NCBI GenBank assembly: GCA_024275165.1
Contig: JAJRZQ010000002.1
Location: forward strand, 76,679-140,678
DNA length: 64,000 nucleotides
DNA from: a bacterium
Lineage (GTDB): Bacteria > SAR324 > XYD2-FULL-50-16
Reading direction: 5' to 3'
Shown: piece after piece, positions 1 through 64,000 of the stretch
How positions within the stretch are numbered: position 1 is the stretch's first letter
How the letters are laid out: the number at the start of each line of letters is the position of its first letter
Position numbers and translations under genes: made by a program
The notes under the pieces: model-generated
Databases searched by the model: none
What the model was told of the DNA's origin: nothing
The model's input: the letters and a program-made list of their open reading frames with translations, nothing else

Positions 1-646
1 CAATGTAGATCAATTGGTCATTGTGCAAGCGGCCACCCAACCGGAACCGAAAGCTAATTTTCTCTTTCGTTTGCTGGTCGCCGCCAACAGGGGGGAAGTC
101 GCTCCCCTGCTGATCTTGACCAAAACGGACCTGCTCGCCCCCGTGGCCTTGGAGAATTTCTTAACCCCCTTTAAGGAACTCAAGCTGCCGATTTATTTCA
201 CCTCGAACCGGCAAGGGGGGGATGAAGAGGCCTTGAGGCCGTTGTTGGAGGGGAAAACCAGCGTGATCAGCGGCCCTAGTGGGGTAGGGAAATCGAGTTT
301 GCTCAATCGACTCTATTCCGGCTTAAACATCAAGGTGGGGGAGGTGAGCCAAAAAACCCAAAAAGGGGGGCACACCACCACCTTGGCCGAATTGCATCTG
401 GTGGCCCCCGGCACGGCGGTGATTGATACCCCCGGGGTGCGGGAGTTCGGGTTTTGGGGGCTCAATGCCCAAAATCTGTATGAATACTTCCCCGGGTTGG
501 AGGTTTATCAAGGGCTTTGTCGCCATCGCAATTGCCGCCATTTGAGCGAGCCCGATTGCCGGGTCAAGCAGGCCTTAGCGAGTGAAAAGATCCATCCCGC
601 CATCTACCGGGCCTATCAAGATATTCTTACCGACTTAGAAGGGTAA
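1..646 (+). CDS. rsgA: ribosome small-subunit-dependent GTPase RsgA, C-terminal part (5' end outside window)
   Basis: P-loop GPSGVGKSSLLN, zinc-finger CRHRNCRHLSEPDC; ORF open to window start. Confidence 0.85.
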   Translation, partial: NVDQLVIVQAATQPEPKANFLFRLLVAANRGEVAPLLILTKTDLLAPVALENFLTPFKELKLPIYFTSNRQGGDEEALRPLLEGKTSVISGPSGVGKSSLLNRLYSGLNIKVGEVSQKTQKGGHTTTLAELHLVAPGTAVIDTPGVREFGFWGLNAQNLYEYFPGLEVYQGLCRHRNCRHLSEPDCRVKQALASEKIHPAIYRAYQDILTDLEG

Positions 647-714
647 ATTGACGAACTCGGCCCAAGGGGCTATCTTTGCCCCAATCAACTTTTCATTTCA
701 GCTTGAACGGATTC

Positions 715-3129
715 ATGGCTTACGACCCGAAACAGATCGAACCCAAGTGGCAAGCCTTTTGGGAAAAAAACAAAACCTTCAAGGCGGTACTCGACCCGAA
801 GAAGGAGAAATATTACGCTTTGGATATGTTCCCCTATCCCTCGGGCAAGGGGCTGCATGTAGGCCACCCCGAGGGGTATACGGCGACCGATATTTTATCC
901 CGTTATAAACGCAATCAGGGCTACAATGTGCTGCACTGCATGGGGTGGGATGCCTTTGGTCTGCCCGCGGAGCAACACGCCTTGCAGACCGGTACCCACC
1001 CTCGGGTAACCACGGAGAAAAATATTGCCACCTTTAAACGGCAAATTCAATCCTTGGGTTTTTCTTATGATTGGGATCGGGAGATCAACACCACGGACCC
1101 GGATTATTACCAATGGACCCAGTGGATCTTCTTAAGGCTCTACCAGCGGGGTTTGGCTTATGAACACGATGCCTTGGTCAATTGGTGCCCGGAACTCAAA
1201 ACCGTGCTCTCAAATGAAGAGGTGGTGGATGGGAAGTCGGAACGAGGCGGTTACCCCGTGATCCGCAAGCCCATGCGCCAATGGATGTTGAAGATTACAG
1301 AGTACGCCGAGCGGCTTTTAGAGGATTTGGACGATTTGGATTGGCCCGAATCCATTAAGGAGATGCAACGCAACTGGATTGGCCGCTCCATTGGGGCGGA
1401 GGTGCGTTTTCAGGTGCAGGGCAAGGACGAGGAGTTTATTGTTTTCACCACCCGGCCCGATACCCTCTTTGGGGCCACCTATTGCGTGTTGGCGCCAGAA
1501 CACCCTTTAGTGGATCGCATTGCCGCCCCAGAGCAATGGCAAGAACTGGAGAGTTATCGCGAGGCCTGCTCGGCCAAATCCGACCTGGAACGCGCCGACC
1601 TCAACAAGAAAAAAACGGGCCTTTTTACCGGCGCTTACGCCCTCAACCCGGTCAATGGAGAGCCCATCCCCATCTGGGTCGCCGATTATGTGCTTTTAGG
1701 CTACGGCACGGGCGCCATCATGGCCGTACCGGCCCACGACCAACGGGATTGGGAATTCGCTCAGGCCTTTGGGTTGGAGATTCGCCCGATCCTCAAAGGG
1801 GTTGAGGTTGCGCAAGGGGCTTACGATCAAGAGGGGGTGCTGTGCAACTCGGGCCCGCTCAACGGCTTGAGCGTTTCGGAGGGAAAAGAAAAAATCATCC
1901 AATGGCTGGAAGAGGAAAAAAAAGGCAAGAAGGCGGTCAACTATAAGCTGCGCGATTGGCTTTTTTCCCGCCAGCGTTACTGGGGCGAGCCCTTTCCCCT
2001 GTTGCATCTTGAAGAGGGCGGCATCGAGGCCATGCCGCCCGAAGACCTGCCCCTCACCTTGCCCGAAATGGAGAGCTTTGAGCCCTCCGATTCGGGAGAG
2101 AGCCCCTTGGCCAACCATACCGACTGGATCGAGGTCACCTTGCCCGACGGCAGAAAGGCCAAACGCAGCAGCAACACCATGCCGCAATGGGCGGGGAGTT
2201 GCTGGTATTACCTGCGCTACCTGGACCCGCACAACCGGCTCGCTCCCTTTTCCAAGGAGACGGAAAGCTACTGGATGCCCGTGGATATCTACATCGGCGG
2301 GGCAGAGCATGCCGTATTGCACCTGCTCTATGCCCGCTTTTGGCATAAGGTGCTTTATGACGAGGGGGTGGTCTCCACTAAGGAGCCCTTTCAGCGGCTC
2401 GTCAACCAGGGGATGATTCTCGGCGAGAACGGGGAGAAGATGAGCAAGTCGCGGGGCAATGTGATCAACCCCGATGTGGTGGTCGCCGAGTTTGGAGCCG
2501 ACGCGTTAAGGCTCTATGAAATGTTCATGGGGCCCTTGGAAAAGTCCAAACCCTGGAGCGCCAGTGGCTTGGAGGGGATTTCTCGTTTTTTAAATCGGGT
2601 TTGGCGCCTCTATTACGATGAAACCGACCAACTCTCAACGAAACTCGTGGAGGCGCAACCGAGTCCTGAAACTTTGGTCCTTTATCATGAAACGGTAAAG
2701 AAGGTGACCGAAGATATTGAAAATCTGCGTTTTAATACGGCCATCAGCCAGATGATGATTTTTACCAACGAGATGACCAAGCTGGAGCAACGAAACAGCG
2801 CCTTGCTGAAAAACTTCGCCCTGCTCTTAAGCCCCTTTGCCCCTCACTTGGCCGAAGAGTTGTGGCAGGCCTTGGGGGGGACTACTACCTTGGCCTACGA
2901 GCCTTGGCCCAGTTATGACGAGGTCTATTTGGTGAAAAAAGAAATTCAGCTTCCCGTGCAGGTGATGGGGAAGTTGAGGGACACCTTGACTTTAAATGAA
3001 GGGGTGACCCAAGATGAAGCCTTGGCAGTGGCTTTGGCAAGCCCGAAAATCGCCAAGCTGTTGGAAGGGAAAAATCTAGTGAAGGTGATTTTCGTCCCTG
3101 GTAAGATTTTAAATCTCGTGGTAAAGTAA
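715..3129 (+). CDS. leuS: leucine--tRNA ligase
   Basis: [12 protein letters not shown] (HIGH-class), KMSKS motif, ~800 aa; start chosen at [13 protein letters not shown] (ORF opens at 676). Confidence 0.95.
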
Positions 3130-3152
3130 TTGCTATCTATTGAATCTGGTTT

Positions 3153-4022
3153 TTGATGAAAGACGCTTTAATCAATCGCAATGATCCCTGCTGGTGTGGC
3201 AGTGGATTGAAATACAAAAAATGTCACCTTGGCACAGATCAGGAGAAAGAGGTGTTGAATCAACCTGTAAGCGGTAAAATGTCGATCTCCCGCAAGGGGG
3301 AGTACATCGAGGGCATGCGCCAGGTATGCGCTTTGGTCAAGGATACCTTGGACATGGTTGAAGAACGGATTCGCCCCGGGGTGACCACCGACGAGATCAA
3401 CGACTGGGTGCATCAATTCACCTTAGATCACCAGGCGATACCGGCGACCTTAAATTATCACGGTTACCCCAAGTCGATCTGCGCTTCGGTCAATGAGGTG
3501 GTCTGTCACGGAATCCCCTCAGATTATGTCCTGCGGCAAGGAGACATCATCAACATTGATGTGAGCAGTATTTTAGAGGGTTACTTCGGTGACGCGAGTC
3601 GCACCTTTTTGATGGGCGAATGTTCCAAAGAAGCGAAAAAAATTACGGAAGTGACCCAAAAATGCCTGGAACTGGGAATTGAGGCGGCACAGCCCTTTGC
3701 CCATATCGGGGATATCGGCCACGCTATCCAGACCTATGCCCACTCCCAAGGCTGTAGCGTGGTCGAGCAGTTTGTCGGCCATGGGATCGGTCGCGCCTTT
3801 CATGAAGAGCCCCAAGTGCCTCACTTTGGCCGCAAGGGCACCGGCCCCTTGATCTTACCGGGCATGTTTTTCACCATTGAACCCATGATCAACCTCGGTC
3901 GCAAGGGGGTCCGGGTGCTGCCCGATCGCTGGACCGCGGTCACCATCGACGGAAAACTCACCGCTCAATTCGAGCATACCCTCTACATCTCCGAGCAGGG
4001 GCCGGTCATTTTGACCAACTAA
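3153..4022 (+). CDS. map: type I methionine aminopeptidase with N-terminal SEC-C zinc-finger motif
   Basis: N-term CWCGSGLKYKKCH (SecA C-terminal-like), pita-bread fold motifs DIINIDVS..., HGIGRAFHEEP, FTIEPM. Confidence 0.9.
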   Translation: MMKDALINRNDPCWCGSGLKYKKCHLGTDQEKEVLNQPVSGKMSISRKGEYIEGMRQVCALVKDTLDMVEERIRPGVTTDEINDWVHQFTLDHQAIPATLNYHGYPKSICASVNEVVCHGIPSDYVLRQGDIINIDVSSILEGYFGDASRTFLMGECSKEAKKITEVTQKCLELGIEAAQPFAHIGDIGHAIQTYAHSQGCSVVEQFVGHGIGRAFHEEPQVPHFGRKGTGPLILPGMFFTIEPMINLGRKGVRVLPDRWTAVTIDGKLTAQFEHTLYISEQGPVILTN

Positions 4023-4273
4023 GTCCCGCTAAATCTTTCTTTTGCTAGACAGAGCTTAGGCGATTGGTTAGGCTTCAATCAATTACAATTGGTCAAGAGA
4101 AAAAGAAATAAAATCCATCCTACAGCGATATCTGGCGTGGCCTCTACAAAAACTTGGGGCAACCTAAGAAAAAATAGAACAAGTCCTATGCTTTTATGTT
4201 AAAATAGGCTAAAGAACGGAAAAAAAGGGAGCGCAAGCACCCAGGCCCCAGAGCGCGAATAAAGAGGAAATTC

Positions 4274-4522
4274 ATGAAATGGTGGATGGTTTTTATTTTA
4301 ATGACTTTACTGGTTACACAGCCTTTGTGGGCGGTAGAGTTGCAATGGAAAACAGACAAGGGATACCGCATTTTTAAATGCACCAGTGGCAGCACCGGCG
4401 GAGTGGCCCGCGTAAAGCAGGTTAAATCCAATGGCTACTTGGTTTTTGGCGGGGCCTATCAAGGGGTTGTCGTTCCGGCGGCCAATTTTGTCGAGGCTGC
4501 CCGTAAGGCCTGTGGGGAGTAA
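4274..4522 (+). CDS. small secreted hypothetical protein (signal peptide)
   Basis: 82 aa ORF, hydrophobic N-terminus MKWWMVFILMTLLVTQPLWA, RBS-like aaagaggaaa upstream. Confidence 0.4.
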   Translation: MKWWMVFILMTLLVTQPLWAVELQWKTDKGYRIFKCTSGSTGGVARVKQVKSNGYLVFGGAYQGVVVPAANFVEAARKACGE

Positions 4523-4606
4523 AACCCGCTAACTTGTCGTTTGGTTTTTCAGAGCTTTTTTCTCTTGGCATAGCACAACGGGACGCAAGTCCATTATGGG
4601 AGGCTT

Positions 4607-6946
4607 ATGCCAAAGAAACTGATGCTCGTCAGTGTCACTGACGACGAAACCCGCATTGCAATTGTCGAAGACAATCTGCTGCAAGAGCTCTTAATCGAGC
4701 ATCAAAATAGAGAACAAAACAAAGGGAATATCTACAAGGGGCGAGTTGTCCAGGTCCAGACAGCGGTGCAGGCCGCTTTTGTGGATTATGGGCAAAAACG
4801 CCACGGCTTTTTACCTCTTTCTGAAGTGAACCCCGAGGTCATTGGCAGCAAGAAGGAAAAAAGAGGCCGCGCTCGCTTGGAAGAGGGTCAGGATGTCTTG
4901 GTTCAGGTAACCCGCGAAGAGGTCGATCATAAAGGGGCGGCCTTGACCACGAACCTATCCCTGGCGGGAAGATATATGGTCATGATGCCCCATACCGACA
5001 AGGGGGGCGTCTCCAAACGCATCAGTGATCCCGATGAGCGAGAGCGCCTTAAAGGGTTCCTGGCCGGTATCGGGCAAGAGGCGCATTCGGTCATTATCCG
5101 CACCGCGGGGATGCACCGGGATTTGAGCGAGCTGAAAAAGGACTACACCCAGGTGAAACGCCTGTGGGAAGAAATCAAATCTCGCTACGAGGCTCAGGTC
5201 AAACCCAGCTTGGTTCACGAGGAATTAGATGTCATCACCCGCAGCTTGCGTGACTACTACAATGAAGAGATTGACGAGGTTTGGGTCGACCAGCCCGAAT
5301 CCTTCCAAAAGGTGCTGGCCTTTTTAAAGGAAAACGCCCCCCGGCGGCAAAAAGACCTAAAGCTTTTTGTCGGGGATCGCAGCCTGTTTGCGACCTACAA
5401 TATCGAAAAACAGGTAGAGCAGTTGACCAGCCGCAAGGTCAAGCTGCGTTCTGGCGGCTCTATCGTGATCGACCAAACCGAGGCCTTAGTGGCCATTGAT
5501 GTGAATTCGGGCCGCTCCAACCAAGAATCCAATGTGGAAAACACGGCCCTGCGCACCAACCTGGAGGCCGCCGCGGAGGTGGCCCGGCAGTTGCGCTTGC
5601 GTAATTTAGGCGGGATCATCGTGGTTGATTTTATCGACATGGATAAAGCTTCTTCGAAAGCAGAGGTGGAGGCGGTAATGGCCGAAGCCTTTGAAAGGGA
5701 CCGGGCGCAGAATAAAATCGGGCACATCTCTGAATTCGGCTTGATGGAAATCAGCCGTCAGCGGATGGCCCAACGGATTTCCAGCGTGATTGAATCCGAG
5801 TGCCCCTTTTGTCAGGGCAAGGGCATGGTGCCCTCCTTGTTGGCTAGCGCCAATCTGATTTTGCGCACGATCCGTGAATACGCCGCCAAGGGCGGGGTCT
5901 CCTCGATTTCGGGCGAGCTTCCCCTAGAGGTGGCCAACCACTTGCTCAACGAACGGCGGCAGTTTTTGATGGATCTTGAGATGGAATTTGGGATCATCAT
6001 TTCTTTGCTCGGCAATCCGGCGCTGTTTATTTTTGATGAGCGCAACTTAAAGGTTTTCAATGAAGAAGGGCAGGTGATTTCTTCGGGCGTGGTCGGGGGC
6101 AGCGGTAGCCGTCGCCGTGGTCGTCGTGGTCGCCGTAGAGAAGAAGAGCCAGAGGTGGCCAAAGAGTCGGAGGAAGTAGATGAAGAAAGCCTCAGCCAAG
6201 AAGAGGAAAGCAGTGAAGAGGCAGACCGCCCCAAAAAGCACCGTAGGAGAAAACGCCGCCGTCGAGGGGAGCGCGAGCAGGAGGAAGGGGTAGAACTCGA
6301 ACTCGAAGCAACGGCAACTGCCGAGGGCGAACCCGAAGCCCTAGAGGAAGAACCGCCCACTCCGAAGCGCGAGCGGCAAACAGCCTTGAAGGAAGAAGAG
6401 GAGGAGGACGATTCCTTTTATGCCGGCTTTGCCAACGAACAGGCCCCCATTCATCCGGGGTGTCTTTTTCCGGAGGTTCGTGAAATTGATGATGTCTTTC
6501 GTCAAGAGGTAGCGGAGTCCTTTTATCAAAGATTGAGGGGGAAAGCCAAGGGGCAGCCCCCCAGGCGGATTGGAGAGCGGTTTTTATGGCGCGCCGTACC
6601 CGCGTCTCTAAAGGCGCGGGAAGAGGCTCCGGCTAAGGGAAAAAAGTCGCCTTCCCAGGGGGAGGAAGAAAGCCCGAAACCTCCGAAAAAAAGAGCGACA
6701 AAGGCCGCGACTAAAAAGAAGGAAACGCTTCCAGAGGATCAAACCCAACCCGAGGCGCAGGCAAAGCCCAAGCGAGCCCCCAGGAAAAAGGCCGTCGCGG
6801 TGAAAGCAGCCCCAGAGGGGGAGGAAAAACCCAAGCGAGCCCCCAGGAAAAAGGCCGTCGCGGTGAAAGCAGCCCCAGAGGGGGAGGAAAAACCCAAGCG
6901 AGCCCCCAGGAAAAAGGCCGCTGCCAAAGGGGAAAAGAAGGAGTGA
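4607..6946 (+). CDS. ribonuclease E/G family endoribonuclease with long low-complexity basic/acidic C-terminal tail
   Basis: N-terminal S1 + RNase E/G catalytic core (MLVSVTDDETRIAIVED..., DQTEALVAIDVNSG), zinc-link CPFCQGKG; tail with E/S-rich and K/P/A-rich repeats. Confidence 0.85.
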   Translation: MPKKLMLVSVTDDETRIAIVEDNLLQELLIEHQNREQNKGNIYKGRVVQVQTAVQAAFVDYGQKRHGFLPLSEVNPEVIGSKKEKRGRARLEEGQDVLVQVTREEVDHKGAALTTNLSLAGRYMVMMPHTDKGGVSKRISDPDERERLKGFLAGIGQEAHSVIIRTAGMHRDLSELKKDYTQVKRLWEEIKSRYEAQVKPSLVHEELDVITRSLRDYYNEEIDEVWVDQPESFQKVLAFLKENAPRRQKDLKLFVGDRSLFATYNIEKQVEQLTSRKVKLRSGGSIVIDQTEALVAIDVNSGRSNQESNVENTALRTNLEAAAEVARQLRLRNLGGIIVVDFIDMDKASSKAEVEAVMAEAFERDRAQNKIGHISEFGLMEISRQRMAQRISSVIESECPFCQGKGMVPSLLASANLILRTIREYAAKGGVSSISGELPLEVANHLLNERRQFLMDLEMEFGIIISLLGNPALFIFDERNLKVFNEEGQVISSGVVGGSGSRRRGRRGRRREEEPEVAKESEEVDEESLSQEEESSEEADRPKKHRRRKRRRRGEREQEEGVELELEATATAEGEPEALEEEPPTPKRERQTALKEEEEEDDSFYAGFANEQAPIHPGCLFPEVREIDDVFRQEVAESFYQRLRGKAKGQPPRRIGERFLWRAVPASLKAREEAPAKGKKSPSQGEEESPKPPKKRATKAATKKKETLPEDQTQPEAQAKPKRAPRKKAVAVKAAPEGEEKPKRAPRKKAVAVKAAPEGEEKPKRAPRKKAAAKGEKKE
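6767..6925 (+). repeat. three tandem 63-bp repeats inside the RNase E/G tail encoding KPKRAPRKKAVAVKAAPEGEE
   Basis: unit 'cccaagcgagcccccaggaaaaaggccgtcgcggtgaaagcagccccagagggggaggaaaaa' starts at 6767, 6830, 6893 (third copy diverges). Confidence 0.9.
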
Positions 6947-6956
6947 GTTTAAAAAA

Positions 6957-6982
6957 GGGGAGTTTTTTACTCCCCTTTTTTA
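6957..6982 (+). terminator. rho-independent terminator after RNase E/G gene
   Basis: ggggagt-ttttt-actcccc stem-loop followed by T6. Confidence 0.7.
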
Positions 6983-7048
6983 TTTGTGCCCATTCTTTGC
7001 ATTTCCCTTAAGGTAGCGCATTTTTATTTGCCAAGGGTCAACCGTATC

Positions 7049-8251
7049 ATGACAAGAAGCGTTCTCCTTATCTTTTTCAGCTTGCTTTATTTGGGGTTGG
7101 CTGTCCCTCTGTTTGCCCAGGAAACAGACCCTCAAGCAGTGGTCAACAACAGCCTGGGGCAAGACGAAACCGCGACTACCGGAATGCTGGTTCTCCAGTT
7201 CGGGGCCACGGGAATGACGGATTCGGCTGCCAAGGCCTATTCGAACCTGGTTGCCCAAAACCTGGTCAACTCCAACCGCTTTGTGGTGACCAATGCCAGT
7301 CAAGCCGAAGAGGTGATCATGCGGGAGCAACCGCGCCTGCTCCCTTGTTTTGATATTGGTTGTGGGATTCAAATCGCTAAAATCATCGGTGCCCAGCGGG
7401 TTTTATCGGGGCATATCTCCCTAACCGCGTCGGGGCATATTATCCTGCAAGTCAAGTTGGTCAATGTCAACGACAATGCCTTGGAGTTTGAAGACTCCAT
7501 TCGCTTTACCGATGAGACCATGGACCGTCGTTTTTATATTCTTTCCCAACAGATTGCCAACAATACGCCGCTACGGGGTCGGGTTTTAGAAGCAAACAAC
7601 CGCATGGCGGTGATCAGTTTAGGGGGGAATAACGGGGTGCAGGTGGGGGATCGCTTGATTTTGTATAAAGACATCCATACCCGTTCTAGCGGACAAAGCT
7701 TGCCGGTTGCCGGGGCTTCGCGTCGCTCCAATATCGGGATTTTGACCATCACCAAGGTCGGGGATCATTCCTCTGAGGGGGTGTATTTTCAAACCGTGGA
7801 AACCCCAAAACCCGGGCAATTCGTTTCCACTTTTTTGGAAAAGCGCAAGCAAATCGCGGTGGTGAATGATGTACGAAAGGAGTTGGATACCCATTTGCGC
7901 AATGTCTTTGAAATTGAGCAAAAGGTGGTGATCAAACCGATCAGTATTGAAGATGTGGATAAAAAACGCTGGATCTACAGCATTCGGGCCATGGAAAATG
8001 AACGCGATTGGTGGCAAAACTGGTTGCTGGGTTCTGGTATTGGCTCTGCGTTTTTTTTATCGCAGTATAAGCCTGGGGACGACTTAAAAGCCCTGGGAGC
8101 GGTGGGGATTTTTGCCTATAGCGCGATTCGTTATTTTCAAGCGAAGGGCCGACTGAAGAGTTTGGTGGATGAGGGGAAGTTTAAGGGCTACCTGGATGTG
8201 AACTTTCGGCCCAATGCCTCCATTCAATTGAGTTGGACCATGAGGTTTTAA
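7049..8251 (+). CDS. secreted hypothetical protein (signal peptide)
   Basis: ORF with N-term MTRSVLLIFFSLLYLGLAVPLFAQE; ATG at 7049 in frame with the ORF opening at 6986. Confidence 0.55.
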   Translation: MTRSVLLIFFSLLYLGLAVPLFAQETDPQAVVNNSLGQDETATTGMLVLQFGATGMTDSAAKAYSNLVAQNLVNSNRFVVTNASQAEEVIMREQPRLLPCFDIGCGIQIAKIIGAQRVLSGHISLTASGHIILQVKLVNVNDNALEFEDSIRFTDETMDRRFYILSQQIANNTPLRGRVLEANNRMAVISLGGNNGVQVGDRLILYKDIHTRSSGQSLPVAGASRRSNIGILTITKVGDHSSEGVYFQTVETPKPGQFVSTFLEKRKQIAVVNDVRKELDTHLRNVFEIEQKVVIKPISIEDVDKKRWIYSIRAMENERDWWQNWLLGSGIGSAFFLSQYKPGDDLKALGAVGIFAYSAIRYFQAKGRLKSLVDEGKFKGYLDVNFRPNASIQLSWTMRF

Positions 8252-8373
8252 GCTGGGTCGGCTCTGTTTCGAGCCGTAATTTCGCAAGTTTGCAATTCTC
8301 TCTTGTCAAATTGCCTTAGATAGGCAAAACTTTTTTAAAGTTTTTCTTATCTTTTACTGCTAAGGAGTTATTT

Positions 8374-8700
8374 ATGCCTGCACCTACTCATCATTTTTTT
8401 CTTTGTACCAATCAACGCCCTCCGGGTCACCCTAAAGGTTCTTGCGCTTCCTTGGGGAGTCATCCCACCTTTGAACGCTTTATTCAGAATTTAGAGGAAA
8501 AAAACCTTTGGGGTAAGATGAAGGTGACTTCGACCGGTTGCATGGGCCCTTGCATGGCCGGCCCGGTGCTGGTTTGTTACCCCGAGGGAATTTGGTATCA
8601 GGGGGTTCAGCCTCAAGATGTCGATGAAATCGTAGAAAAGCATGTCTTGGGCGGAGAGCCGGTGCAACGCTTATTGATGGACCCGAACCTCGTCGGTTAG
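8374..8700 (+). CDS. thioredoxin-like [2Fe-2S] ferredoxin-domain protein
   Basis: four Cys in CxxxxxC...C...C spacing (C24/C41...CMGPCMAGPV), ~108 aa, matches NuoE/thioredoxin-like Fd family. Confidence 0.6.
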   Translation: MPAPTHHFFLCTNQRPPGHPKGSCASLGSHPTFERFIQNLEEKNLWGKMKVTSTGCMGPCMAGPVLVCYPEGIWYQGVQPQDVDEIVEKHVLGGEPVQRLLMDPNLVG

Positions 8701-8729
8701 GGTTTTTTCGTTCAGGGAGGAACGATCAA

Positions 8730-8762
8730 AGCCCCTGGGGACTCCTCAGGGGCTTTTTTTTG
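8730..8762 (+). terminator. rho-independent terminator after ferredoxin gene
   Basis: agcccctg gggactcct caggggct + T9. Confidence 0.75.
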
Positions 8763-8794
8763 TCTAAGATGAAGGCAAGCGCGGGGTTTTTTAC

Positions 8795-9002
8795 GGAAAC
8801 TCTGAAAACGCAGAGGTTCCCAGCAAGGCAGGGATGCCTGGCCAACTCAAAAAGCGCGACTTCTTGATTCGCGTTGGGATTGTGGATTTCATTCCCCCCC
8901 GAAAAGACCGAAAAACTCAATGCGCCCCGGGGGCTATAATCAGCCCGAAGGGCACGAGCCTACCGCTTGAACAAGCGGTAGGCAAGGAGTTTTTCAGAGG
9001 TT
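8795..9002 (+). repeat. MITE-like repeat element copy A (hairpin termini)
   Basis: ~85-90% identical to the reverse complement of 61440-61650; begins with hairpin ggaaactctgaaaacgcagaggttcc and ends ...cctaccgcttgaacaagcggtagg...ggagtttttcagaggtt. Confidence 0.8.
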
Positions 9003-9004
9003 TT

Positions 9005-9469
9005 TTAAGTCCCCATAACCGTATGCCAAAGCTCTTCATCGACATTATCCATAAATTGGCAGCCGATCAAAAACTGGTCGCCTCGGTCCACCACCCGCCG
9101 AACCTGCATCTCAAATTCCATGACTAAAATTTCACCGGCCGCGTCGTATTTGAAGGTCGCGGTGATGAGTTGGTCTGTGTCAAAGGTGTGATCCGCAAAA
9201 AAACTCAAGCCCCCAGCAGAGTAGTCGTTTAAATCGTATGCCGATTCTTGATCCGTATGGTTGTCGATCAAGGTGATCTGACCCGTCGCCTTAAAGCGTT
9301 TGTGGGCGCGCAAGCCCTCGTAATAGGCGTCGTCTTGCTCTTCCTTGCTGGTTGGGGGAGTGGATTCAGAATCTAAAAAGGTAATAATGACTTCACTATT
9401 TTCTTCCAGCTCTAAAGAGTTGGCGAGTTGAATGCGGCCATGCGTGTAGATGCCTTTGACGGTGATCAT
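9005..9469 (-). CDS. PilZ-domain (c-di-GMP binding) protein with N-terminal DUF104-like domain
   Basis: RAHKRF (RxxxR) and DYSAGGLSF (DxSxGG) motifs. Confidence 0.65.
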   Translation of the reverse strand: MITVKGIYTHGRIQLANSLELEENSEVIITFLDSESTPPTSKEEQDDAYYEGLRAHKRFKATGQITLIDNHTDQESAYDLNDYSAGGLSFFADHTFDTDQLITATFKYDAAGEILVMEFEMQVRRVVDRGDQFLIGCQFMDNVDEELWHTVMGT

Positions 9470-9601
9470 GGAAACCTAGTACAGTTGGATGGAGTTTTGT
9501 TTTATTTTGTTGCCTCTTCTTGGAAAAGTCAAGCAGAACTCAAGTGCCTAGGCGCTGCTAAAATGCCGTTATCTGGATAAATTTAAAAAAGTACTTGTGT
9601 T

Positions 9602-9644
9602 GGTTAGTCAAATGGTTAATATTAGTCGTATGACTAAAAAGAAA
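9602..9644 (+). promoter_or_regulatory. candidate TetR operator palindromes overlapping the TetR start codon
   Basis: TTAGTCA...TGACTAA inverted repeat and perfect 5-4-5 palindrome TAGTCgtatGACTA. Confidence 0.35.
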
Positions 9645-10211
9645 ACAAGCCGAGAAAAGCTAATCCAAGCCGCCCAAGACCTCTTGATCGAAAAGGCGGG
9701 GTTAGAGTTTACGGTGCGCGCGGTCGCGGCGAAGGCAGGGGTCAACCACGGCCTCATTCATCATTATTTTGCGGGAATCGAAGGCCTCATGTTGGAAGTG
9801 GTGGAACGCCTAACCCAAGAGGTCTATGCGAAGGTGCGAGAGGGGTTGCCCGCCACCAGGGATCGGGCTCTGCTCTTTACCCATCTAGTGAAGCAGGTGA
9901 GCCTCAACGGGAATTTTGCCCGTTTTTTATTGGCGGTAGCCCGTTTGAGCATCCAGATGCCCAAGGTAAAAGAAAAAATGATCGCCATCGCCAGCTTGCG
10001 GAGGCAGCAGTTTTCTCAGGTCTTGGGCTTGGGGCCTTTAGAAGATATGCAATTGGTGCAGGCCACCTTGTTGGGGAGCCTGCTTTTGTCTCAAGTGGAT
10101 CCGGAGATTAAACCGGAGAATATTCTCCAGACCTTGGCCGGACGAATGGAACAGGTCGAATTAAAGCTAAACCATCTTGAAGAGGGAACAGGGAATGAGA
10201 AGAAAAATTGA
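9630..10211 (+). CDS. TetR/AcrR family transcriptional regulator
   Basis: HTH region REKLIQAAQDLLIEKAGLEFTVRAVAAKAGVNHGLIHHYF; ATG at 9630 preferred over the ORF opening at 9597. Confidence 0.8.
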   Translation: MTKKKTSREKLIQAAQDLLIEKAGLEFTVRAVAAKAGVNHGLIHHYFAGIEGLMLEVVERLTQEVYAKVREGLPATRDRALLFTHLVKQVSLNGNFARFLLAVARLSIQMPKVKEKMIAIASLRRQQFSQVLGLGPLEDMQLVQATLLGSLLLSQVDPEIKPENILQTLAGRMEQVELKLNHLEEGTGNEKKN

Positions 10212-12588
10212 TTTGGGCTTTCGCGCTTACGCGGCTTTGGTGATTCGCTATAAATGGGCGAGTGTCTTATTGTTGCTCCTTCTGAGCGGTTTGATGTTAT
10301 CGGGGATGCCGAAGCTTCATTTCGACACGAGTACCGAGGGGTTTTTTCGCCCAGACGACCCCAACATGATTCGTTATGAGGCTTTTCGGGATCAGTTTGG
10401 CCGTGACGATATCGCTTTTATGCTTCTAGAGCCGAAAGAGGTTTTTTCTTCTTCTTTTTTAAAAACCCTACAGGCAATGCATCAAGAGATTGAGGAACGG
10501 CTACCCAATCTAGAGGATATCAACAGCTTGATCAACGCGCGCAAAACAGTGGGGAAAGAAGGCGCTCTCATCGTGGGGGATTTGCTCGAAGAGATGCCCC
10601 AAACCCCTGAAGAAATGGCGGATTTAAAAAATTATGTCCTCCATCAGCCTTTATATGAGAATTTTTTGATTTCAACCGATGCCAAGGTAACGGCGATTGC
10701 GATTCAAATGGGCACCTATAGCACCGAGGGGGTCGCGGTAGATAGCGATTTTGATTTAGACACGACCTCGCAAGCTCCCTCAGCGCAAAAACCCCTTTCG
10801 GATCATGAGATCACTCAGATTGTCAAGGTGCTGCATGAAATCAAGGAAAAGTATCAAGGCCCGGATTTACAGATTTATGTTACCGGAAGCCCGGTGGTGA
10901 CCGATTACCTGAAAGCGACCATGCAAAAAGACATGCCTCGCTTTTTGCTCAGCATGGTCGGTTTGATCGCGGTTTTTTTATTTTTGACCTTTCGTCGTTT
11001 TTCCGGGGTCTTGTTGCCTCTCTTAACGGTGCTTTTGAGTCTCGGGTATACTTTGGGGCTCATGGGGCACCTAGGGGTATCGGTAAAGCTGCCGACGATG
11101 ATTTTACCCAGTTTTATTCTCGCGGTGGGGATTGGTTCCAGTGTACATATTATGTCCATGTTTTATAAAGACTTTGTTAAGGAGAAGGGGAATAAGGAAA
11201 AGGCGATTCAAGATGCCTTGGAGCATTCCGGTTTGCCCGTTGCCATGACCAGCATTACCACCGCTGCGGGCTTGCTCTCTTTTGCCGGGGCGGATGTGGC
11301 CCCCATTGCGGATTTAGGCAGGGCCTCCAGCTTTGGGGTGATGGTGGCTTTGTTCATGACCATCACCTTGATCCCCAGTTTTTTGGCCATCTTGCCGGTG
11401 CGGAGCTTGAAGAAATCTGATTATAGCAATGAAGTGAGTACCGTAGACCGTATTTTGATGAAATTTGGGGACTGGTCTTACGACCACGCCGCCAAGGTCG
11501 TGGGGATCGCCGCCTTGATCGGACTGATGGCCGTGGCCGGTTTGTTTCGCCTGCAATTTAGTCACGATATCATGAAATGGTATCCGGAAGGTTCCGAGGT
11601 TCGCATTGCCAATGAAAAAATTGATCAAAGCCTAGGAGGGTCGGTCAATATAGAGATGGTTGTCGACGCGGGGAAGGAGAACGGGCAATATGATCCGGAG
11701 CTGCAAGTCGCCTTGGATGAGTTGGCCACCTATGCCTTGAATGTGACAAATAATCAGGGGAAAAGGGTCATCCATAAGACGACAAGCCTGTCGAGCATGT
11801 TAAAAGAGATCAATCAGGCGCTCCACGAAAACAAAAAAGAATTTTACGAGGTTCCCCCAGACCGAGAGATGATCGCTCAAGAGTTGCTGCTCTTTGAAAA
11901 CTCGGGGAGCGACGATATAGAAAATATTAGCGATAGTCTTTTTTCCAAATCGAGGTTTTCCGCCAAGTCGCAATGGCAGGACGCGGCAGGCTATCATATT
12001 GTCATTGAGCAGATTCGGACGAAGGCGAACGAGTTGATCGGCGACAAGGCTCAGGTCGGGTTCACGGGGCTGATGGTGCTTTTTGCCGAAACGGTTACCT
12101 TGATGATGAATACCATGATCCAAAGTTATCTCATTGCTTTTGCCTTGATCACCCTGTTGATGATTCTTTTGATTGGGCGGATTTCCACCGGCTTGTTGAG
12201 CATGATCCCGAATTTTTTCCCCATTTTGCTCACCTTGGGGCTCATGGGTTGGCTGGGGATTCCCTTAGATATGTTCACGCTTTTAATCGGCAGCATTGCC
12301 ATTGGGTTGGCGGTGGACGATACCATCCATTTTTTTCATAACTTTAGAAAGGTTTATGTGGAAACGGGGAGTGTCCGCCAAGCGATTGATACCACCTTGC
12401 TCACCGCGGGTAGGGCGATGTTGGTGACTTCGGTGGTGCTGACCTTGGGCTTTTTTATCTTTATGTTTGCCACCTTAAACAATTTATTTAGTTTTGGGCT
12501 CTTAACCGGTTTTACCTTGATTACCGCTTTTTTGGCGGACATTTTACTCGCGCCTGCTTTATTGACACTCACTCGGGGGAAAACCTGA
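10195..12588 (+). CDS. MMPL/RND-superfamily inner-membrane transporter (paralogue 1)
   Basis: ~800 aa, two blocks of 6 TM helices each preceded by large periplasmic loop, conserved GxGxDxxIH-like motif (AVGIGSSVHIM, AIGLAVDDTIHF); overlaps TetR stop. Confidence 0.8.
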   Translation: MRRKIDLGFRAYAALVIRYKWASVLLLLLLSGLMLSGMPKLHFDTSTEGFFRPDDPNMIRYEAFRDQFGRDDIAFMLLEPKEVFSSSFLKTLQAMHQEIEERLPNLEDINSLINARKTVGKEGALIVGDLLEEMPQTPEEMADLKNYVLHQPLYENFLISTDAKVTAIAIQMGTYSTEGVAVDSDFDLDTTSQAPSAQKPLSDHEITQIVKVLHEIKEKYQGPDLQIYVTGSPVVTDYLKATMQKDMPRFLLSMVGLIAVFLFLTFRRFSGVLLPLLTVLLSLGYTLGLMGHLGVSVKLPTMILPSFILAVGIGSSVHIMSMFYKDFVKEKGNKEKAIQDALEHSGLPVAMTSITTAAGLLSFAGADVAPIADLGRASSFGVMVALFMTITLIPSFLAILPVRSLKKSDYSNEVSTVDRILMKFGDWSYDHAAKVVGIAALIGLMAVAGLFRLQFSHDIMKWYPEGSEVRIANEKIDQSLGGSVNIEMVVDAGKENGQYDPELQVALDELATYALNVTNNQGKRVIHKTTSLSSMLKEINQALHENKKEFYEVPPDREMIAQELLLFENSGSDDIENISDSLFSKSRFSAKSQWQDAAGYHIVIEQIRTKANELIGDKAQVGFTGLMVLFAETVTLMMNTMIQSYLIAFALITLLMILLIGRISTGLLSMIPNFFPILLTLGLMGWLGIPLDMFTLLIGSIAIGLAVDDTIHFFHNFRKVYVETGSVRQAIDTTLLTAGRAMLVTSVVLTLGFFIFMFATLNNLFSFGLLTGFTLITAFLADILLAPALLTLTRGKT

Positions 12589-12605
12589 AATTAACTTGAC
12601 GGGTT

Positions 12606-12641
12606 TAGAGTAATTGCTCTAAGGCTAGAGCAATTACTCTA
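12606..12641 (+). promoter_or_regulatory. perfect 16-bp inverted repeat (hairpin/operator candidate) between the two MMPL genes
   Basis: tagagtaattgctcta-aggc-tagagcaattactcta. Confidence 0.5.
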
Positions 12642-12659
12642 ACTCGGTTTGAGGTTCCT

Positions 12660-15008
12660 ATGTCAAAATTCGTAAAAACTTGGGCAAATTTAGTGGTGGA
12701 AAAAAGAGGCTGGGTCATCGGCTTGACCCTGTTGTTGCTCTTTGCCTCCTTAGTGCCCATGAGAGGGCTCTATTTTGATAATTCCAACGAGATGTGGTTT
12801 GTCCAAGGCGACCCCGCCTTAACAGATTATGATGAACTGGTGGAAAAGTTCGGCGACAATGAATATGTCTTGGTGGGCATCGCCGCCAGGGAGGAAGACC
12901 CCGATATTTTTACCGCCCAAACATTTGACATCATTTATAAACTTACCGAGTTTTTGGAAAATCACAACTTTGTCACCAAGGTTCAATCTTTAACCAAGTA
13001 TCAGGTTATTCGGGGGGAAGACGATGAAATGGTGGTCGAGGATTTGGTTGCCGATAGCTTAGAAGATTTTGACGGCAGTGAGCAGGCGATGCAAAAGGCC
13101 CGCGAGATCATGGCCCATGAAACCTTGGCCCAGGGGCAGTTGATCACCAAGGACTTAAGGCATACCTTAATCAGCGCGCGAGCCGAGTATATTAAAGGCA
13201 GCACGGATCATCATGTGAAGCTGACCCGGGATTTAAAAAAGTTTATCGCGGAGCAAGAATTTGAAAAGTACGGTTATAAGATCTACTTGACCGGCACCCC
13301 TGTGGTCAATGAGGCCTTTTTTGCGGCCAGCATGGCAGACCAAAGTTTAAGCCTGCCCTTAATGTTCATTCTGATTATCGCTTTTTTGGTTTTTAGTTTT
13401 CGCACCCTGGCGGGGGCGACCTTGCCCCTTTTGGTGATTGTGGGTTCGGTGCTGCTCAGCGTGGCTTCCATCAGCTTGTTTGGCTGGGCCATGAATATGC
13501 TCAATGTGGTATTGCCCGTGATCTTAATGGCCGTAGGAATCGGGGATTCGGTGCATATTTTAATTGAGTTTTATCACTTTCGCAATCAAGGGGAAAATGC
13601 CAAAGAAGCGGCCAAAAAGGCCACGGAGATGCTTTTTGTCCCCTGTTTAAATACCAGCATCACCACCATGTTGGGTTTTTTGGCGATCAGCGTTTCAAAG
13701 TTGAGGCCCTTAAACGAGTTTGGGGTTGCCGCCTCCATTGGGGTCGGGATGGCGTTTATCTTGAGCGTAAGCATTTTGCCCGCTATCTTAAGTTTTTCTC
13801 AAGGCAAGGCGAATAAGGCTCGGCAAATCAGTGAAGATGGCTTCATCGCCCGGATGACCGATAGGCTGACCCATTATGTCTTTCGTCATCGCAAGGGGAT
13901 TGTGGGGGTTTGCCTGCTTTTGGTCGGGCTTTCGCTCTGGAGTGCCACCAGAATTGTCGTTGATTCCAACTTCATCAATTATTTTAAGGAAAAGAACGCA
14001 ACCCGACAAGATTTGGAATACTTTATCCAAGAGTATAACGGGGGGGTGTTTTTAGAATACATTTTCGATTCCGGTCGAAGCGCGAGCGAAGAAAAGAGTG
14101 GCGGTGCCTTAGAGCCGGCCTTGCTTACTCAAATCGACGCCTTTGCCACTTGGCTGAAACAACAACCCGAGGTGGGCAATACCTTCAGCATGGTGGATAT
14201 GCTCCAACAGATGAATCAGGCCATGCACGGCAATGATCCGGCTTATCGTATTCTGCCCGATTCTCGGCAGTTGGTTGCCCAGTACTTGCTGCTCTATTCC
14301 AACTCCGGCCCCGATGAAGACTTGTCGGACATGAAAACGGGAGACGAAAGGTATTTACGCCTCTCCCAGCGCTTGGATCATATGTCTTCAAATAAAATGC
14401 TGGGCTTTATAGAGCGAGTGAAGAAGAAGCTGGCAAGCGACTTCCCTCAATTGCAGGTGACCTTAACGGGGATGCCGGTACTCTATACCGATATGGACGC
14501 CTATATTCACAGTGGGATTATAAAATCCATGACCTTAGCGATTATCTCCATTGCCATCTGCTTTTTGGTGCTGTTGCGCTCCTTTAAGTATGGGGTTTTG
14601 GCGCTCATTCCCAGCCTGTTCCCGATTGTGTTGGCAGCGGGCTTGATGGGGGCGATGAGGGTGAACCTCAACTTTATCGCCATGGTGGTGGCTTCGGTTG
14701 CCTTTGGGATTGCCGTAGACAACTCGATCCATATTCTCAGCCGTTACATTAAACACCGCAAAAGGGAGGGGCGCGGCCGCTTTGACGCGATGGATACGGC
14801 GGTGAGCGAAACCGGTAGGGCCTTGGCCTTTACCACGATGATTCTCTTTTTTGGGTTCAGTATTTTAATGATTTCCACCTTTATCCCGAACATTTATTTG
14901 GGGTTTTTTACAGGGGTGATCTTGCTGATGGCGCTGATAGCCAGTTTGACCCTTTTGCCCGCGGTGATGTTCCTTTTTGGAGATTCCCCAGGCAAGAAGT
15001 CCTCTTAA
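12660..15008 (+). CDS. MMPL/RND-superfamily inner-membrane transporter (paralogue 2)
   Basis: 782 aa, same architecture as upstream paralogue (AVGIGDSVHIL, AFGIAVDNSIHIL). Confidence 0.8.
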   Translation: MSKFVKTWANLVVEKRGWVIGLTLLLLFASLVPMRGLYFDNSNEMWFVQGDPALTDYDELVEKFGDNEYVLVGIAAREEDPDIFTAQTFDIIYKLTEFLENHNFVTKVQSLTKYQVIRGEDDEMVVEDLVADSLEDFDGSEQAMQKAREIMAHETLAQGQLITKDLRHTLISARAEYIKGSTDHHVKLTRDLKKFIAEQEFEKYGYKIYLTGTPVVNEAFFAASMADQSLSLPLMFILIIAFLVFSFRTLAGATLPLLVIVGSVLLSVASISLFGWAMNMLNVVLPVILMAVGIGDSVHILIEFYHFRNQGENAKEAAKKATEMLFVPCLNTSITTMLGFLAISVSKLRPLNEFGVAASIGVGMAFILSVSILPAILSFSQGKANKARQISEDGFIARMTDRLTHYVFRHRKGIVGVCLLLVGLSLWSATRIVVDSNFINYFKEKNATRQDLEYFIQEYNGGVFLEYIFDSGRSASEEKSGGALEPALLTQIDAFATWLKQQPEVGNTFSMVDMLQQMNQAMHGNDPAYRILPDSRQLVAQYLLLYSNSGPDEDLSDMKTGDERYLRLSQRLDHMSSNKMLGFIERVKKKLASDFPQLQVTLTGMPVLYTDMDAYIHSGIIKSMTLAIISIAICFLVLLRSFKYGVLALIPSLFPIVLAAGLMGAMRVNLNFIAMVVASVAFGIAVDNSIHILSRYIKHRKREGRGRFDAMDTAVSETGRALAFTTMILFFGFSILMISTFIPNIYLGFFTGVILLMALIASLTLLPAVMFLFGDSPGKKSS

Positions 15009-15054
15009 ACCGCTTCTGAATTGATCAGAGGTTTTTTTAACCCTAACCACAAAG

Positions 15055-15870
15055 GTGATGATGAAGAGCAAATTCCTATTCTTTTTACTGGCCCTCGCTT
15101 TATGGGGGCTTTCGCCTCTTTATGCCTTGACCCCTACAGAGATTATTCACAAGGCGGACAAGTTGGATGATGGGGAAACCTCGATTAGTGAAATGACCAT
15201 GATCTTAATTGACTCCAGGGGGCAGCAACGAGTGAGGAAGATCAAAGGCTATCGGAAGGATTATGGGGAAGACAGCAAAAGCATCAGCTTTTTTTTAAGT
15301 CCCGCTGATGTGCGCAATACCGCTTTTTTAAGTTACGAGTACGATGATGTCAGCAAAGAAGACGATAATTGGCTCTATTTGCCCGCTCTGCGCAAGGTGA
15401 AACGCATTGCCAGTGGAAACAAAAAAGACAGTTTCATGGGAACCGATTTCACCTATCACGACATGAACGGTTTGGAAGTGGAAGAATGGGCATACAGTAT
15501 GGTCAAGGAGTCCGACACGGTGAACGGAAAGGATTGCTGGGTGATCGGCGCGGTTCCTCGCAAGGAGATCGCCAAGGCCGTGATCAAAGATACGAGCTAT
15601 GTCAAACGGGTGGTTTGGGTAAGAAAAGACAACTTCATGGCCGTACAGGCCAAAATCTGGATGAAAAAGGCCGGGAAGACTAAAATCATGAAGGCGAGCA
15701 AGATTGAGCGGATTCAAGGGATTTGGACCGCGCGGCAAGTGGAGATGAGTACCTTGGATCGTCGGGGCAGGCGCAGCCACTCCACGATTTTGAGGTTTGA
15801 CAACCTGCAATACAATAAAGGGGTGGGGGATGACATGTTCAACACCCAACGCATGGAGCGAGGTCTGTAA
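15055..15870 (+). CDS. LolA-like outer-membrane lipoprotein-sorting family periplasmic protein
   Basis: signal peptide MMMKSKFLFFLLALALWGLSPLYA, ~270 aa; family typically partnered with MMPL exporters. Confidence 0.55.
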   Translation: MMMKSKFLFFLLALALWGLSPLYALTPTEIIHKADKLDDGETSISEMTMILIDSRGQQRVRKIKGYRKDYGEDSKSISFFLSPADVRNTAFLSYEYDDVSKEDDNWLYLPALRKVKRIASGNKKDSFMGTDFTYHDMNGLEVEEWAYSMVKESDTVNGKDCWVIGAVPRKEIAKAVIKDTSYVKRVVWVRKDNFMAVQAKIWMKKAGKTKIMKASKIERIQGIWTARQVEMSTLDRRGRRSHSTILRFDNLQYNKGVGDDMFNTQRMERGL

Positions 15871-17309
15871 TGATCAAATGGTTTTGCTTGTTTTATTTGG
15901 TGGCTTTTTTGCCTACGGGCTTTGTGTCGGCTCAGGATTTCGCTGATTTGGATACGGGTTTTGACTTAAATACAGCGGTAGAAATTCAACCTTTAGAAGA
16001 GGTGGATGTTTTTGCTTCGAGTTCTTCTTTAGGCCAATTCTACGGCTTTGTGCGCGAAGAATGGGGCTACGCCCCACAAAAAAAAAGCAAGAATTGGGCG
16101 AAGCACCGCACGATCTTAAACCTCACCTATGATATCGCTTTAGGGGCGGATTGGAAAATACGGCTCAACGGCAACGCTTTTTACGATTTTGCCTATTCTT
16201 ATAACGGTAAGGAAAACTATACCCCAGAAACCTTAAAGACTTACGAAAGCGAGGTGGAGGCGAGGGATACCTTTATCGAAGGAGCGGTGAGCTCTTGGTT
16301 GAATGTGAGGGCCGGGCGGCAAATTATCGCCTGGGGGCAATCGGAAGTGTCGCAACTCAACGATCTGGCCAACCCTAGGGACTTGCGCGAATTGGGGGTG
16401 ATTGATATTGAAGACGCTCGGGTACAGGTGACGGCGGTCAAGTGGGCGGCGCTGCTTGGCGGCAGCGAGTTCAATCTGGTGACGATCCACGAGTTTCGCC
16501 CCGACAAAACACCGAGCGCGGGGAGCGAGTTTGATTTTTTAGCTCCCCTGCGGGCTCAGGCGAATATTTTGGACGCGCCCAAACCCGACCCTAAGATCGA
16601 GCTTTTGGCTCGTTGGTTCATCCCCTACAACGGGGGGGACTTGGCGTTTTACTATGGGGATGTTTACCAAGATCAGGCCACCCTGGCCTTTCATTCCTTT
16701 GACGCGAAAACCCAGTCCTTGACCTTGGAGTCGAATTACCTGCCCATTCAATCCATGGGGTTTGCGGCCAATCAGGTTTGGGGGGCCTGGCTCTTTCGTT
16801 TGGAGGCGGCAAAAAAGAAAGGGGTTCCGATCCAGCGCAGCGACCTCCAAACTCAACTTGCCCAGGGGCTGAAAACGACCCCGCCTCCCGCGGATTTGGT
16901 TTATGGGGCGGACTTGGGTCTGGTGGAAAGTTATGCCTTGAAGGAGCAGGTTCAATTGGCTTTGGGGGTTGAGTATTCGGGGTACAATGATGTTACTTTT
17001 TCTTTTGAGATCTCGGGAGATCAAATTTTGGATTATCAAGAGAACCTAAAAACTAAAAAATTCAACGGGATCAGCACCTTCATCTTGAGTCACCAGGCCT
17101 TTAACGACAACTTGACCACCCGTTTTTTATGGTTCCACTTTACAGACTCCAACGGAGAGCTGTACCGCTTAAGCTCAGATTACTCCATTATGGACGCGGT
17201 TTCTTTAGGAGGGGGCTTTGTCTATTATCAACCGATCAATGAGCAGAGCTTGCTCTACCCCTTTAAAGACAACAGCCGCTTGAATCTGACCGGAAAATAT
17301 AGCTTTTAA
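15870..17309 (+). CDS. outer-membrane beta-barrel protein (hypothetical)
   Basis: signal peptide, alternating amphipathic strands, C-terminal ...YSF aromatic terminus; start overlaps upstream stop. Confidence 0.55.
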   Translation: MIKWFCLFYLVAFLPTGFVSAQDFADLDTGFDLNTAVEIQPLEEVDVFASSSSLGQFYGFVREEWGYAPQKKSKNWAKHRTILNLTYDIALGADWKIRLNGNAFYDFAYSYNGKENYTPETLKTYESEVEARDTFIEGAVSSWLNVRAGRQIIAWGQSEVSQLNDLANPRDLRELGVIDIEDARVQVTAVKWAALLGGSEFNLVTIHEFRPDKTPSAGSEFDFLAPLRAQANILDAPKPDPKIELLARWFIPYNGGDLAFYYGDVYQDQATLAFHSFDAKTQSLTLESNYLPIQSMGFAANQVWGAWLFRLEAAKKKGVPIQRSDLQTQLAQGLKTTPPPADLVYGADLGLVESYALKEQVQLALGVEYSGYNDVTFSFEISGDQILDYQENLKTKKFNGISTFILSHQAFNDNLTTRFLWFHFTDSNGELYRLSSDYSIMDAVSLGGGFVYYQPINEQSLLYPFKDNSRLNLTGKYSF

Positions 17310-17884
17310 TGAACAATAAAGAAAAAATTCTACTCGCGGCCCTTGCGCTCTTTAACGAAAAAGGCACCAAGGGGGTCAGCACGAATCATATTGCCAAGGC
17401 AGCCGGGGTGAGCCCGGGAAACCTCTATTATTACTTTAAGAATAAAGAAGATATTATCTTAGAGATTTATAAAACGATGGTGATCGAGTTTGACTGTACG
17501 ATGGGCGATACTCGAGAGATCACCCTAGAGGGCTTAGAGCGGCATTTTGCCCAGATTATTGAGGTACAATGGCAGTTTTTGTTTCTCATGCGCGAGTCGC
17601 ATAGCTTAATTGAGCGAGATGAGCGGCTGAAGGCGATTTTTCAAGAACAGCAAGAAAGAAGATTAAAGGAAATCGCGGACGAGCTTTGCCAAGGCATCCA
17701 AGCGGGCTTGTTGCGGCCCTTGGCTGAAGAGGCGGTGCGGGAGTTGGCCGAAGTCTTGTGGATTGTCTCTTTGTTTTATATCCCCTTTGTCGCCAGTCGA
17801 GGGGAGGAAATCACCAAAGAGACGGTCACCACCAGTGTGGCCAGGATGCGCTCGCTGCTCAACCCCTACCTCATCTTGCCCTAA
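17309..17884 (+). CDS. TetR/AcrR family transcriptional regulator
   Basis: LAALALFNEKGTKGVSTNHIAKAAGVSPGNLYYYFKNKEDI; ATG overlaps stop of OMP gene (taATGa). Confidence 0.85.
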   Translation: MNNKEKILLAALALFNEKGTKGVSTNHIAKAAGVSPGNLYYYFKNKEDIILEIYKTMVIEFDCTMGDTREITLEGLERHFAQIIEVQWQFLFLMRESHSLIERDERLKAIFQEQQERRLKEIADELCQGIQAGLLRPLAEEAVRELAEVLWIVSLFYIPFVASRGEEITKETVTTSVARMRSLLNPYLILP

Positions 17885-17893
17885 GCGGTTTTT

Positions 17894-18958
17894 TTAGGGT
17901 TCCTTCTGCTCATCTACCCCCGCGCCGGCAAAGGTGGCCATGCCCTCGTAGAGGGCCAAGGCTTGATCCAACAAGAGGAGGGCCAGGGCGGCCCCGGTTC
18001 CTTCGCCCAAACGCAGGTCTAGGTGGAGCAAGGGCTTTACCCCTAAGGCCCGCAAGGCTTTGGGGTGCCCCCCTTCAGCCGAGGAGTGGGAAAAGAGCAA
18101 CCAGTCTTTGGTTTGCGGTTCGAGTTTGAGAGCGACTAAGGCCGCCGCGGCTGAAATAAAGCCATCGACCACCAGGGGAATTCCTTCTTTTGCCGCCCCT
18201 AGACAAATTCCGGTTAAAAGAGCGATTTCAAACCCGCCTAGGCGCTGCAGGTGATCTAAGGGTTGGCGCAATTGCGCCTGGTGGAGTGCCAGGGCCTTGG
18301 CGATGACCTGCTGCTTGCGCAGGACTCCGGCATCATCCAACCCGGTGCCCCGACCGGCGATCTCGCTGGGGGCCAGTCCCAAAAGTGAGCAATAGAGGGC
18401 CGCCGCCGGGGTCGAATTGCCGATTCCCATCTCTCCAATCGCTAAGATGTCCACCCCTTCTTGTTTGGAGGTAGCGGCTAAAGCGAGCCCTTCTTGGAGG
18501 GCGGCCAAGCAATCGGTAGAACTCATGGCAGGGCCTTGGGCTAAATTCGCGGTGCCTTTTTTGGTTTTTTTAATCAAGAGATTTGGGTGAGGGCTTAAGT
18601 CGTCGGCAACCCCGGCATCAATTAAAATAAGTTCCGCTTGCGCCTGCTTGGCCAAGACGCTGATCGCGGCGCCTCCGGCGAGCATGTTTTCTACCATTTG
18701 CCCGGTGACGCTGCTGGGGTAGGGGCTTACTCCTTCTTGGGTGACTCCGTGATCCCCCGCGGCGACAAGGATGCGCTTTTTTTTAGCCTGCGGTTGATCT
18801 GTGCCTTGGCAGGCTCCGAGCCATAAAACCAATTCTTCTAATTGGCCTAGGCTGCCTGGTGGTTTGGTGAGCTGGTTGAGTTTGTTGGAGACCGCTGTAC
18901 GAGAGGATGAGCTGGGGCGCGCGGCCCCGGAATAAAAGGAGCTGAGTTCTGGGTTCAT
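17894..18958 (-). CDS. cobT: nicotinate-nucleotide--dimethylbenzimidazole phosphoribosyltransferase
   Basis: EMGIGNSTPAAAL motif, ~350 aa. Confidence 0.9.
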   Translation of the reverse strand: MNPELSSFYSGAARPSSSSRTAVSNKLNQLTKPPGSLGQLEELVLWLGACQGTDQPQAKKKRILVAAGDHGVTQEGVSPYPSSVTGQMVENMLAGGAAISVLAKQAQAELILIDAGVADDLSPHPNLLIKKTKKGTANLAQGPAMSSTDCLAALQEGLALAATSKQEGVDILAIGEMGIGNSTPAAALYCSLLGLAPSEIAGRGTGLDDAGVLRKQQVIAKALALHQAQLRQPLDHLQRLGGFEIALLTGICLGAAKEGIPLVVDGFISAAAALVALKLEPQTKDWLLFSHSSAEGGHPKALRALGVKPLLHLDLRLGEGTGAALALLLLDQALALYEGMATFAGAGVDEQKEP

Positions 18959-19470
18959 TGGTTTTCCTTTAAGGTTAGGGGCAGACCCGAGACCATGAAG
19001 AGGACGCGGTCAGCCCGTTGGGCGATTTCTTGATTGAGCCGTCCCATTTCGTCACGAAATCGGCGGGATAGGGCTTCTGTGGGGACCAGGCCTAAGCCTA
19101 GCTCATTGGTTACAAAGATCAATTCCCCTGGCAGGGGCCGATTCAGCAGGCTCAAGAGGTCGTAAATCTCTTGTTTTCTGCGCTTTTCGGACTCTCCAAA
19201 AAGGTTGGAAAGCCAAAGGGTGAGGCAATCGACCAGTACCACGGCGCTTTTGGGGGCTGTGGCTTGTATGGCTTGGGCCAGGGCGAGGGGCTCTTCGATG
19301 ACATGCCAGTTGGCACCGCGCTCGGCTCGGTGCAAGGCGATGCGTTGGGCCATTTCTTCATCTAGGGCCTGGGCGGTGGCAATGAGGGTTTGGGGTTCTT
19401 TTCCTTGAGCCAGGTCTAGGGCTTTTTGGCTTTTGCCGGAACGGGCGCCCCCGGTGAGTAGAGTGATCAT
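18955..19470 (-). CDS. cobU: adenosylcobinamide kinase/adenosylcobinamide-phosphate guanylyltransferase
   Basis: P-loop LLTGGARSGKS; start taken at MITLLTGG (ORF opens at 19500). Confidence 0.85.
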   Translation of the reverse strand: MITLLTGGARSGKSQKALDLAQGKEPQTLIATAQALDEEMAQRIALHRAERGANWHVIEEPLALAQAIQATAPKSAVVLVDCLTLWLSNLFGESEKRRKQEIYDLLSLLNRPLPGELIFVTNELGLGLVPTEALSRRFRDEMGRLNQEIAQRADRVLFMVSGLPLTLKENQ

Positions 19471-20216
19471 AAGCCGTTGAAGTTTGCCCAGACAAACCAT
19501 AATAAGGTTAAAATTTCAGTAACTTCACCAGCGGCCCCTAAGAGGTCTCCGGTGATTCCGCCGAGGCGCCGCTGGGCCAAAAAGCCAACCCCTTCGGTGC
19601 TCACCAGGGCCATCAGTAGGGCGCCTCCCCCGACCATTCCAAAGGGCCAAGCGCAGGCCAGGGCCCCGGCCCAGGCAAGGCCGGCCTGCCAAAGCTTAGC
19701 CTGGTCCACCCAGTTTTTCCCCGTACCAGAGCGGTTGGCGTAGTTTTGCCGGTAAGCGAGCCAAGCCATGCCCGCCCGGGAAGCGGGCAGCAGGCTCAAG
19801 AGCCACCAAACCTGCCCCCCTTGCAGCAGCAAAACGAGCAATTGCCATTTGAGGGTTAGGGCAAAAAAGAGGGAGATCACCCCAAAGCTGCCTAAACGAG
19901 GGTCTTTGAGGATCAACAACCGTTCGCTTTTTGGTTTTAGGGCGAAAAGGCCGTCGGCCGCGTCGGCTAAGCCATCAAGGTGCATGGAGCCGGTCAAGAG
20001 GCTCCACAATAGAAGGAGCAGCAGAGCCAATAGACTAGGGGGAAGCTCAGAAGAAAGGGCGGTTGCCAGGGAAGCCAAAATCGAGCCTAGGCCTAAACCG
20101 ATCCAGGGGAACCAAGGTAAGGCTTGCTGCACCGGGCTAGAGCGAGGAGGAAAAAAGGGGATCGCCGTCAGGGTCGAAAAAGCGGTCAGAAAGGAGTCCA
20201 CCAGAGGCCTTATCAT
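19467..20216 (-). CDS. cobS: adenosylcobinamide-GDP ribazoletransferase (cobalamin synthase)
   Basis: multi-TM 249 aa protein with conserved DGLAD(A)ADG motif, operon with cobU/cobT. Confidence 0.85.
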   Translation of the reverse strand: MIRPLVDSFLTAFSTLTAIPFFPPRSSPVQQALPWFPWIGLGLGSILASLATALSSELPPSLLALLLLLLWSLLTGSMHLDGLADAADGLFALKPKSERLLILKDPRLGSFGVISLFFALTLKWQLLVLLLQGGQVWWLLSLLPASRAGMAWLAYRQNYANRSGTGKNWVDQAKLWQAGLAWAGALACAWPFGMVGGGALLMALVSTEGVGFLAQRRLGGITGDLLGAAGEVTEILTLLWFVWANFNGL

Positions 20217-20254
20217 GGGGCCTCCATTTGAAATGTCCGCATGATTCCTGTTCC

Positions 20255-20410
20255 ACGAGGGGTTGATGCCTTAAGGCTTTGACGGGCTCTGACTTATCCT
20301 CATGGGGGACTTACAGTTGCGGGCCAGTGAGGGATTTACACCCTGCTTCACCGTCTTGAAAAATCAAGCTAGCGGTTTTCTGGAGGGGAGTCAAACCCCT
20401 TGTCCGAAAA
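20255..20410 (-). promoter_or_regulatory. cobalamin (AdoCbl) riboswitch in 5' leader of cobS-cobU-cobT
   Basis: minus-strand sequence GGTGTAAATCCCTCACTGGCCCGCAACTGTAAG...AAGTCAGAGCCCGTC matches the conserved cobalamin riboswitch core (GGTGnnAAnTCC..CnGnCCCGCaACnGTAA) and B12-box-like AGTCAGA..CC; SD GGAGG lies immediately downstream. Confidence 0.8.
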
Positions 20411-20436
20411 AGGCTCAACCCCTAAAATAAAGTAAA

Positions 20437-20480
20437 GGAACCTCTGAAAAAGTCCATCCTTGGACTTTTTCAGCTTTGGC
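20437..20480. repeat. palindromic hairpin sharing the MITE terminal motif (ggaacctctgaaaaa)
   Basis: ggaacctctGAAAAAGTCCAtccTTGGACTTTTTCagc; first 15 nt identical to 61440-61454. Confidence 0.7.
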
Positions 20481-20608
20481 GATTAGGGAGTGAATTCTTG
20501 ATCACCCAACAAATCAATTCACTTTGTGCATTGATTTGGCGGAGCGGGCCTGCCTCGCAAGGCAACTCGGAGTTTTTCCCTCAACCTTGAATCCATTTTT
20601 TTTGAATT

Positions 20609-21283
20609 ATGAACGCCTATAGCCTACACAATCATACTTTTCGTTGCCAACACGCGGTGGGCGATGTCGCGGAACTAGCCCAAGCGGCCCTGAAAGGGGG
20701 TTGCCGGGTCTTAGGGGTTTCGGATCACACCCCCTTGCCGGATCACCAATGGCCCACGGTACGCATGGGCATGGATGAATTGGACGGCTATTGCCAAGCG
20801 ATTGACCAGGGGCGGATTGATTTTCCCTCGTTGAGGATTTTAAAAGGAATGGAATGCGAGTGGTCAAAGGAGTACCAAGCCTTTTATCAAGAGGAACTGT
20901 TCGGCAAACGAAGCTTTGATTATCTCATTGGCGCGGGGCATTTTTATCAAATTGGAGGGGAATGGCATAGCGGGTTTACCGACTTGAGCGGGGCCAAGGA
21001 ATTGCGGGCCTATGCCGAGTGGCTGACCCAGATGATGCAAAGCGGGATCTTTGCCTTTATTGCCCACCCCGATTTATTTGGTTGTTGCAACGAGGCCTGG
21101 AACCCCGACTTAGCGGCCTGTTCCCATGATATTCTCAGTGCTGCCGCGGCGACCCAGACCCCTTTAGAGATCAATGCCAACGGCTTTCGTAAAGCTTGGC
21201 GCGCCCCTGGTGGGGGCAGAAGTTGTCCCTATCCTTGGGAGCCTTTTGGGAGTTGGCGGGGGAATATTCCCTTCAGGTTTTAA
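20609..21283 (+). CDS. PHP-family phosphatase (HisJ-like histidinol-phosphatase family), apparently frameshifted near 21200
   Basis: N-term YSLHNHTFRCQHA...GVSDHTP; conserved C-terminal ISADAHHP lies in a different frame (21196-21387). Confidence 0.6.
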   Translation: MNAYSLHNHTFRCQHAVGDVAELAQAALKGGCRVLGVSDHTPLPDHQWPTVRMGMDELDGYCQAIDQGRIDFPSLRILKGMECEWSKEYQAFYQEELFGKRSFDYLIGAGHFYQIGGEWHSGFTDLSGAKELRAYAEWLTQMMQSGIFAFIAHPDLFGCCNEAWNPDLAACSHDILSAAAATQTPLEINANGFRKAWRAPGGGRSCPYPWEPFGSWRGNIPFRF

Positions 21284-21491
21284 TCAGCGCGGACGCCCAT
21301 CATCCCAAGCAACTTTTCACCGAGCTGGAACCCTGTTATTCTTTATCCCATCGTTTTGGTTTGAAGTTGTGGCGGGGGTTAGAATAAAAATGTGGGTGTA
21401 TACAGGGTTTGCAGCCCTTTTCTAGGTTATTTCTTGCAAAGCCATGCTATAGCTTGCTATGGAAGTAGAGAGACTTAATAACGCATGAGCC

Positions 21492-24400
21492 ATGATTCGC
21501 TTCAGTTTAATCTTTTTATCGTTGCTGTTGATGACGCGGCTCCTTGGGGCCATCCCCAGCCCTGAGGCCGGTAAAATTAATCTAACAAACTGGAATATAA
21601 AAGAAAATAAAATTATTTCTTTGGCAGGGGAATGGCTCTTTGAAAAAGAGGGTGTACAAAGTCCCTTGCGAGTCCCCGGCAGTTGGAATCCAAAAAGCAA
21701 GGCAACCCCTTTAGGGATGGGGGTCTATCGCTTAACCCTTGTCTTGCCTCCCGACCCTTCCCCTTTAAAAATACATTTTCGCGCCATTCACGGGGCACAT
21801 CGTTTTTTTGTGAATGATACCTTCGTTGGCGAGGGGGGGTACGCGGGGGCGGAACAATTGCGTTCTTATCTTTATCCCCTTCCGCATGGAGAGCTGGTCC
21901 AACTCCGCTTGGAAATAGAAAACAGGGCGCATGATCAAGGTGGACTGGTAAAAACAGTTGAGTTGGGGCAAGCCGAGGCGATGAATCGGCAAGCATTGCG
22001 CCGATTTGCCTGGAATTTGTTGATTTTTATCGTTTTGTTGGTCATGGCTATGTATCACCTTGGGTTTTATTGGCTGCAACAAGAGATGAAGCATCACCTT
22101 TACTTTGCCCTGCTCTGCTTGTTTGCCGCTCCCATGCAGTTGATTGTCAGTGACGGCTATTGGCTTGGTTTATTTCCCCAGCTCAGTTGGGGGTTTGTCG
22201 AGCGGGTTTCGTCGCTGATCGAACTCACTTTGGTGTGGGTTCTTTTGCGTTTGGGGCAGACTTTGGCTCAAGGCCGCCAGGAAGGGAAGATATACAAATT
22301 ATTTTTTGCCTCTATTTTTGTATTGGCGGCGGCGGCGCTGTTTTGGCCCCTGGTGTATTATAATGTTCTGATGTATCTGATTGACGCTTGGCTTTGGGCC
22401 GCCTTATTGGGGATGACCTTCTTGTTCTTGAAAGGTTATCGCTCCCGGCAAAGCGGGGTGTTGCTGTACCTGATCGAAGGCTCCATCTGCCTGTTGACTC
22501 TAGCCAATGATATCGCCTATGACTTCGGGTATAGCCCCCTGGGCCTGTTCACTCCCTTGGCGGTCATTATTATTGTTTTTATTGAGACCTTTTTTGTTGC
22601 CCGCAGGTTTAATGTTCGCAATCTCGTGATGGAGGATTTATCCAGTCGCGTCTTATGGGAGCAGGCGCAAGGGCGGATTCGCCGCCTCTATGAGGGGGTG
22701 GTGGGGCAAGGTTCGAAGGGGGTGCAAGGCCCTTTGCGTTCCTTATTGCATTTGGCGCAAAAACTTTTGGCCGAGGTGGGGAAACTCTCCCCGGAGGTAC
22801 GGCTTGATGTGGAGGCGGTTTATTTTCAAAGCCTTCGTCTGGGGGCGACTTTAGGCGATATTTTGGATTTTGTCCAAAATGAGGAATTGGAGATCCACTC
22901 AGAAAGTCTCGATCTTTTTTTTCAGGTGGAGACCGTCATTCGTATGCTGAATACCTGGGCGCAGGATCAAGGAGTCGAACTGCGCAACCAATGTCCCCAT
23001 AATTTGATCGTTTGGGCCGACCCTTTACGCCTACAGCAGGTTTTGCTGAATCTGCTCGATAACGCGATTCGTTATGGTCAAGGGCCCATTCGGGTGGCGG
23101 TCGAGGCGGGGGACGAAGAATGCGAGATCCTCATTTGCGATGCGGGCCCCGGTTTACCGCAAGTTTGGCAAGACTGGTTGCGGGGGGTGATTGTACTCCA
23201 GCCCGAGAGCCAAGGCAGGACCTTGGGCTTATGGATTTGCAAGCGGCTTTTAGAGGCCCAAGGGACTCAATTGCGGCTCAAGGCCGGCGATCTTGAGCAA
23301 ACCTGTCTGGGCTTTGGTTTAACCCGAGCCCAAGCTCCCGTGGAAACGCCTCTGGTAGAAGTCGGCGAAGACTTGCCCGACCCTCCGAGTTTACCGATGG
23401 AAGCGACGATTTTGGTGGTGGACGATGAGCCGGCGAACATTATGCTGATGACTCAATTTTTGGCCCAGGCTCAGTTGCGGGTGATTAGCGCCAGTAATGC
23501 CATGCACGCGTTGGAATTGGTCGATGAGCAGGTGCCGGACTTGGTGATTTTAGATTTGTTGATGCCCTGGATGAGCGGCTTTGAACTGTGCGCTAAGTTG
23601 CGAGAATATTACGACCCCGTGCAATTGCCCATTATCGTGGTCACGGGGGTGCAAGATATGTCGAGCTTGATCAAGCTGCTGGATGTAGGAGCCAATGACT
23701 ATATTGCCAAACCCTTTCAACAAGCGGAGCTTTTAGCGAGAGTCAAGGGCCAATTGCGACTCAAGGAGCTGGGGCAATACAAAGAAGAACTCAGCCGCCG
23801 CAAGTTGATGGAAAAAGATTTACAACAGGCTTGGTCGAGGCTCGGGCTGCTGATGGAGCATAGCTTGAACGGGCTGTTTTTTTTAAACCAGGAAGGTTGT
23901 TTTTCCTATGTGAATGTTGTAGCCGCGGCGGTTTTGGAACAGGATGTAAAGCGAATGAAGGGGTTGTGTTTTGAGGATGTGTTTAATGAGCCCTGGCAAG
24001 AGCAAAACTGGCAAGTGAATCCAGAACAGGTTTTAAGTTTAAAGGGAAACGGCAAAGAGGTTCATTGTTCCTTTGTCCTATTAGAAGATAGTTCCGGGGT
24101 GCATTTTGCGGGGTTGGTCTCAGAGAGTCTTTTGCTCCGTTCCGGTCAGATCATCAAGATGAAAACGGTAAGCCGGCAAGAGGGGGTAGAGAAGTTGGAG
24201 GTGGTTTGCAAAGATGTACTGCGGTTGGCGCAGAAGGAGGGGAGTACGATTCTTTCTTGTGTGCAGCGTTTAGAAGCGAGCTTGCTGGAACTCAACAGCG
24301 ACTTGGCGACCCAAGAGTTTCGCAAGTCCTTAGTGGAACTGATGCAGCTTGCCTTAGATACTTGGATGAAGAAAACAAAAAAGGGAAAATTGGAATTAGC

Positions 24401-24647
24401 CGAAGAGTCGGGGATTTGGCGCGCTACCTTAGATAACGGGGTGTACCGCACCCGAACCTTGGATAAATATTTAACCCTAGATGCTCTACCGGTTAAACCT
24501 CGTTGGAAGGATGTAGTACAAACCGCAGAGTTTGTGCTCGAACAATTACGCAAAAAGAAAGTGGTTTCTCGTAATTTGGAACGGGCGATTGAGGAAATTA
24601 AAAAAATCGCGGCATCCTTGGAAGAACGGCGTATTTTTACCAGTTAG
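21492..24647 (+). CDS. hybrid sensor histidine kinase/response regulator with 7TMR-DISM extracellular + 7TM sensor and long C-terminal extension
   Basis: signal peptide, ~7 TM segments, HATPase motifs NLLDNAIRYG...DAGPGLP, receiver ILVVDDEPANIMLM...DLVILDLLMPWMSG, plus ~330 aa beyond REC. Confidence 0.75.
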   Translation: MIRFSLIFLSLLLMTRLLGAIPSPEAGKINLTNWNIKENKIISLAGEWLFEKEGVQSPLRVPGSWNPKSKATPLGMGVYRLTLVLPPDPSPLKIHFRAIHGAHRFFVNDTFVGEGGYAGAEQLRSYLYPLPHGELVQLRLEIENRAHDQGGLVKTVELGQAEAMNRQALRRFAWNLLIFIVLLVMAMYHLGFYWLQQEMKHHLYFALLCLFAAPMQLIVSDGYWLGLFPQLSWGFVERVSSLIELTLVWVLLRLGQTLAQGRQEGKIYKLFFASIFVLAAAALFWPLVYYNVLMYLIDAWLWAALLGMTFLFLKGYRSRQSGVLLYLIEGSICLLTLANDIAYDFGYSPLGLFTPLAVIIIVFIETFFVARRFNVRNLVMEDLSSRVLWEQAQGRIRRLYEGVVGQGSKGVQGPLRSLLHLAQKLLAEVGKLSPEVRLDVEAVYFQSLRLGATLGDILDFVQNEELEIHSESLDLFFQVETVIRMLNTWAQDQGVELRNQCPHNLIVWADPLRLQQVLLNLLDNAIRYGQGPIRVAVEAGDEECEILICDAGPGLPQVWQDWLRGVIVLQPESQGRTLGLWICKRLLEAQGTQLRLKAGDLEQTCLGFGLTRAQAPVETPLVEVGEDLPDPPSLPMEATILVVDDEPANIMLMTQFLAQAQLRVISASNAMHALELVDEQVPDLVILDLLMPWMSGFELCAKLREYYDPVQLPIIVVTGVQDMSSLIKLLDVGANDYIAKPFQQAELLARVKGQLRLKELGQYKEELSRRKLMEKDLQQAWSRLGLLMEHSLNGLFFLNQEGCFSYVNVVAAAVLEQDVKRMKGLCFEDVFNEPWQEQNWQVNPEQVLSLKGNGKEVHCSFVLLEDSSGVHFAGLVSESLLLRSGQIIKMKTVSRQEGVEKLEVVCKDVLRLAQKEGSTILSCVQRLEASLLELNSDLATQEFRKSLVELMQLALDTWMKKTKKGKLELAEESGIWRATLDNGVYRTRTLDKYLTLDALPVKPRWKDVVQTAEFVLEQLRKKKVVSRNLERAIEEIKKIAASLEERRIFTS

Positions 24648-24868
24648 ATTTAATTGAAAATATGTAAAAACAAACCGATAAAAATAAATTTTTGCTATGA
24701 TCAGCCTTTTTTCCCTTCCTTACTTTGACCGATTTCTTTCTTGAACATCTTGCCTCGTCCTAGGTAGATTACCTTATAGATTCCCCCAAGTCGGCTTGAA
24801 AATTCGATTTGACGGGTTTCTCTTTGTACCTTGTATAAGCCCATGTGAAACCATCAAGAGAGGAAAAA

Positions 24869-25153
24869 ATGAGTAAAGTGACGAAGGCAGACCTGATTCA
24901 GGATGTTGCCGGTAAAGTAGGATTATCTAAAACCCAAACTGAAAAAACCATTAACGCTATTTTTGAAGGCTTGACGGGGGCCATGTCCAGTCAGCGCAAA
25001 ATCGCTTTGGTCGGCTTTGGGACTTTTTACACAGCCCAGCGCGCCGCTCGTGAAGGGTTAAACCCTCAGACGGGAAAGCGGATTCAGATTCCTTCTGCTA
25101 AAGTGGCAAAGTTTCGTGTAGGGAAAAACTTGAAAGAAGCGGTGAATGCTTAA
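24869..25153 (+). CDS. hup: HU family DNA-binding protein
   Basis: MSKVTKADLIQDVAGK...INAIFEG...GFGTF...R.AREGLNPQTG..I.IPS motif pattern; RBS gagagg. Confidence 0.9.
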   Translation: MSKVTKADLIQDVAGKVGLSKTQTEKTINAIFEGLTGAMSSQRKIALVGFGTFYTAQRAAREGLNPQTGKRIQIPSAKVAKFRVGKNLKEAVNA

Positions 25154-25354
25154 TAGAGTTTTGAAAAATTCCCACTTACCTTTGATAAAGAAGAGAGTTG
25201 TATCCCCTTTCTGAGTCTGTTGGTGGGGGGGAATCTATTTTTAAGTCCAATGAAGTTGAAATTAAAAGAGGATGGGAAATAAAATTTTCTATCCTCTTGC
25301 AAATCAAAACGACTCATTTTTGGATTGGGCAACCCCTCTCTGGGTTGCCTAGAA

Positions 25355-25385
25355 ACCTCTGCATACTCAGAGGTTCCTCAATTGA
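25355..25385. repeat. isolated hairpin related to the MITE 5' terminus
   Basis: gaaacctctg-catact-cagaggttcc, cf. ggaaactctg-aaaacg-cagaggttcc at 8795. Confidence 0.55.
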
Positions 25386-25481
25386 TTGTTGATTCGGGTT
25401 TGATTTTTTGTTTTTTCCTCTGGCTAGGGGCAGCGCCTTTTCTTCCCTTTTTGTTAACGCAAGTGGATCCCTTTATTTTTT

Positions 25482-26534
25482 TTAGGCCTTTGGTTTTGGG
25501 TAAAGCTGCGCCTTTTTTACCCTCGGTGTTTTTTGTACTTGGGCGGCGGCCTGTTTAGTTGAGCTGATTTTTAGAAGCCTCGACCCGGCTTTAGGTAGGG
25601 AGGGGAGTTCCGCCTTGTTGAAGCGGGCTTTGAAGCTCGATTTGACCGGGGTGGCCAAGAGGGGTGAGCTGACCTTTAAGGCTCGTGGCAAGAGGGTAAA
25701 ACTGGCGGGGAGGTGCCCGATTTCTACCCCATCGGCAATGAGAGCGTGTTCTTCTCCAACGGCGCGGACTTCCAATTGAGAAAATTGCTGGGTATAAACC
25801 TCTGCGTCGTTGCCCTCGCTGAAGAGTTGTCTTAAGCTTTGCGCTGTGAACGATTGAGTCTGGTTGATTTGATAATAGCGAAATTTATGCTGAAACCCGC
25901 GTTGGATCTCGCATAGTTGGGGCCCATGGGTTACTTGGCTGCCGAGTAAAATGACGGCAAAGAGGTAAGCCCCATTGTAGACCACTTTGTGCTCTGTCAT
26001 TAAGCTGATTTGGCTTAAGCTTTTGGGTGCGTTGAAGCCCCTGGCAAAGAGCAATCGGCCTAAGACCCCTTGAAGCAGGCGGGGTAATTTGGGCTGAGGC
26101 AGACGCAGGAGGATATCGTTTAAAACCAACCAACTTTGTGGGCCTCCACTGAAATCAGTGCAATGACAGCGCACTAAGCTCATCATAATGTGGTTTTTAC
26201 TGCGCAATAAGGCTAAGAGCGATTTGTCGTCTGGGGGGTAGTTTAACCCCTGGCAAAGGGCAGAATCCCCTTCGCTGGGCAAAAAGGTGACCAAGACCCC
26301 CTCGTTGGCCAGGGGGGGGTAGATTAAGTTGATCACCCGAGAACAACCCGCATCAGTGCCGACAATCATCACTCGGTCGAGCTTTGGGGGGAGGTCGATG
26401 GAACCGGCGGAGGAATCGACAAAAATCATCTCCGCCTCTGGCATCGCGCTTAGAAAGCTTGCTTGATGCCTGCGCCAGAAATTCGTGGTCTTGGGGCAGC
26501 GTAGCGAGTCGATAATAAAGAGTTGCTGGGTCAT
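25482..26534 (-). CDS. hypothetical protein, weak resemblance to DAGK/YegS lipid-kinase catalytic domain, Lys-rich C-terminal tail
   Basis: LFIIDS...VMIVGTDAGCSRVINLI loosely resembles the NP..G / GGDGT lipid-kinase pattern; tail KTPRVKKAQLYPKPKA. Confidence 0.35.
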   Translation of the reverse strand: MTQQLFIIDSLRCPKTTNFWRRHQASFLSAMPEAEMIFVDSSAGSIDLPPKLDRVMIVGTDAGCSRVINLIYPPLANEGVLVTFLPSEGDSALCQGLNYPPDDKSLLALLRSKNHIMMSLVRCHCTDFSGGPQSWLVLNDILLRLPQPKLPRLLQGVLGRLLFARGFNAPKSLSQISLMTEHKVVYNGAYLFAVILLGSQVTHGPQLCEIQRGFQHKFRYYQINQTQSFTAQSLRQLFSEGNDAEVYTQQFSQLEVRAVGEEHALIADGVEIGHLPASFTLLPRALKVSSPLLATPVKSSFKARFNKAELPSLPKAGSRLLKISSTKQAAAQVQKTPRVKKAQLYPKPKA

Positions 26535-26642
26535 AAGGGGTACCTTTTTTTTTTAGTTTAAAGACTTGTTGAGCGAGTTGCAAGGGGGTTTGACTTTGCC
26601 GGGAGTGGGCTTTAGACTGAGGCCAAAGGACTCAAGGGATTT

Positions 26643-28055
26643 ATGGACGCTAAGTTACGCATACGCCTTCTACAGGTGATTCAGCGGCATCGCCCGGTGC
26701 GGTTGTTGGTCGCGGGGGATATCATATTGGATAAATACACCTGGGGAGAGGTGGAACGAATCAGCCCCGAGGCGCCGATTCCGGTGGTCAAGGTGGTCAA
26801 GGAAGAATACCGACTCGGGGGCTCGGCCTCTGTGGTGGCCAATTTAGCGGCCTTAGACTGTCAGGTGCTCCCGCTGGGATGGGTGGGGCAAGACGCGGCA
26901 GGGGATCAGGTTTTGCGGCTATTCCAGGATTTAAAGGTGGAGGTCGCCGGGGTCTTGCGCCTCCAACGGGCCACCACGCTGAAGGATCGGCTTTTAACCA
27001 AGCAACAACAATTGTTGAGAGTGGACTTTGAAGCACCAACGGCAAAGGATACAGGCCTGCAACAGGCCTTGCGGGACAAGGCGGAAAGCTTATTGCGACA
27101 GGCCGACGCGGTGGTGCTTTCCGATTACGCCAAAGGGGTGCTTTCTCCAGGGCTTTTAAGTTTTCTCATTCAAGGGGCTGAGGCCAAACAAATCCCGGTG
27201 ATCTGCGACCCCGGTAAGGGGGTGCCCCTAGAGCATTACCAAGGGGTCACTACCTTAAAGCCCAATCGAATGGAAACCGAAGGGGCTACGGGGATGAAGA
27301 TTCAGGATCAAGCCAGTTTATTGGCCGCTGCGAAGGCGGTGAAAGAAAAAACAGGGGCGCAATTTCTTTCTCTCAGTTTAGATAAAGAAGGCATTCTTTA
27401 TTATCAAGATGAAACTCATTGGGAGGTTTTAGCTACAGAGGCAAGAGAGGTCTATGATGTCACCGGGGCAGGGGATATGGTGGTGAGCGTGATCGCCTGC
27501 CTTTTAGCCCAGCAGGTGCCCCCGATTGAGGCCTTAGCCCTGGCCAATGTGGCGGCGGAAATCGAGATCGGGCATATGGGCGTGGTGCCCATTCCCTTTA
27601 GCGAAATCCGAGATTTTTTGGTGCAGGGCCGCTTGGAGCGAAAAATCACCACTATCGAAGAAATCTTAGCCGAAAAGGGAGAGGGAGAGCAATTGCTCTT
27701 TACCAACGGTTATTTCGACCAACTCTCCGCTGGGCACTTGCGTTTTTTGATCGAGGCGGCTCGTTTACCCGGTAAATTGGTGGTGGCCATCAACAGTGAC
27801 GCGAGCATTCAGGCCCGCAAGGGGGAATTGCCTTTGTTGACGCAAGCGGACCGGGCCCGTTTGTTGGCCAGTTTAGAAAAGGTTTGGAAGGTTTTGATCT
27901 TTGAAGAAGAGGACGCGAGTCCGTTGATTATAAAACTTCGGCCCGAAGTGGTGGTGAAGGGGGAGCGTTTTCGGGGGCGGGAACTCTCCGAATCGCAAGC
28001 CATTGCTCAGGTGGGGGCGAAGATCGAATATATCCCCCACTTTAGTTATTCTTAA
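26643..28055 (+). CDS. hldE: bifunctional D-glycero-beta-D-manno-heptose-7-phosphate kinase / heptose-1-phosphate adenylyltransferase
   Basis: ribokinase-like domain I (VAGDIILDKYTWGEVERISPEAPIPV) + cytidylyltransferase domain II (TNGYFDQLSAGHLRFL). Confidence 0.9.
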   Translation: MDAKLRIRLLQVIQRHRPVRLLVAGDIILDKYTWGEVERISPEAPIPVVKVVKEEYRLGGSASVVANLAALDCQVLPLGWVGQDAAGDQVLRLFQDLKVEVAGVLRLQRATTLKDRLLTKQQQLLRVDFEAPTAKDTGLQQALRDKAESLLRQADAVVLSDYAKGVLSPGLLSFLIQGAEAKQIPVICDPGKGVPLEHYQGVTTLKPNRMETEGATGMKIQDQASLLAAAKAVKEKTGAQFLSLSLDKEGILYYQDETHWEVLATEAREVYDVTGAGDMVVSVIACLLAQQVPPIEALALANVAAEIEIGHMGVVPIPFSEIRDFLVQGRLERKITTIEEILAEKGEGEQLLFTNGYFDQLSAGHLRFLIEAARLPGKLVVAINSDASIQARKGELPLLTQADRARLLASLEKVWKVLIFEEEDASPLIIKLRPEVVVKGERFRGRELSESQAIAQVGAKIEYIPHFSYS

Positions 28056-28609
28056 TGTTGCGCATTACCGCGGGGAGCCTGAAAAATCGTCGGCTCCAAA
28101 GCTTGCCGGGGGCGCAAACCAGGCCCACCCTAGAAAAAACCAGGGCCATGATCTGCAATAGCTTGGCGGCTCGGTACGACTTAAGGGATTTTCACCTGAT
28201 TGATCTCTTTGCCGGAACCGGGGCCTTAGGTTTGGAACTCTATTCCTGGGGCGGCGGCCCTTTGGACTTGATTGAGCAGGAAGCGAAAACCTATCGGGTT
28301 CTCCAGGCAAACCTAGCCGCCTTAGGGGTGGAAAAATCAGCTAGGCTTTGGCAGGCTGATGGGGTAAGGTGGCTGCAAGAAAACCCCTTGGGCGATACTC
28401 CCTATTTGATTTTACTCGATCCGCCCTATGCCGGCGACTTGGCAGAGCGGGCCTTGCGGGTCTTAAGCCGCAGGCGGGCCCAGCTGGCGGGCTCGTTGGT
28501 GGTGGTGGAGCGGAGCAAACATCAAGGGTTGCCCCCCTTAGAGGGGGTGGAATTATTTAAATCCCGCGTCTTTGGGTCTACGGTGGTTGAATTTTTTGAG
28601 GTGCAATGA
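28055..28609 (+). CDS. rsmD: 16S rRNA (guanine966-N2)-methyltransferase
   Basis: IDLFAGTGALGLE, LDPPY motif. Confidence 0.85.
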   Translation: MLRITAGSLKNRRLQSLPGAQTRPTLEKTRAMICNSLAARYDLRDFHLIDLFAGTGALGLELYSWGGGPLDLIEQEAKTYRVLQANLAALGVEKSARLWQADGVRWLQENPLGDTPYLILLDPPYAGDLAERALRVLSRRRAQLAGSLVVVERSKHQGLPPLEGVELFKSRVFGSTVVEFFEVQ

Positions 28610-29328
28610 GGCCGTTTAGTCTGCTTTTACTTTGTTTGTTGATCCCCAGCCTCGCCTGGGCCGATTTGGGGGCCTTTTTGCTCACTAAGTCGGTTTACCT
28701 TTATAAAGAGCCGAAGAAGAAATCAAAAAAACTTCTTTTTCGGCGGAAACAGGCCTACTCCGTGATTGGGGTTGAAAAGGGAAAAAGTGAACTGTGGTTG
28801 AAGATTGCCGTGCCCAGCAGCAACAATCGGGTACAGGGTTCGGGTTATATCTTAGAAAACGATTCCGAATTGACACAGGGGGGGCGGGTCAAGGTTTATA
28901 GCGCTGTTCCGAGTTTGCGACAGGGGTTGACCGATTATCTTGAGGTGGAGAGCGGCGACCTCTTTTTTACGGGGCGCAAGGTGAACTCACCAGACTTCCC
29001 GGTGTTGATTTTTCGCGCGGTGAATTATAAATCCGATCAGCCGAGAATCTATTGGGTTCCCGATTGGGGCGGGGTGTACCGCGTGGGGAAGGAGGCGAGC
29101 TGGCTTAATGAGGTGATGCAGGAGTTGAGGCAGCGCGGGTTTAAAAAAGAGGTGGAGAAAAAAATTCTCAACGGATTGGTCGAACAGGGATTCAGCATGG
29201 AGCAGGTTCGTCTTTCCTTGGGCCCCCCTTTAGAAGAACGAAGCTTAGAGCAGGCGAATCAAGTGGAATGGAGCTATCCGGGCCGGAAGGTGATTTTTGA
29301 AGAAAGGCGGGTGATTCGCCAAATCTAA
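28606..29328 (+). CDS. secreted hypothetical protein
   Basis: signal peptide MRPFSLLLLCLLIPSLAWA; overlaps rsmD stop. Confidence 0.5.
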   Translation: MRPFSLLLLCLLIPSLAWADLGAFLLTKSVYLYKEPKKKSKKLLFRRKQAYSVIGVEKGKSELWLKIAVPSSNNRVQGSGYILENDSELTQGGRVKVYSAVPSLRQGLTDYLEVESGDLFFTGRKVNSPDFPVLIFRAVNYKSDQPRIYWVPDWGGVYRVGKEASWLNEVMQELRQRGFKKEVEKKILNGLVEQGFSMEQVRLSLGPPLEERSLEQANQVEWSYPGRKVIFEERRVIRQI

Positions 29329-29331
29329 GGC

Positions 29332-30909
29332 TTATTTCGCGCAGCGAAATCCCACATCCTTCCAAGCGTAGTTGGGCTTACTGCTGGCGCGGTGCCAGGT
29401 CGTGGCATGATCTTTGGTTTTCGCCCAGGAGCCGCCGCGAATGACCTTTTCTCGGTTGATCTGAGGAGAGTCGAAATTGGAACCGGGGTAACGGGCTAGG
29501 CTGGAGCTCACCCATTCGCGCACATTTCCCGCCATCTGCTGGACCCCATAGGGGCTGATATCCGCCTGGGCCTGATCCACCGGCAAGGGTTTATGCTTTC
29601 CCGATTCCAAGGTGCGGGCTTTACGGGGGTTGAACCCGTTGCCCCAGGGGTAGGTTAAACCGTTTTCCCCTCTCGCCGCCTTTTCCCATTCCACTTCTTT
29701 AGGGAGTCGTTTTCCTAAGGACTTGCAATAGCGCTCCGCCTCGATCCAGGTTACATTTACCACGGGCAGGGACTCAGCTCCGGCGGGGATTTGCCGATTG
29801 CGCCAATGGGGTGGGGGTCGTTTGCGAAAGCGCCTCAGATACTCGGCGTATTTTTGGTTGGAAACCTCGGTTTCATCTAGATAAAACTCGCGGAGTTTGA
29901 CCTGAAACTCCGGTTTAGAAATTTGCGGCCCTTGGTTGCTTCCCATGATAAATTTTCCCTTAGGGATGGAGATCATCCCCGCAATGGGCTTGGCGGTTGA
30001 TTTTTTATAAGAGGAGCGGTTTGTTTGCCCGAAGTGGATTAAATCGGCCCATTCGATCACCCCATTATAGATATTCAAGAGTTTTAAGCTAGCGAGCCAA
30101 CGGCCATTTTTCCTAGAAACCTTTCCGTAGATAAAGGCGTCCACCCCATAAAGCTCCCCCATGCGCTTGGCTTTGGATTCGTCGATGAAGTCGCTCATGG
30201 AGAGTTTTTGTTCTTCTATAATAAGGGCTAGGTTTTCGCGGTCCACCACCTGTAAGCCGCTATCTTTGGTTAAGGCGGTGGAGAGAAAATCAGCGAGGAG
30301 GCTGGAGTCAAAGGGGCTTTGGATATTCCAAAAAGCGATTTGGTTGACCTTGTTTTGCCGCAGGCGAGAGAGGTCTTTGCGTAAGCTTAAGGTCACCGCC
30401 TCCGCCAGACTGCTGACGGCTAGGGTTTCTGCCTTTAAGGCGGTGAGTTGAAAGATGTCGGCCCATACAATGGCGGAGGATTCCACATCAATCGCCTTCA
30501 TGACTAGGGTATCGTGGTAGTAGCGGCCATAGACAAAAAGATCGACCCCTAAGAGTTTGCCGAGTTCTTTATAGGTGTCTTGGCTCACCATGCCCGAGAG
30601 ATTGAATTTTTGTTCTTGCAGGATCAGGTTCATCTTGCTGCGGTCGATCACGCGAAAGGCACGGGATTTAACCAACGCCACATTGGTGTAGTCGATGAGT
30701 TCGTTAATTTTTTCTTGGTTTAAGGGCCCGGCAATGCGGGAAAAGGCGATGGTACCGTATTTGCGGTTGGCGACTTGGCTCAAGGAACTCGCGATACGCT
30801 GGCTTAGGTTTTCAAACTCCAAAGCACTTAAGGTACCAGGACATAAAAACAACAGAGTAAATAAAAATAAAAGGCTTAGCCTGAAAGGAAGCGGTGAGCT
30901 CGTTGTCAT
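29332..30909 (-). CDS. secreted protein: two CsgG/LpoB-like repeats fused to a formylglycine-generating-enzyme (SUMF1/FGE-sulfatase) domain
   Basis: C-terminal PKGKFIMGSN...EVEWEKAARGENGLTYPWGN...RGGSWA; N-terminal repeated DRxxLxLIxxEQK...LGKLLGVDxFVYG. Confidence 0.7.
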   Translation of the reverse strand: MTTSSPLPFRLSLLFLFTLLFLCPGTLSALEFENLSQRIASSLSQVANRKYGTIAFSRIAGPLNQEKINELIDYTNVALVKSRAFRVIDRSKMNLILQEQKFNLSGMVSQDTYKELGKLLGVDLFVYGRYYHDTLVMKAIDVESSAIVWADIFQLTALKAETLAVSSLAEAVTLSLRKDLSRLRQNKVNQIAFWNIQSPFDSSLLADFLSTALTKDSGLQVVDRENLALIIEEQKLSMSDFIDESKAKRMGELYGVDAFIYGKVSRKNGRWLASLKLLNIYNGVIEWADLIHFGQTNRSSYKKSTAKPIAGMISIPKGKFIMGSNQGPQISKPEFQVKLREFYLDETEVSNQKYAEYLRRFRKRPPPHWRNRQIPAGAESLPVVNVTWIEAERYCKSLGKRLPKEVEWEKAARGENGLTYPWGNGFNPRKARTLESGKHKPLPVDQAQADISPYGVQQMAGNVREWVSSSLARYPGSNFDSPQINREKVIRGGSWAKTKDHATTWHRASSKPNYAWKDVGFRCAK

Positions 30910-30997
30910 TTCGTTTTGCCTGTGGCAGCTTGATTCATGTCAGTGACCTTAAAAGGTCTTTTTTATCCTATTCGACCGAGTAACGCAAGGAGCCCTC

Positions 30998-31828
30998 ATG
31001 CCCCTATTTGTAGTGGGTCTGCCCATTGGAAATCCTCAGGATATCACGGATCGGGCCAAAGAGGTTTTGAGTTTTGCCGACCTCATTGTCGCAGAAGAGA
31101 TCAAACCAACTCGGCGGATTTTAAAATCTCTCGGCCTCTTTAAGGAGGTCTTTTTACTCAATGAGCATACCGAGCCCAAAGGGGCGGCGGAAGAACTCAT
31201 GCCGCTTTTGGCAGAGGGGCAAAATTTAGCGCTCATCTCCGATTGCGGCACCCCGCTTTTTGCCGATCCCGGTGCCGGCTTGGTTGAGCTGTGCCACCAA
31301 AAGGGCTACCCGGTGACCCCTGTTCCCGGGGCTTCGAGCTTGACCGCCGCTTTATCCGTTTCGGGGTTAAAGCTGGATTCCTTTTATTATGCAGGTTTTT
31401 TGCCGCGAGAGCGGGAGGAGCGGCAAAAGGCGATTGCGGGGTTTCGGGATTTGGCCTGCCCCGTCCTCCTCTTAGAGGCGCCCTACCGCCTTGGGCCTCT
31501 CTTGCGAGACCTGGTTGCCGTTTTGGGGGGCGAGCGCAGAGCGCAGATTTTTTTCGCTTTGACCAAAGCTGGGGAAGAGATTGCCCAGGGGCCTTTAGGT
31601 GAGTTGGCAAAAAAAGAAATGACGGAAAAAAGGGAATTTGTTTTGTTGATCAAGGGGCAGGTGGCCGGGGCCTTGGCGCCGAAAGTGAGGGCGGGTGGCC
31701 TGTCCAAACCCCGCGCAGGGAATCGGCCCAAAAAAAATTCTCGCCCCCCCAATCGCAAAGCGGGGCCGCAGAGAAAACTCAAGCCCAAGGGGCCGGCGCG
31801 GCGGGCAAAACGAGAGCCCGGGGATTAA
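30998..31828 (+). CDS. rsmI: 16S rRNA 2'-O-ribose C1402 methyltransferase with K/R/P-rich C-terminal tail
   Basis: tetrapyrrole-methylase fold N-term MPLFVVGLPIGNPQDITDRAKEVL. Confidence 0.85.
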   Translation: MPLFVVGLPIGNPQDITDRAKEVLSFADLIVAEEIKPTRRILKSLGLFKEVFLLNEHTEPKGAAEELMPLLAEGQNLALISDCGTPLFADPGAGLVELCHQKGYPVTPVPGASSLTAALSVSGLKLDSFYYAGFLPREREERQKAIAGFRDLACPVLLLEAPYRLGPLLRDLVAVLGGERRAQIFFALTKAGEEIAQGPLGELAKKEMTEKREFVLLIKGQVAGALAPKVRAGGLSKPRAGNRPKKNSRPPNRKAGPQRKLKPKGPARRAKREPGD

Positions 31829-33612
31829 AGCTTTTTTTCCATCTGGTTTAAGAGTTTGCCAAAGCGGGTCTCTACCCGTTGGACGGTCTCTGGATCGGGT
31901 TCTAATACCTTGGGGTAGCCTGGTTTCATCCGGCAGTCGATCACCAAGGGGCCGTTGATGCCCGTGTGAAAGCGATGGGTTGTTTTGTCGCCGTATAGAT
32001 CGGCGGCGGGCTCAAAGCGGGTGAAGACATGCCAGATGAAGTCTTCATTGCTCTTTGTGGTCGCCTGGGCGTCATCGACCAAGCAGACCACCCGGTAGTC
32101 TTGAATGGCCCTCTCCTGGGCGAGGGAGGTCGCGAGTTGAGGCTGAAGGGCGTAACCCGCCCCTTCTACGCAGAGTACGCCGGGGCAAAAGAGTCGTGGG
32201 TTGTTGAGGTTGCTGTCGGCAAAAGCCTGCTCTGGGAGTTGATTTTTTAGGGTAAAGCGTTTTTCTTCCCCCAAGCCCATTAAGATGGCCTTACTCCCTT
32301 CATTGACCGCCGGCCCGGTGTAGTCTAGGGTATCTTGGCTGATGTTGGAAAAAACAAAGAGGTCGGTCTTCAGGTCTGCCCGCTCCAAGACCGTCATGAA
32401 CAGCTCTTTGAAGTTTTTGACCTCCGCGGGTTGATCGGTGAGAAGTAAAAATTTAGTCAAGGAGAGTTGCCCTTCGCTCAAGATGCGCAAGGCCGCGGTA
32501 AAGGCTTCCTTAGGGTAGCGGTTTTGTACGATTGCCCCGGCTAGGCTGTGAACCCCGGACTCCTCATAGGCCCAAATTTTCTTCACATTGTGCATCACTA
32601 AGGGGAAGAGGGGCTCTAGAATTTCTTGTAGGAATTCAGCGATATAGTGATCCTCCTGCGGGGGGCGACCCACCACGGTGGCCGCCCAGATGGCATTTTT
32701 ACGGTGGGTGAGGCTGGTTACCTCCAGATAAGGGTAATCGTGTTGCAGGCTGTAATAGCCGTAATGGTCGCCAAAGGGGCCTTCGGGCCGTCTTTTTTGC
32801 GGGGGGATGTACCCGGAAATGGCAAAATCCGCCTGTAGGGGGAGGCGAGTCCCGAGTTCGTCTTTTCCCACGCTCAGCCGTTCCCCCAGCAAGAGGCTGG
32901 CAAAAGCGAGTTCCGGGATGTCTTCGGGTAAAGGGGCCACCGCGGCGATGGTCAAGGCCGGGGGGCCGCCGACCAATACCCTCGCGGGTAGGGGTCGGCC
33001 TAGGTTTTCCGCTTCATGGTAATGGTAGCCGCCGCCGCGGTGAATCTGGATGTGCATTCCGGCGGTGGTGGCGTCAAACAACTGGACGCGGTACATCCCC
33101 AAATTGCCTTTGCCCGTGCTGGGGCTCTCGGTATAGACCAAAGGCAGGGTGACAAAGGGGCCGCCGTCTTCCGGCCAGCTTTTGATTTGCGGGAGTTGGC
33201 CCAGGTTGACGGGGTTCATGGCCACTTCTTGCACCGGGCCTTTGCTTTGCTTTTTCATCCCCACCTTGAGCCCCTTCATGGCCAGGCCTCTTGCTCCCCA
33301 GAGTTTTTCCAGGCTCGGCGGCATGAGGTTTTGCGCCAAATCGGCCAGAGCGGAGATAAATTGATAGGGCTCTTTCCCAAAAGCCAATTCCATGCGCCTT
33401 GTGGAACCGTAAAGGTTGGTGGCCACGGGAAAGGGGGTCCCCTTGACTTGCGTAAAGAGCAGCGCAGGGCCTTTGCGCGCCGAGACCTGGCGCTGTAATT
33501 CCGCCAGTTCCAAATGAGGGTCGATCTCTTGGGTAATTTGCAGAAGTTCCTTTTCCTTTTGTAAACGATCAACAAACTCAGCGGTGCTGGTAAGCCCTTT
33601 AACCTTCTTCAT
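31825..33612 (-). CDS. UbiD-family (prenylated-FMN dependent) decarboxylase
   Basis: 595 aa, conserved N-terminal region of UbiD family; ends convergent with rsmI. Confidence 0.8.
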   Translation of the reverse strand: MKKVKGLTSTAEFVDRLQKEKELLQITQEIDPHLELAELQRQVSARKGPALLFTQVKGTPFPVATNLYGSTRRMELAFGKEPYQFISALADLAQNLMPPSLEKLWGARGLAMKGLKVGMKKQSKGPVQEVAMNPVNLGQLPQIKSWPEDGGPFVTLPLVYTESPSTGKGNLGMYRVQLFDATTAGMHIQIHRGGGYHYHEAENLGRPLPARVLVGGPPALTIAAVAPLPEDIPELAFASLLLGERLSVGKDELGTRLPLQADFAISGYIPPQKRRPEGPFGDHYGYYSLQHDYPYLEVTSLTHRKNAIWAATVVGRPPQEDHYIAEFLQEILEPLFPLVMHNVKKIWAYEESGVHSLAGAIVQNRYPKEAFTAALRILSEGQLSLTKFLLLTDQPAEVKNFKELFMTVLERADLKTDLFVFSNISQDTLDYTGPAVNEGSKAILMGLGEEKRFTLKNQLPEQAFADSNLNNPRLFCPGVLCVEGAGYALQPQLATSLAQERAIQDYRVVCLVDDAQATTKSNEDFIWHVFTRFEPAADLYGDKTTHRFHTGINGPLVIDCRMKPGYPKVLEPDPETVQRVETRFGKLLNQMEKKL

Positions 33613-34078
33613 CCTTGCTCCCTAAAAGGCCGCGCCATAAGACCAGCACAAAGCCGATGCTGATGAGGTCATCGGCGAGGTTGTTGACAAAAAAACCGGT
33701 TTCGTAAAAATGAAAAAACATATAATCGGTTACGGAGTGGCGAAACCCCCGGTCAATAAGGTTGCCCAAGGCCCCGGAGAGGATCAAAGAAAACCCCCAG
33801 CGGTCCAGTTGGCTCAAACGGGCGAAATCCTTCAGCAAATAATAGCCCAAACCTAAAATCACCAGCAGAGAAACCCCGGTGAGTAAGGGAACCCGCAACG
33901 CGTCGGGCAGGTTGGAGAGAAAACTAAAGCTGACCCCTCGGTTTTCTTGGTAGGTAAGATGAATCAGGTTGGGAATCAATTCAATGTAGTCTGTTGGGCT
34001 TAGCGTACTGCGAACCCAAAACTTAATGAACTGGTCTAAGGCGGTGATACCAAAGATCAAGAAAATATATCGCTTCAT
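33599..34078 (-). CDS. lspA: lipoprotein signal peptidase II
   Basis: 159 aa, 4 TM, NRGVSFSFL... and D..N..DR motifs. Confidence 0.85.
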   Translation of the reverse strand: MKRYIFLIFGITALDQFIKFWVRSTLSPTDYIELIPNLIHLTYQENRGVSFSFLSNLPDALRVPLLTGVSLLVILGLGYYLLKDFARLSQLDRWGFSLILSGALGNLIDRGFRHSVTDYMFFHFYETGFFVNNLADDLISIGFVLVLWRGLLGSKDEEG

Positions 34079-35853
34079 GGGAGGAGGGGCTTGGTTTGGG
34101 CCGCTTTTTCCGGGTAGCCTGCCTGTTGGTAATATAAGAGCAGTCTCTGATGAAACATGCGGGCTAAGGGGTGCTTGCGCCCCGCGATATCCTCTAAGTA
34201 GGGCAAGGCCTCGTTAAAGCGCCCCAGCATGCCCAATTGATGGGTTAAGGCGTCGATGAGGTCGGGGTTGCCGGGCCAGAGGGAGAGCCCAAGCTTTAAG
34301 GTTCGCAGGGCAGCGGTTTTTTTCCCCCTGCGGGCCTGGGCTTCGGCAAGGTAAACCTGGACCCGCCCTTTGCCTTTTTCCGCTCTTTTCCAGGGTAAGA
34401 GCAGGGGGAGAACCGCCTTATAGTTTCCTTGGGCAAAACGCAGGCGAGCCTTCATCAAGGTGACCTCGAGGTTGCCTTTGGCCGCTTGGGCGAGCTTGTT
34501 TAAGATTTGCTCTGCTTGGTGGAGTTCTCCTTGCAACAAAGCGATTTCAGCGAGGCGCAAATCCACCAAGAAGCTGCCCCAAAGCCGTTGCGCCCTTTGA
34601 TACAGGGTTTTGGCTTTTGCCAAATCCCCCTGGGCTTGGGCGATGCGCGCTTGAAAAAACACGACCTGCGGGTGGTTGGCATCCAGTTTAAAGCCCTCTA
34701 ACGCCTCTTTGGCGACCAGCCAGTTCCCTTCTTCTAAAAGCCCTTCCAAATAGATGAGTTGGTAGTTCAGTTGGGTGGGTTCGAGTTCCAAAGCTTTGTT
34801 CATCGCCCACTTGGCCCCGGTGGGGTCGCCCTGCAGGCGATAGAGTTTGCTCAGGTTCAAGTAGGCCGCTCCGCTGCTGGGGTTGAGGCTCAAGGCCTTT
34901 TGGTAGCTGCGTTCGGATTTTTTGAGTTGGCCCTGTTTGGCTTGCATCTGCCCTAAAAAAATCCATAACTTGGGTTCTTGGGGGTTTTGCGCGACTAAAG
35001 CCTGTGCCTTTCGCAACAGCTCTGGGGGGCGGAGGTTGGTTTCTAGTCGCAATAACAAGAGTTGGGTTTTGCTGTCGGGTTGGGCAATGAGTTTCAGGCT
35101 CGCTCGCGCCTCTTCGGGGTAGCCTGCCTCTAAGTCCAGCTCCGCTAAGCTGTAGAGGATTTGAGGGTGGGGGCGAAAGCGTTTGAGCCATTCTTCTAGA
35201 ATCAGCCGAGCTTTGAGGGTGGCCCCCATGCGTCGATAAATCTCGGTGAGTAAGAGGTTGCCTTGAATGGAGCGCGGTTGAATCTTTAAAAAGTCTTCCA
35301 TCTCTTGGGCCAGACGAGGGAAGTTTTGGGTGTTTTTCGCGTGTTGAAACTCGATTTTCACCTTGGCCAGTCCGGCCTCAAAGTAAAGCGGCTCCAGTTG
35401 TAAGGCCGTGTTCAGGCTTTTTAAGGCTTCCTTGGTTTTGCCGGTACGCTCGAAAGCCTGAGCGAGTAGAAAATGGCCTTCTAAGAGTCGATTGTCCAGT
35501 TCTAGAGCCGCCGAGAGGTGGGTGATCGCTTGAAAGTAATCCTCTGCGGCCAGTTCAACGCGGCCCGCGATAAAGCGATAACCCGCGTTTTGATTTGAAA
35601 GCAGCAAGGCCTTGGTGATGCGCGTGCGGGCCTGGTCCAACTGGCCGAGGCTCAGGTAAAGGCGGGCCGCTTGGGCGTAGTTTTCAGGTTCTTTGGGGTT
35701 TTTGCGAATTTCTCGTTCGAATTCATAAAGAGCCGCTTCCTCGCCTTTGTCCATGACCAGTAATTGCCGTTGCCGGGTGTAATCGGGGCTGGAACAGGCC
35801 CAGAGGCCGACTAGACTGACAATGAAAATAAAAAAATGGATCGCTTTGAACAT
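34075..35853 (-). CDS. TPR-repeat lipoprotein/envelope protein
   Basis: signal MFKAIHFFIFIVSLVGLWAC; many TPR-like repeats; start chosen downstream of ORF opening at 35925. Confidence 0.6.
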   Translation of the reverse strand: MFKAIHFFIFIVSLVGLWACSSPDYTRQRQLLVMDKGEEAALYEFEREIRKNPKEPENYAQAARLYLSLGQLDQARTRITKALLLSNQNAGYRFIAGRVELAAEDYFQAITHLSAALELDNRLLEGHFLLAQAFERTGKTKEALKSLNTALQLEPLYFEAGLAKVKIEFQHAKNTQNFPRLAQEMEDFLKIQPRSIQGNLLLTEIYRRMGATLKARLILEEWLKRFRPHPQILYSLAELDLEAGYPEEARASLKLIAQPDSKTQLLLLRLETNLRPPELLRKAQALVAQNPQEPKLWIFLGQMQAKQGQLKKSERSYQKALSLNPSSGAAYLNLSKLYRLQGDPTGAKWAMNKALELEPTQLNYQLIYLEGLLEEGNWLVAKEALEGFKLDANHPQVVFFQARIAQAQGDLAKAKTLYQRAQRLWGSFLVDLRLAEIALLQGELHQAEQILNKLAQAAKGNLEVTLMKARLRFAQGNYKAVLPLLLPWKRAEKGKGRVQVYLAEAQARRGKKTAALRTLKLGLSLWPGNPDLIDALTHQLGMLGRFNEALPYLEDIAGRKHPLARMFHQRLLLYYQQAGYPEKAAQTKPLLP

Positions 35854-35863
35854 GGGCTTTAAG

Positions 35864-36660
35864 TTACTGGCTTTCCTTTGATTCGTAAAGGGTGACCGCG
35901 GTGGATTCGTTCCCCCAAGAGTCAACCGAGCGGGCGATCAGCTTACCAGAGGGGGCCAAAAGATGGTAGCTGCCGCTGTAGAGGGGGCCGGCGAGCCAAT
36001 GCTCTTGGCCTTGATTTAACCGGTAGAGGCGCAAACCCACCCCACCGGTGAGGAAAAGCAATTCGTCAACCAAGGGCGTGGCCCCCTCCCAGGTTAAGGT
36101 CAGGCTGGGGGCAGAGGCGCAGTTTGGTTCCGGGCAGGTAGGGGTAACCTGGACTCGAACCTGAGGGAGCGGCAAGGGGCGCTGGGTGTGGGGGGTTAAG
36201 TTGGGGGTGGCAGGCCCTGGGTCCCCTTGATTGGACAGGGGGGCAAGGCGCAGGCGCAGCCGCCCCTCTAAGGGAGCGGAACCAAAATAACCGGGGGGAA
36301 AGAGCAACTCAATGCTCGGGCTGAGCCGGACTTGGATGGTTGGAGGAGGGAAGTGGGTTTGGAGTTGTGATTTTATAATTTTAGGCCGCTTGCGGGGGGA
36401 AAAGATTATTTTTAGTTTGGGCTCTTCTTCGCAGCTAGGGCAGGAAGCCTCACTAATGAAGGCCTCCAGCATCAGGTCTTTTGGTTTGGTTTTTTTGGGC
36501 CATTGGGCGGTGAGGCGCAAGGTCTCACCTCTAAAATGGGCTCGCGCCTTGACTAAGGGGGGCAGGTTCGCTTGATCCCCTACCCCGTAGGGAATTGGCG
36601 AGGTTTTGTGCCCGCAGGCCAGCAGGATCAGGCAGAAGAAAAGGGCTCCAACGCGTCGCA
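35864..36660 (-). CDS. hypothetical lipoprotein
   Basis: MRRVGALFFCLILLACG lipobox; ATG immediately follows stop of upstream gene. Confidence 0.5.
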
Positions 36661-37278
36661 TCAATACCTCATGAGAAATTGCAGGCCCAGATTTTTTTGT
36701 TCTTTTAAGCCTTCTTGATCCAGCCCGCGCATGAAGCGCGCCTCCAAAGCCAGAAAGGCATTGAGGTAATAAACAAAGCCTAGGGCGGCGAGATTGCCTT
36801 GCAGAATTGTTTCGGGAGAAAGGGCCTGGGCTTGAGCCAACTGGTAGGTTAGGTTGTATTTGCCCAACCAGAGGTCGAGGGTGAGTTGGTTTTGCCATAG
36901 GCTGTAGCTCCACCCCACCCCGAGTCGCTCCTGGTGTACCTGGAGGTAATCATAGCTGGAAGAGCCGCTGAGGATTGGGGTTTTTAACTTTTCCGCGCCA
37001 TCCAAAAAAGCGTATTCCAGCAGGAGGCCCTTTAGGCGGCAGCCAAAGGAGGTCTCAAAGGGGTGTTTGAAGTTGAAGGCTTTTTTTTGGGGGCTTGCGC
37101 TTTGCCCTTGCAGGCGGTAGGTCGGTGAAAAATCACTAAAGCTTAAGGAGCAGATGTTTTGCCCCTCCAGGGCTAAAATGCGGGTGCGCCCCTTTTGGGG
37201 GTTGATGGGTCTCAGCTCTTGGCTGAAGACAGGCAAGCTGATGGCCAATAAGAGGAAGGCGAGGCAAACTGCTTTCAT
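36661..37278 (-). CDS. small outer-membrane beta-barrel-like hypothetical protein
   Basis: signal peptide MKAVCLAFLLLAISLPVFSQE, C-terminal ...LMRY. Confidence 0.5.
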   Translation of the reverse strand: MKAVCLAFLLLAISLPVFSQELRPINPQKGRTRILALEGQNICSLSFSDFSPTYRLQGQSASPQKKAFNFKHPFETSFGCRLKGLLLEYAFLDGAEKLKTPILSGSSSYDYLQVHQERLGVGWSYSLWQNQLTLDLWLGKYNLTYQLAQAQALSPETILQGNLAALGFVYYLNAFLALEARFMRGLDQEGLKEQKNLGLQFLMRY

Positions 37279-39767
37279 CGGATCCTCTGCCAGTTGTTTT
37301 GGAAGGGGTTGGCGCTGCCGGGCCAGCTGGCTAGGTTTAAAGAAAAGGTGACTCTCTGCTCAACAGCCTCTTGACCCTCAAACTCCGTTAAGCGCTCTTC
37401 ATAGCCCAAAAAATAATCATAGCAGCTTTGTTTCCAGGTCAGGCCGAGTTGCAAATAATTGAGGCTGCGGTTGAGCCGCCCTGTTGTTTGCGCTTTTGGG
37501 AGCAGGCTTGCCTTGCGGCGGCTCAAATCGTAAAAGAGAGTGCCCACGAGGTGGAGCTTGGGGGTTAAACGCAGGTTGGGGGTGATTTGGTAGTATTCGG
37601 TATGGGGGCGGCTCACCAAGCCATCTAAGCTTTTGTAGGCTTTGCGGTTGTTGCGGTAGGTCAGGCCCACTTGGCTCCCCAACTCACTGCGGATGGATAG
37701 GTCCCAGGAGTTTTCCAAAACCTTTTTTTCTTCATGCCCATAGCGGTAAAATAAACCGGCATGAAAGCGGGGGCTGGGGTCTAAGCTGAAGGTGGCGCGC
37801 AGGGGCATTTTTTGGTTGCCGGGGCTGGTTTCTTGTATATCTTCAGGTAGTTGAGGGCCCTTGAAACGACGATTTTGCTCTTCTAAGCTGGCCATTCGAT
37901 TGAGATTATAAGGCTGTTTGAGTTCTAAAGACAGCAGGTCTTGTACGCGACCGTTTTTTTTGGTTAAGAGGTTGGTCGATAAGGCGGTCGTGAGGACTTT
38001 TTGCCCGTAAACGGGGGTCTCAAAAGTGCTGCCAAAGGTGCTGTAGTCTGTGGAATAGCCTTGAGTCGTAAAGTCGGCCCGGTTGTCGGTGAGGGGGGCG
38101 GCACCGGGGTAGGTGCCTAAGAGGCCTCTTTGGTCCACATCTTCCACCTCTTCATAGATCAGCCTGGGCCGAAAGCCCAAGCGGGCGTCGGCCTTGTTTT
38201 GCCGATTGTAAAAGAGGCGATAGACCTCGAAATTGACCTCAAGCCTTTTTTTTTCTATGGCAAAGGTGACCGGGTCTGGGTTTTCAATAAAATTAGGATC
38301 GTTGATTTGGCCCTGGGCTAGGTAATAGGGGTTTACCCGGTACAACTCCTTGCCCAAGGAGGGGAAAATATTTAAGAAATCAAGATTAAAGGGGTAACTT
38401 GCCGTGGCCCCCACTTGATTCCATTGGCTGTTCCAGCCCTCTTGACGAACATATTTAACGCTTTTTGCCGAGGTTTGGATACTGATACCGCTCCCTAAAA
38501 GGTTGGTAAAACGGTGGCTGAGGCGGATATTGGGTTGGGAGTTGAGGTAGGTTTTTTTGTTGGTCGAGGTATCGTAAATGGAGCGAGCGGTAAATTGATC
38601 GGTTTGCGCCCAACTCAGATTGGCCCCTCCCCCCGCCCAAGAGTAGACAAAGCTGGTGGAACTGGTTTGATGGGTCTCTAAATCGTTTTTGGCGTTATCA
38701 AATTCTTTGTAGATTTCATTGTCGCTGATTGAGGAGCGATGCACAAAAAATTGCCCGCCAAACAGTTTTTGCCGATGATCAAAGCGATAGCGAAAACGCT
38801 TGGCCTTGGCTTGGTAAGTTCCCGGTAGCCAGTTCCCTTCCCGGTCTTGGTATTGACCCTCAATAAAGGCGGGGTCGAGGTTGCGGTTTTCGTTCAGTTC
38901 CCAAAGGTTAAATCGGCCCGACATTCCGGGGGTAAAGGCATAGCGGTATTCAAAGCCGAGCCCTAAACCTCTGTTTTGTAAAAAGTCAAAGGTAAGGGTG
39001 GCATCTTGATCGCGGTCAATGGCGATAAAGTAAGGGATTTGTATTCTGGTCCCCCAATTTTTGCTTGCGTCGGCGTTGCCTCTTTGCGTGAGAAAATTCG
39101 GGGCGAGTACCCCCGAGGCGCGGCCTTTTTTAGTGGGCCAAGCAAAGTAGGGGCTGTAAAAAATGGGGGCTCCGTGAAAGAATAAAGTGGTATTGAATGC
39201 CTGGGCATAGTCATCGAGTCGGTAGATCACCGAGCTGTTGTAAAAGTGCCAGGCCGATTCTTCGGGTCGGCAGACCGTGATTTCCGCGTCTTCAATTGCA
39301 AAGGTTTGTTGGTCTAAGCGCACCACTTTGGGGGATTCGATGAAGGTATGATTGAGTTTGTCGTAGAGGTGAACCTCTTGAATCGTTAATTGGCGGCTTT
39401 GTAGGTCATACTCCGCCACGCTCGCGTTGATCATCACCTCAGGGCTGATGATGAAAATATTCCCCTGAAACAAAGCTTTTTTGGCTTTTTTATCATAGAC
39501 CAAGGAGCGGGCCAGCAGGGTCAGCCCGTCAAATTGAGCGCGCGGATTTTGATATAGGAGGAGTTGCTTTTCCCGGTCATAGCGGTAGCTTTCCCCTTCC
39601 AAAAAAAGCCCCTGCTCGCCCGCGAAGAGGGCGGAGGGGAAAAAGAGAAGAAAAAAGAAGAGCGGGGTTAAGCGCACAACCCCCCCCTGAACCCATTTGC
39701 CCTCGCCCAAGGACTCGCAAAACCGATGCGGTAGGGAGCGGGGGCGAGTCATGGTATAAGCCCGCAA
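37275..39767 (-). CDS. lptD: LPS-assembly outer-membrane protein LptD (OstA family)
   Basis: 830 aa, OstA N-terminal domain then large beta-barrel. Confidence 0.8.
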   Translation of the reverse strand: MRAYTMTRPRSLPHRFCESLGEGKWVQGGVVRLTPLFFFLLFFPSALFAGEQGLFLEGESYRYDREKQLLLYQNPRAQFDGLTLLARSLVYDKKAKKALFQGNIFIISPEVMINASVAEYDLQSRQLTIQEVHLYDKLNHTFIESPKVVRLDQQTFAIEDAEITVCRPEESAWHFYNSSVIYRLDDYAQAFNTTLFFHGAPIFYSPYFAWPTKKGRASGVLAPNFLTQRGNADASKNWGTRIQIPYFIAIDRDQDATLTFDFLQNRGLGLGFEYRYAFTPGMSGRFNLWELNENRNLDPAFIEGQYQDREGNWLPGTYQAKAKRFRYRFDHRQKLFGGQFFVHRSSISDNEIYKEFDNAKNDLETHQTSSTSFVYSWAGGGANLSWAQTDQFTARSIYDTSTNKKTYLNSQPNIRLSHRFTNLLGSGISIQTSAKSVKYVRQEGWNSQWNQVGATASYPFNLDFLNIFPSLGKELYRVNPYYLAQGQINDPNFIENPDPVTFAIEKKRLEVNFEVYRLFYNRQNKADARLGFRPRLIYEEVEDVDQRGLLGTYPGAAPLTDNRADFTTQGYSTDYSTFGSTFETPVYGQKVLTTALSTNLLTKKNGRVQDLLSLELKQPYNLNRMASLEEQNRRFKGPQLPEDIQETSPGNQKMPLRATFSLDPSPRFHAGLFYRYGHEEKKVLENSWDLSIRSELGSQVGLTYRNNRKAYKSLDGLVSRPHTEYYQITPNLRLTPKLHLVGTLFYDLSRRKASLLPKAQTTGRLNRSLNYLQLGLTWKQSCYDYFLGYEERLTEFEGQEAVEQRVTFSLNLASWPGSANPFQNNWQRIR

Positions 39768-39779
39768 GGGGGGGTTAAG

Positions 39780-41651
39780 CTAGTTTGCCAGGGACTTGGC
39801 GTACAACTCGGCGAGTTGGGCCAAGAGCCGCTGCTGCCGGGTGACTAGGCTGCTTGGGTCTTCTAGGGACCCCTCCAGCAAACTGGCGCCTTCAAAGAGC
39901 TCTAAAATAACCTCTTTGATCGTTTTATCCTTCGGTTTTCTTTCGTGAATTTTAGCCAAGGACTTGATCAAGGGGCTGCGTGTATTGATCTCTAAGATTT
40001 TTTTGCCTCCCGCGAAATTTGGGTCCATCATCTTCATCATCCGTTCCATCTGGGCATCCATGCCGCCTTGGCCCGCGACTAAGGTGCAGGGGTTGTCGAC
40101 CAAGCGTTTGGATTCAATGACATCCGCCACTCGTTCGCCCAAGACTTTTTTGAACTTTTCGAGGATGCTTTTCTTTTTCTCTTCAGAGAGGTCGCGCTTT
40201 TTTTGCTCTTCTTCTTTGGAGAGGTCAACTTCGGCCTTGTCGATGGCAACGAGTTGCTTTTCCTTATAAGGGCCCAGGCCGGGCATGATGAAGTGGTCGA
40301 CTTCGTCGTAGAGGTATAAGACTTCAAGCTCATTGCGCTTAAAGTACTCTAAATTCGGGTTGGCCTCAATCGCTTCTTGAGTTTTCCCGTATACGAAATA
40401 GATTTCTTTTTGGTTTTCCGGCATGCGCTCTAGGTACTCGCTCAAGCTGACCAACCCTTGGGGCTCTTTGGAACTGGCGGCGCGGTACAACTCGATGAGT
40501 TTGTCTTTATTGGCGTAATCGGTATGGAGCCCTTCTTTGATGAAGTTGCCGAAGGCCCTCCAAAAGGCAGTATATTTTTCCTTATCCGATTCGGCCCAAG
40601 CGGCAAAGTCGCCCAAGAGTTTTTTAACCAAATATTTTTGGATCTTGTGCATCATGGCGCTGTGCTGGGTGACTTCCCTGCTGATATTGAGGGGCAGGTC
40701 TTCTGAATCCACCACGCCGTTGACAAAGCGCAGCCATTGGGGCAGCAGGTCCTTGCAATCGCTTTGGATAAAAACCTTTTTCACATAGAGGCGCAAGCTT
40801 GTTTCCAGTTCCGTGGTGAAGAGGTTGCGGTCTGCTTCAGAGGGAATATAGAGCAAGGCCTTGAATTGAACCGGCGCTTCGGCGGCGAGGTGGAGGCGGT
40901 GCATGGGATCATCGTAGCGGTGGCTGATGTATTGGTAGAACTCTTTATACTGCTCTTCGCTGATTTCGTTTTTATTTTTTGACCATAAGGCACTGGACTG
41001 GTTGATTTTTTCCCCGTTCAACTCAATGGGGAAGCTGACAAAGTCCGAATAGCGTTTGATGGTTTCTTCCACCTTCCATTTCTTGGCGAATTCCTCGGCA
41101 TCCTCTTTTAAGGTAAAGGTGATGCTGGTGCCCCGCTGTTGGCTCTCCGTTTCTTCGATGCTGTATTTTCCGGTGCCTTTGCTGACCCAGCGGTGCGCGG
41201 TCCCTCCTTGGCAGCTTTTGGTTTCGACCGAAACCTCTTCTGCGACCATGAAGACCGCATAAAAGCCCACCCCAAAACGACCGATCAATTCAATGTCTTT
41301 GGTTTTGTCTCCCGTCAGGTTCTTGGCGAAGTTCGCCGTTCCCGAATTGGCGATGGTGCCTAGGTTGGCGATTAATTCTTCTTTGGTCATGCCCACCCCG
41401 TTATCTGCGATGGTGAGGGTCTTTTTTTCCTCATCTAAGGTGATGGTGATTTGTAAGTCGCCCTCGTCTTTTAAGAGGTCGGACTGGGTCAGGCTGGCAA
41501 AATGGAGTTTGGATAAGGCGTCGGAGGCGTTGGAGATGAGTTCTCTTAAAAAGATCTCCCGATGGGAGTAGAGAGAGTGGGTGATCAAGTGTAAAAGTTG
41601 GCTCATTTCAGCTTGAAACTGAAACTCTTCAACTTGAGCTTGTTGGTTCAT
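39780..41651 (-). CDS. htpG: molecular chaperone HtpG (Hsp90)
   Basis: ELISNASDALSKL, GTIANSGT, GRFGVGFYA ATPase motifs. Confidence 0.95.
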   Translation of the reverse strand: MNQQAQVEEFQFQAEMSQLLHLITHSLYSHREIFLRELISNASDALSKLHFASLTQSDLLKDEGDLQITITLDEEKKTLTIADNGVGMTKEELIANLGTIANSGTANFAKNLTGDKTKDIELIGRFGVGFYAVFMVAEEVSVETKSCQGGTAHRWVSKGTGKYSIEETESQQRGTSITFTLKEDAEEFAKKWKVEETIKRYSDFVSFPIELNGEKINQSSALWSKNKNEISEEQYKEFYQYISHRYDDPMHRLHLAAEAPVQFKALLYIPSEADRNLFTTELETSLRLYVKKVFIQSDCKDLLPQWLRFVNGVVDSEDLPLNISREVTQHSAMMHKIQKYLVKKLLGDFAAWAESDKEKYTAFWRAFGNFIKEGLHTDYANKDKLIELYRAASSKEPQGLVSLSEYLERMPENQKEIYFVYGKTQEAIEANPNLEYFKRNELEVLYLYDEVDHFIMPGLGPYKEKQLVAIDKAEVDLSKEEEQKKRDLSEEKKKSILEKFKKVLGERVADVIESKRLVDNPCTLVAGQGGMDAQMERMMKMMDPNFAGGKKILEINTRSPLIKSLAKIHERKPKDKTIKEVILELFEGASLLEGSLEDPSSLVTRQQRLLAQLAELYAKSLAN

Positions 41652-41754
41652 GTCTATCCCTGTTTTGGTTCCTTAGGTTGTCAGGCGATTGTGCCGAAAT
41701 AATCTATAGCATTAGCAAAACAGTGAATTTTCGTCAATGGAGGCTAGGGGGGGG

Positions 41755-43737
41755 CTACCTGGAAATTTGAATGGTCTTGATTCCCAGTTTTTCTTGCAAG
41801 AGCTGAACGACATATTGCACCTCGGGGTGTTGCCATTTTTCTGGCGGGAGGAAGTGAAAGAGGTCGAGTAGTTGTTGGTAGGCCTGTTGCGCCAAGTCTT
41901 CAGTCTGCATGTTGCACATTTTAAATTCCGCTTCGCAGAGGCCGATCTGCCCTTCTTTGATTTCTCCCATATCGCGACGAGCCTCATCGAGGTTGGCGAT
42001 TTCTTCATCATTGATTTTTCGGCTTCGGGCTAAGGTGCTTGTTTCTTCGGTGCTGCTGGTCAGCAAAAACATATAGGGATCGATGAACTGCTCGGCTAAG
42101 AGGGTTTCATTTTCTTTGTCCGATTTTTTGGGGGGGTCTTTTTCAAAAGAAGTAAGCCCTAAGGCAAAGATTAAGGGTTCCCCCACCCGCCCATAGGTCA
42201 AATAGGCGGCGTAATATTCCATCACCGGTTTGGGGGCATGGAGGGGGGAAAATTCATTGGCAAAGACTTTCTGGGTCTCTCTGGAGAGCACATAAAAGAG
42301 TTGCAGAAAAGCCTTTTTAAAGTGATCGATTTGGTTTTTGTCTCCAAAAAGATATTGCATCGCCATTAAGCCCCGGCGGGTTCCCCCTTGGCTGGGGCCG
42401 CGCCAGGCCACTACGCTGGTGTTGATTTGGCGCATCATCATCAGCCGTTCATTGCTTGCCGGGTTTTTATCCACCACCAAGACATCTTCAATGCTGTCGA
42501 ACTCTCCCGCTTCGTTGAAGATTTCTTCCATGCTTTTGAGTTCGGGGCCCTCGCCTGGTTTGCCGCTGTCTCCTCGTAGATCCTTGAAAAACTGCAAGAC
42601 CGATTCAATCGCGAGCATTCCGCGGGTCTTAAACATCATCATGGTTACATAAACGCGACCTAAAAGGCTGGGGTCGTCAATGCCTTGGTCGTACTTTCTT
42701 ACCGTGTCGGCAAAAATCTCCTCCACGCTTTTGTCGGGTTGCCCTAATAAGAGGCGCAGGCAATCTCGAATGTCTTTGAGGATGGCGTCTAGGGTGCTGG
42801 GGGCTAGTTGTTCCAAAAACTCCAAAAGCAAACGCTTGGTCTCTTGTTGGGCGAAGAGTTCTTCATCGAGCAGGTGTAAAATCAAGGCGTCGGGGGGGAG
42901 GAGCTGGCGGTTGAGCTCTAAAAAACAAGCGCTGAGCATGGCCATGTGATGGGGGCGCACCCCGGGCAGGCTCCCTGGTTTGCTGAGGCCTAAGAAGAAG
43001 AGTTTTAAGAAGTCATAGCGCTTTTTCGCGTAGATGGGCAGCATGCGGTGAGATTGCACAAAAGCGATTAAATCAACGAGGGCTAGGGGTAAATCCTGCC
43101 CCTTGAGATGAGAGGATAGCTCTTTGTTGTTTAATTGGCGCAAAATGTGACGGAGCAGGTCTAAGGAAAGCTCCATATCAATGCGCAATTTTTGTGATTT
43201 CTCTTGCAGGTAGCGAGGGTTGAAAAATTTCAATATTTTCTCCGCCAATTCAAAGCGGAAGGTATAAAGCGCGTGGACTTGGCTATCCACGACTTTATGA
43301 CTGAAGAGTTCTTTTTTTTCCGCCAAGGTGGCAATGACCTTATCGGTTCCCGGAAAGGTGCGAATAAAGGCCAAGGCGAGAGACTGACAGCCTTTCGGGT
43401 CCGAATCCAACAGGTATTGGGCGGTCAATTCAACCTTGTCCACATCGCCTAAGAGGTAGATGGTCTCTAAGGCAAAGAGTCGCCTCATGCGGTTGAGGCG
43501 GTTGAGTTCGATCCAAGCGGTGCTGACGCGTTCTGAAATGGCCTGAACCAAGGCGGGGTTGGCTCCGGTTGTTTTTCCCATTTCTTCAATGGCTTTTTTG
43601 GCTTTTTCTAAGGGCAGGGGTTCTTGGGCTTCGATGATATCCAACAGGGTTAAGTCTCGTTCTTTGCTTTGAATCCGTTTGCGTTTTTGCAACAGGATAA
43701 AGCGGTCGACTTTGTAGTTGAATTGATCCTCGCTCAT
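41755..43737 (-). CDS. large conserved hypothetical protein (no recognisable domain)
   Basis: ~660 aa ORF; start MSEDQF abuts stop of upstream membrane-protein gene. Confidence 0.5.
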   Translation of the reverse strand: MSEDQFNYKVDRFILLQKRKRIQSKERDLTLLDIIEAQEPLPLEKAKKAIEEMGKTTGANPALVQAISERVSTAWIELNRLNRMRRLFALETIYLLGDVDKVELTAQYLLDSDPKGCQSLALAFIRTFPGTDKVIATLAEKKELFSHKVVDSQVHALYTFRFELAEKILKFFNPRYLQEKSQKLRIDMELSLDLLRHILRQLNNKELSSHLKGQDLPLALVDLIAFVQSHRMLPIYAKKRYDFLKLFFLGLSKPGSLPGVRPHHMAMLSACFLELNRQLLPPDALILHLLDEELFAQQETKRLLLEFLEQLAPSTLDAILKDIRDCLRLLLGQPDKSVEEIFADTVRKYDQGIDDPSLLGRVYVTMMMFKTRGMLAIESVLQFFKDLRGDSGKPGEGPELKSMEEIFNEAGEFDSIEDVLVVDKNPASNERLMMMRQINTSVVAWRGPSQGGTRRGLMAMQYLFGDKNQIDHFKKAFLQLFYVLSRETQKVFANEFSPLHAPKPVMEYYAAYLTYGRVGEPLIFALGLTSFEKDPPKKSDKENETLLAEQFIDPYMFLLTSSTEETSTLARSRKINDEEIANLDEARRDMGEIKEGQIGLCEAEFKMCNMQTEDLAQQAYQQLLDLFHFLPPEKWQHPEVQYVVQLLQEKLGIKTIQISR

Positions 43738-44303
43738 GCTTGCCTTGGCGGGGGGGCATGCAGGGCCAACCATTGCCCGATCTCACCTAAGTTGGTGTTG
43801 AGCGCCCATTGGTTCAGTTTTTCAGGAGGAACGGAAACTTGATATTGTTCCGCTAAAAGCCGCAACCAATGTTGAAATTGGGTTTGGGTGACATGGATTA
43901 AATTGTTGTCCCGGTCAAAGTGAGAGGTTGTGGACTCGTCCGCCGCGATGGGGGAAAACTGGGTCGAGGGGCTCAACTCCTCGAGCGACACCTCGGGGAT
44001 TGCTTGGCAAAGGGTTTCGCTGAGTTTGGGTTCCAGCCAAAGGGCCTCAATGGGTTTGGTCTGGGTGGCCTCCCAGGGGTTGGGGGAGGGGGTTTTTGTT
44101 TTCGGGTTCGCCTCGTTGCGGCTATGGCCTTCTTCAAGTTGGTCGGCAGCGTAAAAAAAGAGCTGGCTGACTCCATAGTAAACGCCGATAAAAACGAGCC
44201 AGAGGGTGAGGCCCGAGAGCTGAAAGGCGCTGACCACACTCATGGCGACAAACAAGGAAACGGCAACCCGCAAAAAGCTTTTTCCCATGGGGGATCGCTG
44301 CAT
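43734..44303 (-). CDS. hypothetical membrane protein
   Basis: two N-terminal TM helices, P/S/T-rich cytoplasmic tail. Confidence 0.45.
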   Translation of the reverse strand: MQRSPMGKSFLRVAVSLFVAMSVVSAFQLSGLTLWLVFIGVYYGVSQLFFYAADQLEEGHSRNEANPKTKTPSPNPWEATQTKPIEALWLEPKLSETLCQAIPEVSLEELSPSTQFSPIAADESTTSHFDRDNNLIHVTQTQFQHWLRLLAEQYQVSVPPEKLNQWALNTNLGEIGQWLALHAPPPRQA

Positions 44304-44497
44304 AAAATTCTTAAGTTTACAATAAGTTAAAATACATAATTCAAGTTATTGTACTCGTTGTTTGTTAATTGGTCAAAATCTTTGTCTAGGCAACTTGCTT
44401 GAGTTTAGGCCTTTGTTCCTCTCTCTGCTTTATAATCCTTGAAAAAGAGTAATGTTTAGGGTATGTTCAAGCAACTGGACACGCGAATACGACACCT

Positions 44498-45574
44498 ATG
44501 AGTCAGCTCTCACCGACCTCATCTTTATCCCCCGTTAGCCAAACCATGCCGGAGTTAAAGCAGAAATTGCTCTTGGTAGACGATCATCAAGAAAATTTAA
44601 CGGTTTTAAAGGCGGTGTTGAAAAATCAAGGCTATGATTTGGTGACCGCGTTGAATGGAAAAGAAGCTTTACATCAAGTTACCTTGTTCGATTTTGACTT
44701 GATTTTGCTCGACATCATGATGCCTGAACTCGATGGCTACGAAGTTTGCCAAATACTTAAGGCAGACCCGGATACGGTTGGGGTGCCGATTATTTTTATT
44801 ACGGCTAAAACCGATTTTGAATCCGTGGTCAAAGGTTATGAACTGGGGGCCGTTGATTATGTGACCAAGCCCTTTAACCCCGCGATTTTGCGGGTACGGA
44901 TCAAAAACCATTTGCGTTTGCGGCAAGCGGAGTTGGATTTGAAACGATCCGTAGCCTCCTTAGAGCAAGAAATGGCGCATCGGGTCGAGGTAGAACGAAT
45001 GTTGCGCCTGCGGGAAAAGGAATTAGAGCGCTTTGCCCTGCTCGACGGCTTGACTCAAATCGCCAATCGTCGGCGTTTCGATGAATACCTACAGTTCCAA
45101 TGGGCCAATAAAAAGCGTTCTAAAAAGCCAATCAGCTTGGTTTTATGCGATATCGACTTTTTTAAGCAGTTCAACGATCATTACGGGCATCAAGCGGGGG
45201 ATCAAGCCTTGCAGAATGTGGCCCGCGCCTTGCAACGCACTTTAAAGCGCCCTGAAGATATCGCCTGCCGGTACGGCGGAGAAGAATTTGTTTTGGTCTT
45301 GCCCGATACCCCGACCGAGGGCGCGGTCACGATTGCTCATCGGTTGCAAGAGTTTATTCAGGATTTGCAGATTCCTCATGAGTTTTCCAGGGCCAACCCT
45401 CTGCTGACCTTGAGCATGGGGGTGTCGACCCTGACCCCTGCCAATGATTGCAGTATGGAAGAGCTGATTCAACGGGCCGACCAATGTTTGTACGCGGCGA
45501 AAAGACAGGGTAGAAATCGCGTGGTGGCGGTTCTTGCAGAAGATGAAACAGAGAACGCAACCCCCAATACTTAA
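44498..45574 (+). CDS. response regulator receiver-GGDEF diguanylate cyclase
   Basis: REC (LLVDDHQENL...DLILLDIMMPELDGYEV) + GGDEF with intact RYGGEEF active site. Confidence 0.9.
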   Translation: MSQLSPTSSLSPVSQTMPELKQKLLLVDDHQENLTVLKAVLKNQGYDLVTALNGKEALHQVTLFDFDLILLDIMMPELDGYEVCQILKADPDTVGVPIIFITAKTDFESVVKGYELGAVDYVTKPFNPAILRVRIKNHLRLRQAELDLKRSVASLEQEMAHRVEVERMLRLREKELERFALLDGLTQIANRRRFDEYLQFQWANKKRSKKPISLVLCDIDFFKQFNDHYGHQAGDQALQNVARALQRTLKRPEDIACRYGGEEFVLVLPDTPTEGAVTIAHRLQEFIQDLQIPHEFSRANPLLTLSMGVSTLTPANDCSMEELIQRADQCLYAAKRQGRNRVVAVLAEDETENATPNT

Positions 45575-45586
45575 GGTGTAGGAATC

Positions 45587-46597
45587 ATGTCCGTAGGTAA
45601 ATTAACAGGTCCTAAAAAGGCGGCGATTCTACTTCTGGCGATGGGTGAAGAAGGCTCTGCCGAGGTAATTAAGAATTTAGAGGATCGCGAGATCCAACAG
45701 GTGGGTTATTACATGGCTCGCTTTACGGATGTGGCCCCCGAAGAGTTGGACGCGGTTTTAGAGGAGTTCTACCGTAAGGTAGCCATGCAGGATCAAGGCG
45801 TGGTGATCAACGCCAGCGGGGACTTTGTCAAAAACGCGATTGGCAAGGCCTTGGGGGATGATCGAGCCAAAGAATTGGTGGACAACCTAAAGGCAAGCAC
45901 CGACGAGGGGAGCCTAGATAGCCTGAAATGGCTGGAGCCCAAGGTGATTGCGGGGTTTATTTCAGGGGAACACCCCCAGACCATTGCCTTGATCCTAGCC
46001 CACTTAGAAGACCCGGAACAAACGGCCCATGTTTTGCGAGAACTCCCTGAAAACCTGCAAGCCGATGTGACCTATCGCATGGCGATTTTAGAAGCCATTC
46101 CCCCCGGGGTGGTCAAGGAAATCGAAGAGGTCTTAGCCCGGGAGTTGAGGTCTTCTGGGGCGGCGACCACCGCCAAGGTCGGGGGGGTGGAGGCCGTGGC
46201 CGAAATGCTCAACACCATGGATAAAACCACGGAATCCCGCATTTTAGCGACCATTGAAGAATCCAATCCCGACTTGGCCGAGCAGATTCGTGAATTGATG
46301 TTTACCTTTGAGGATCTCGTTTTGGTGGATCCCAACGGAATGCAGTTGCTGCTGAAGGAAATGCCGCAAAACGAGTTGGTTTTGGCTTTGAAGACAGCGA
46401 GCGACGCCATTAAAGAGCATATTTTTTCTAATATGTCCGAGCGGGCTGCCGACATGGTGCGCGACGACCTCGATGCCCTAGGGGCGGTACGGGTTGCCGA
46501 TGTGGATAATGCCCAGCAAAAAATGGTCAAGGTGGCGCGCAAGTTGGAAGAAGAAGGCAAAATCATCATCTCCGGGGCCGGTGGAGAAGTGGTTTAG
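45587..46597 (+). CDS. fliG: flagellar motor switch protein FliG
   Basis: 336 aa, characteristic FliG N/M/C domains, start 13 nt after DGC stop. Confidence 0.9.
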   Translation: MSVGKLTGPKKAAILLLAMGEEGSAEVIKNLEDREIQQVGYYMARFTDVAPEELDAVLEEFYRKVAMQDQGVVINASGDFVKNAIGKALGDDRAKELVDNLKASTDEGSLDSLKWLEPKVIAGFISGEHPQTIALILAHLEDPEQTAHVLRELPENLQADVTYRMAILEAIPPGVVKEIEEVLARELRSSGAATTAKVGGVEAVAEMLNTMDKTTESRILATIEESNPDLAEQIRELMFTFEDLVLVDPNGMQLLLKEMPQNELVLALKTASDAIKEHIFSNMSERAADMVRDDLDALGAVRVADVDNAQQKMVKVARKLEEEGKIIISGAGGEVV

Positions 46598-46756
46598 GGC
46601 CTCATCGCATCGGAGTCGGGCAGCGCGAGTCCAACGAAAAAAACACCTTGTCCCGCTCAACCGAGGTTGGGGCTTTGTGGCAGGCAAGCGCTCTCTTTCT
46701 TTTTCTCTTTCCCTTGCTGGGGGAATTCTCCATTTTTAACTTAAGACAATAAAAAA

Positions 46757-47561
46757 ATGCAATTTTTACTCGGTGATTACGACTGGGTGCCTCATTTGGT
46801 GGCCCAAACCCAAAAGCCTTTGATCCAAAGCCTCTTAGATGACGAGAATGCCCTATCGCATGGCTATCGCCAGGCCCTGGCCAATCGGCCAGGGTTGATT
46901 CGCACCCCCACGAGGGAGATCAATCAAAGTTTTTTGAGCCCCTTAAAAATGGAAGATCGGGTGGAAGCGGCCTGCAACATCGCGGTCAGCGCAGCCCGCC
47001 AGGCCTTGCGGGTTTTAGGGTTGGACTCGGTGCTTTGCGGGGTCGTGGGGCCCTTGGCGGGAGAGCCTCCTTGGAGCAAGGCCGATGTCTCCCGCTTTTT
47101 GGGGGAGGAGGCCATTTTTTTGATTGATAAAGAGGTAGACTGCCTCCAACTAGAGGGAGTCGGCGACTTAAAGAGCTTTCAACAGGTCTTGGAGATGATT
47201 AAGATGGTCAACTTGGCTCCGGTGCCCCTGTCCGCCTTTTTGGATTTAAGGCAAAAGCCGACGGATCAACTTTGGGTCGATTTGCTGACTTTAGCCAATG
47301 GTTTAGAATTAGAATTGGTGGGGATGGAGCTCACCTTAGAGCAGGCCTTGGATTTACCGCCCCCCCCCGGATTGGGGGGGTGGGGCCGGGGTCGGTTTTA
47401 TGCTCAAACCAGGGGGGAAAAGCTTAAGCCTAGAAGAAGAAGGCCAAGCCTTAAGCCGTTTGGTTGCGATGGACCCAAGCTTAATCTTGGGCGGGCAAGG
47501 AATGCGAGAAGCCCCCTGGCGGCAGTTAACCCAAGCGATGCAGGGATTGCGGGTAGGCTAA
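46757..47561 (+). CDS. hypothetical protein; reading frame probably shifts in C9/G7 tract near 47360-47380
   Basis: ORF 46757 runs into antisense of next gene (composition becomes junk after ~47400); alternative frame from 47400 gives plausible 53-aa C-terminus ending 47561. Confidence 0.35.
47360..47380 (+). repeat. homopolymeric C9 then G7 tract (slipped-strand / phase-variation candidate)
   Basis: ccccccccc gg att ggggggg. Confidence 0.8.
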
Positions 47562-47575
47562 ATGCGCTTGGCCCC

Positions 47576-48085
47576 TTAAAAGAGAAACCAGATGGGACTG
47601 ATATAAAAGGGGTCGTAGTAGTGTTCGTAGGTGATAAAGGTGGACTGGGTGCCGTTGTCATCGTGATAGTCGTTGCTGTGGTGGTGTTCGAGCTGGTTGA
47701 GTCGTTCTTCTTCAGCGTGCAGTTTCGCGTTGAGCTTGGCCCCGCGAGCAATGACATCTTGAATCACCGTTTCCCCGCTCACCCATTCTCCATCATCGCT
47801 GCGATAGGCAAGGTCTTCGATTTGGATGGCACTGTCCACAATCTCCTCAATCTTTTTCCAGGTGAGCCCGCTGACTAAGTCGAATTGCCAGCCGTCGCGG
47901 TGATGATCGAAAAACCCCTCTTTTAAAAAGCTTAAGAATACGAAGTCAGCGGGGTTGATCTGCTTAAACCAAGCAACGGCGATACGGAGGTCGCTAAAGC
48001 GTTCCTCATTGATATAGTCCTCCCAATCTTCGTCATCCAATTCAAAAATCTTTTCAAAAGCAAAGCTGCCCTCTTCTAAATCCAC
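47576..48085 (-). CDS. acidic hypothetical protein; upstream in-frame extension to ATG 48364 interrupted by TAA at 48194-48196
   Basis: translation continuous across stop: ...HMMAKDYL*LDEKNNYHLTAKGQ...AVDLEEGSFAFEK. Confidence 0.5.
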   Translation of the reverse strand: MDLEEGSFAFEKIFELDDEDWEDYINEERFSDLRIAVAWFKQINPADFVFLSFLKEGFFDHHRDGWQFDLVSGLTWKKIEEIVDSAIQIEDLAYRSDDGEWVSGETVIQDVIARGAKLNAKLHAEEERLNQLEHHHSNDYHDDNGTQSTFITYEHYYDPFYISPIWFLF

Positions 48086-48367
48086 CGCGGAATAGATATC
48101 GAAATGGGAAAGGTATTCTTCGTAGCGGAGCTTTAAGTTGGCAAGCTTCTCTTGCCCTTTGGCGGTCAGGTGGTAGTTGTTTTTCTCGTCCAGTTAAAGG
48201 TAGTCCTTGGCCATCATATGGATGAACAGAGGTTCTAAGTCTTGATCGGCGCCTTCTAAGACCACGCTGAATGAATTGTTTTCATTGTGCAGCAAGTCGA
48301 GCAGCACTCCGGCCGCGTATTCCTTGCGTTGCGTTTCATCTAAGGAAAAGTGTTTTTGTCCCATGGG

Positions 48368-49156
48368 TTAGATTGGCTTGATGCGGTTAAAGAGACGCAA
48401 ACTGTTTTCCCAGCAAGCGTTTTTGAGCTGAGTTTCGGTAATTCGCAAAAAATTAGCGACAAAGCGGCCTACCAGAGGGAGGTAAGCGGGATAATTCATG
48501 CGGCCTCGGTGGGGCTTGGGGGCTAAAAAGGGGGCATCGGTTTCGAGTAGGATTTGGTTTAGAGGGGTTATTTTTAAAACCTCTCTTACATTTTCCCCCT
48601 TGGGAAAGGTGCAGATGCCATTGAAGGAAAGCAAATAACCCTTTTGTAAAATCTTTTCCGCTAAGCCAACCGTGCCGGTGAAAGAATGAAAAACCCCGCG
48701 GAGCCCGCTCCCTTGGAAGTCTTTTAAAAAGCCTTGGACTTGGCTCTCTGCGTCTCTGGCGTGAATGACGAGAGGCAGGCCTAATTCCAAGGCGATCTCA
48801 ACTTGCCGGTAAAATACCTGGACTTGGCTTTTTGAGTCTGCATGTCGGTAGTAAAAATCAAATCCGCATTCCCCGATTGCGACAACCTTGGTCTGGTTTT
48901 GAGCGGCCTCGTAAATGAATTGAAAGTCGGCCTCTCGGGCTTGGGCCGCTTCGTGGGGGTGTATGCCTAAGGCCCCGTGCAGAGCAGGCTGAGAGGCGAT
49001 TAACGGAAGGATTTTTCGATTGGATTCATCCTTTGTGCCAATGGTTAACATCAGCCCCACTCCGGCCTGAATGGCTTGTTCCGCCAGGGGGCCCGCTTCT
49101 TGATCGAGCATGTCGAAATGGCAATGACTATCGAACCAGCTAATAGATAAATTCAT
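48368..49156 (-). CDS. TatD-family metal-dependent hydrolase/DNase
   Basis: MNLSISWFDSHCHFDM..., histidine-rich TIM-barrel motifs. Confidence 0.85.
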   Translation of the reverse strand: MNLSISWFDSHCHFDMLDQEAGPLAEQAIQAGVGLMLTIGTKDESNRKILPLIASQPALHGALGIHPHEAAQAREADFQFIYEAAQNQTKVVAIGECGFDFYYRHADSKSQVQVFYRQVEIALELGLPLVIHARDAESQVQGFLKDFQGSGLRGVFHSFTGTVGLAEKILQKGYLLSFNGICTFPKGENVREVLKITPLNQILLETDAPFLAPKPHRGRMNYPAYLPLVGRFVANFLRITETQLKNACWENSLRLFNRIKPI

Positions 49157-49279
49157 GAAATTTTTTAGTTTCGCTGTCCTAATTTTACTTAGAATTGCTC
49201 TAAGTATCAAGAGAAAAGGCGTCAAGAGGCTGGTCAAAGCCTGGGGAGCATGTTATTGGAGGGGGAGTAGAGGTTTAAA

Positions 49280-49462
49280 ATGAAAGAATCGTTTGAAAAT
49301 AAACTATCCCAACTCGAAGAGATTGTAAAAGCCTTAGAAGAAGGCGGCGGCAGCTTGGAAGAATCCCTAAAGTCTTTTGAGGTAGGGGTGAAGCTTAGCC
49401 GGGCCTGTCACAAGGAGTTGGCGGAAGCGCAAAAAAAAGTGGAAATCTTGATTCAAGACTAA
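49280..49462 (+). CDS. xseB: exodeoxyribonuclease VII small subunit
   Basis: 60 aa: FENKLSQLEEIVKALEEGGGSLEESLKSFEVGVKLSRACHKELAEAQKKVEIL. Confidence 0.8.
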   Translation: MKESFENKLSQLEEIVKALEEGGGSLEESLKSFEVGVKLSRACHKELAEAQKKVEILIQD

Positions 49463-49487
49463 GAGGGCACAACCTCCACCCGTCCTT

Positions 49488-50465
49488 TTGAAGAGTAGTC
49501 CTTTCCTGCTTTTGTTGTTGCTTTTGCTGCCGGGGTGTTATTATTGGCAGGCCGGGGTGGGGCAGTGTAAGCTTATGCTGGGCCGGGTGCCCTTAGCCGA
49601 AGCGATTCGCGCGGAAAAAGACCCTCAAATCAAAGCTCTCTTGGCCGAAGTCTCCCAGATCAAGCGTTGTGGAGAGCGCCATCTCGGCTTAAAACCAAGC
49701 CAAAATTACCAAACCTACTATTCGACCCCCTTGCCCGGGGTCACTTTTGTGGTGACCGCCGCCTACCCAGACCGCTTAGAGCGGTATCAATGGGGGTACC
49801 CTCTGTTGGGGAAGCTTCCCTATCGGGGTTATTTTGATCCTGACGCGGCGCGGGCCTATGCGAAAGACCTCGAGGCAGAGGGCCTGGATGTTTGGATTTT
49901 TCCTTCTACGGCCTATTCGACCTTAGGCTGGCTGAACGACCCGATTACCACCCCCATGCTGCGCGCGGGGCGTTATGGCCTGGCAGAAAGTTTGCTGCAT
50001 GAAATGGCCCATCAAACCTATTTTGTCCAGGGTCAGGGGGACTTTAACGAACAGCTTGCCAGTTTTGTAGGGGCGCAGGGGGCGAAGCTCTACCTCACTC
50101 AGGCAGAAGGGGTTTTGGAGTTGGCCGCTGCGCAAGCGAAAAAAGTGAAAGCAGATCAATTGAAAGAGGACTTAAAAGTCTTAAGGGGGCAGCTAGAGGC
50201 CCTGTTTGCTCAGCCCTTGCCAAAAAAAGAAATCTTAAGGCGGAAACAACAACTTTATCAAGCTTTTGCCCAAAGCCAGCGGGAGCAAACCCCAAAAGCC
50301 CCGGCGAGGCAATGGGAATTTAATAACGCGCGTTTGCTGCTCTATGAACTGTATGAGGAAAAAAATCCTCTGTTTATTCAGTTGTGGCAGCAGGCGAGGG
50401 GGGACTGGGCTTTGTTTTGGCGGTTCGTGAAGGAGGATGCGAAAAAGCGGTTTCACTCTGGTTGA
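49488..50465 (+). CDS. putative zinc-dependent aminopeptidase-like lipoprotein (HExxH)
   Basis: signal/lipobox LLLPGC, HEMAH motif. Confidence 0.5.
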   Translation: MKSSPFLLLLLLLLPGCYYWQAGVGQCKLMLGRVPLAEAIRAEKDPQIKALLAEVSQIKRCGERHLGLKPSQNYQTYYSTPLPGVTFVVTAAYPDRLERYQWGYPLLGKLPYRGYFDPDAARAYAKDLEAEGLDVWIFPSTAYSTLGWLNDPITTPMLRAGRYGLAESLLHEMAHQTYFVQGQGDFNEQLASFVGAQGAKLYLTQAEGVLELAAAQAKKVKADQLKEDLKVLRGQLEALFAQPLPKKEILRRKQQLYQAFAQSQREQTPKAPARQWEFNNARLLLYELYEEKNPLFIQLWQQARGDWALFWRFVKEDAKKRFHSG

Positions 50466-50467
50466 AA

Positions 50468-50716
50468 CTAGATTTTTACCTTTTTGAGCGGTTTGGGGTT
50501 GGGCTTAAGACGATAAATTTTTTCTAGGCCCGCGAGTTGTTTGGGTTTTTGTTGGCAAGCATTGCAGAGGGCGACCCACTGTTCGGCGTGGTACCAGATA
50601 CGAAAGTAGTCGTCGGGGGCGACCATTTGAAAGACACAGCGCTCCACGCTGCCTTGAGCGGTGCAATGTTGTTTGTACTTGGTGAGGAGTTTTAAATAGA
50701 TCTTTTTGTTTCCCAT
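50468..50716 (-). CDS. small Cys-containing hypothetical protein
   Basis: 82 aa ORF, CxxC-like pairs (C...C, CNAC). Confidence 0.35.
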   Translation of the reverse strand: MGNKKIYLKLLTKYKQHCTAQGSVERCVFQMVAPDDYFRIWYHAEQWVALCNACQQKPKQLAGLEKIYRLKPNPKPLKKVKI

Positions 50717-51236
50717 AGGGGTATATATTGAGGGCGGAGCAGAGCTTTTTTTATGTTTCCTCCTATAAAATAGCTCAACTTGGGCCGGGAGACCAAGAAA
50801 TAATTGGTCAAAATATCAACAGGAACAGGAGGAGGTGTAGGTGGATAATGCCTATGATAACAAATTATTACAATAAAACCCTAGGTAAATATACAAAACA
50901 AATACCCTAGGGGGAACACCGGATTGAAAAAAAATCGTCTTCAGGAATCAGGAAGTGAATTTCTAATCGCTAAACAAATCAATGTATTTTGCTTTTGATT
51001 TGGGGTTGATTCGGTACCCATAGTATTTCTATGCAAGCTGGCCTGATCTAGGAGAAGCCTACAGCCCGCTACCGCGGTCGGCGGGGCGGCTCGCGCGGGC
51101 GCTCGCCGGGTATAAGCGCCCCCGCAATTTTAATATGCTCCGCAGGCCGGGGCTGAAAGCCCCAGACCCCAGTGGTTTTTTAGATTGGGAACCATACACA
51201 CGCCGGATTTATAAACCATCTCTGGCCTTGCAAGAA

Positions 51237-51257
51237 ACTCTGAGTTTTTCAGAGTTG
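51237..51257. repeat. hairpin aactctga-gtttt-tcagagtt related to the repeat family; possible fliQ terminator
   Basis: perfect 8-bp inverted repeat immediately 3' of fliQ. Confidence 0.5.
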
Positions 51258-51259
51258 CT

Positions 51260-51532
51260 TTAAAAACCGAGATAAAAAGGAATGTTGTTGAACACCTTGG
51301 CCATGTATTCGGTGGCGGTGCTTAAAAACCAGGGGAGGAAGAGCATCAAGGCGATCATCACCCCGGCCATCTTGGGGATAATCGCTAAAGTCATTTCTTG
51401 AATTTGCGTTACTGCCTGAAAAATCGAGACCAACAAACCTAAAACCAGCGCGATTAAAAGCAGCGGAGCGGCCAACTTGGTGGCCACCAGCATGGCCTCG
51501 CTCGCTAGGGTAATCACCAGTTCGGGGGTCAT
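51260..51532 (-). CDS. fliQ: flagellar export apparatus protein FliQ
   Basis: 90 aa two-TM protein typical of FliQ. Confidence 0.85.
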   Translation of the reverse strand: MTPELVITLASEAMLVATKLAAPLLLIALVLGLLVSIFQAVTQIQEMTLAIIPKMAGVMIALMLFLPWFLSTATEYMAKVFNNIPFYLGF

Positions 51533-52353
51533 GGGCTCACTCCCGTAAAGCTCTGGACCAAGCTGCCGGTGATCAGGTACCAGCCGTCAACCAAGACAAA
51601 GAGCATGAGTTTAAAGGGCAAAGAGATCATAATGGGGGGGAGCATCATCATCCCCATGGCCATTAAAACCGAAGAAACGACCATATCAATCACCAAAAAG
51701 GGGATGTAGATAATAAATCCCATTTGAAAAGCGGTTTTTAATTCGCTGATCACAAAAGCGGGAATCACCACCCAAATGGGAACATCCGCGATATTTTGCG
51801 GTCGTTTGATCTTGGCGATGCGGACAAACAAGGCCAAATCCTTTTCTCGGGTATAGGTCACCATAAAGCGCTTGATAGGGCGTACCGCCCGTTCCATGGC
51901 CTCTTCTTGCCCAATTTTCTTGGCAAAGTAGGGGCTCAGGGCCTCGTCATAGATCTTGCCCCAGGTGGGGGCCATGAGGAAAAAGGTCAAAAACATGGCA
52001 AATCCAAGCAACACCTGATTGGGTGGGGATTGCTGGGTGCCCAAGGCGTTGCGCAAAAAGCCCAAGACGATGATGATGCGGGTAAAGCTGGTGGTCAATA
52101 AAAGCAATGCCGGGGCCAGGGTCAAGACCGATAAGAGGGCGATGACCTGCAAGGTGCTGGCAACTTGATCCGGGTTGCTGGAGCGGCCGATTTCTAAGTT
52201 GAAGCTGGGGATGGGAACTTGGCTCTGCGCCAGCAAGGGTAAGGCCCATAGGCACCCTACCAGGGGGAGTAAGAGCGTCTTGAGGGAGAGTTTGTTCCAG
52301 GTCATGCTGCATTGTAATTGGGTTCGTGTCATCATGCCAAAGCCTAGGGGCAA
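51529..52353 (-). CDS. fliP: flagellar export apparatus protein FliP
   Basis: signal peptide + conserved FliP C-terminal region (…IPFLVIDMVVSSVLMAMGMMMLPP…). Confidence 0.9.
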   Translation of the reverse strand: MPLGFGMMTRTQLQCSMTWNKLSLKTLLLPLVGCLWALPLLAQSQVPIPSFNLEIGRSSNPDQVASTLQVIALLSVLTLAPALLLLTTSFTRIIIVLGFLRNALGTQQSPPNQVLLGFAMFLTFFLMAPTWGKIYDEALSPYFAKKIGQEEAMERAVRPIKRFMVTYTREKDLALFVRIAKIKRPQNIADVPIWVVIPAFVISELKTAFQMGFIIYIPFLVIDMVVSSVLMAMGMMMLPPIMISLPFKLMLFVLVDGWYLITGSLVQSFTGVSP

Positions 52354-52365
52354 CCGTCAACAAAG

Positions 52366-54669
52366 TTAGGCAAGGGGGAAGAGCAGACGGGCTAGTTCGT
52401 TCATCCATTCGGCAATGAATTTTTGGCGTTGCGCAAAAGCATCCCAATCCATGATGGGCCGCAGCTCTGTCGCGATTTGCCCTGCTTCTCTCTCGGTTTT
52501 TTGGAGGTGCGCTTCCAGTTTTGCATCCGGTTGAGGGCCTCTTTTTTGCGCCATGCGGGCCATGGCTGTTTGGAGTTGAAAGTATTGGTTGATCTTCTCA
52601 TAGACCGGGCGTAAATCCTGGGGGGGTTTGCCTTTCCAGGGGGGTTGAAAGTATCGGTGGCGAGCGATGAGCCCGCTGAAATTTCGTTTGAATTTTTCTT
52701 GCTGGTTTTGGGCAAAGCCGGGGGGAAGCCGTCGATAGGCCCGCGCCGCCTCAAAGAGTTCATGGATGAAATTATAGGGCAATTCGAGGATCAAGGCCTC
52801 TTTTTGATCTTGAATGAGAAAGTCGTTGGAACTGGCTAAGATGTAGACCTGTACCCCTGTTGGGGTATAGGATTTTGCCAAGCGCGCGTCAAAGGCGATT
52901 TTTTGGGTGAGGTTGCTCAGATAAAGCTGAAAATCCTTTTCTTGGTTTTGTTCTATTGCCAGATTGATGGCCAGTCGCAAGCTGGGTAGGTGGTGATGCC
53001 GATATTTTAAGGCCAGGCGAATGGCATCGTAGGCAGCGGAAAATTTTTGTTGCAAGACTAAGGCAACGGCCTTGTGAAAGTCGTTTTCGCGATAATGGGG
53101 GATGATGGATTCAATGACTAAGGTGCTTTTGCCCAACTCGGTTCCTAAGTTCAGGCGGATCTGTTCATGGGCCGCTAAGTCCCAAGCGTAGATATCTCGG
53201 CTCTGTTTCAGTAATTGAGAGAGTTGATAGTAGCCCTTGGCCCTTTGGGGGGAAAAAATTTTCTCCTGCGCTTGCACAAAACGGTATTGATCTTTGAGCC
53301 AGGGAAGCAGCAAACTCCCGGCGAGTATTAAAATCCCTAAAGAAAGGCCTAATTTTGCCGGTAGGGAGGGGATAACCCCCTTGTTGATCCGAGGCTGGTT
53401 GAGGCGAAAGAGGAAAGCCATCCAGGCCCAATAGGGGATGAAGCTGACTACCATTCTCGGGGATACGGAAACCAAAGAGTGGACCAAGTAGGCAAACAAC
53501 CCGCCGGCAATGCCCAGAGCGAGCCAGCGGGCCTCGTTTTCTTGGGCGAGGAGCGCTTTTTTCGCGGCGAAAAATAACTGCGCCCATAAAAAGAGATAGG
53601 CCGCAAAAACCAGCAGACCGCCTTCTTGCAACAGTTCCAGCAACTCGGAATGGGCATGGTTGTAGCTGCTTTCTTGATGCAGCAAGGCGGCGTAAGGGGT
53701 CACATAGGTAAAAAAGAGGCTGTAGCTGCTCCCCAACCCCCAACCCCAGAGGGGAGAAGCGCTAAAAGAGCTCCAGGCCGCTTGCCAGGGGATCCAGCGC
53801 CCAATCCAAGCCCGGGCGGAAAAAAGTTCTAAAAACCGGCTGCTCGTGTGTGTGGGCCCGAAAAGCAAAAAAAGACCGAGGGTGAGCAGAGCGAGCAGAA
53901 AAAGCACCCCGGAGCCGAGCAGGAATTTTTTTAAGCCCTGGCGGTTAAATTGTCGTAAGCGAATCCAGGTCATGAGCCACAAGGCAAGGCCTAGGGCAAA
54001 AATAGCCGCGCGGGTCTGGGCCAAAAAGAGGGCGATGAGGCCAAAGACAAGGCCGTAACCGCATAATTTTCGCAAAAAAGGGAGCTGGTTCCAGTTGCCA
54101 AAAGCCTCCCAGGGGCGGGCAATGGCGATGAGCACGGGCAGCCCTTGAATCAGGGCCCCGCTCATGTAATTGCGATGTCCGTAGCTCGCTTGCGGGTAGG
54201 CCCCTGGGGTAAGGATAAACTCCACCAGCGACCAAACCCCGCTGAGGATCGCCACCACCGCGACCCAGCCGAAAAAGACGCGAATTTTAGCCTGGTCGTC
54301 CAGTTGGATCAAGAGGAGAAAAAACCATAAAAAGGCTAAAATGAGGCTCGCCAGTTCATAGGCAAAGTTATAATTAAAGGCCATCTGACTGTGCAGCAGG
54401 CCCGGTTGCCGGGTCAGGATGAGCAGCAAGGGGGCGGCGAGCCAGAGCGGATCGACCTCAATTTGGGTCTCTTTCTTCTTGAGAAATAGAGTGAGTACCA
54501 AGCCGCAAAGGCCGACCCAAACTAGGGCGAGCTTATAACTGTTGACCTGATAAAAGGCGTGGGAATAAGTGAGGTTGATCCATAAAAAAAAGAAACCCAG
54601 TCCGGTAGCGGGTTGCTGGAAAAAGCGCAGGGTTTTTTGGGTTAAAGAAGGGGTATTGTGCAGGCTCAA
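52366..54669 (-). CDS. O-antigen ligase/polymerase (Wzy_C)-family multi-TM protein with C-terminal soluble repeat domain
   Basis: ~12 TM N-terminal half with Wzy_C-like loop (LFLAQTRAAIFALGLALWL), ~330-aa C-terminal helical domain. Confidence 0.6.
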   Translation of the reverse strand: MSLHNTPSLTQKTLRFFQQPATGLGFFFLWINLTYSHAFYQVNSYKLALVWVGLCGLVLTLFLKKKETQIEVDPLWLAAPLLLILTRQPGLLHSQMAFNYNFAYELASLILAFLWFFLLLIQLDDQAKIRVFFGWVAVVAILSGVWSLVEFILTPGAYPQASYGHRNYMSGALIQGLPVLIAIARPWEAFGNWNQLPFLRKLCGYGLVFGLIALFLAQTRAAIFALGLALWLMTWIRLRQFNRQGLKKFLLGSGVLFLLALLTLGLFLLFGPTHTSSRFLELFSARAWIGRWIPWQAAWSSFSASPLWGWGLGSSYSLFFTYVTPYAALLHQESSYNHAHSELLELLQEGGLLVFAAYLFLWAQLFFAAKKALLAQENEARWLALGIAGGLFAYLVHSLVSVSPRMVVSFIPYWAWMAFLFRLNQPRINKGVIPSLPAKLGLSLGILILAGSLLLPWLKDQYRFVQAQEKIFSPQRAKGYYQLSQLLKQSRDIYAWDLAAHEQIRLNLGTELGKSTLVIESIIPHYRENDFHKAVALVLQQKFSAAYDAIRLALKYRHHHLPSLRLAINLAIEQNQEKDFQLYLSNLTQKIAFDARLAKSYTPTGVQVYILASSNDFLIQDQKEALILELPYNFIHELFEAARAYRRLPPGFAQNQQEKFKRNFSGLIARHRYFQPPWKGKPPQDLRPVYEKINQYFQLQTAMARMAQKRGPQPDAKLEAHLQKTEREAGQIATELRPIMDWDAFAQRQKFIAEWMNELARLLFPLA

Positions 54670-54880
54670 ATTGGTTCCATTGGGTATGGGTCTTCCCCTG
54701 ACGGCTAATGGGCGTTAGCGGTGGTTGCTTGTGCGAGAGTTCGGGTTTTTTTCTCCCTTGGCTCCCATTGTGCAAGAAGGGTTGAAAGAGATCAAGCAAT
54801 TGCGTATAATCAGATTGAGATTCTTGTTGTTGTTGGTTTGGAAAAATGGCCTCAATTCGACTTGACCCGGTCTTTCTCTT

Positions 54881-55759
54881 TTGGCGACCTTGAGCCCCAG
54901 TGAGGCCTTCGAGCCGAGGGCGCTACTGTTTTTTTTAGGAATTATCTTGATTGATTCTGTTTTTCAACTTCTTTTTCGCTACGAAAAGCCCTTAAGCCGC
55001 CAGAAAATTGGCTTAACCTTAGGAAACCCGAAGGGGGTCAAAGAGCTTTTGAGCCACTTGAATCAAGATGATCGCTTTATCGCCTTAGAGGATGATCACT
55101 GGCAGGCCGCGGCGATGGAAGACCTGGTTGAGGATCAAGACTTAGAAGAGGTCGAGTTTCTCATTACCGACTTGGAAACGACCGGCCCGGCCAAGGGGCA
55201 AGACCGCATTATTGACATCGCGGCGATTAAACTGCAAGGGGGAATAGAGCGAGACCGCTTTGAGTCTTTAATCAACCCGGAGATGCGTATTTCCTCCACG
55301 ATTCATCGGCTGACGGGGATCAACGATGAAATGGTGCGCAAGGCCCCGACCATTGAAACCCTGCTGCCCGATTTTTTGCGTTTTGCCAAGGGCGGCGTTT
55401 TTGTCGCGCACAATGCCCTGTTTGATTTCGCCTTTATCAGCCATGAGGTTCGGAGGCTGAATCTAGAGCCTTTACATAAACGAATTGAAATCTGCACTTT
55501 TCGCATGGCGAGAAAGCTTCTTCCCGATTTAAAGGCCTGTGGGCTCAATGGCCTGTGCGAGTTTTACGGGTACCAGATGATGGATCGCCACCGGGCCATG
55601 CCCGATGTGGAAGCAACCGCCTATTTTTTAACCCAATTTTTAGCTGATTTAAAAGAAAGGGGGGTGAACACGCTGCATCAATTGATCCGCTTTCAGCTCG
55701 AAGCGCTCAGCGACTCAGATGTGCATAAAAAGATCAAGCGGTACAAGCGCAAACTCTAG
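54881..55759 (+). CDS. DnaQ-like DEDDh 3'-5' exonuclease domain protein
   Basis: Exo I ITDLETTG, Exo II VAHNALFDFAFI, Exo III HRAMPDVEA; alternative start at 55115. Confidence 0.75.
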   Translation: MATLSPSEAFEPRALLFFLGIILIDSVFQLLFRYEKPLSRQKIGLTLGNPKGVKELLSHLNQDDRFIALEDDHWQAAAMEDLVEDQDLEEVEFLITDLETTGPAKGQDRIIDIAAIKLQGGIERDRFESLINPEMRISSTIHRLTGINDEMVRKAPTIETLLPDFLRFAKGGVFVAHNALFDFAFISHEVRRLNLEPLHKRIEICTFRMARKLLPDLKACGLNGLCEFYGYQMMDRHRAMPDVEATAYFLTQFLADLKERGVNTLHQLIRFQLEALSDSDVHKKIKRYKRKL

Positions 55760-55779
55760 ATGCGTAAAGGTCCGTCAAG

Positions 55780-57504
55780 GTGGCAATCATGAGCGACTTG
55801 AGCGGTAAGCTGATTCAGCGCTTGAGCAAGGAAACGGAAAAAAATGAAGGGGAATTGGCAGAGCTCTATGCCCAGGCGAGAGAGAAAAACCGCCCCTTTT
55901 CAGAATGGGGGGAAAAAGCCAAGGCCTTTACCCCTACCCAGTACCAAAAGGCCTTGAGTCAAACCTTGGGCCTCGATTTTTTAGAAGACCTACCCGAACT
56001 TTCAGAAGCGCAACGGGAAAAATTTACCGAGGCGATTCCCATTCGTTTTGCGAAAAAATTCTTATTTTATCCCATTTTCGCGGGGGAGGAACTCTGGTTT
56101 GTCACCGCCAAGTCCTGGCCGATCGGGCATTTGGAAGAGGCGGCTCAGGCCTTGGGGTTTTCTCGTTTTCACCTGCGTTTGGCTACGGAGGGGGCCATTA
56201 TCGAAGCGATCAACAAAAGCTTTGACCGCACGGGAGGGAGTGCCGAGGAAGCGGCAGAGGTGTTGGAAGAAGACGAGGAATTTGCCCATTTGGGCCAGTT
56301 GGAAGAAGTGGAAGACCTACTGGACGCGCAAGATGAAGAACCCATTAAAAAATTAATGAATTCTATTTTGTTTCAATCGGTTAAAGAAGGCAGTTCTGAT
56401 GTGCATATTGACCCGACAGCAAAAAACACCCTGGTGCGCAATCGGGTGGATGGGATTTTGCGCCAGGTCGCCTCGGTGCCTAAAGCGGGCCATATCCCCT
56501 TGGTGAACCGGATTAAGGTCATGGCGGGGTTGGACATTTCCACCAAGAATCAACCCCAAGACGGGCGCAGCATGGTTTTATTGGGGGGGAAAAAGGTCGA
56601 TATTCGCGTTTCCGTCATCCCCACAGTACATGGCGAGCGGGCCGTGTTGCGCTTGCTGAATCAAAGCCAGGGAATTAAAAGCCTAGAGCGGATCGGTTTT
56701 TTGCCTGAAATGGCGCGGCAGATTCAAAAAGAATTGTCGCGCCCCCATGGGATTTTGCTGGTCACCGGCCCAACGGGCTCGGGTAAAACCACCACCCTCT
56801 ATTCCGCCTTGAACTTGATTGACGCGGAAGAAAAGAATGTGGTCACGATTGAAGACCCGGTGGAATACCGCATCTCGCAATATGGGCAGATGCAGGTGAA
56901 CGAAAAGATCGGGGTTACCTTTGCCAAGGGGTTGCGCTCCATGTTGCGCCAAGACCCCGATGTCATCATGGTGGGGGAGATGCGTGATTCGGAAACAGCT
57001 CAAATCGCCATTCAGGCCGCCTTGACCGGGCATTTGGTTTTAAGCACCCTGCACACCAACGATGCGCCCTCTTCCATTGTGCGCTTGATTGATATGGGGA
57101 TCGAGCCTTTTTTGGTCTCTTCGACCCTCTCTGCTATTTTAGCCCAGCGCTTGGTGCGCAAAATTTGCCAAAAATGCAAAAAAGAATACAAGCTCTCAGA
57201 TGAAGAGTTGGAGCAGCTCAACCTGCCTCAAGAGGCAAAAAAAATCCTGCGAGGTACTATTTATAAAGGAGTTGGGTGCAAAAACTGCATAGGTACGGGC
57301 TACCAGGGAAGAGTCGGGGTATTTGAGCTGTTGCTCATGAATGACGAGGTTCGCGCCGCCGTGGCATCTTCAGCCGATTCCAATCAAATCAGAGAGCTTG
57401 CCTTAAAAAGCGGGATGACCCCTTTGGTGGTGGATGTAGCCTACAAGGTGGCCGCGGGGGAAACAAGTCTGGAAGAGATGTTGCGCGTCTTTTATGTGGT
57501 TTAG
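55780..57504 (+). CDS. GspE/PilB/MshE-family secretion ATPase (orphan)
   Basis: T2SSE_N domain, Walker A GPTGSGKTTT, Walker B/Asp box, tetracysteine CQKC...CKNC. Confidence 0.85.
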   Translation: MAIMSDLSGKLIQRLSKETEKNEGELAELYAQAREKNRPFSEWGEKAKAFTPTQYQKALSQTLGLDFLEDLPELSEAQREKFTEAIPIRFAKKFLFYPIFAGEELWFVTAKSWPIGHLEEAAQALGFSRFHLRLATEGAIIEAINKSFDRTGGSAEEAAEVLEEDEEFAHLGQLEEVEDLLDAQDEEPIKKLMNSILFQSVKEGSSDVHIDPTAKNTLVRNRVDGILRQVASVPKAGHIPLVNRIKVMAGLDISTKNQPQDGRSMVLLGGKKVDIRVSVIPTVHGERAVLRLLNQSQGIKSLERIGFLPEMARQIQKELSRPHGILLVTGPTGSGKTTTLYSALNLIDAEEKNVVTIEDPVEYRISQYGQMQVNEKIGVTFAKGLRSMLRQDPDVIMVGEMRDSETAQIAIQAALTGHLVLSTLHTNDAPSSIVRLIDMGIEPFLVSSTLSAILAQRLVRKICQKCKKEYKLSDEELEQLNLPQEAKKILRGTIYKGVGCKNCIGTGYQGRVGVFELLLMNDEVRAAVASSADSNQIRELALKSGMTPLVVDVAYKVAAGETSLEEMLRVFYVV

Positions 57505-57656
57505 TTCCCTCTGGATTTCTTGATTTTAGAAGTACTGAAAAATTCATTTCTCGACCCTGAAAAATTGAATAAGTCTAAGTATGGACTGGTGTAGAGGTTT
57601 TTTCCTTTCAAACGAAAGGGCCTAGTGTGGCCCCTTTTCTATTTCGCGGTTAAGTC

Positions 57657-59312
57657 ATGAAAGATAGCAAACCCAAGGGGTTGAGTTTACTTTACGACCT
57701 CCCCCTACTCTATAAATGGATGCTGTTCGCAGTTTTGACTCTCAGCGGCATTACCTTGCTTTTAGGGCTCGGCTTCCCCGAGCGTATCGCTCAAGACCAA
57801 CTCGAACAGCTCAAGGTTTTTGGCAAAAGCCAGACCTTAATGGTCGCTAAGATGACCGAAGAAAGCCTACGCAGCCGCAATGTAGCTTTATTGGAGCAAA
57901 GCTTGACCCTTTTGGAAGAAGAGGTGATCTCGCAAGAGCTTGGGCTTTTTGAGGTTTCCGTGATCCTGTTTCCCTCCGGTTACTTCTATGCCTCGACCAA
58001 TTCCGCCTTTGTGGGGAAAACAGCCCATCAAAGCTTACTCAAACGCTTGGCGGGGAGCATGGATAAGCGGGTCCAGGTAAGTTTGGTCAGCTATCATTCC
58101 TTAGGGAAAACCATTCGGGCCTTTCAGTTTACCAAAGATATCCTGATGGATTCAGCGGGCTCTAAAGTGAAGGTCGCCAGTGCGCAAACCCTGCTGGGCT
58201 ATGATCATATCGTCTTTCAAGTACAAAAGAAAATTTTTATTATCGGGGTCTGGGCGATTTTATTTGCCTTGGCTCTGATCTGGGTTGTCGCGGTTCCGGT
58301 TATTCATGCCTTAAATCGCGCTACGGAGGGGATGAGCGCGGTGATGCAGAAGAATTTTCAACTTCGCTACCACCCCGAAACAAAAGATGAGGTGGGGCTT
58401 TTGCTGCTTCGTTTCAACCAGATGAGTCAGTTTTTGCTGGGCTTTTATCAAGAATACCAAAGGCTGAATGAAAAGCTTTTAGAGCAGGTGCCGGGCAAGC
58501 CCGATACCGCCTTGGACATCGCCACGGTGCGCAAGGCGGAGCTGACCTGTTTAGCCGCCAGGTTGCCCGGGTTGCAAGAGGTGATACATCGGGAGACGCC
58601 AGAACATATTGTGGGCTTTGTAGAGCAGTTTTTGACCAATTTCAACAACCGGATTACCGAGAGCGGCGGGCAGGTGGTGAAGGTTTTGGGAGATAAGGTC
58701 TACTGCCTTTTTGAGGGGATCAATGGGGTCAACAACGCCTTGCGTGCCGCGGCGCTCATCAGCCAAACCTGGAAGGGGATCAACCACGAAAAAAAGGTTT
58801 TTGGCAAGGATGCCTTTCACTACGGGATCGGGCTGCATTCTGCCGAGGGGATCTCTGGGAATATCGGCCACGGGGCCGATAGTTATAGTTTTATCGGGGA
58901 TGGGGCAAAGGTCGCCGCCTTTTTGTGTTCCGCGGCCAAATCGGGGGAGATTCTCATCACGGGGAGCATGCTGGAAAAGGCGCAACATACCTATCAAACC
59001 AGAGAGGTTAAAGATTTACCCAGCCGATTTTTAGGGATTGACGAAGCGATTATTTCTTTGCAAGAGGCGGGTTTGCCCCCTAAGGAGGCCCCCAACTCGA
59101 TCCCGCGGCAGGAAAAAAAGTCCGCGCCGAGCTTTAAGGTCCAGAACGCGGAGGGCGGGATTCCCGATATGATGGAAGAGACCTACGAGGCGGCGCCCCT
59201 CTCCTTGGAAATAAAAAATCGGATGGACGAACCCCTAGAAGAGGTCAATTGGGATCAGGAAGATTTTTTCTTAGATCACCCCTTAGATGATTCCGAAGAG
59301 GAAAAAAAATAA
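57657..59312 (+). CDS. membrane-bound class III adenylate/guanylate cyclase with HAMP domain
   Basis: 2 TM + HAMP + CYC domain (FVEQFLTNFNNRITESGGQVVKVLGDKVYCLFEG...GIGLHSAEGISGNIG). Confidence 0.75.
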   Translation: MKDSKPKGLSLLYDLPLLYKWMLFAVLTLSGITLLLGLGFPERIAQDQLEQLKVFGKSQTLMVAKMTEESLRSRNVALLEQSLTLLEEEVISQELGLFEVSVILFPSGYFYASTNSAFVGKTAHQSLLKRLAGSMDKRVQVSLVSYHSLGKTIRAFQFTKDILMDSAGSKVKVASAQTLLGYDHIVFQVQKKIFIIGVWAILFALALIWVVAVPVIHALNRATEGMSAVMQKNFQLRYHPETKDEVGLLLLRFNQMSQFLLGFYQEYQRLNEKLLEQVPGKPDTALDIATVRKAELTCLAARLPGLQEVIHRETPEHIVGFVEQFLTNFNNRITESGGQVVKVLGDKVYCLFEGINGVNNALRAAALISQTWKGINHEKKVFGKDAFHYGIGLHSAEGISGNIGHGADSYSFIGDGAKVAAFLCSAAKSGEILITGSMLEKAQHTYQTREVKDLPSRFLGIDEAIISLQEAGLPPKEAPNSIPRQEKKSAPSFKVQNAEGGIPDMMEETYEAAPLSLEIKNRMDEPLEEVNWDQEDFFLDHPLDDSEEEKK

Positions 59313-59341
59313 AGGGCCTCGGGGCTCGCGGAATCAAATTC

Positions 59342-59740
59342 TCAGTTCTCCTTGACCTCATTGGTATTCCAGGGGGGGACTTGAATCACCACATCTACAG
59401 TCCCGTCTGGGACGCAGCAGCAGGCTAGGCGGGAGTTGAGTTTCACGCCTCGCGCCTTGTCGAGGTAGTCTTCTTCTCTTTCACTGGTCTCATTGGTGCT
59501 GTCTAACCCGGCTTCGACATAGATATGGCAGGTACTGCAAGCCTGCACCCCGCCGCAGCTATGCTCAATGAGGTGTTCGTCCTTCGCGCTGACGATATCT
59601 AAAATACTGCCCGGCAGCCCGTGCCGACTATAGGGAATCTGTTCAGGCCGAACCTCCAACTCCACCCCCTTGGGCAGAAGGGTAATGCGATAGCCTTTTT
59701 TAGGTGGTGGAGGGCAGGGAACCCGATATTTTCGAGTCAT
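59342..59740 (-). CDS. [2Fe-2S] ferredoxin (adrenodoxin/Fdx type)
   Basis: C..GG.QACSTCH...C ligand pattern. Confidence 0.75.
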   Translation of the reverse strand: MTRKYRVPCPPPPKKGYRITLLPKGVELEVRPEQIPYSRHGLPGSILDIVSAKDEHLIEHSCGGVQACSTCHIYVEAGLDSTNETSEREEDYLDKARGVKLNSRLACCCVPDGTVDVVIQVPPWNTNEVKEN

Positions 59741-60579
59741 AATCTTTTATAGTTGGCTTTATTTGTCAGCCCATAGACCACAATGCCAATCGCTTCATGC
59801 AGGGCCAGCGCGCTTTGACCCAAGCCTGGGTAAGAAGGAATGAAGTGGTTGAGCCTTAAGGTTTTAGGGGTTCTGATATCCGTACTCATATAGTCTAGCT
59901 CAAGCCCGAGCTTTTGAAAACAGCCTTGGACGCGAAAAGCGTGAAAGGCGCTGGTGACCACCAGGCCCCGGCTCCATCCCCTTTGGTGAAGAATTTCCGC
60001 GCTCTTTTCGGCGTTTTCCGCCGTATTGCGCGATTGAGTTTCTACTAAGATACGAGCGGGATCAACCCCTAATGTTTGCTTTGCGAAACGAGCCAGTTGC
60101 TCTGCCTCGCTGCGTTGAACCGCGCGCAGGCTGCCGCTGCGCCCCGTAATCAAGAGATAATCCGCTCTGCCCGATTTCACCAGTTTGCTGCCGAGTAAGA
60201 TGCGCTCTACGGCGTCGCCAAAGGGGAGGAGGCCCTTGCCCCCCTGGTTGGTTTCGGGTTTCAGCATCCCGCTGAAGACGATGACCACCGGATAATGCTT
60301 TTGCAAGGGGGTTGGTGGGACTAGGGTTTCTAAGCTGGAAAGTAAAGCATTCCCCATGGCGGGGCAACTGAGGAGGGTGATGAAGGCCCAGATCCCCCAC
60401 CAGAGCTTTTTCAAAGGCCCCCTGAGCCGGTAAATCGCGCAGGCGCTCAAGGCCAAGAGCCAGACCAAGGGGTCGAGTAGGAATAAGAGCAGTTTAGAAA
60501 GAATAAAGAACATTGACAGTCTAGAAGAAAGCCTTGAAACATAAAGGAAACACCAATAAACAGGCCTAGTATGGGCCAC
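59737..60579 (-). CDS. DUF218 (YdcF/SanA/ElyC) family envelope protein
   Basis: N-terminal TMs, YLLITGRSGS... and TSAFHAFR. Confidence 0.65.
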   Translation of the reverse strand: MAHTRPVYWCFLYVSRLSSRLSMFFILSKLLLFLLDPLVWLLALSACAIYRLRGPLKKLWWGIWAFITLLSCPAMGNALLSSLETLVPPTPLQKHYPVVIVFSGMLKPETNQGGKGLLPFGDAVERILLGSKLVKSGRADYLLITGRSGSLRAVQRSEAEQLARFAKQTLGVDPARILVETQSRNTAENAEKSAEILHQRGWSRGLVVTSAFHAFRVQGCFQKLGLELDYMSTDIRTPKTLRLNHFIPSYPGLGQSALALHEAIGIVVYGLTNKANYKRL

Positions 60580-60595
60580 GCCTTAGGTCTCGTCA

Positions 60596-61402
60596 ATGTC
60601 GCGAAAACCCTGCCTTTTAAGTTTTGCCGGATTCGACCCCTCTGGAGGGGCCGGTATTTTGGCGGACCTTGCTGTTTTTAATGCCTTGGGTTGCCGGGGG
60701 ATGGCGGTCGCCACCGCCTTGACCGCGCAAAACAGCCAAGGGGTGAGTTCTTGGGAGCCCGTTGCCCCAGAGTTGTTGCAACATCAATTGCGGGCCTTGG
60801 TTGCTGACTTTTCTTTTGCGGGGGTGAAACTGGGGATGCTGGGGCGGGCCTCTGCGATTGCGGCTTGGTTAGAGGTCTGGGAGCCCGCGAAATTTGGGTT
60901 TTTGTTGCTGGATCCGTTGATTTTTTCCTCTTCCGGGTTGGCCTTGCTCGACCCGGCCGCCCAGGCCCTTTTGGTGCAAAAAATATTTCCCTTCGTGGAT
61001 TTGCTGACGCCGAACCTACCGGAAGGGGAAGCCTTGACCAAGATAAAGCTTCCCTCTCCAGGGGGGGCAAACTCTCCAGAGTTTTCAGAAGCTTTGCTGC
61101 AAATGGGGGAGGCCCTACTGGCCCTGGGGCCAAAAGCGGTTTTGTTGAAGGGGGGGCATGGGCAAGGCCCCGCGGTGGATTATCTGTTTAGGCCGGGGCA
61201 GCGCCAGGCTTTTTCTCTTCCTCGTCTTTCTGGCCCAAGCCCTCATGGCACGGGCTGTCATTTGAGCAGCGCTATCTTAGCTCGCTTGAGCTTAGGGGAT
61301 AGCTTGCCCGAAGCGGTGTCTCGGGCAAAGGGGCTGTTGAGCGCTTGGATGCAAAATGCCCAATCCCTAGGCCAAGGCAATCCTTATTTATTTCCTTTTT
61401 GA
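60596..61402 (+). CDS. thiD: hydroxymethylpyrimidine/phosphomethylpyrimidine kinase
   Basis: LLSFAGFDPSGGAGILADL..., ribokinase-like GG motif. Confidence 0.8.
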   Translation: MSRKPCLLSFAGFDPSGGAGILADLAVFNALGCRGMAVATALTAQNSQGVSSWEPVAPELLQHQLRALVADFSFAGVKLGMLGRASAIAAWLEVWEPAKFGFLLLDPLIFSSSGLALLDPAAQALLVQKIFPFVDLLTPNLPEGEALTKIKLPSPGGANSPEFSEALLQMGEALLALGPKAVLLKGGHGQGPAVDYLFRPGQRQAFSLPRLSGPSPHGTGCHLSSAILARLSLGDSLPEAVSRAKGLLSAWMQNAQSLGQGNPYLFPF

Positions 61403-61439
61403 GGCCTTTGTTTTTGGTGTCATCCTTACCTTATATATA

Positions 61440-61650
61440 GGAACCTCTGAAAAACTCCCTGCCTACCGCTTGTTCAAGCGGTAGGTTCGTGCCCTGCGGG
61501 CTGATGATAGCCCTTGGGGCGCGTCAAATTTTTCCGTCTTTTTGGTGGGGAATGAAATCCACAATCCCAACGCGAATCCATAAGTCGCGCTTTTTGCTTT
61601 GGCAAGGCATCCCTGCCTTGCGGGGAAACTCCGCGTTTTTCAGAGTTTCC
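61440..61650 (-). repeat. MITE-like repeat element copy B (inverted relative to copy A)
   Basis: reverse complement aligns to 8795-9002 over its whole length (~85-90% id) including both terminal hairpins. Confidence 0.8.
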
Positions 61651-61811
61651 TATAATTATAGGGTTGGGAATCCCGCACAAAGCGAAGTATCTTTGAAATA
61701 TAATTTATTGTTATCATTATATTATTCAAAAAAATTGGAGAAAGGGCTCAAGTTTCTCTCCCCCATGCCGAAAGAGAGTCAAGCCTTCGTAAGGAGGTGA
61801 AAAAAAGTTAC

Positions 61812-61838
61812 TCAAGTTTCGGCGGTTCATGCCGATAA
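61812..61838 (+). promoter_or_regulatory. sigma-28 (FliA) promoter for flagellin
   Basis: TCAAGTTT-N11-GCCGATAA vs consensus TAAAGTTT-N11-GCCGATAA; 55 nt upstream of flagellin ATG. Confidence 0.7.
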
Positions 61839-61893
61839 GGAAATAAAAGCGGTCGGGATCGGCAAAGTCCCGGCGCAAAAATGGAGCAAAACA

Positions 61894-62886
61894 ATGAGCT
61901 TAAAAATCAATCACAATACGGCGGCAATTAATTCCTGGAGGAATTTAAAGGCCACCGATGACGCAATGAATAAGACCTTAGAGCACTTAAGCAGTGGCAA
62001 AAAATTAAACCGCGCTTCAGACGGCCCCGCCAACATGGTCATCGCCGAGCAAATGCGCGGCCAAGTGGCCAGTTTGGAACAGGCGACCAGCAATAGCGAA
62101 ATCGCCATTTCCATGGTGCAAACCGCAGAAGGCAGCTTAAACGAAGTGAGCAATATCTTGATCCGCTTGCGCCAACTGTCGCTACACGCGGCCAACGAAG
62201 GGGCCAACGACGACAAGATGCTGGCCGCGGATCAAGCAGAGATCGACAACTTGATCAGCACTTTAGATGGAATCAGTCACCAGGCGCAGTTCGGTACCCG
62301 GATGCTCTTAGATGGTTCCAACGGAATCAGCGGGGTCGGTGTGGGCGATGGGATTCGCTTTGTCTCGGCGATTACCGAGACCGAATCGAGCCCGGCAGAC
62401 GGCTACGAGGTGGATATCACCCAAGCGGCGACCAAAGCGAGACTGGAGGGCTCCAGGCCCTTGTCAGATGAGGAGGTCAATGGGGGCAATATCCAAATCA
62501 CCCTGCACGAAGGGGGAAAAAGCCTCACCTACTATACCAAGGTAGGCGAAACCATGGAAGCGATTGTAAAAAATCTAAGCCAGCAGGCAAAGCAGAATAA
62601 TCTTAAACTGGAGTTTGGGATTACCGAAGACAAACGCATGTGGGTCGAACATTTGGAATATGGCTCGGAGCCGAGTTTCGGCGCCGTGGTCGGAGTCGCG
62701 GGCATTTTAACCGAGGAGGCGAACAACTTGGGCGAAGCCGTTCAAGGGACGGATGTCCAGGGCACCATTGGGGGCGAACTGGCCTACGGGGACGGGCAAT
62801 ATCTCACGGGGGCGAAGGGCACCAAGGCCGAGGGTCTGGTGTTGCAATATACCGGTTGGGTAAAAACCCAAATCCAATTGGATTAA
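61894..62886 (+). CDS. fliC: flagellin, N-terminal fragment (terminated by in-frame TAA)
   Basis: conserved flagellin N-domain MSLKINHNTAAINSWRNL... Confidence 0.8.
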   Translation: MSLKINHNTAAINSWRNLKATDDAMNKTLEHLSSGKKLNRASDGPANMVIAEQMRGQVASLEQATSNSEIAISMVQTAEGSLNEVSNILIRLRQLSLHAANEGANDDKMLAADQAEIDNLISTLDGISHQAQFGTRMLLDGSNGISGVGVGDGIRFVSAITETESSPADGYEVDITQAATKARLEGSRPLSDEEVNGGNIQITLHEGGKSLTYYTKVGETMEAIVKNLSQQAKQNNLKLEFGITEDKRMWVEHLEYGSEPSFGAVVGVAGILTEEANNLGEAVQGTDVQGTIGGELAYGDGQYLTGAKGTKAEGLVLQYTGWVKTQIQLD

Positions 62887-62922
62887 CAGGGCAACCCCAT
62901 CCCGGGGGAAGACGGCAAACCC

Positions 62923-63402
62923 TTGCCCCCGAAGGATAAAGCGGAAGGCGCGGTTTATGTGACCAATAACGCCCTCAATTTTCAGATCGGCCCGGCGCAG
63001 GAGCAAACCGCGCGCATCGCTTTACCCAATATCAACGCGCATTCTTTAGGGCGCGGGGTGAAGAACGATTCGGGTTATGCCAGCTTGGGCGAGATTGATG
63101 TGACCACTTTTCAAGGGGCGCAAGACGCTCTCTTGATGATTGATCAGGCGGTCCATGAAGTGACCAATGTGCGGGGCAAGTTGGGTGCTTTCCAAAAGAA
63201 TACCTTGGAGATCAACCTGAACAATCTGCGCTACTCCACAGAAAACCTCATGTCGGCAGAGAGCGAGTTGCGAGATACCGATATGGCCGCGGAGATGAGC
63301 GAGTTTACGAAACAGCAGATTCTCTTAGCAAGCGGCACCGCCATGTTGGGGCAGGCGAACCAAACGCCCAAGGCGGTATTGAATCTCTTAAACGCCCAGT
63401 AA
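62923..63402 (+). CDS. fliC: flagellin, C-terminal fragment in same frame as 61894 ORF
   Basis: conserved flagellin C-domain ...LRYSTENLMSAESELRDTDMAAEMSEFTKQQILLASGTAMLGQANQTPKAVLNLL. Confidence 0.75.
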   Translation: MPPKDKAEGAVYVTNNALNFQIGPAQEQTARIALPNINAHSLGRGVKNDSGYASLGEIDVTTFQGAQDALLMIDQAVHEVTNVRGKLGAFQKNTLEINLNNLRYSTENLMSAESELRDTDMAAEMSEFTKQQILLASGTAMLGQANQTPKAVLNLLNAQ

Positions 63403-63572
63403 GGGCGTGAAGGCGAGTGAATGGCAGGGGGCTTATCGCCCTTAGAATAGGCCTGGGGTGGATTGAACCCCGCCCCTCGCCTTGAGCGAGTAAAAAGCAA
63501 TAATAAAATCAACCCTGAGAAGGGTTAAACAGAACGCACCCGGTGGCAAGCCGGGTCTAATGGAGCAAGGCA

Positions 63573-63989
63573 ATGGCACAAGGAAGGCCTTATCAGGCAT
63601 ATCAATCCAACGGGGTAAGTACCTCCAACCAAAAGCAGTTGGTGGTCATGCTCTTTGACGGGATGCACCGCTTCTTGAGCCAATCGATCAAGGCTTTAGC
63701 GGAAGACGACTTTGAGGGAACCCACCTCTTTTTACACAAGACAGGAAAGATTCTCTTAGAGTTGATTTCTACCTTGAGTGAGGAAAAGGGTGGGGAAATT
63801 GCCCGGAATTTAAAGAACATCTACCTTTTTTGTTACGAACAGGTGGTGATTGCGAACCTGAAAAAAGAGGAGCAACTCATCTTAGATGTGCAGGATATTT
63901 TAAACAATATCAGGATGGGCTTTAAAGCGGCGACCCAAAAACAACAGGTTACGGGTACGGCGCCCCAAGCACTCAGGGTAACGGGATAA
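63573..63989 (+). CDS. fliS: flagellin-specific export chaperone FliS
   Basis: 138 aa, AYQSNGVSTSNQKQLVVMLFDGMHRFL pattern. Confidence 0.8.
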   Translation: MAQGRPYQAYQSNGVSTSNQKQLVVMLFDGMHRFLSQSIKALAEDDFEGTHLFLHKTGKILLELISTLSEEKGGEIARNLKNIYLFCYEQVVIANLKKEEQLILDVQDILNNIRMGFKAATQKQQVTGTAPQALRVTG

Positions 63990-64000
63990 GCGGCATGATC

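What the first reader, a model, noticed from the sequence alone, without database searches (positions are those of the whole stretch)
47340..47580. C9/G7 homopolymer tract causing a frame change in the gene downstream of fliG: possible phase-variable contingency locus
In ORF 46757 the protein-like sequence ends at ...LEQALDLPPPPG, exactly where a C9 run (47360-47368) and a G7 run (47374-47380) occur. The +3 frame beginning at 47400 then encodes a clean 53-aa segment (MLKPGGKSLSLEEEGQALSRLVAMDPSLILGGQGMREAPWRQLTQAMQGLRVG*) that stops just before the convergent gene. Homopolymers of 9 or more are classic slipped-strand mispairing switches. The gene sits immediately after DGC-fliG, so ON/OFF switching could modulate flagellar function. 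Alternatively it is a homopolymer sequencing error.
Basis: partly seen in the sequence, partly recalled or inferred. Interest (0 to 1): 0.5.

Follow-up and report, generated by a model that had tools for sequence, protein, structure and literature searches.

The report
One-base homopolymer frameshift in a gene
A run of nine C's is one base too long and splits an otherwise intact gene next to fliG into two reading frames; it looks like an ordinary recent slippage lesion or a base miscount, not a demonstrated genetic on/off switch.

Summary
C9 (47360-47368) and G7 (47374-47380) exist. Removing one base from either run fuses the frame-2 ORF (from 46757) to the frame-3 segment, giving a 267-aa protein that ends at 47561. 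About 34 homologues of 260-272 aa align across the tract. The repaired protein models as a complete eight-stranded barrel like the homocysteine-binding domain of methionine synthase, but it lacks the zinc cysteines. The tract codes a PPPP/GGG loop before strand 7, so strands 7 and 8 are out of frame. The 373-aa read-through ORF is a by-product of the frameshift.

The contingency-locus reading is not supported:
- No homologue carries the tract.
- CCC and GGG are the preferred Pro and Gly codons here.
- C9 runs are fewer than dinucleotide shuffles predict.
- The tract lies 76% of the way along a cytoplasmic-type gene.

Two other conserved genes in the window each carry a single in-frame TAA: the convergent partner gene 830 nt away, and a flagellin. 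Roughly 40 other genes and 17 other long intragenic homopolymers are intact. I therefore lean towards a genuine recent slippage mutation at an incidental hot spot (about 0.45) over an assembly miscount (about 0.3). Only the raw reads can decide.

The parts
46757..47368 (+). Gene X, N-terminal three quarters in frame 2 (strands 1-6 of the barrel, up to ...LDLPPPP)
   Evidence: A family profile built without the window matches residues 2-202 (profile 3-204, 214.7 bits). Pfam S-methyl_trans scores 23.1 bits. The AlphaFold model shows strands 1-6.
47360..47368 (+). C9 run (codons CCG CCC CCC CCC = PPPP), the most likely site of the one-base surplus
   Evidence: It is the only G/C run of 9 or more in the window. 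The frame-3 reading directly after it (D-W) matches 'DW' in the closest C-terminal homologue P0013, but the profile cannot separate C9 from G7.
47374..47380 (+). G7 run (Gly codons), the alternative site of the surplus base; it can pair with the C run in a hairpin
   Evidence: G7->G6 restores the same 267-aa ORF with an equal profile score. The hairpin is no more stable than in shuffled sequence (z = -1.5 as RNA, -0.4 as DNA).
47370..47561 (+). Gene X, C-terminal quarter in frame 3 (DWGGGAGV-GFMLKPGG...LILGGQG...W...; strands 7 and 8, helices 7 and 8; stop at 47559-47561)
   Evidence: The profile matches positions 212-264, 39.3 bits. The family-invariant residues G213, G246 and W254 and the near-invariant P240 and G245 are all present. 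The model places strands at 211-216 and 242-245.
47369..47878 (+). Frame-2 read-through tail (about 170 codons) that produces the 373-aa ORF; not a real coding extension
   Evidence: No homologue extends beyond about 272 aa. The tail runs antisense through the conserved convergent gene Y.
47576..48364 (-). Gene Y, a conserved convergent partner (262 codons), interrupted by an in-frame TAA at 48194-48196 where homologues have Glu/Asp
   Evidence: 75 homologues of about 262 aa were found. The window reads KDYL*LDEK where they read KEYLELDEK. Y is convergent with or close to X in L090/91, L086-88 and L022.
45587..46597 (+). fliG paralogue directly upstream (context); intact
   Evidence: FliG_N, FliG_M and FliG_C all match at full length.
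44498..45574 (+). Response regulator-GGDEF gene upstream of fliG (context); intact
   Evidence: Response_reg plus GGDEF, both at full length.

Best explanation
Gene X encodes a 267-aa (beta/alpha)8 barrel. It belongs to a small family found mainly in SAR324/Lambdaproteobacteria and is distantly related to the homocysteine-binding domain of methionine synthase, but it lacks the zinc-binding cysteines. A loop between helix 6 and strand 7 is coded PPPP-DW-GGG, and with this genome's preferred CCC and GGG codons that produces a C9 and a G7 run. In the assembled sequence one of these runs, probably C9, is one base longer than the reading frame requires. Strands 7 and 8 and helices 7 and 8 are therefore out of frame, and translation runs on into a meaningless 170-codon tail. 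The product cannot close its barrel, so this allele is null. I consider it most likely a genuine, very recent slipped-strand insertion at an incidental mutational hot spot. It would be one of several fresh loss-of-function lesions in this genome: the conserved partner gene Y and a flagellin each carry one nonsense codon. It could revert in principle, as any C9 run can, but nothing indicates it was selected as a switch. Shown: the tract, the frame break and its position, the family, the fold, the absence of the tract in relatives, and the neighbouring lesions. Inferred: that the extra base is real rather than a miscount, that the product is null, and that the lesions reflect decay of a linked module.
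For: Homologues of 260-272 aa align across the tract (query positions 2-263). A profile built without the window sequence splits cleanly between the frames: frame 2 matches positions 3-204 and frame 3 matches 212-264. Any one-base repair within 47360-47385 gives about 261 bits over positions 3-264. The repaired protein models with pLDDT 96.2 and pTM 0.93 as eight strands. The tract falls in the loop at residues 198-210, the least confident block, and strands 7 and 8 are encoded downstream. Foldseek finds the MetH Hcy domain, MmuM and BHMT at TM 0.74-0.78. All invariant residues downstream are retained and the stop sits at the family's usual position, so the lesion is young. The tract is lineage-specific, explained by codon bias and not enriched. 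The assembly handles other homopolymers well: 17 other runs of 8 nt or more inside long ORFs, including A9, T9, G8 and C8, keep their frames. About 40 other ORFs show full-length Pfam coverage. Two further single-lesion genes exist. Y has an in-frame TAA where homologues have Glu/Asp, probably GAA->TAA. Flagellin has an in-frame TAA at codon 331, aligned to Asp in L034. Only a few percent of random substitutions create stop codons, so two nonsense codons would imply dozens of substitution errors per 64 kb. That is hard to reconcile with only one frameshift among 265 runs of 6 nt or more. X and Y are conserved neighbours in other SAR324 genomes, which fits linked decay.
Against: No reads and no second assembly of the same species could be found, so a consensus miscount at the longest G/C run, in a hairpin-forming GC-rich spot, is not excluded. 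The downstream frame shows no decay at all, which is equally what an artefact predicts. The argument that the nonsense codons are real rests on an error model, not on data. Calling this module decay is post hoc: fliG, fliP and fliQ in the same window are intact.
Confidence: 0.45

Rival explanations
1. Assembly or sequencing artefact: the true genome has C8 (or G6) and an intact 267-aa gene, and the consensus miscounted the longest G/C homopolymer.
For: The downstream frame is perfectly preserved, with all invariant residues and the normal stop. The break sits exactly at the longest G/C run of the window, next to a complementary G7 that can form a 10-bp GC hairpin. Such sites are hard for polymerases and sequencers (my own background knowledge). 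The in-frame TAA in gene Y, 830 nt from the tract, could mark a locally poor consensus.
Against: Seventeen other intragenic runs of 8-9 nt are in frame, and about 40 other genes are full length, so there is no general homopolymer or base-quality problem. The other two lesions are substitutions, one of them 15 kb away. An indel-prone platform would not produce that pattern without many more frameshifts.
Confidence: 0.3
2. Evolved phase-variable contingency locus: the C9 tract is maintained because stochastic ON/OFF switching of X, and through it a FliG/c-di-GMP-linked function, is advantageous. The assembly caught the OFF state.
For: A C9 tract inside an ORF is long enough for high-frequency slippage, and C8 or C11 restores the frame. 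Homopolymer switching in non-surface, metabolic genes is documented for M. tuberculosis glpK (bioRxiv 10.1101/717272; PMC10334774). X lies next to fliG or response-regulator genes in several genomes.
Against: None of the homologous loci examined at the DNA level has the tract. It is explained by codon bias and is under-represented relative to shuffles. There is only one G/C run of 9 nt or more in 64 kb, so no tract-rich genome style. It lies at 76% of the gene, whereas tracts proposed as switches concentrate at 5' ends (PMC2831843, abstract). The partner gene Y and the flagellin are broken by nonsense codons that slippage cannot reverse.
Confidence: 0.12
3. Recoding: C9 is the real genomic state, and full-length X is still made by +1 ribosomal slippage of tRNA-Pro on CCC-C during a polyproline stall, or by RNA-polymerase slippage on the C run.
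For: The required shift is +1, and CCC-C lets tRNA-Pro re-pair in the +1 frame without an energetic penalty. About 1% +1 frameshifting was reported for CCC-C in E. coli, although at the second codon (PMC4519876). There are three consecutive CCC-C opportunities within a PPPP stall motif. Low-level compensatory frameshifting on a G run is known for herpes virus thymidine kinase (PMC5009743). The codon after the run is GGA, used for 11% of Gly here.
Against: No homologue shares a frameshift at this site, so nothing is conserved. No 0-frame stop or recognisable stimulator follows; the 0 frame stays open for 170 codons. The local RNA structure is no more stable than in shuffles. Efficiencies of about 1% are error-level, not programmed.
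Confidence: 0.06

Closest known systems
Homopolymeric-tract frameshift switching in metabolic genes (M. tuberculosis glpK; bioRxiv 10.1101/717272, PMC10334774)
   Same: A G/C homopolymer inside the ORF of a cytoplasmic, enzyme-like protein, where a one-base length change gives a reversible null allele.
   Different: In glpK, tract-length variants were seen repeatedly across isolates and tied to a phenotype. Here there is a single assembly, no polymorphism data, and no conservation or enrichment of the tract.
5' poly(A)/poly(T) tracts as gene-inactivation switches (L. monocytogenes inlA; PMC2831843)
   Same: Slippage in a coding homopolymer that truncates the product.
   Different: Those tracts are A/T, over-represented and concentrated at the 5' end. 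This one is C/G, under-represented and lies in the last quarter of the gene.
Ordinary frameshifted gene or incipient pseudogene at a homopolymer hot spot
   Same: A single lesion in an otherwise conserved ORF. Neighbouring genes carry single nonsense codons. The gene caller produced an over-long read-through ORF.
   Different: Nothing distinguishes it on present evidence. That is why I score it as ordinary.
+1 slippage of tRNA-Pro at CCC-C, and compensatory frameshifting on G runs (PMC4519876; PMC5009743)
   Same: The sequence (CCC CCC CCC G) is a textbook +1-slippery context, and the needed shift is +1.
   Different: There is no conserved site, stimulator or 0-frame stop, and the documented efficiencies are at error level.
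Homocysteine S-methyltransferase domain (Pfam PF02574; MetH N-terminal barrel, MmuM, BHMT)
   Same: Same (beta/alpha)8 fold (TM 0.74-0.78), a marginal Pfam hit, and a profile hit to T. maritima MetH.
   Different: There are no cysteines after residue 128. The MetH 'GINC' cysteine aligns to Leu in G-M-E-L. By my own comparison of the motifs, 'GGCCG' corresponds to 'LGGQG'. So the zinc site that defines catalysis is missing, and the protein is probably a non-catalytic or repurposed relative.

Membership tests
Simple-sequence contingency (phase-variable) locus | Hypermutable repeat tract within the ORF or promoter | tested here: met
   C9 at 47360-47368 and G7 at 47374-47380, both inside the ORF.
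Simple-sequence contingency (phase-variable) locus | Tract-length change toggles between an intact and a disrupted reading frame | tested here: met
   In silico, C8, G6 or C11 gives an ORF of 267-268 aa and about 261 bits on the family profile. As assembled, the match is split at 214.7 + 39.3 bits.
Simple-sequence contingency (phase-variable) locus | Observed tract-length polymorphism within a population or between strains | not testable with these tools
   No reads are available. No second sequence of the same species was found in protein, genome or metagenome collections.
Simple-sequence contingency (phase-variable) locus | Tract maintained by selection (conserved in relatives or over-represented versus expectation) | tested here: not met
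   Absent at the homologous site in L001-L004 and L022 (C6 at most). Observed 1 against 4.1 expected C9/G9. CCC/GGG codon bias explains it.
Programmed +1 ribosomal frameshift | Slippery site that allows P-site tRNA re-pairing in the +1 frame | tested here: met
   CCC-C three times in frame 2. The property of CCC-C is taken from PMC4519876.
Programmed +1 ribosomal frameshift | Frameshift site conserved among orthologues, with a stimulator (0-frame stop, hungry codon, or upstream SD-like element) | tested here: not met
   Among 34 homologues, the full-length ones (260-272 aa) are single ORFs and none shows a frameshift at this site. The 0 frame stays open for 170 codons. The next codon, GGA, is only moderately rare at 11%.
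Homocysteine S-methyltransferase domain (PF02574) | Sequence match above Pfam's gathering score | tested here: met
   23.1 bits against a cut-off of 22, covering only residues 37-161. NCBIfam PRK08645 scores 35.5 bits, far below its cut-off of 453.
Homocysteine S-methyltransferase domain (PF02574) | (beta/alpha)8 barrel superposable on MetH, MmuM or BHMT | tested here: met
   Model pLDDT 96.2. Foldseek: 1q8j TMq 0.77, 5dml 0.74, BHMT 0.64-0.72.
Homocysteine S-methyltransferase domain (PF02574) | Zinc site formed by one Cys after strand 6 and a Cys-Cys pair after strand 8 | tested here: not met
   The window protein has Cys only at positions 73, 93 and 128 (translation). The T. maritima MetH GINC motif aligns to G-L-E-L of the family profile. 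The family consensus after strand 8 is LGGxG.

The most novel reading that the evidence does not exclude
The C9 tract is a working switch in a free-living SAR324/Lambdaproteobacteria bacterium. It would act either by reversible slippage at the DNA level or by +1 decoding at a polyproline CCC run. Either way it would set the level of a zinc-less homocysteine-methyltransferase-like pseudoenzyme that acts with a FliG paralogue, a response regulator/diguanylate cyclase and the conserved partner protein Y.
Probability: 0.1. Interest if true: 0.55.

Novelty: new member of a known kind. Interest (0 to 1): 0.2.

Why it matters
The main value is for annotation. The 373-aa ORF is wrong: the locus is a frameshifted 267-aa gene, and its neighbour Y and a flagellin are interrupted as well. 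If the lesions are real, this genome is shedding a small set of motility-associated genes. The shared fate of X and Y would then be a modest clue that these two uncharacterised SAR324 proteins work together, possibly with the FliG paralogue. If tract length does vary in reads, it would be an uncommon example of homopolymer switching in an uncultured environmental lineage. Nothing here yet calls for that reading.

Tried and rejected
1. I looked for a second copy of the same species to compare tract length.
   - The word-indexed protein search returned only the window's own 373-aa ORF.
   - An exact 25-nt flank search of metagenome contigs gave 0 hits.
   - The exact-protein look-up for the 373-aa ORF found nothing.
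2. I ran a window-wide test for other homopolymer frameshifts by adding or removing a base at all 265 runs of 6 nt or more. The candidates at 36692 (T7) and 43750 (G7) turned out to be normal adjacent genes, one with a lipoprotein start and one with an ATGA stop/start overlap.
3. I tested whether the C9:G7 hairpin is a special structure. The fold is no better than shuffled sequence (z = -1.5 as RNA, -0.4 as DNA).
4. I tried to discriminate C9 from G7 with the family profile. The scores differ by less than 1.5 bits.
5. L089 holds a 186-aa truncated homologue that might have been a second frameshift case. It is cut at profile position 167 with no continuation in any frame, in a 2x-coverage contig, and no homopolymer is involved.
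6. I looked for a decayed fliR in the 530-nt ORF-poor stretch after fliQ. By eye, none of the open segments looks like a hydrophobic FliR-type membrane protein; no profile search was run on them.
7. TAA reassignment was considered and rejected. TAA ends 25 of 45 ordinary genes.
8. tRNA and Rfam scans of the window found nothing.
9. A higher-order Markov simulation of run lengths timed out. I used the dinucleotide-shuffle figure instead.

Full report
**1. Observation**

The sequence contains C9 at 47360-47368 and G7 at 47374-47380. The ATG ORF from 46757 reads ...ELTLEQALDLPPPPG through the runs and stays open to 47878. That gives 373 aa, which run antisense into the convergent gene. Frame 3 is open from 47340 and ends at 47561, 14 nt before the convergent gene's stop at 47576.

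Deleting one base in either run, or adding two, gives one ORF of 267-268 aa. Adding a single base does not. C9 is the only G/C run of 9 nt or more in the window. As a sequence feature it is still unremarkable: dinucleotide-preserving shuffles expect 4.1 such runs, and 97 of 100 shuffles contain at least one.

**2. Is the frame break real with respect to the protein family?**

Yes. The word-indexed search found only the window's own 373-aa product. An exhaustive phmmer search of 1.84 billion representatives found about 34 homologues. Most are 260-272 aa and align to positions 2-263 of the repaired query, that is, across the tract.

In the alignment the invariant G213, G246 and W254 and the near-invariant P240 and G245 all lie in the frame-3 part. 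I then built a profile without the window sequence:
- The assembled frame-2 ORF scores 214.7 bits over profile positions 3-204 and ends at window position 47362.
- The frame-3 ORF scores 39.3 bits over positions 212-264 and starts at 47388.
- Any one-base repair between 47360 and 47385 gives about 261 bits, continuous over positions 3-264.

The break is therefore confined to 26 nt that hold both runs. The profile cannot tell C9 from G7. The frame-3 residues directly after the C run (D-W) match 'DW' in P0013, the closest homologue for the C-terminal region, which mildly favours the C run. No homologue carries anything like the 170-codon frame-2 tail.

**3. What the gene is**

Pfam gives a marginal S-methyl_trans hit (23.1 bits against a cut-off of 22, residues 37-161). 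A family profile hits the homocysteine domain of T. maritima MetH and also BHMT.

AlphaFold2 with the 35-sequence alignment models the repaired protein at pLDDT 96.2 and pTM 0.93 as an eight-stranded beta/alpha barrel. The strands are at residues 4-6, 47-49, 92-97, 129-135, 158-163, 187-192, 211-216 and 242-245. The lowest-confidence block is 201-210, which is the tract-encoded loop. Foldseek finds the MetH Hcy domain, MmuM and BHMT at TM 0.74-0.78.

The protein has no cysteine after residue 128. The MetH 'GINC' zinc cysteine aligns to Leu, and the family has LGGxG where I infer the enzymes have GGCCG (my own comparison of the motifs). The defining zinc site is therefore absent, and the protein is probably a pseudoenzyme or a repurposed barrel.

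Strands 7 and 8 and helices 7 and 8 are all encoded after the tract. I infer that the assembled allele cannot produce a closed barrel.

**4. Lineage and neighbourhood**

Using FliG as an anchor places the window in the SAR324/Candidatus Lambdaproteobacteria group. Gene X occurs in these contexts:
- It follows a fliG paralogue in L002-L004, L022 and L089.
- It follows a single-domain response regulator in L086-88.

Gene Y is the convergent partner (47576-48364, minus strand). It is directly convergent with X in L090/91 and lies within 1-3 kb in L086-88 and L022. TatD, XseB and an aminopeptidase complete a shared neighbourhood.

**5. Is the tract a selected switch?**

The evidence is against it:
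- At the homologous site, L001 has LPPSLPDSCAWGF with C6, and L002-L004 have FPDRLGADLPMGF with no run.
- In this genome CCC is 55% of Pro codons and GGG 44% of Gly codons, and CCC-CCC is the commonest Pro-Pro pair. A PPPP...GGG loop therefore yields these runs automatically.
- G/C runs of 7 nt or more are about five times denser here than in 771 kb of related loci. C9 is the tail of a compositional distribution.
- The tract lies 76% of the way along the gene. The coding tracts proposed as switches in PMC2831843 concentrate at 5' ends.
- The C9:G7 hairpin is no more stable than in shuffled sequence.

**6. Artefact or real?**

This cannot be settled without reads, and no second sequence of the species exists in the searched collections.

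Indirect evidence points to a good assembly. Seventeen other intragenic runs of 8-9 nt keep their frames. About 40 other ORFs have full-length domain matches. Apparent fusions at 36692 and 43750 are normal gene boundaries.

Two further conserved genes each carry one in-frame TAA:
- Gene Y has TAA at 48194-48196. Its 75 homologues are about 262 aa and have Glu/Asp at that position, consistent with GAA->TAA.
- A 502-codon flagellin (61894-63402) has TAA at codon 331, aligned to Asp in L034.

TAA is the normal majority stop codon (25 of 45 genes), so it has not been reassigned.

Only a few percent of random substitutions create stop codons. Two technical nonsense errors would therefore imply dozens of substitution errors in 64 kb. 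An error-prone platform of that kind would also break many of the 265 homopolymers of 6 nt or more, yet only one is broken. On that reasoning I lean to real lesions.

X and Y are evolutionarily linked neighbours and both are hit, which fits loss of a shared function. This is an inference, not a demonstration. A local miscount at a GC-rich, hairpin-forming C9 remains a serious rival.

**7. Mechanism and rivals**

- Best explanation (0.45): a genuine, very recent slipped-strand +1 insertion at an incidental hot spot, giving a null allele. It is reversible in principle but not evidently selected.
- Assembly miscount: 0.30.
- Evolved phase variation: 0.12. Precedent for homopolymer switching in metabolic genes exists in M. 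tuberculosis glpK (10.1101/717272; PMC10334774).
- Recoding by +1 slippage of tRNA-Pro on CCC-C, or by transcriptional slippage: 0.06. CCC-C permits penalty-free +1 re-pairing, with about 1% frameshifting reported at a second codon in E. coli (PMC4519876). Compensatory frameshifting on a G7 run is known for herpes thymidine kinase (PMC5009743). Here no conserved site, stimulator or 0-frame stop is present.

**8. Verdict**

The contingency-locus interpretation is not supported, though it is not excluded.

This is an ordinary kind of feature, a homopolymer frameshift in an otherwise intact gene, so interest is low. Three side observations are the more interesting leads:
- the zinc-less homocysteine-methyltransferase-like family;
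- its conserved pairing with protein Y and with FliG or response-regulator genes in SAR324;
- the two in-frame TAA codons.

Noticed in passing
window 47576-48364 (-), stop at 48194-48196: The convergent gene Y is a conserved SAR324 hypothetical protein; its 75 homologues are about 262 aa and it has no Pfam family. It is interrupted by one in-frame TAA where homologues have Glu/Asp (window KDYL*LDEK against KEYLELDEK), consistent with GAA->TAA. The listed 169-aa GTG ORF is only its C-terminal part.
   Followed up: yes
window 61894-63402 (+), stop at 62884-62886: The flagellin gene is split by a single in-frame TAA at codon 331 of 502. Flagellin_N lies in one ORF and Flagellin_C in the next, in the same frame. 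A homologue in L034 aligns over positions 1-499 without a break and has Asp at that position.
   Followed up: partly
window 48194-48197 and 62884-62887: Both in-frame TAA codons are followed by C (TTTAAC / ATTAAC). Only 3 of 25 genuine TAA stops in the window have C at +4. Both probably arose by G->T at an acidic codon. With n = 2 this is only a hint, of either leaky termination or a shared mutational signature.
   Followed up: partly
window 46757-47561; loci L001-L004, L022, L085-L094: Gene X belongs to a small family of about 35 representatives among 1.84 billion. They are homocysteine-S-methyltransferase-like barrels of about 265 aa that lack the zinc cysteines. In SAR324/Lambdaproteobacteria they recur next to a fliG paralogue or a response regulator and next to protein Y. 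Their function is unknown.
   Followed up: partly
window 45587-46597 versus 46757-47561; L003/L004: FliG is 95% identical to its counterpart in L003/L004, but the gene immediately downstream (X) is only about 42% identical. Either X evolves very fast or it has been replaced by a distant paralogue.
   Followed up: no
loci L007/L008, L020/L021, L050/L055/L062: Many SAR324 genomes carry two or three fliG copies. The window's copy follows a response regulator-GGDEF gene rather than fliF, so it may be a non-motor paralogue.
   Followed up: no
window 50466-52353 (-): fliP (51529-52353) and fliQ (about 51250-51522) are intact, but no fliR follows. Instead there are about 530 nt without a long ORF and an 82-aa ORF. 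A Wzy_C/O-antigen-ligase-like gene of 767 aa sits upstream of fliP.
   Followed up: partly
whole window versus 771 kb of related loci: G/C homopolymers of 7 nt or more are about five times denser in this window (25 in 64 kb) than in related SAR324 loci (54 in 771 kb). This matches a strong CCC/GGG codon preference. C9/G9 runs are nevertheless fewer than dinucleotide shuffles predict (1 against 4.1).
   Followed up: partly
L089 1913-2473: This homologue of X, downstream of a response regulator and fliG, is truncated at profile position 167 with no continuation in any frame. The contig has 2x coverage, so a rearrangement or a chimeric contig is possible.
   Followed up: partly

What the first reader, a model, noticed from the sequence alone, without database searches (positions are those of the whole stretch)
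61894..63402. Flagellin gene interrupted by an in-frame TAA (62884-62886)
ORFs 61894..62886 and 62923..63402 are in the same frame and encode the conserved N- and C-terminal flagellin domains respectively. Joined (...QIQLD*QGNPIPGEDGKPL...) they would give a ~503-aa flagellin. A good sigma-28 promoter and fliS downstream indicate a locus that is otherwise intact. Possible explanations are a recent nonsense mutation (loss of motility), a sequencing error, or a split-gene arrangement in which only the N-terminal fragment is made.
Basis: seen in the sequence. Interest (0 to 1): 0.5.

Follow-up and report, generated by a model that had tools for sequence, protein, structure and literature searches.

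The report
Flagellin gene with one-base premature stop
One flagellin gene of an uncultured SAR324/Lambdaproteobacteria-type bacterium is cut short by a single G-to-T change (GAA to TAA); it is an ordinary, very recent null allele or, less likely, an assembly error, and not a special coding mechanism.

Summary
ATG 61894 to TAA 62884-62886 and the same frame on to TAA 63400-63402 together encode a 502-residue flagellin. Flagellin_N lies before the stop and Flagellin_C after it. At least 55 full-length orthologues (about 500 aa, up to 89% identical) read straight through this position. The two closest have GAA and GAG there, and all nine orthologues examined as DNA start that codon with G. The stop is therefore one G>T substitution.

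The 171 codons after the stop show no decay: the window has 6 lineage-specific amino-acid changes and its intact closest relative has 7. The event is therefore recent, or an artefact.

TAA is the normal terminator here (26 of 46 genes), and no other gene in the window is split. Recoding and an error-ridden assembly are both unlikely. Relatives carry two more flagellin genes just after fliS, so loss of this copy need not abolish motility.

One curiosity: the only other unique radical change in the protein, G322W, is also G>T and lies 27 nt upstream. Both changes perfect local palindromes, which hints at quasipalindrome-templated mutation. No same-species sequence exists in the collections searched, so real allele and consensus error cannot be separated. 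Low interest.

The parts
60596..61402 (+). thiD-like kinase gene (Phos_pyr_kin), the upstream synteny anchor
   Evidence: Pfam PF08543, E 5e-64. The same gene precedes the orthologous flagellin in L004.
61748..61774 (+). Distal sigma-28-like promoter element, TCAAGTTT-N11-GCCGAAAG
   Evidence: Pattern search. The element is conserved in L001, L002 and L004 in the upstream alignment. Function is inferred from resemblance to the enterobacterial consensus TAAAGTTT-N11-GCCGATAA (own knowledge).
61812..61838 (+). Proximal sigma-28-like promoter element, TCAAGTTT-N11-GCCGATAA
   Evidence: GCCGATAAG is conserved in L001, L002 and L004.
61894..62886 (+). Flagellin reading frame up to the premature stop: 330 codons plus TAA, covering N-terminal D0/D1 and most of the variable domain
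   Evidence: Flagellin_N E 4e-33. 89% identical to intact P0001.
62857..62859 (+). TGG (Trp322) where 53 of 55 orthologues have Gly and all 9 DNA orthologues have GGN; a derived G>T at 62857
62856..62871 (.). Small hairpin TTGGGT-AAAA-ACCCAA, made perfect (6 bp) by the T at 62857
   Evidence: stem 4 bp becomes 6 bp; weak energetically.
62871..62884 (.). Perfect 14-bp palindrome AATCCAATTGGATT, whose last base is the T that creates the stop
   Evidence: It is one of six 14-bp perfect palindromes in the 64 kb. With the ancestral G it would be 12 bp.
62884..62886 (+). Premature TAA at codon 331; orthologues have GAA, GAG, GCC or GAC
62887..63402 (+). Untranslated remainder of the flagellin frame: 171 codons plus the normal TAA, covering the end of the variable domain and C-terminal D1/D0. 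It is fully conserved.
   Evidence: Flagellin_C E 1e-21. All family-invariant residues are retained. Lineage-specific changes are 6, against 7 in the intact relative.
63573..63989 (+). fliS, the flagellin export chaperone gene; intact
   Evidence: PF02561 E 8e-30 and TIGR00208 E 5e-25. It sits at the same position in L002-L004 and L071.

Best explanation
This is the orthologue of a widely conserved 502-aa flagellin of SAR324/Lambdaproteobacteria-type bacteria. A single G>T transversion has turned codon 331 (ancestrally GAA, Glu) into TAA. As written, the gene yields only a 330-residue fragment containing N-terminal D0/D1 and most of the surface domain. The fragment lacks the C-terminal D1/D0 helices that are needed for filament polymerisation and for FliS binding (established knowledge of flagellins), so this copy is a null allele. 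The change is very recent relative to the divergence from the closest known relative, because the untranslated tail is still under the signature of purifying selection. The most likely status is a genuine allele in the sampled population, tolerated because the lineage has several flagellin paralogues. A sub-hypothesis, given roughly 35-40% if the allele is real, concerns how the change arose. The stop and the nearby G322W change may both have come from quasipalindrome-templated (template-switch) mutation, since each new T is complementary to the base opposite it in a local inverted repeat. Shown: the lesion, its single-base nature, its derived state, the lack of decay, the intact surroundings, and paralogues in relatives. 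Inferred: that it is a real allele, that function is lost, that motility is retained, and the mutational mechanism.
For: Searches show one in-frame TAA. One search places Flagellin_N before the stop and Flagellin_C after it. Searches show at least 55 continuous orthologues of about 500 aa, with E (27), A (18), D (7), P (2) or V (1) in the stop column. Searches show GAA in the closest relative, GAG in the next, and G as first base in all 9 DNA orthologues. One search compares the post-stop part: the window has 6 unique amino-acid changes and L001 has 7; in the last 102 residues the counts are 1 and 3. Window-L001 dN/dS is about 0.04 both before and after the stop, with dS saturated. One search shows TAA terminating 26 of 46 genes in the window. 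Searches show that every other Pfam-matched gene in the window has essentially full profile coverage and none is split, so the assembly is not error-ridden. One search gives the relatives' gene order: thiD, flagellin (502 aa), fliS, flagellin (478), a 437-aa gene, flagellin (485). One search shows several flagellin loci per related MAG. Searches show that an independent orthologue (L071) carries a different single lesion, a 1-nt deletion at about codon 307, so disabled copies of this gene recur. For the palindrome sub-hypothesis, one search gives the chance that a random substitution lands its base in a perfect stem: 0.95% for stems of at least 7 bp and 3.2% for at least 6 bp. One search shows that of 120 window-derived nucleotide changes, the only 4 that perfect a palindrome all lie in 62857-62884. 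The mechanism is documented in PMC7202029 and PMC3820800.
Against: No read data and no same-species sequence could be found, so a consensus error cannot be excluded. Two unusual G>T changes lie 27 nt apart, both in a T_G context. That could equally mark a local sequencing or assembly problem. The palindrome statistics were designed after the pattern was noticed, and the hairpins are weak (-6.1 versus -4.3 kcal/mol). The paralogues are seen in relatives only, because the window ends just after fliS.
Confidence: 0.7

Rival explanations
1. Consensus (sequencing or assembly) error: the organism really has GAA at codon 331, and probably GGG at codon 322, and the gene is intact.
For: The downstream part is perfectly conserved, which is what an error predicts. 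The only two aberrant residues in the whole protein are the same kind of change (G>T after a T), lie 27 nt apart and sit at inverted repeats. From my own knowledge, inverted repeats are a reported trigger of sequence-specific Illumina errors and of fold-back artefacts in library preparation. The sequence is known from a single contig only.
Against: None of the roughly 45 other genes in the 64 kb shows a truncation or split. Substitution errors that survive into a consensus are rare, whereas single-lesion pseudogenes are common in bacterial genomes (general knowledge). Another assembly of an orthologue also carries a single lesion, which is consistent with real segregating null alleles, although it could be an error too.
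Confidence: 0.23
2. Programmed recoding: TAA is read through or reassigned to a sense codon, so a full-length flagellin is still made.
For: The frame stays open and conserved after the stop.
Against: TAA is the most used genuine terminator in the window (26 of 46 genes), including fliS and the flagellin's own end. None of the 55 or more orthologues has a stop here. No other gene has an in-frame TAA. No tRNA gene lies in the window, and no Rfam element reached threshold in 60000-64000, which covers the stop. From general knowledge, UAA is the least leaky bacterial stop codon.
Confidence: 0.02
3. A functional split gene: the N-terminal and C-terminal parts are made as two separate polypeptides, the second by reinitiation at TTG 62923 or GTG 62959.
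For: Two ORFs exist. An orthologue (L071) is also called as two ORFs, Flagellin_N and Flagellin_C.
Against: The L071 split has a different cause (a 1-nt deletion) and a different position, so there is no conserved architecture. No good Shine-Dalgarno sequence lies at suitable spacing before 62923. Only a marginal GGAAGG lies 11 nt before GTG 62959 (read). From established flagellin biology, a C-terminal fragment would lack the N-terminal type-III export signal, and the N-terminal fragment would lack the FliS-binding and polymerisation helices.
Confidence: 0.03

Closest known systems
Bacterial flagellin (FliC/Hag family; Pfam Flagellin_N PF00669 plus Flagellin_C PF00700)
   Same: N- and C-terminal helical domains flank a variable central domain. 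Sigma-28-type promoter elements lie upstream and fliS lies downstream.
   Different: The reading frame is interrupted at codon 331, so the C-terminal domain is not translated as part of the protein.
Single-lesion pseudogenes or null alleles of redundant flagellin paralogues in multi-flagellin bacteria
   Same: One copy among several tandem or dispersed flagellin genes is disabled by one point lesion and is otherwise undecayed.
   Different: Paralogues are demonstrated only in relatives, not in this genome, because the window ends at 64000.
Quasipalindrome-associated template-switch mutations (E. coli and yeast; PMC7202029, PMC3820800)
   Same: Each derived base is the complement of the base at the mirror position of an imperfect inverted repeat, so the repeat becomes perfect.
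   Different: The repeats here are short (6- and 7-bp arms) and thermodynamically weak. Two separate repeats are involved. There is no experimental or population evidence, and the pattern was noticed post hoc.

Membership tests
Flagellin (PF00669 + PF00700) | N-terminal helical domain (Flagellin_N) | tested here: met
   PF00669 E 4.3e-33, residues 5-143, full profile.
Flagellin (PF00669 + PF00700) | C-terminal helical domain (Flagellin_C) in the same polypeptide | tested here: not met
   PF00700 (E 1.3e-21) is encoded only after the in-frame TAA. The gene as written is a pseudogene or null allele of a flagellin.
Flagellin (PF00669 + PF00700) | Orthology to intact flagellins in conserved gene order | tested here: met
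   60-89% identity over all 502 positions to at least 55 proteins. The thiD-flagellin-fliS order is shared with L004.
Sigma-28 (FliA)-dependent class-3 flagellar promoter | TAAAGTTT-N11-GCCGATAA-like elements upstream | tested here: met
   TCAAGTTT-N11-GCCGATAA at 61812-61838, plus a second copy at 61748-61774, both conserved in orthologous loci. Activity is not testable here.
Programmed stop-codon readthrough or codon reassignment | The stop codon is conserved at the site in relatives | tested here: not met
   No orthologue has a stop there: 55 proteins and 9 DNA sequences.
Programmed stop-codon readthrough or codon reassignment | The codon is not used as a terminator elsewhere, or in-frame occurrences exist in other genes | tested here: not met
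   TAA ends 26 of 46 genes. No other gene is split by a single in-frame stop.
Old, decaying pseudogene | Relaxed constraint downstream of the lesion: extra stops, frameshifts, raised dN | tested here: not met
   No further lesion is present. Unique changes number 6 in the window and 7 in the intact relative. Window-L001 dN/dS is about 0.04 on both sides of the stop.
Quasipalindrome-templated mutation | The derived base is complementary to the mirror position of a pre-existing imperfect inverted repeat | tested here: met
   T62884 pairs with A62871 (a 12-bp palindrome becomes 14 bp). T62857 pairs with A62870 (a 4-bp stem becomes 6 bp).
Quasipalindrome-templated mutation | Recurrence as a hotspot, or dependence on replication or exonuclease genotype | not testable with these tools
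   This needs population reads or experiments.

The most novel reading that the evidence does not exclude
This flagellin paralogue may be a recurrent target of inactivation in natural SAR324-type populations. Three independent assemblies carry different lesions within codons 307-342: a frameshift in L071, the TAA here, and a replaced C-terminus in L072. In this reading the local quasipalindromes act as a mutational hotspot, a kind of contingency site that switches off one surface antigen or phage receptor while the other flagellins keep the cell motile.
Probability: 0.05. Interest if true: 0.45.

Novelty: already known. Interest (0 to 1): 0.12.

Why it matters
It matters little beyond annotation. 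The gene should be labelled as a flagellin pseudogene or null allele with an internal stop, and not as two separate proteins. Motility should not be scored as lost for this organism on this basis alone. The palindrome-perfecting pattern of the two G>T changes is a small natural-history example that could interest people who study template-switch mutagenesis, but only if reads confirm that the allele is real.

Tried and rejected
1. I looked for the same sequence elsewhere as a substitute for a read pile-up. This used exact-protein look-ups, a protein search of 5.8 billion sequences, a scan of GTDB species representatives and two metagenome DNA scans. One DNA scan was exact around the stop with N at the mutated base; the other was degenerate at the codon level. 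Nothing closer than 89% amino-acid or 79% nucleotide identity exists apart from the window's own contig, so real allele and error could not be separated.

2. Alternative genetic code or TAA readthrough was rejected on stop-codon usage and the absence of any other in-frame stop.

3. The other long same-frame ORF pairs (44498-45574 with 45587-46597, and 39780-41651 with 37275-39767) were checked as possible further split genes. They are distinct neighbouring genes.

4. I asked whether the 14-bp palindrome is a repeated motif or binding site. It is unique in the window, even allowing 2 mismatches.

5. A search for an RNA element or strong structure around the stop found no Rfam match and only weak hairpins.

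6. A search for a second flagellin copy inside the window found none (tblastn).

7. The sigma-70 and terminator scan of the locus gave nothing informative.

Full report
**Observation.** The window sequence shows an ATG at 61894 and a TAA at 62884-62886. The same frame continues open to the TAA at 63400-63402. Translated straight through, it gives 502 sense codons with one internal stop (...VKTQIQLD*QGNPIPGEDGKPL...). Pfam finds a complete Flagellin_N domain (E 4e-33) in residues 5-143. It finds a complete Flagellin_C domain (E 1e-21) at the end of the post-stop segment. NCBIfam flagellin models match both halves. fliS follows at 63573-63989 (PF02561, TIGR00208), and a thiD-like kinase gene precedes at 60596-61402.

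**What the intact gene looks like.** A search with the joined protein returned thousands of flagellins. At least 55 of them are near-full-length orthologues of about 500 aa, mostly 502, with 60-89% identity. They come from metagenomes and from MAGs labelled SAR324, Candidatus Lambdaproteobacteria, Deltaproteobacteria or simply 'bacterium'. The 330-aa fragment itself is on record once, from an NCBI contig of 189,420 bp, which is evidently the source of the window.

All orthologues align without gaps and none has a stop at column 331. They carry E (27), A (18), D (7), P (2) or V (1) there. At the DNA level the closest relative (L001, 79% nucleotide and 89% amino-acid identity) has GAA and the next (L002) has GAG. 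All nine orthologues examined as DNA start this codon with G. The TAA is therefore a derived, single G>T transversion of a Glu codon.

**Age of the lesion.** If the gene had been dead for long, the untranslated tail should be accumulating changes. It is not. Every family-invariant residue downstream of the stop is retained. In a three-way comparison, the window lineage has 6 unique amino-acid changes in codons 332-502, against 7 in the intact L001 lineage. In the last 102 residues the counts are 1 and 3. Window-L001 dN/dS is about 0.04 on both sides of the stop. There are no further stops or frameshifts. The change is very recent compared with the divergence from L001, where synonymous sites are saturated, or it is not real.

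**Recoding and assembly quality.** TAA terminates 26 of 46 genes in the window, including fliS and the flagellin itself. A six-frame scan for long open segments separated by one stop found only two other candidates, and both proved to be distinct neighbouring genes: a GGDEF response regulator next to FliG, and HtpG next to an 830-aa protein. All other genes with Pfam matches show essentially complete profile coverage. No tRNA gene or Rfam element is nearby. Codon reassignment and programmed readthrough are therefore rejected. The assembly is not generally error-prone.

**Context.** The orthologous locus in relatives reads thiD, flagellin (502 aa), fliS, flagellin (478 aa), a 437-aa gene, flagellin (485 aa). 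Individual related MAGs contain several more flagellin loci. The window ends just after fliS, so the paralogues of this genome cannot be seen. By inference, this organism also has several flagellins, and loss of one would not necessarily abolish motility.

Upstream, two tandem sigma-28-like elements are present: TCAAGTTT-N11-GCCGAAAG at 61748-61774 and TCAAGTTT-N11-GCCGATAA at 61812-61838. Both are conserved in L001, L002 and L004. The gene is probably still transcribed.

**Consequence (inferred from established flagellin biology).** The 330-residue product keeps the N-terminal export signal. It lacks the C-terminal D1/D0 helices that form the filament core and bind the chaperone FliS, so it cannot be a functional filament subunit. 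A separately made C-terminal piece is unlikely. TTG 62923 has no usable Shine-Dalgarno sequence. GTG 62959 has only a marginal GGAAGG 11 nt upstream (read). Such a piece would also lack the export signal.

**A detail on how the change may have arisen.** Across the whole protein, only three residues depart from a consensus of at least 93% among 55 orthologues. Two of them (S86, L92) are shared with other orthologues. The only unique one is Trp322, encoded by TGG where the orthologues have GGN. This is again a G>T at a first codon position, and it lies only 27 nt upstream of the stop.

Both new T's perfect local inverted repeats. T62884 extends ATCCAATTGGAT to the perfect 14-bp palindrome AATCCAATTGGATT (62871-62884), one of only six such palindromes in the 64 kb. 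T62857 makes TTGGGT-AAAA-ACCCAA (62856-62871) a perfect 6-bp stem. A random substitution in this gene would place its base in a perfect stem of at least 7 bp with probability 0.95%, and of at least 6 bp with probability 3.2%. Of the 120 nucleotide changes derived in the window lineage, the only four that perfect a palindrome all lie in 62857-62884.

This is the signature of quasipalindrome-associated template-switch mutation (PMC7202029, PMC3820800). However, I noticed the pattern before I tested it. The hairpins are weak, at -6.1 against -4.3 kcal/mol for the inferred ancestor. Inverted repeats can also provoke sequencing and library artefacts (own knowledge). I treat this as a suggestive sub-hypothesis only.

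**Real allele or error?** No reads and no second sequence of the same species are available. Exact look-ups, the protein search, the species-representative scan and two metagenome DNA scans all failed to find one.

Three considerations favour a real allele. About 45 neighbouring genes are intact. Single-lesion pseudogenes are far more common than consensus substitution errors (general knowledge). An independent assembly of an orthologue (L071) also carries a single lesion, a 1-nt deletion at about codon 307 with a perfectly conserved remainder. Against this, the clustering of two odd G>T changes in the same T_G context keeps an artefact plausible. I put the real null allele at about 0.7, consensus error at about 0.23, and the exotic readings at about 0.05 together.

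**Verdict.** What is there is an ordinary, very recent one-base nonsense lesion, or possibly an error, in one of several flagellin genes of an uncultured SAR324-type bacterium. It is already known in kind and of low interest. The only mildly interesting points are the palindrome-perfecting nature of the two G>T changes and the fact that three independent assemblies carry different lesions within codons 307-342 of this orthologue.

Noticed in passing
window 62857-62859: Trp322 (TGG) replaces a Gly that is present in 53 of 55 orthologues, and GGN in all 9 DNA orthologues. It is the only unique radical substitution in the protein. Like the stop, it is a G>T at a first codon position, and it lies 27 nt upstream of the stop.
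   Followed up: yes
window 62856-62884: Two adjacent inverted repeats are each made perfect by one of the G>T changes: TTGGGT-AAAA-ACCCAA and the 14-bp palindrome AATCCAATTGGATT. Two synonymous derived changes (62871 and 62877, both CAG>CAA) also contribute to the palindrome.
   Followed up: yes
L071:285-1789: An orthologous flagellin (78% identical, ENA metagenome contig) is split into Flagellin_N and Flagellin_C ORFs by a 1-nt deletion at about codon 307. The downstream frame is fully conserved and fliS follows.
   Followed up: partly
L072:618-1958: A flagellin orthologue is collinear up to about residue 342 and then continues into about 100 unrelated residues with no Flagellin_C domain. It could be an assembly chimera or a real fusion. 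Its breakpoint lies in the same 307-342 region as the other two lesions.
   Followed up: no
window 61748-61838: Two tandem sigma-28-like promoter elements lie 64 nt apart upstream of the flagellin, and both are conserved in orthologous loci (L001, L002, L004).
   Followed up: partly
window 44498-46597: A complete fliG (FliG_N, FliG_M and FliG_C domains) stands apart from other flagellar genes. It starts 12 nt after, and in the same frame as, a response-regulator-GGDEF diguanylate cyclase gene. This suggests a c-di-GMP-linked motor or brake module.
   Followed up: no
window 51260-54669 (- strand): fliP (51529-52353) and a fliQ-like 90-aa ORF (51260-51532) sit alone downstream of a 767-aa protein with an O-antigen-ligase (Wzy_C) domain. 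Flagellar genes are scattered in this genome segment.
   Followed up: no
window 9005-9469, 55780-57504, 57657-59312: Further second-messenger-related genes are present: a PilZ-domain protein, a T2SSE ATPase with an MshEN domain, and a HAMP-adenylate/guanylate cyclase.
   Followed up: no
window 37275-39767, 41755-43773, 6986-8251, 25482-26534, 35864-36913: Five large ORFs (830, 672, 421, 350 and 349 aa) have no Pfam match at E<=1e-3 or E<=1e-4.
   Followed up: no
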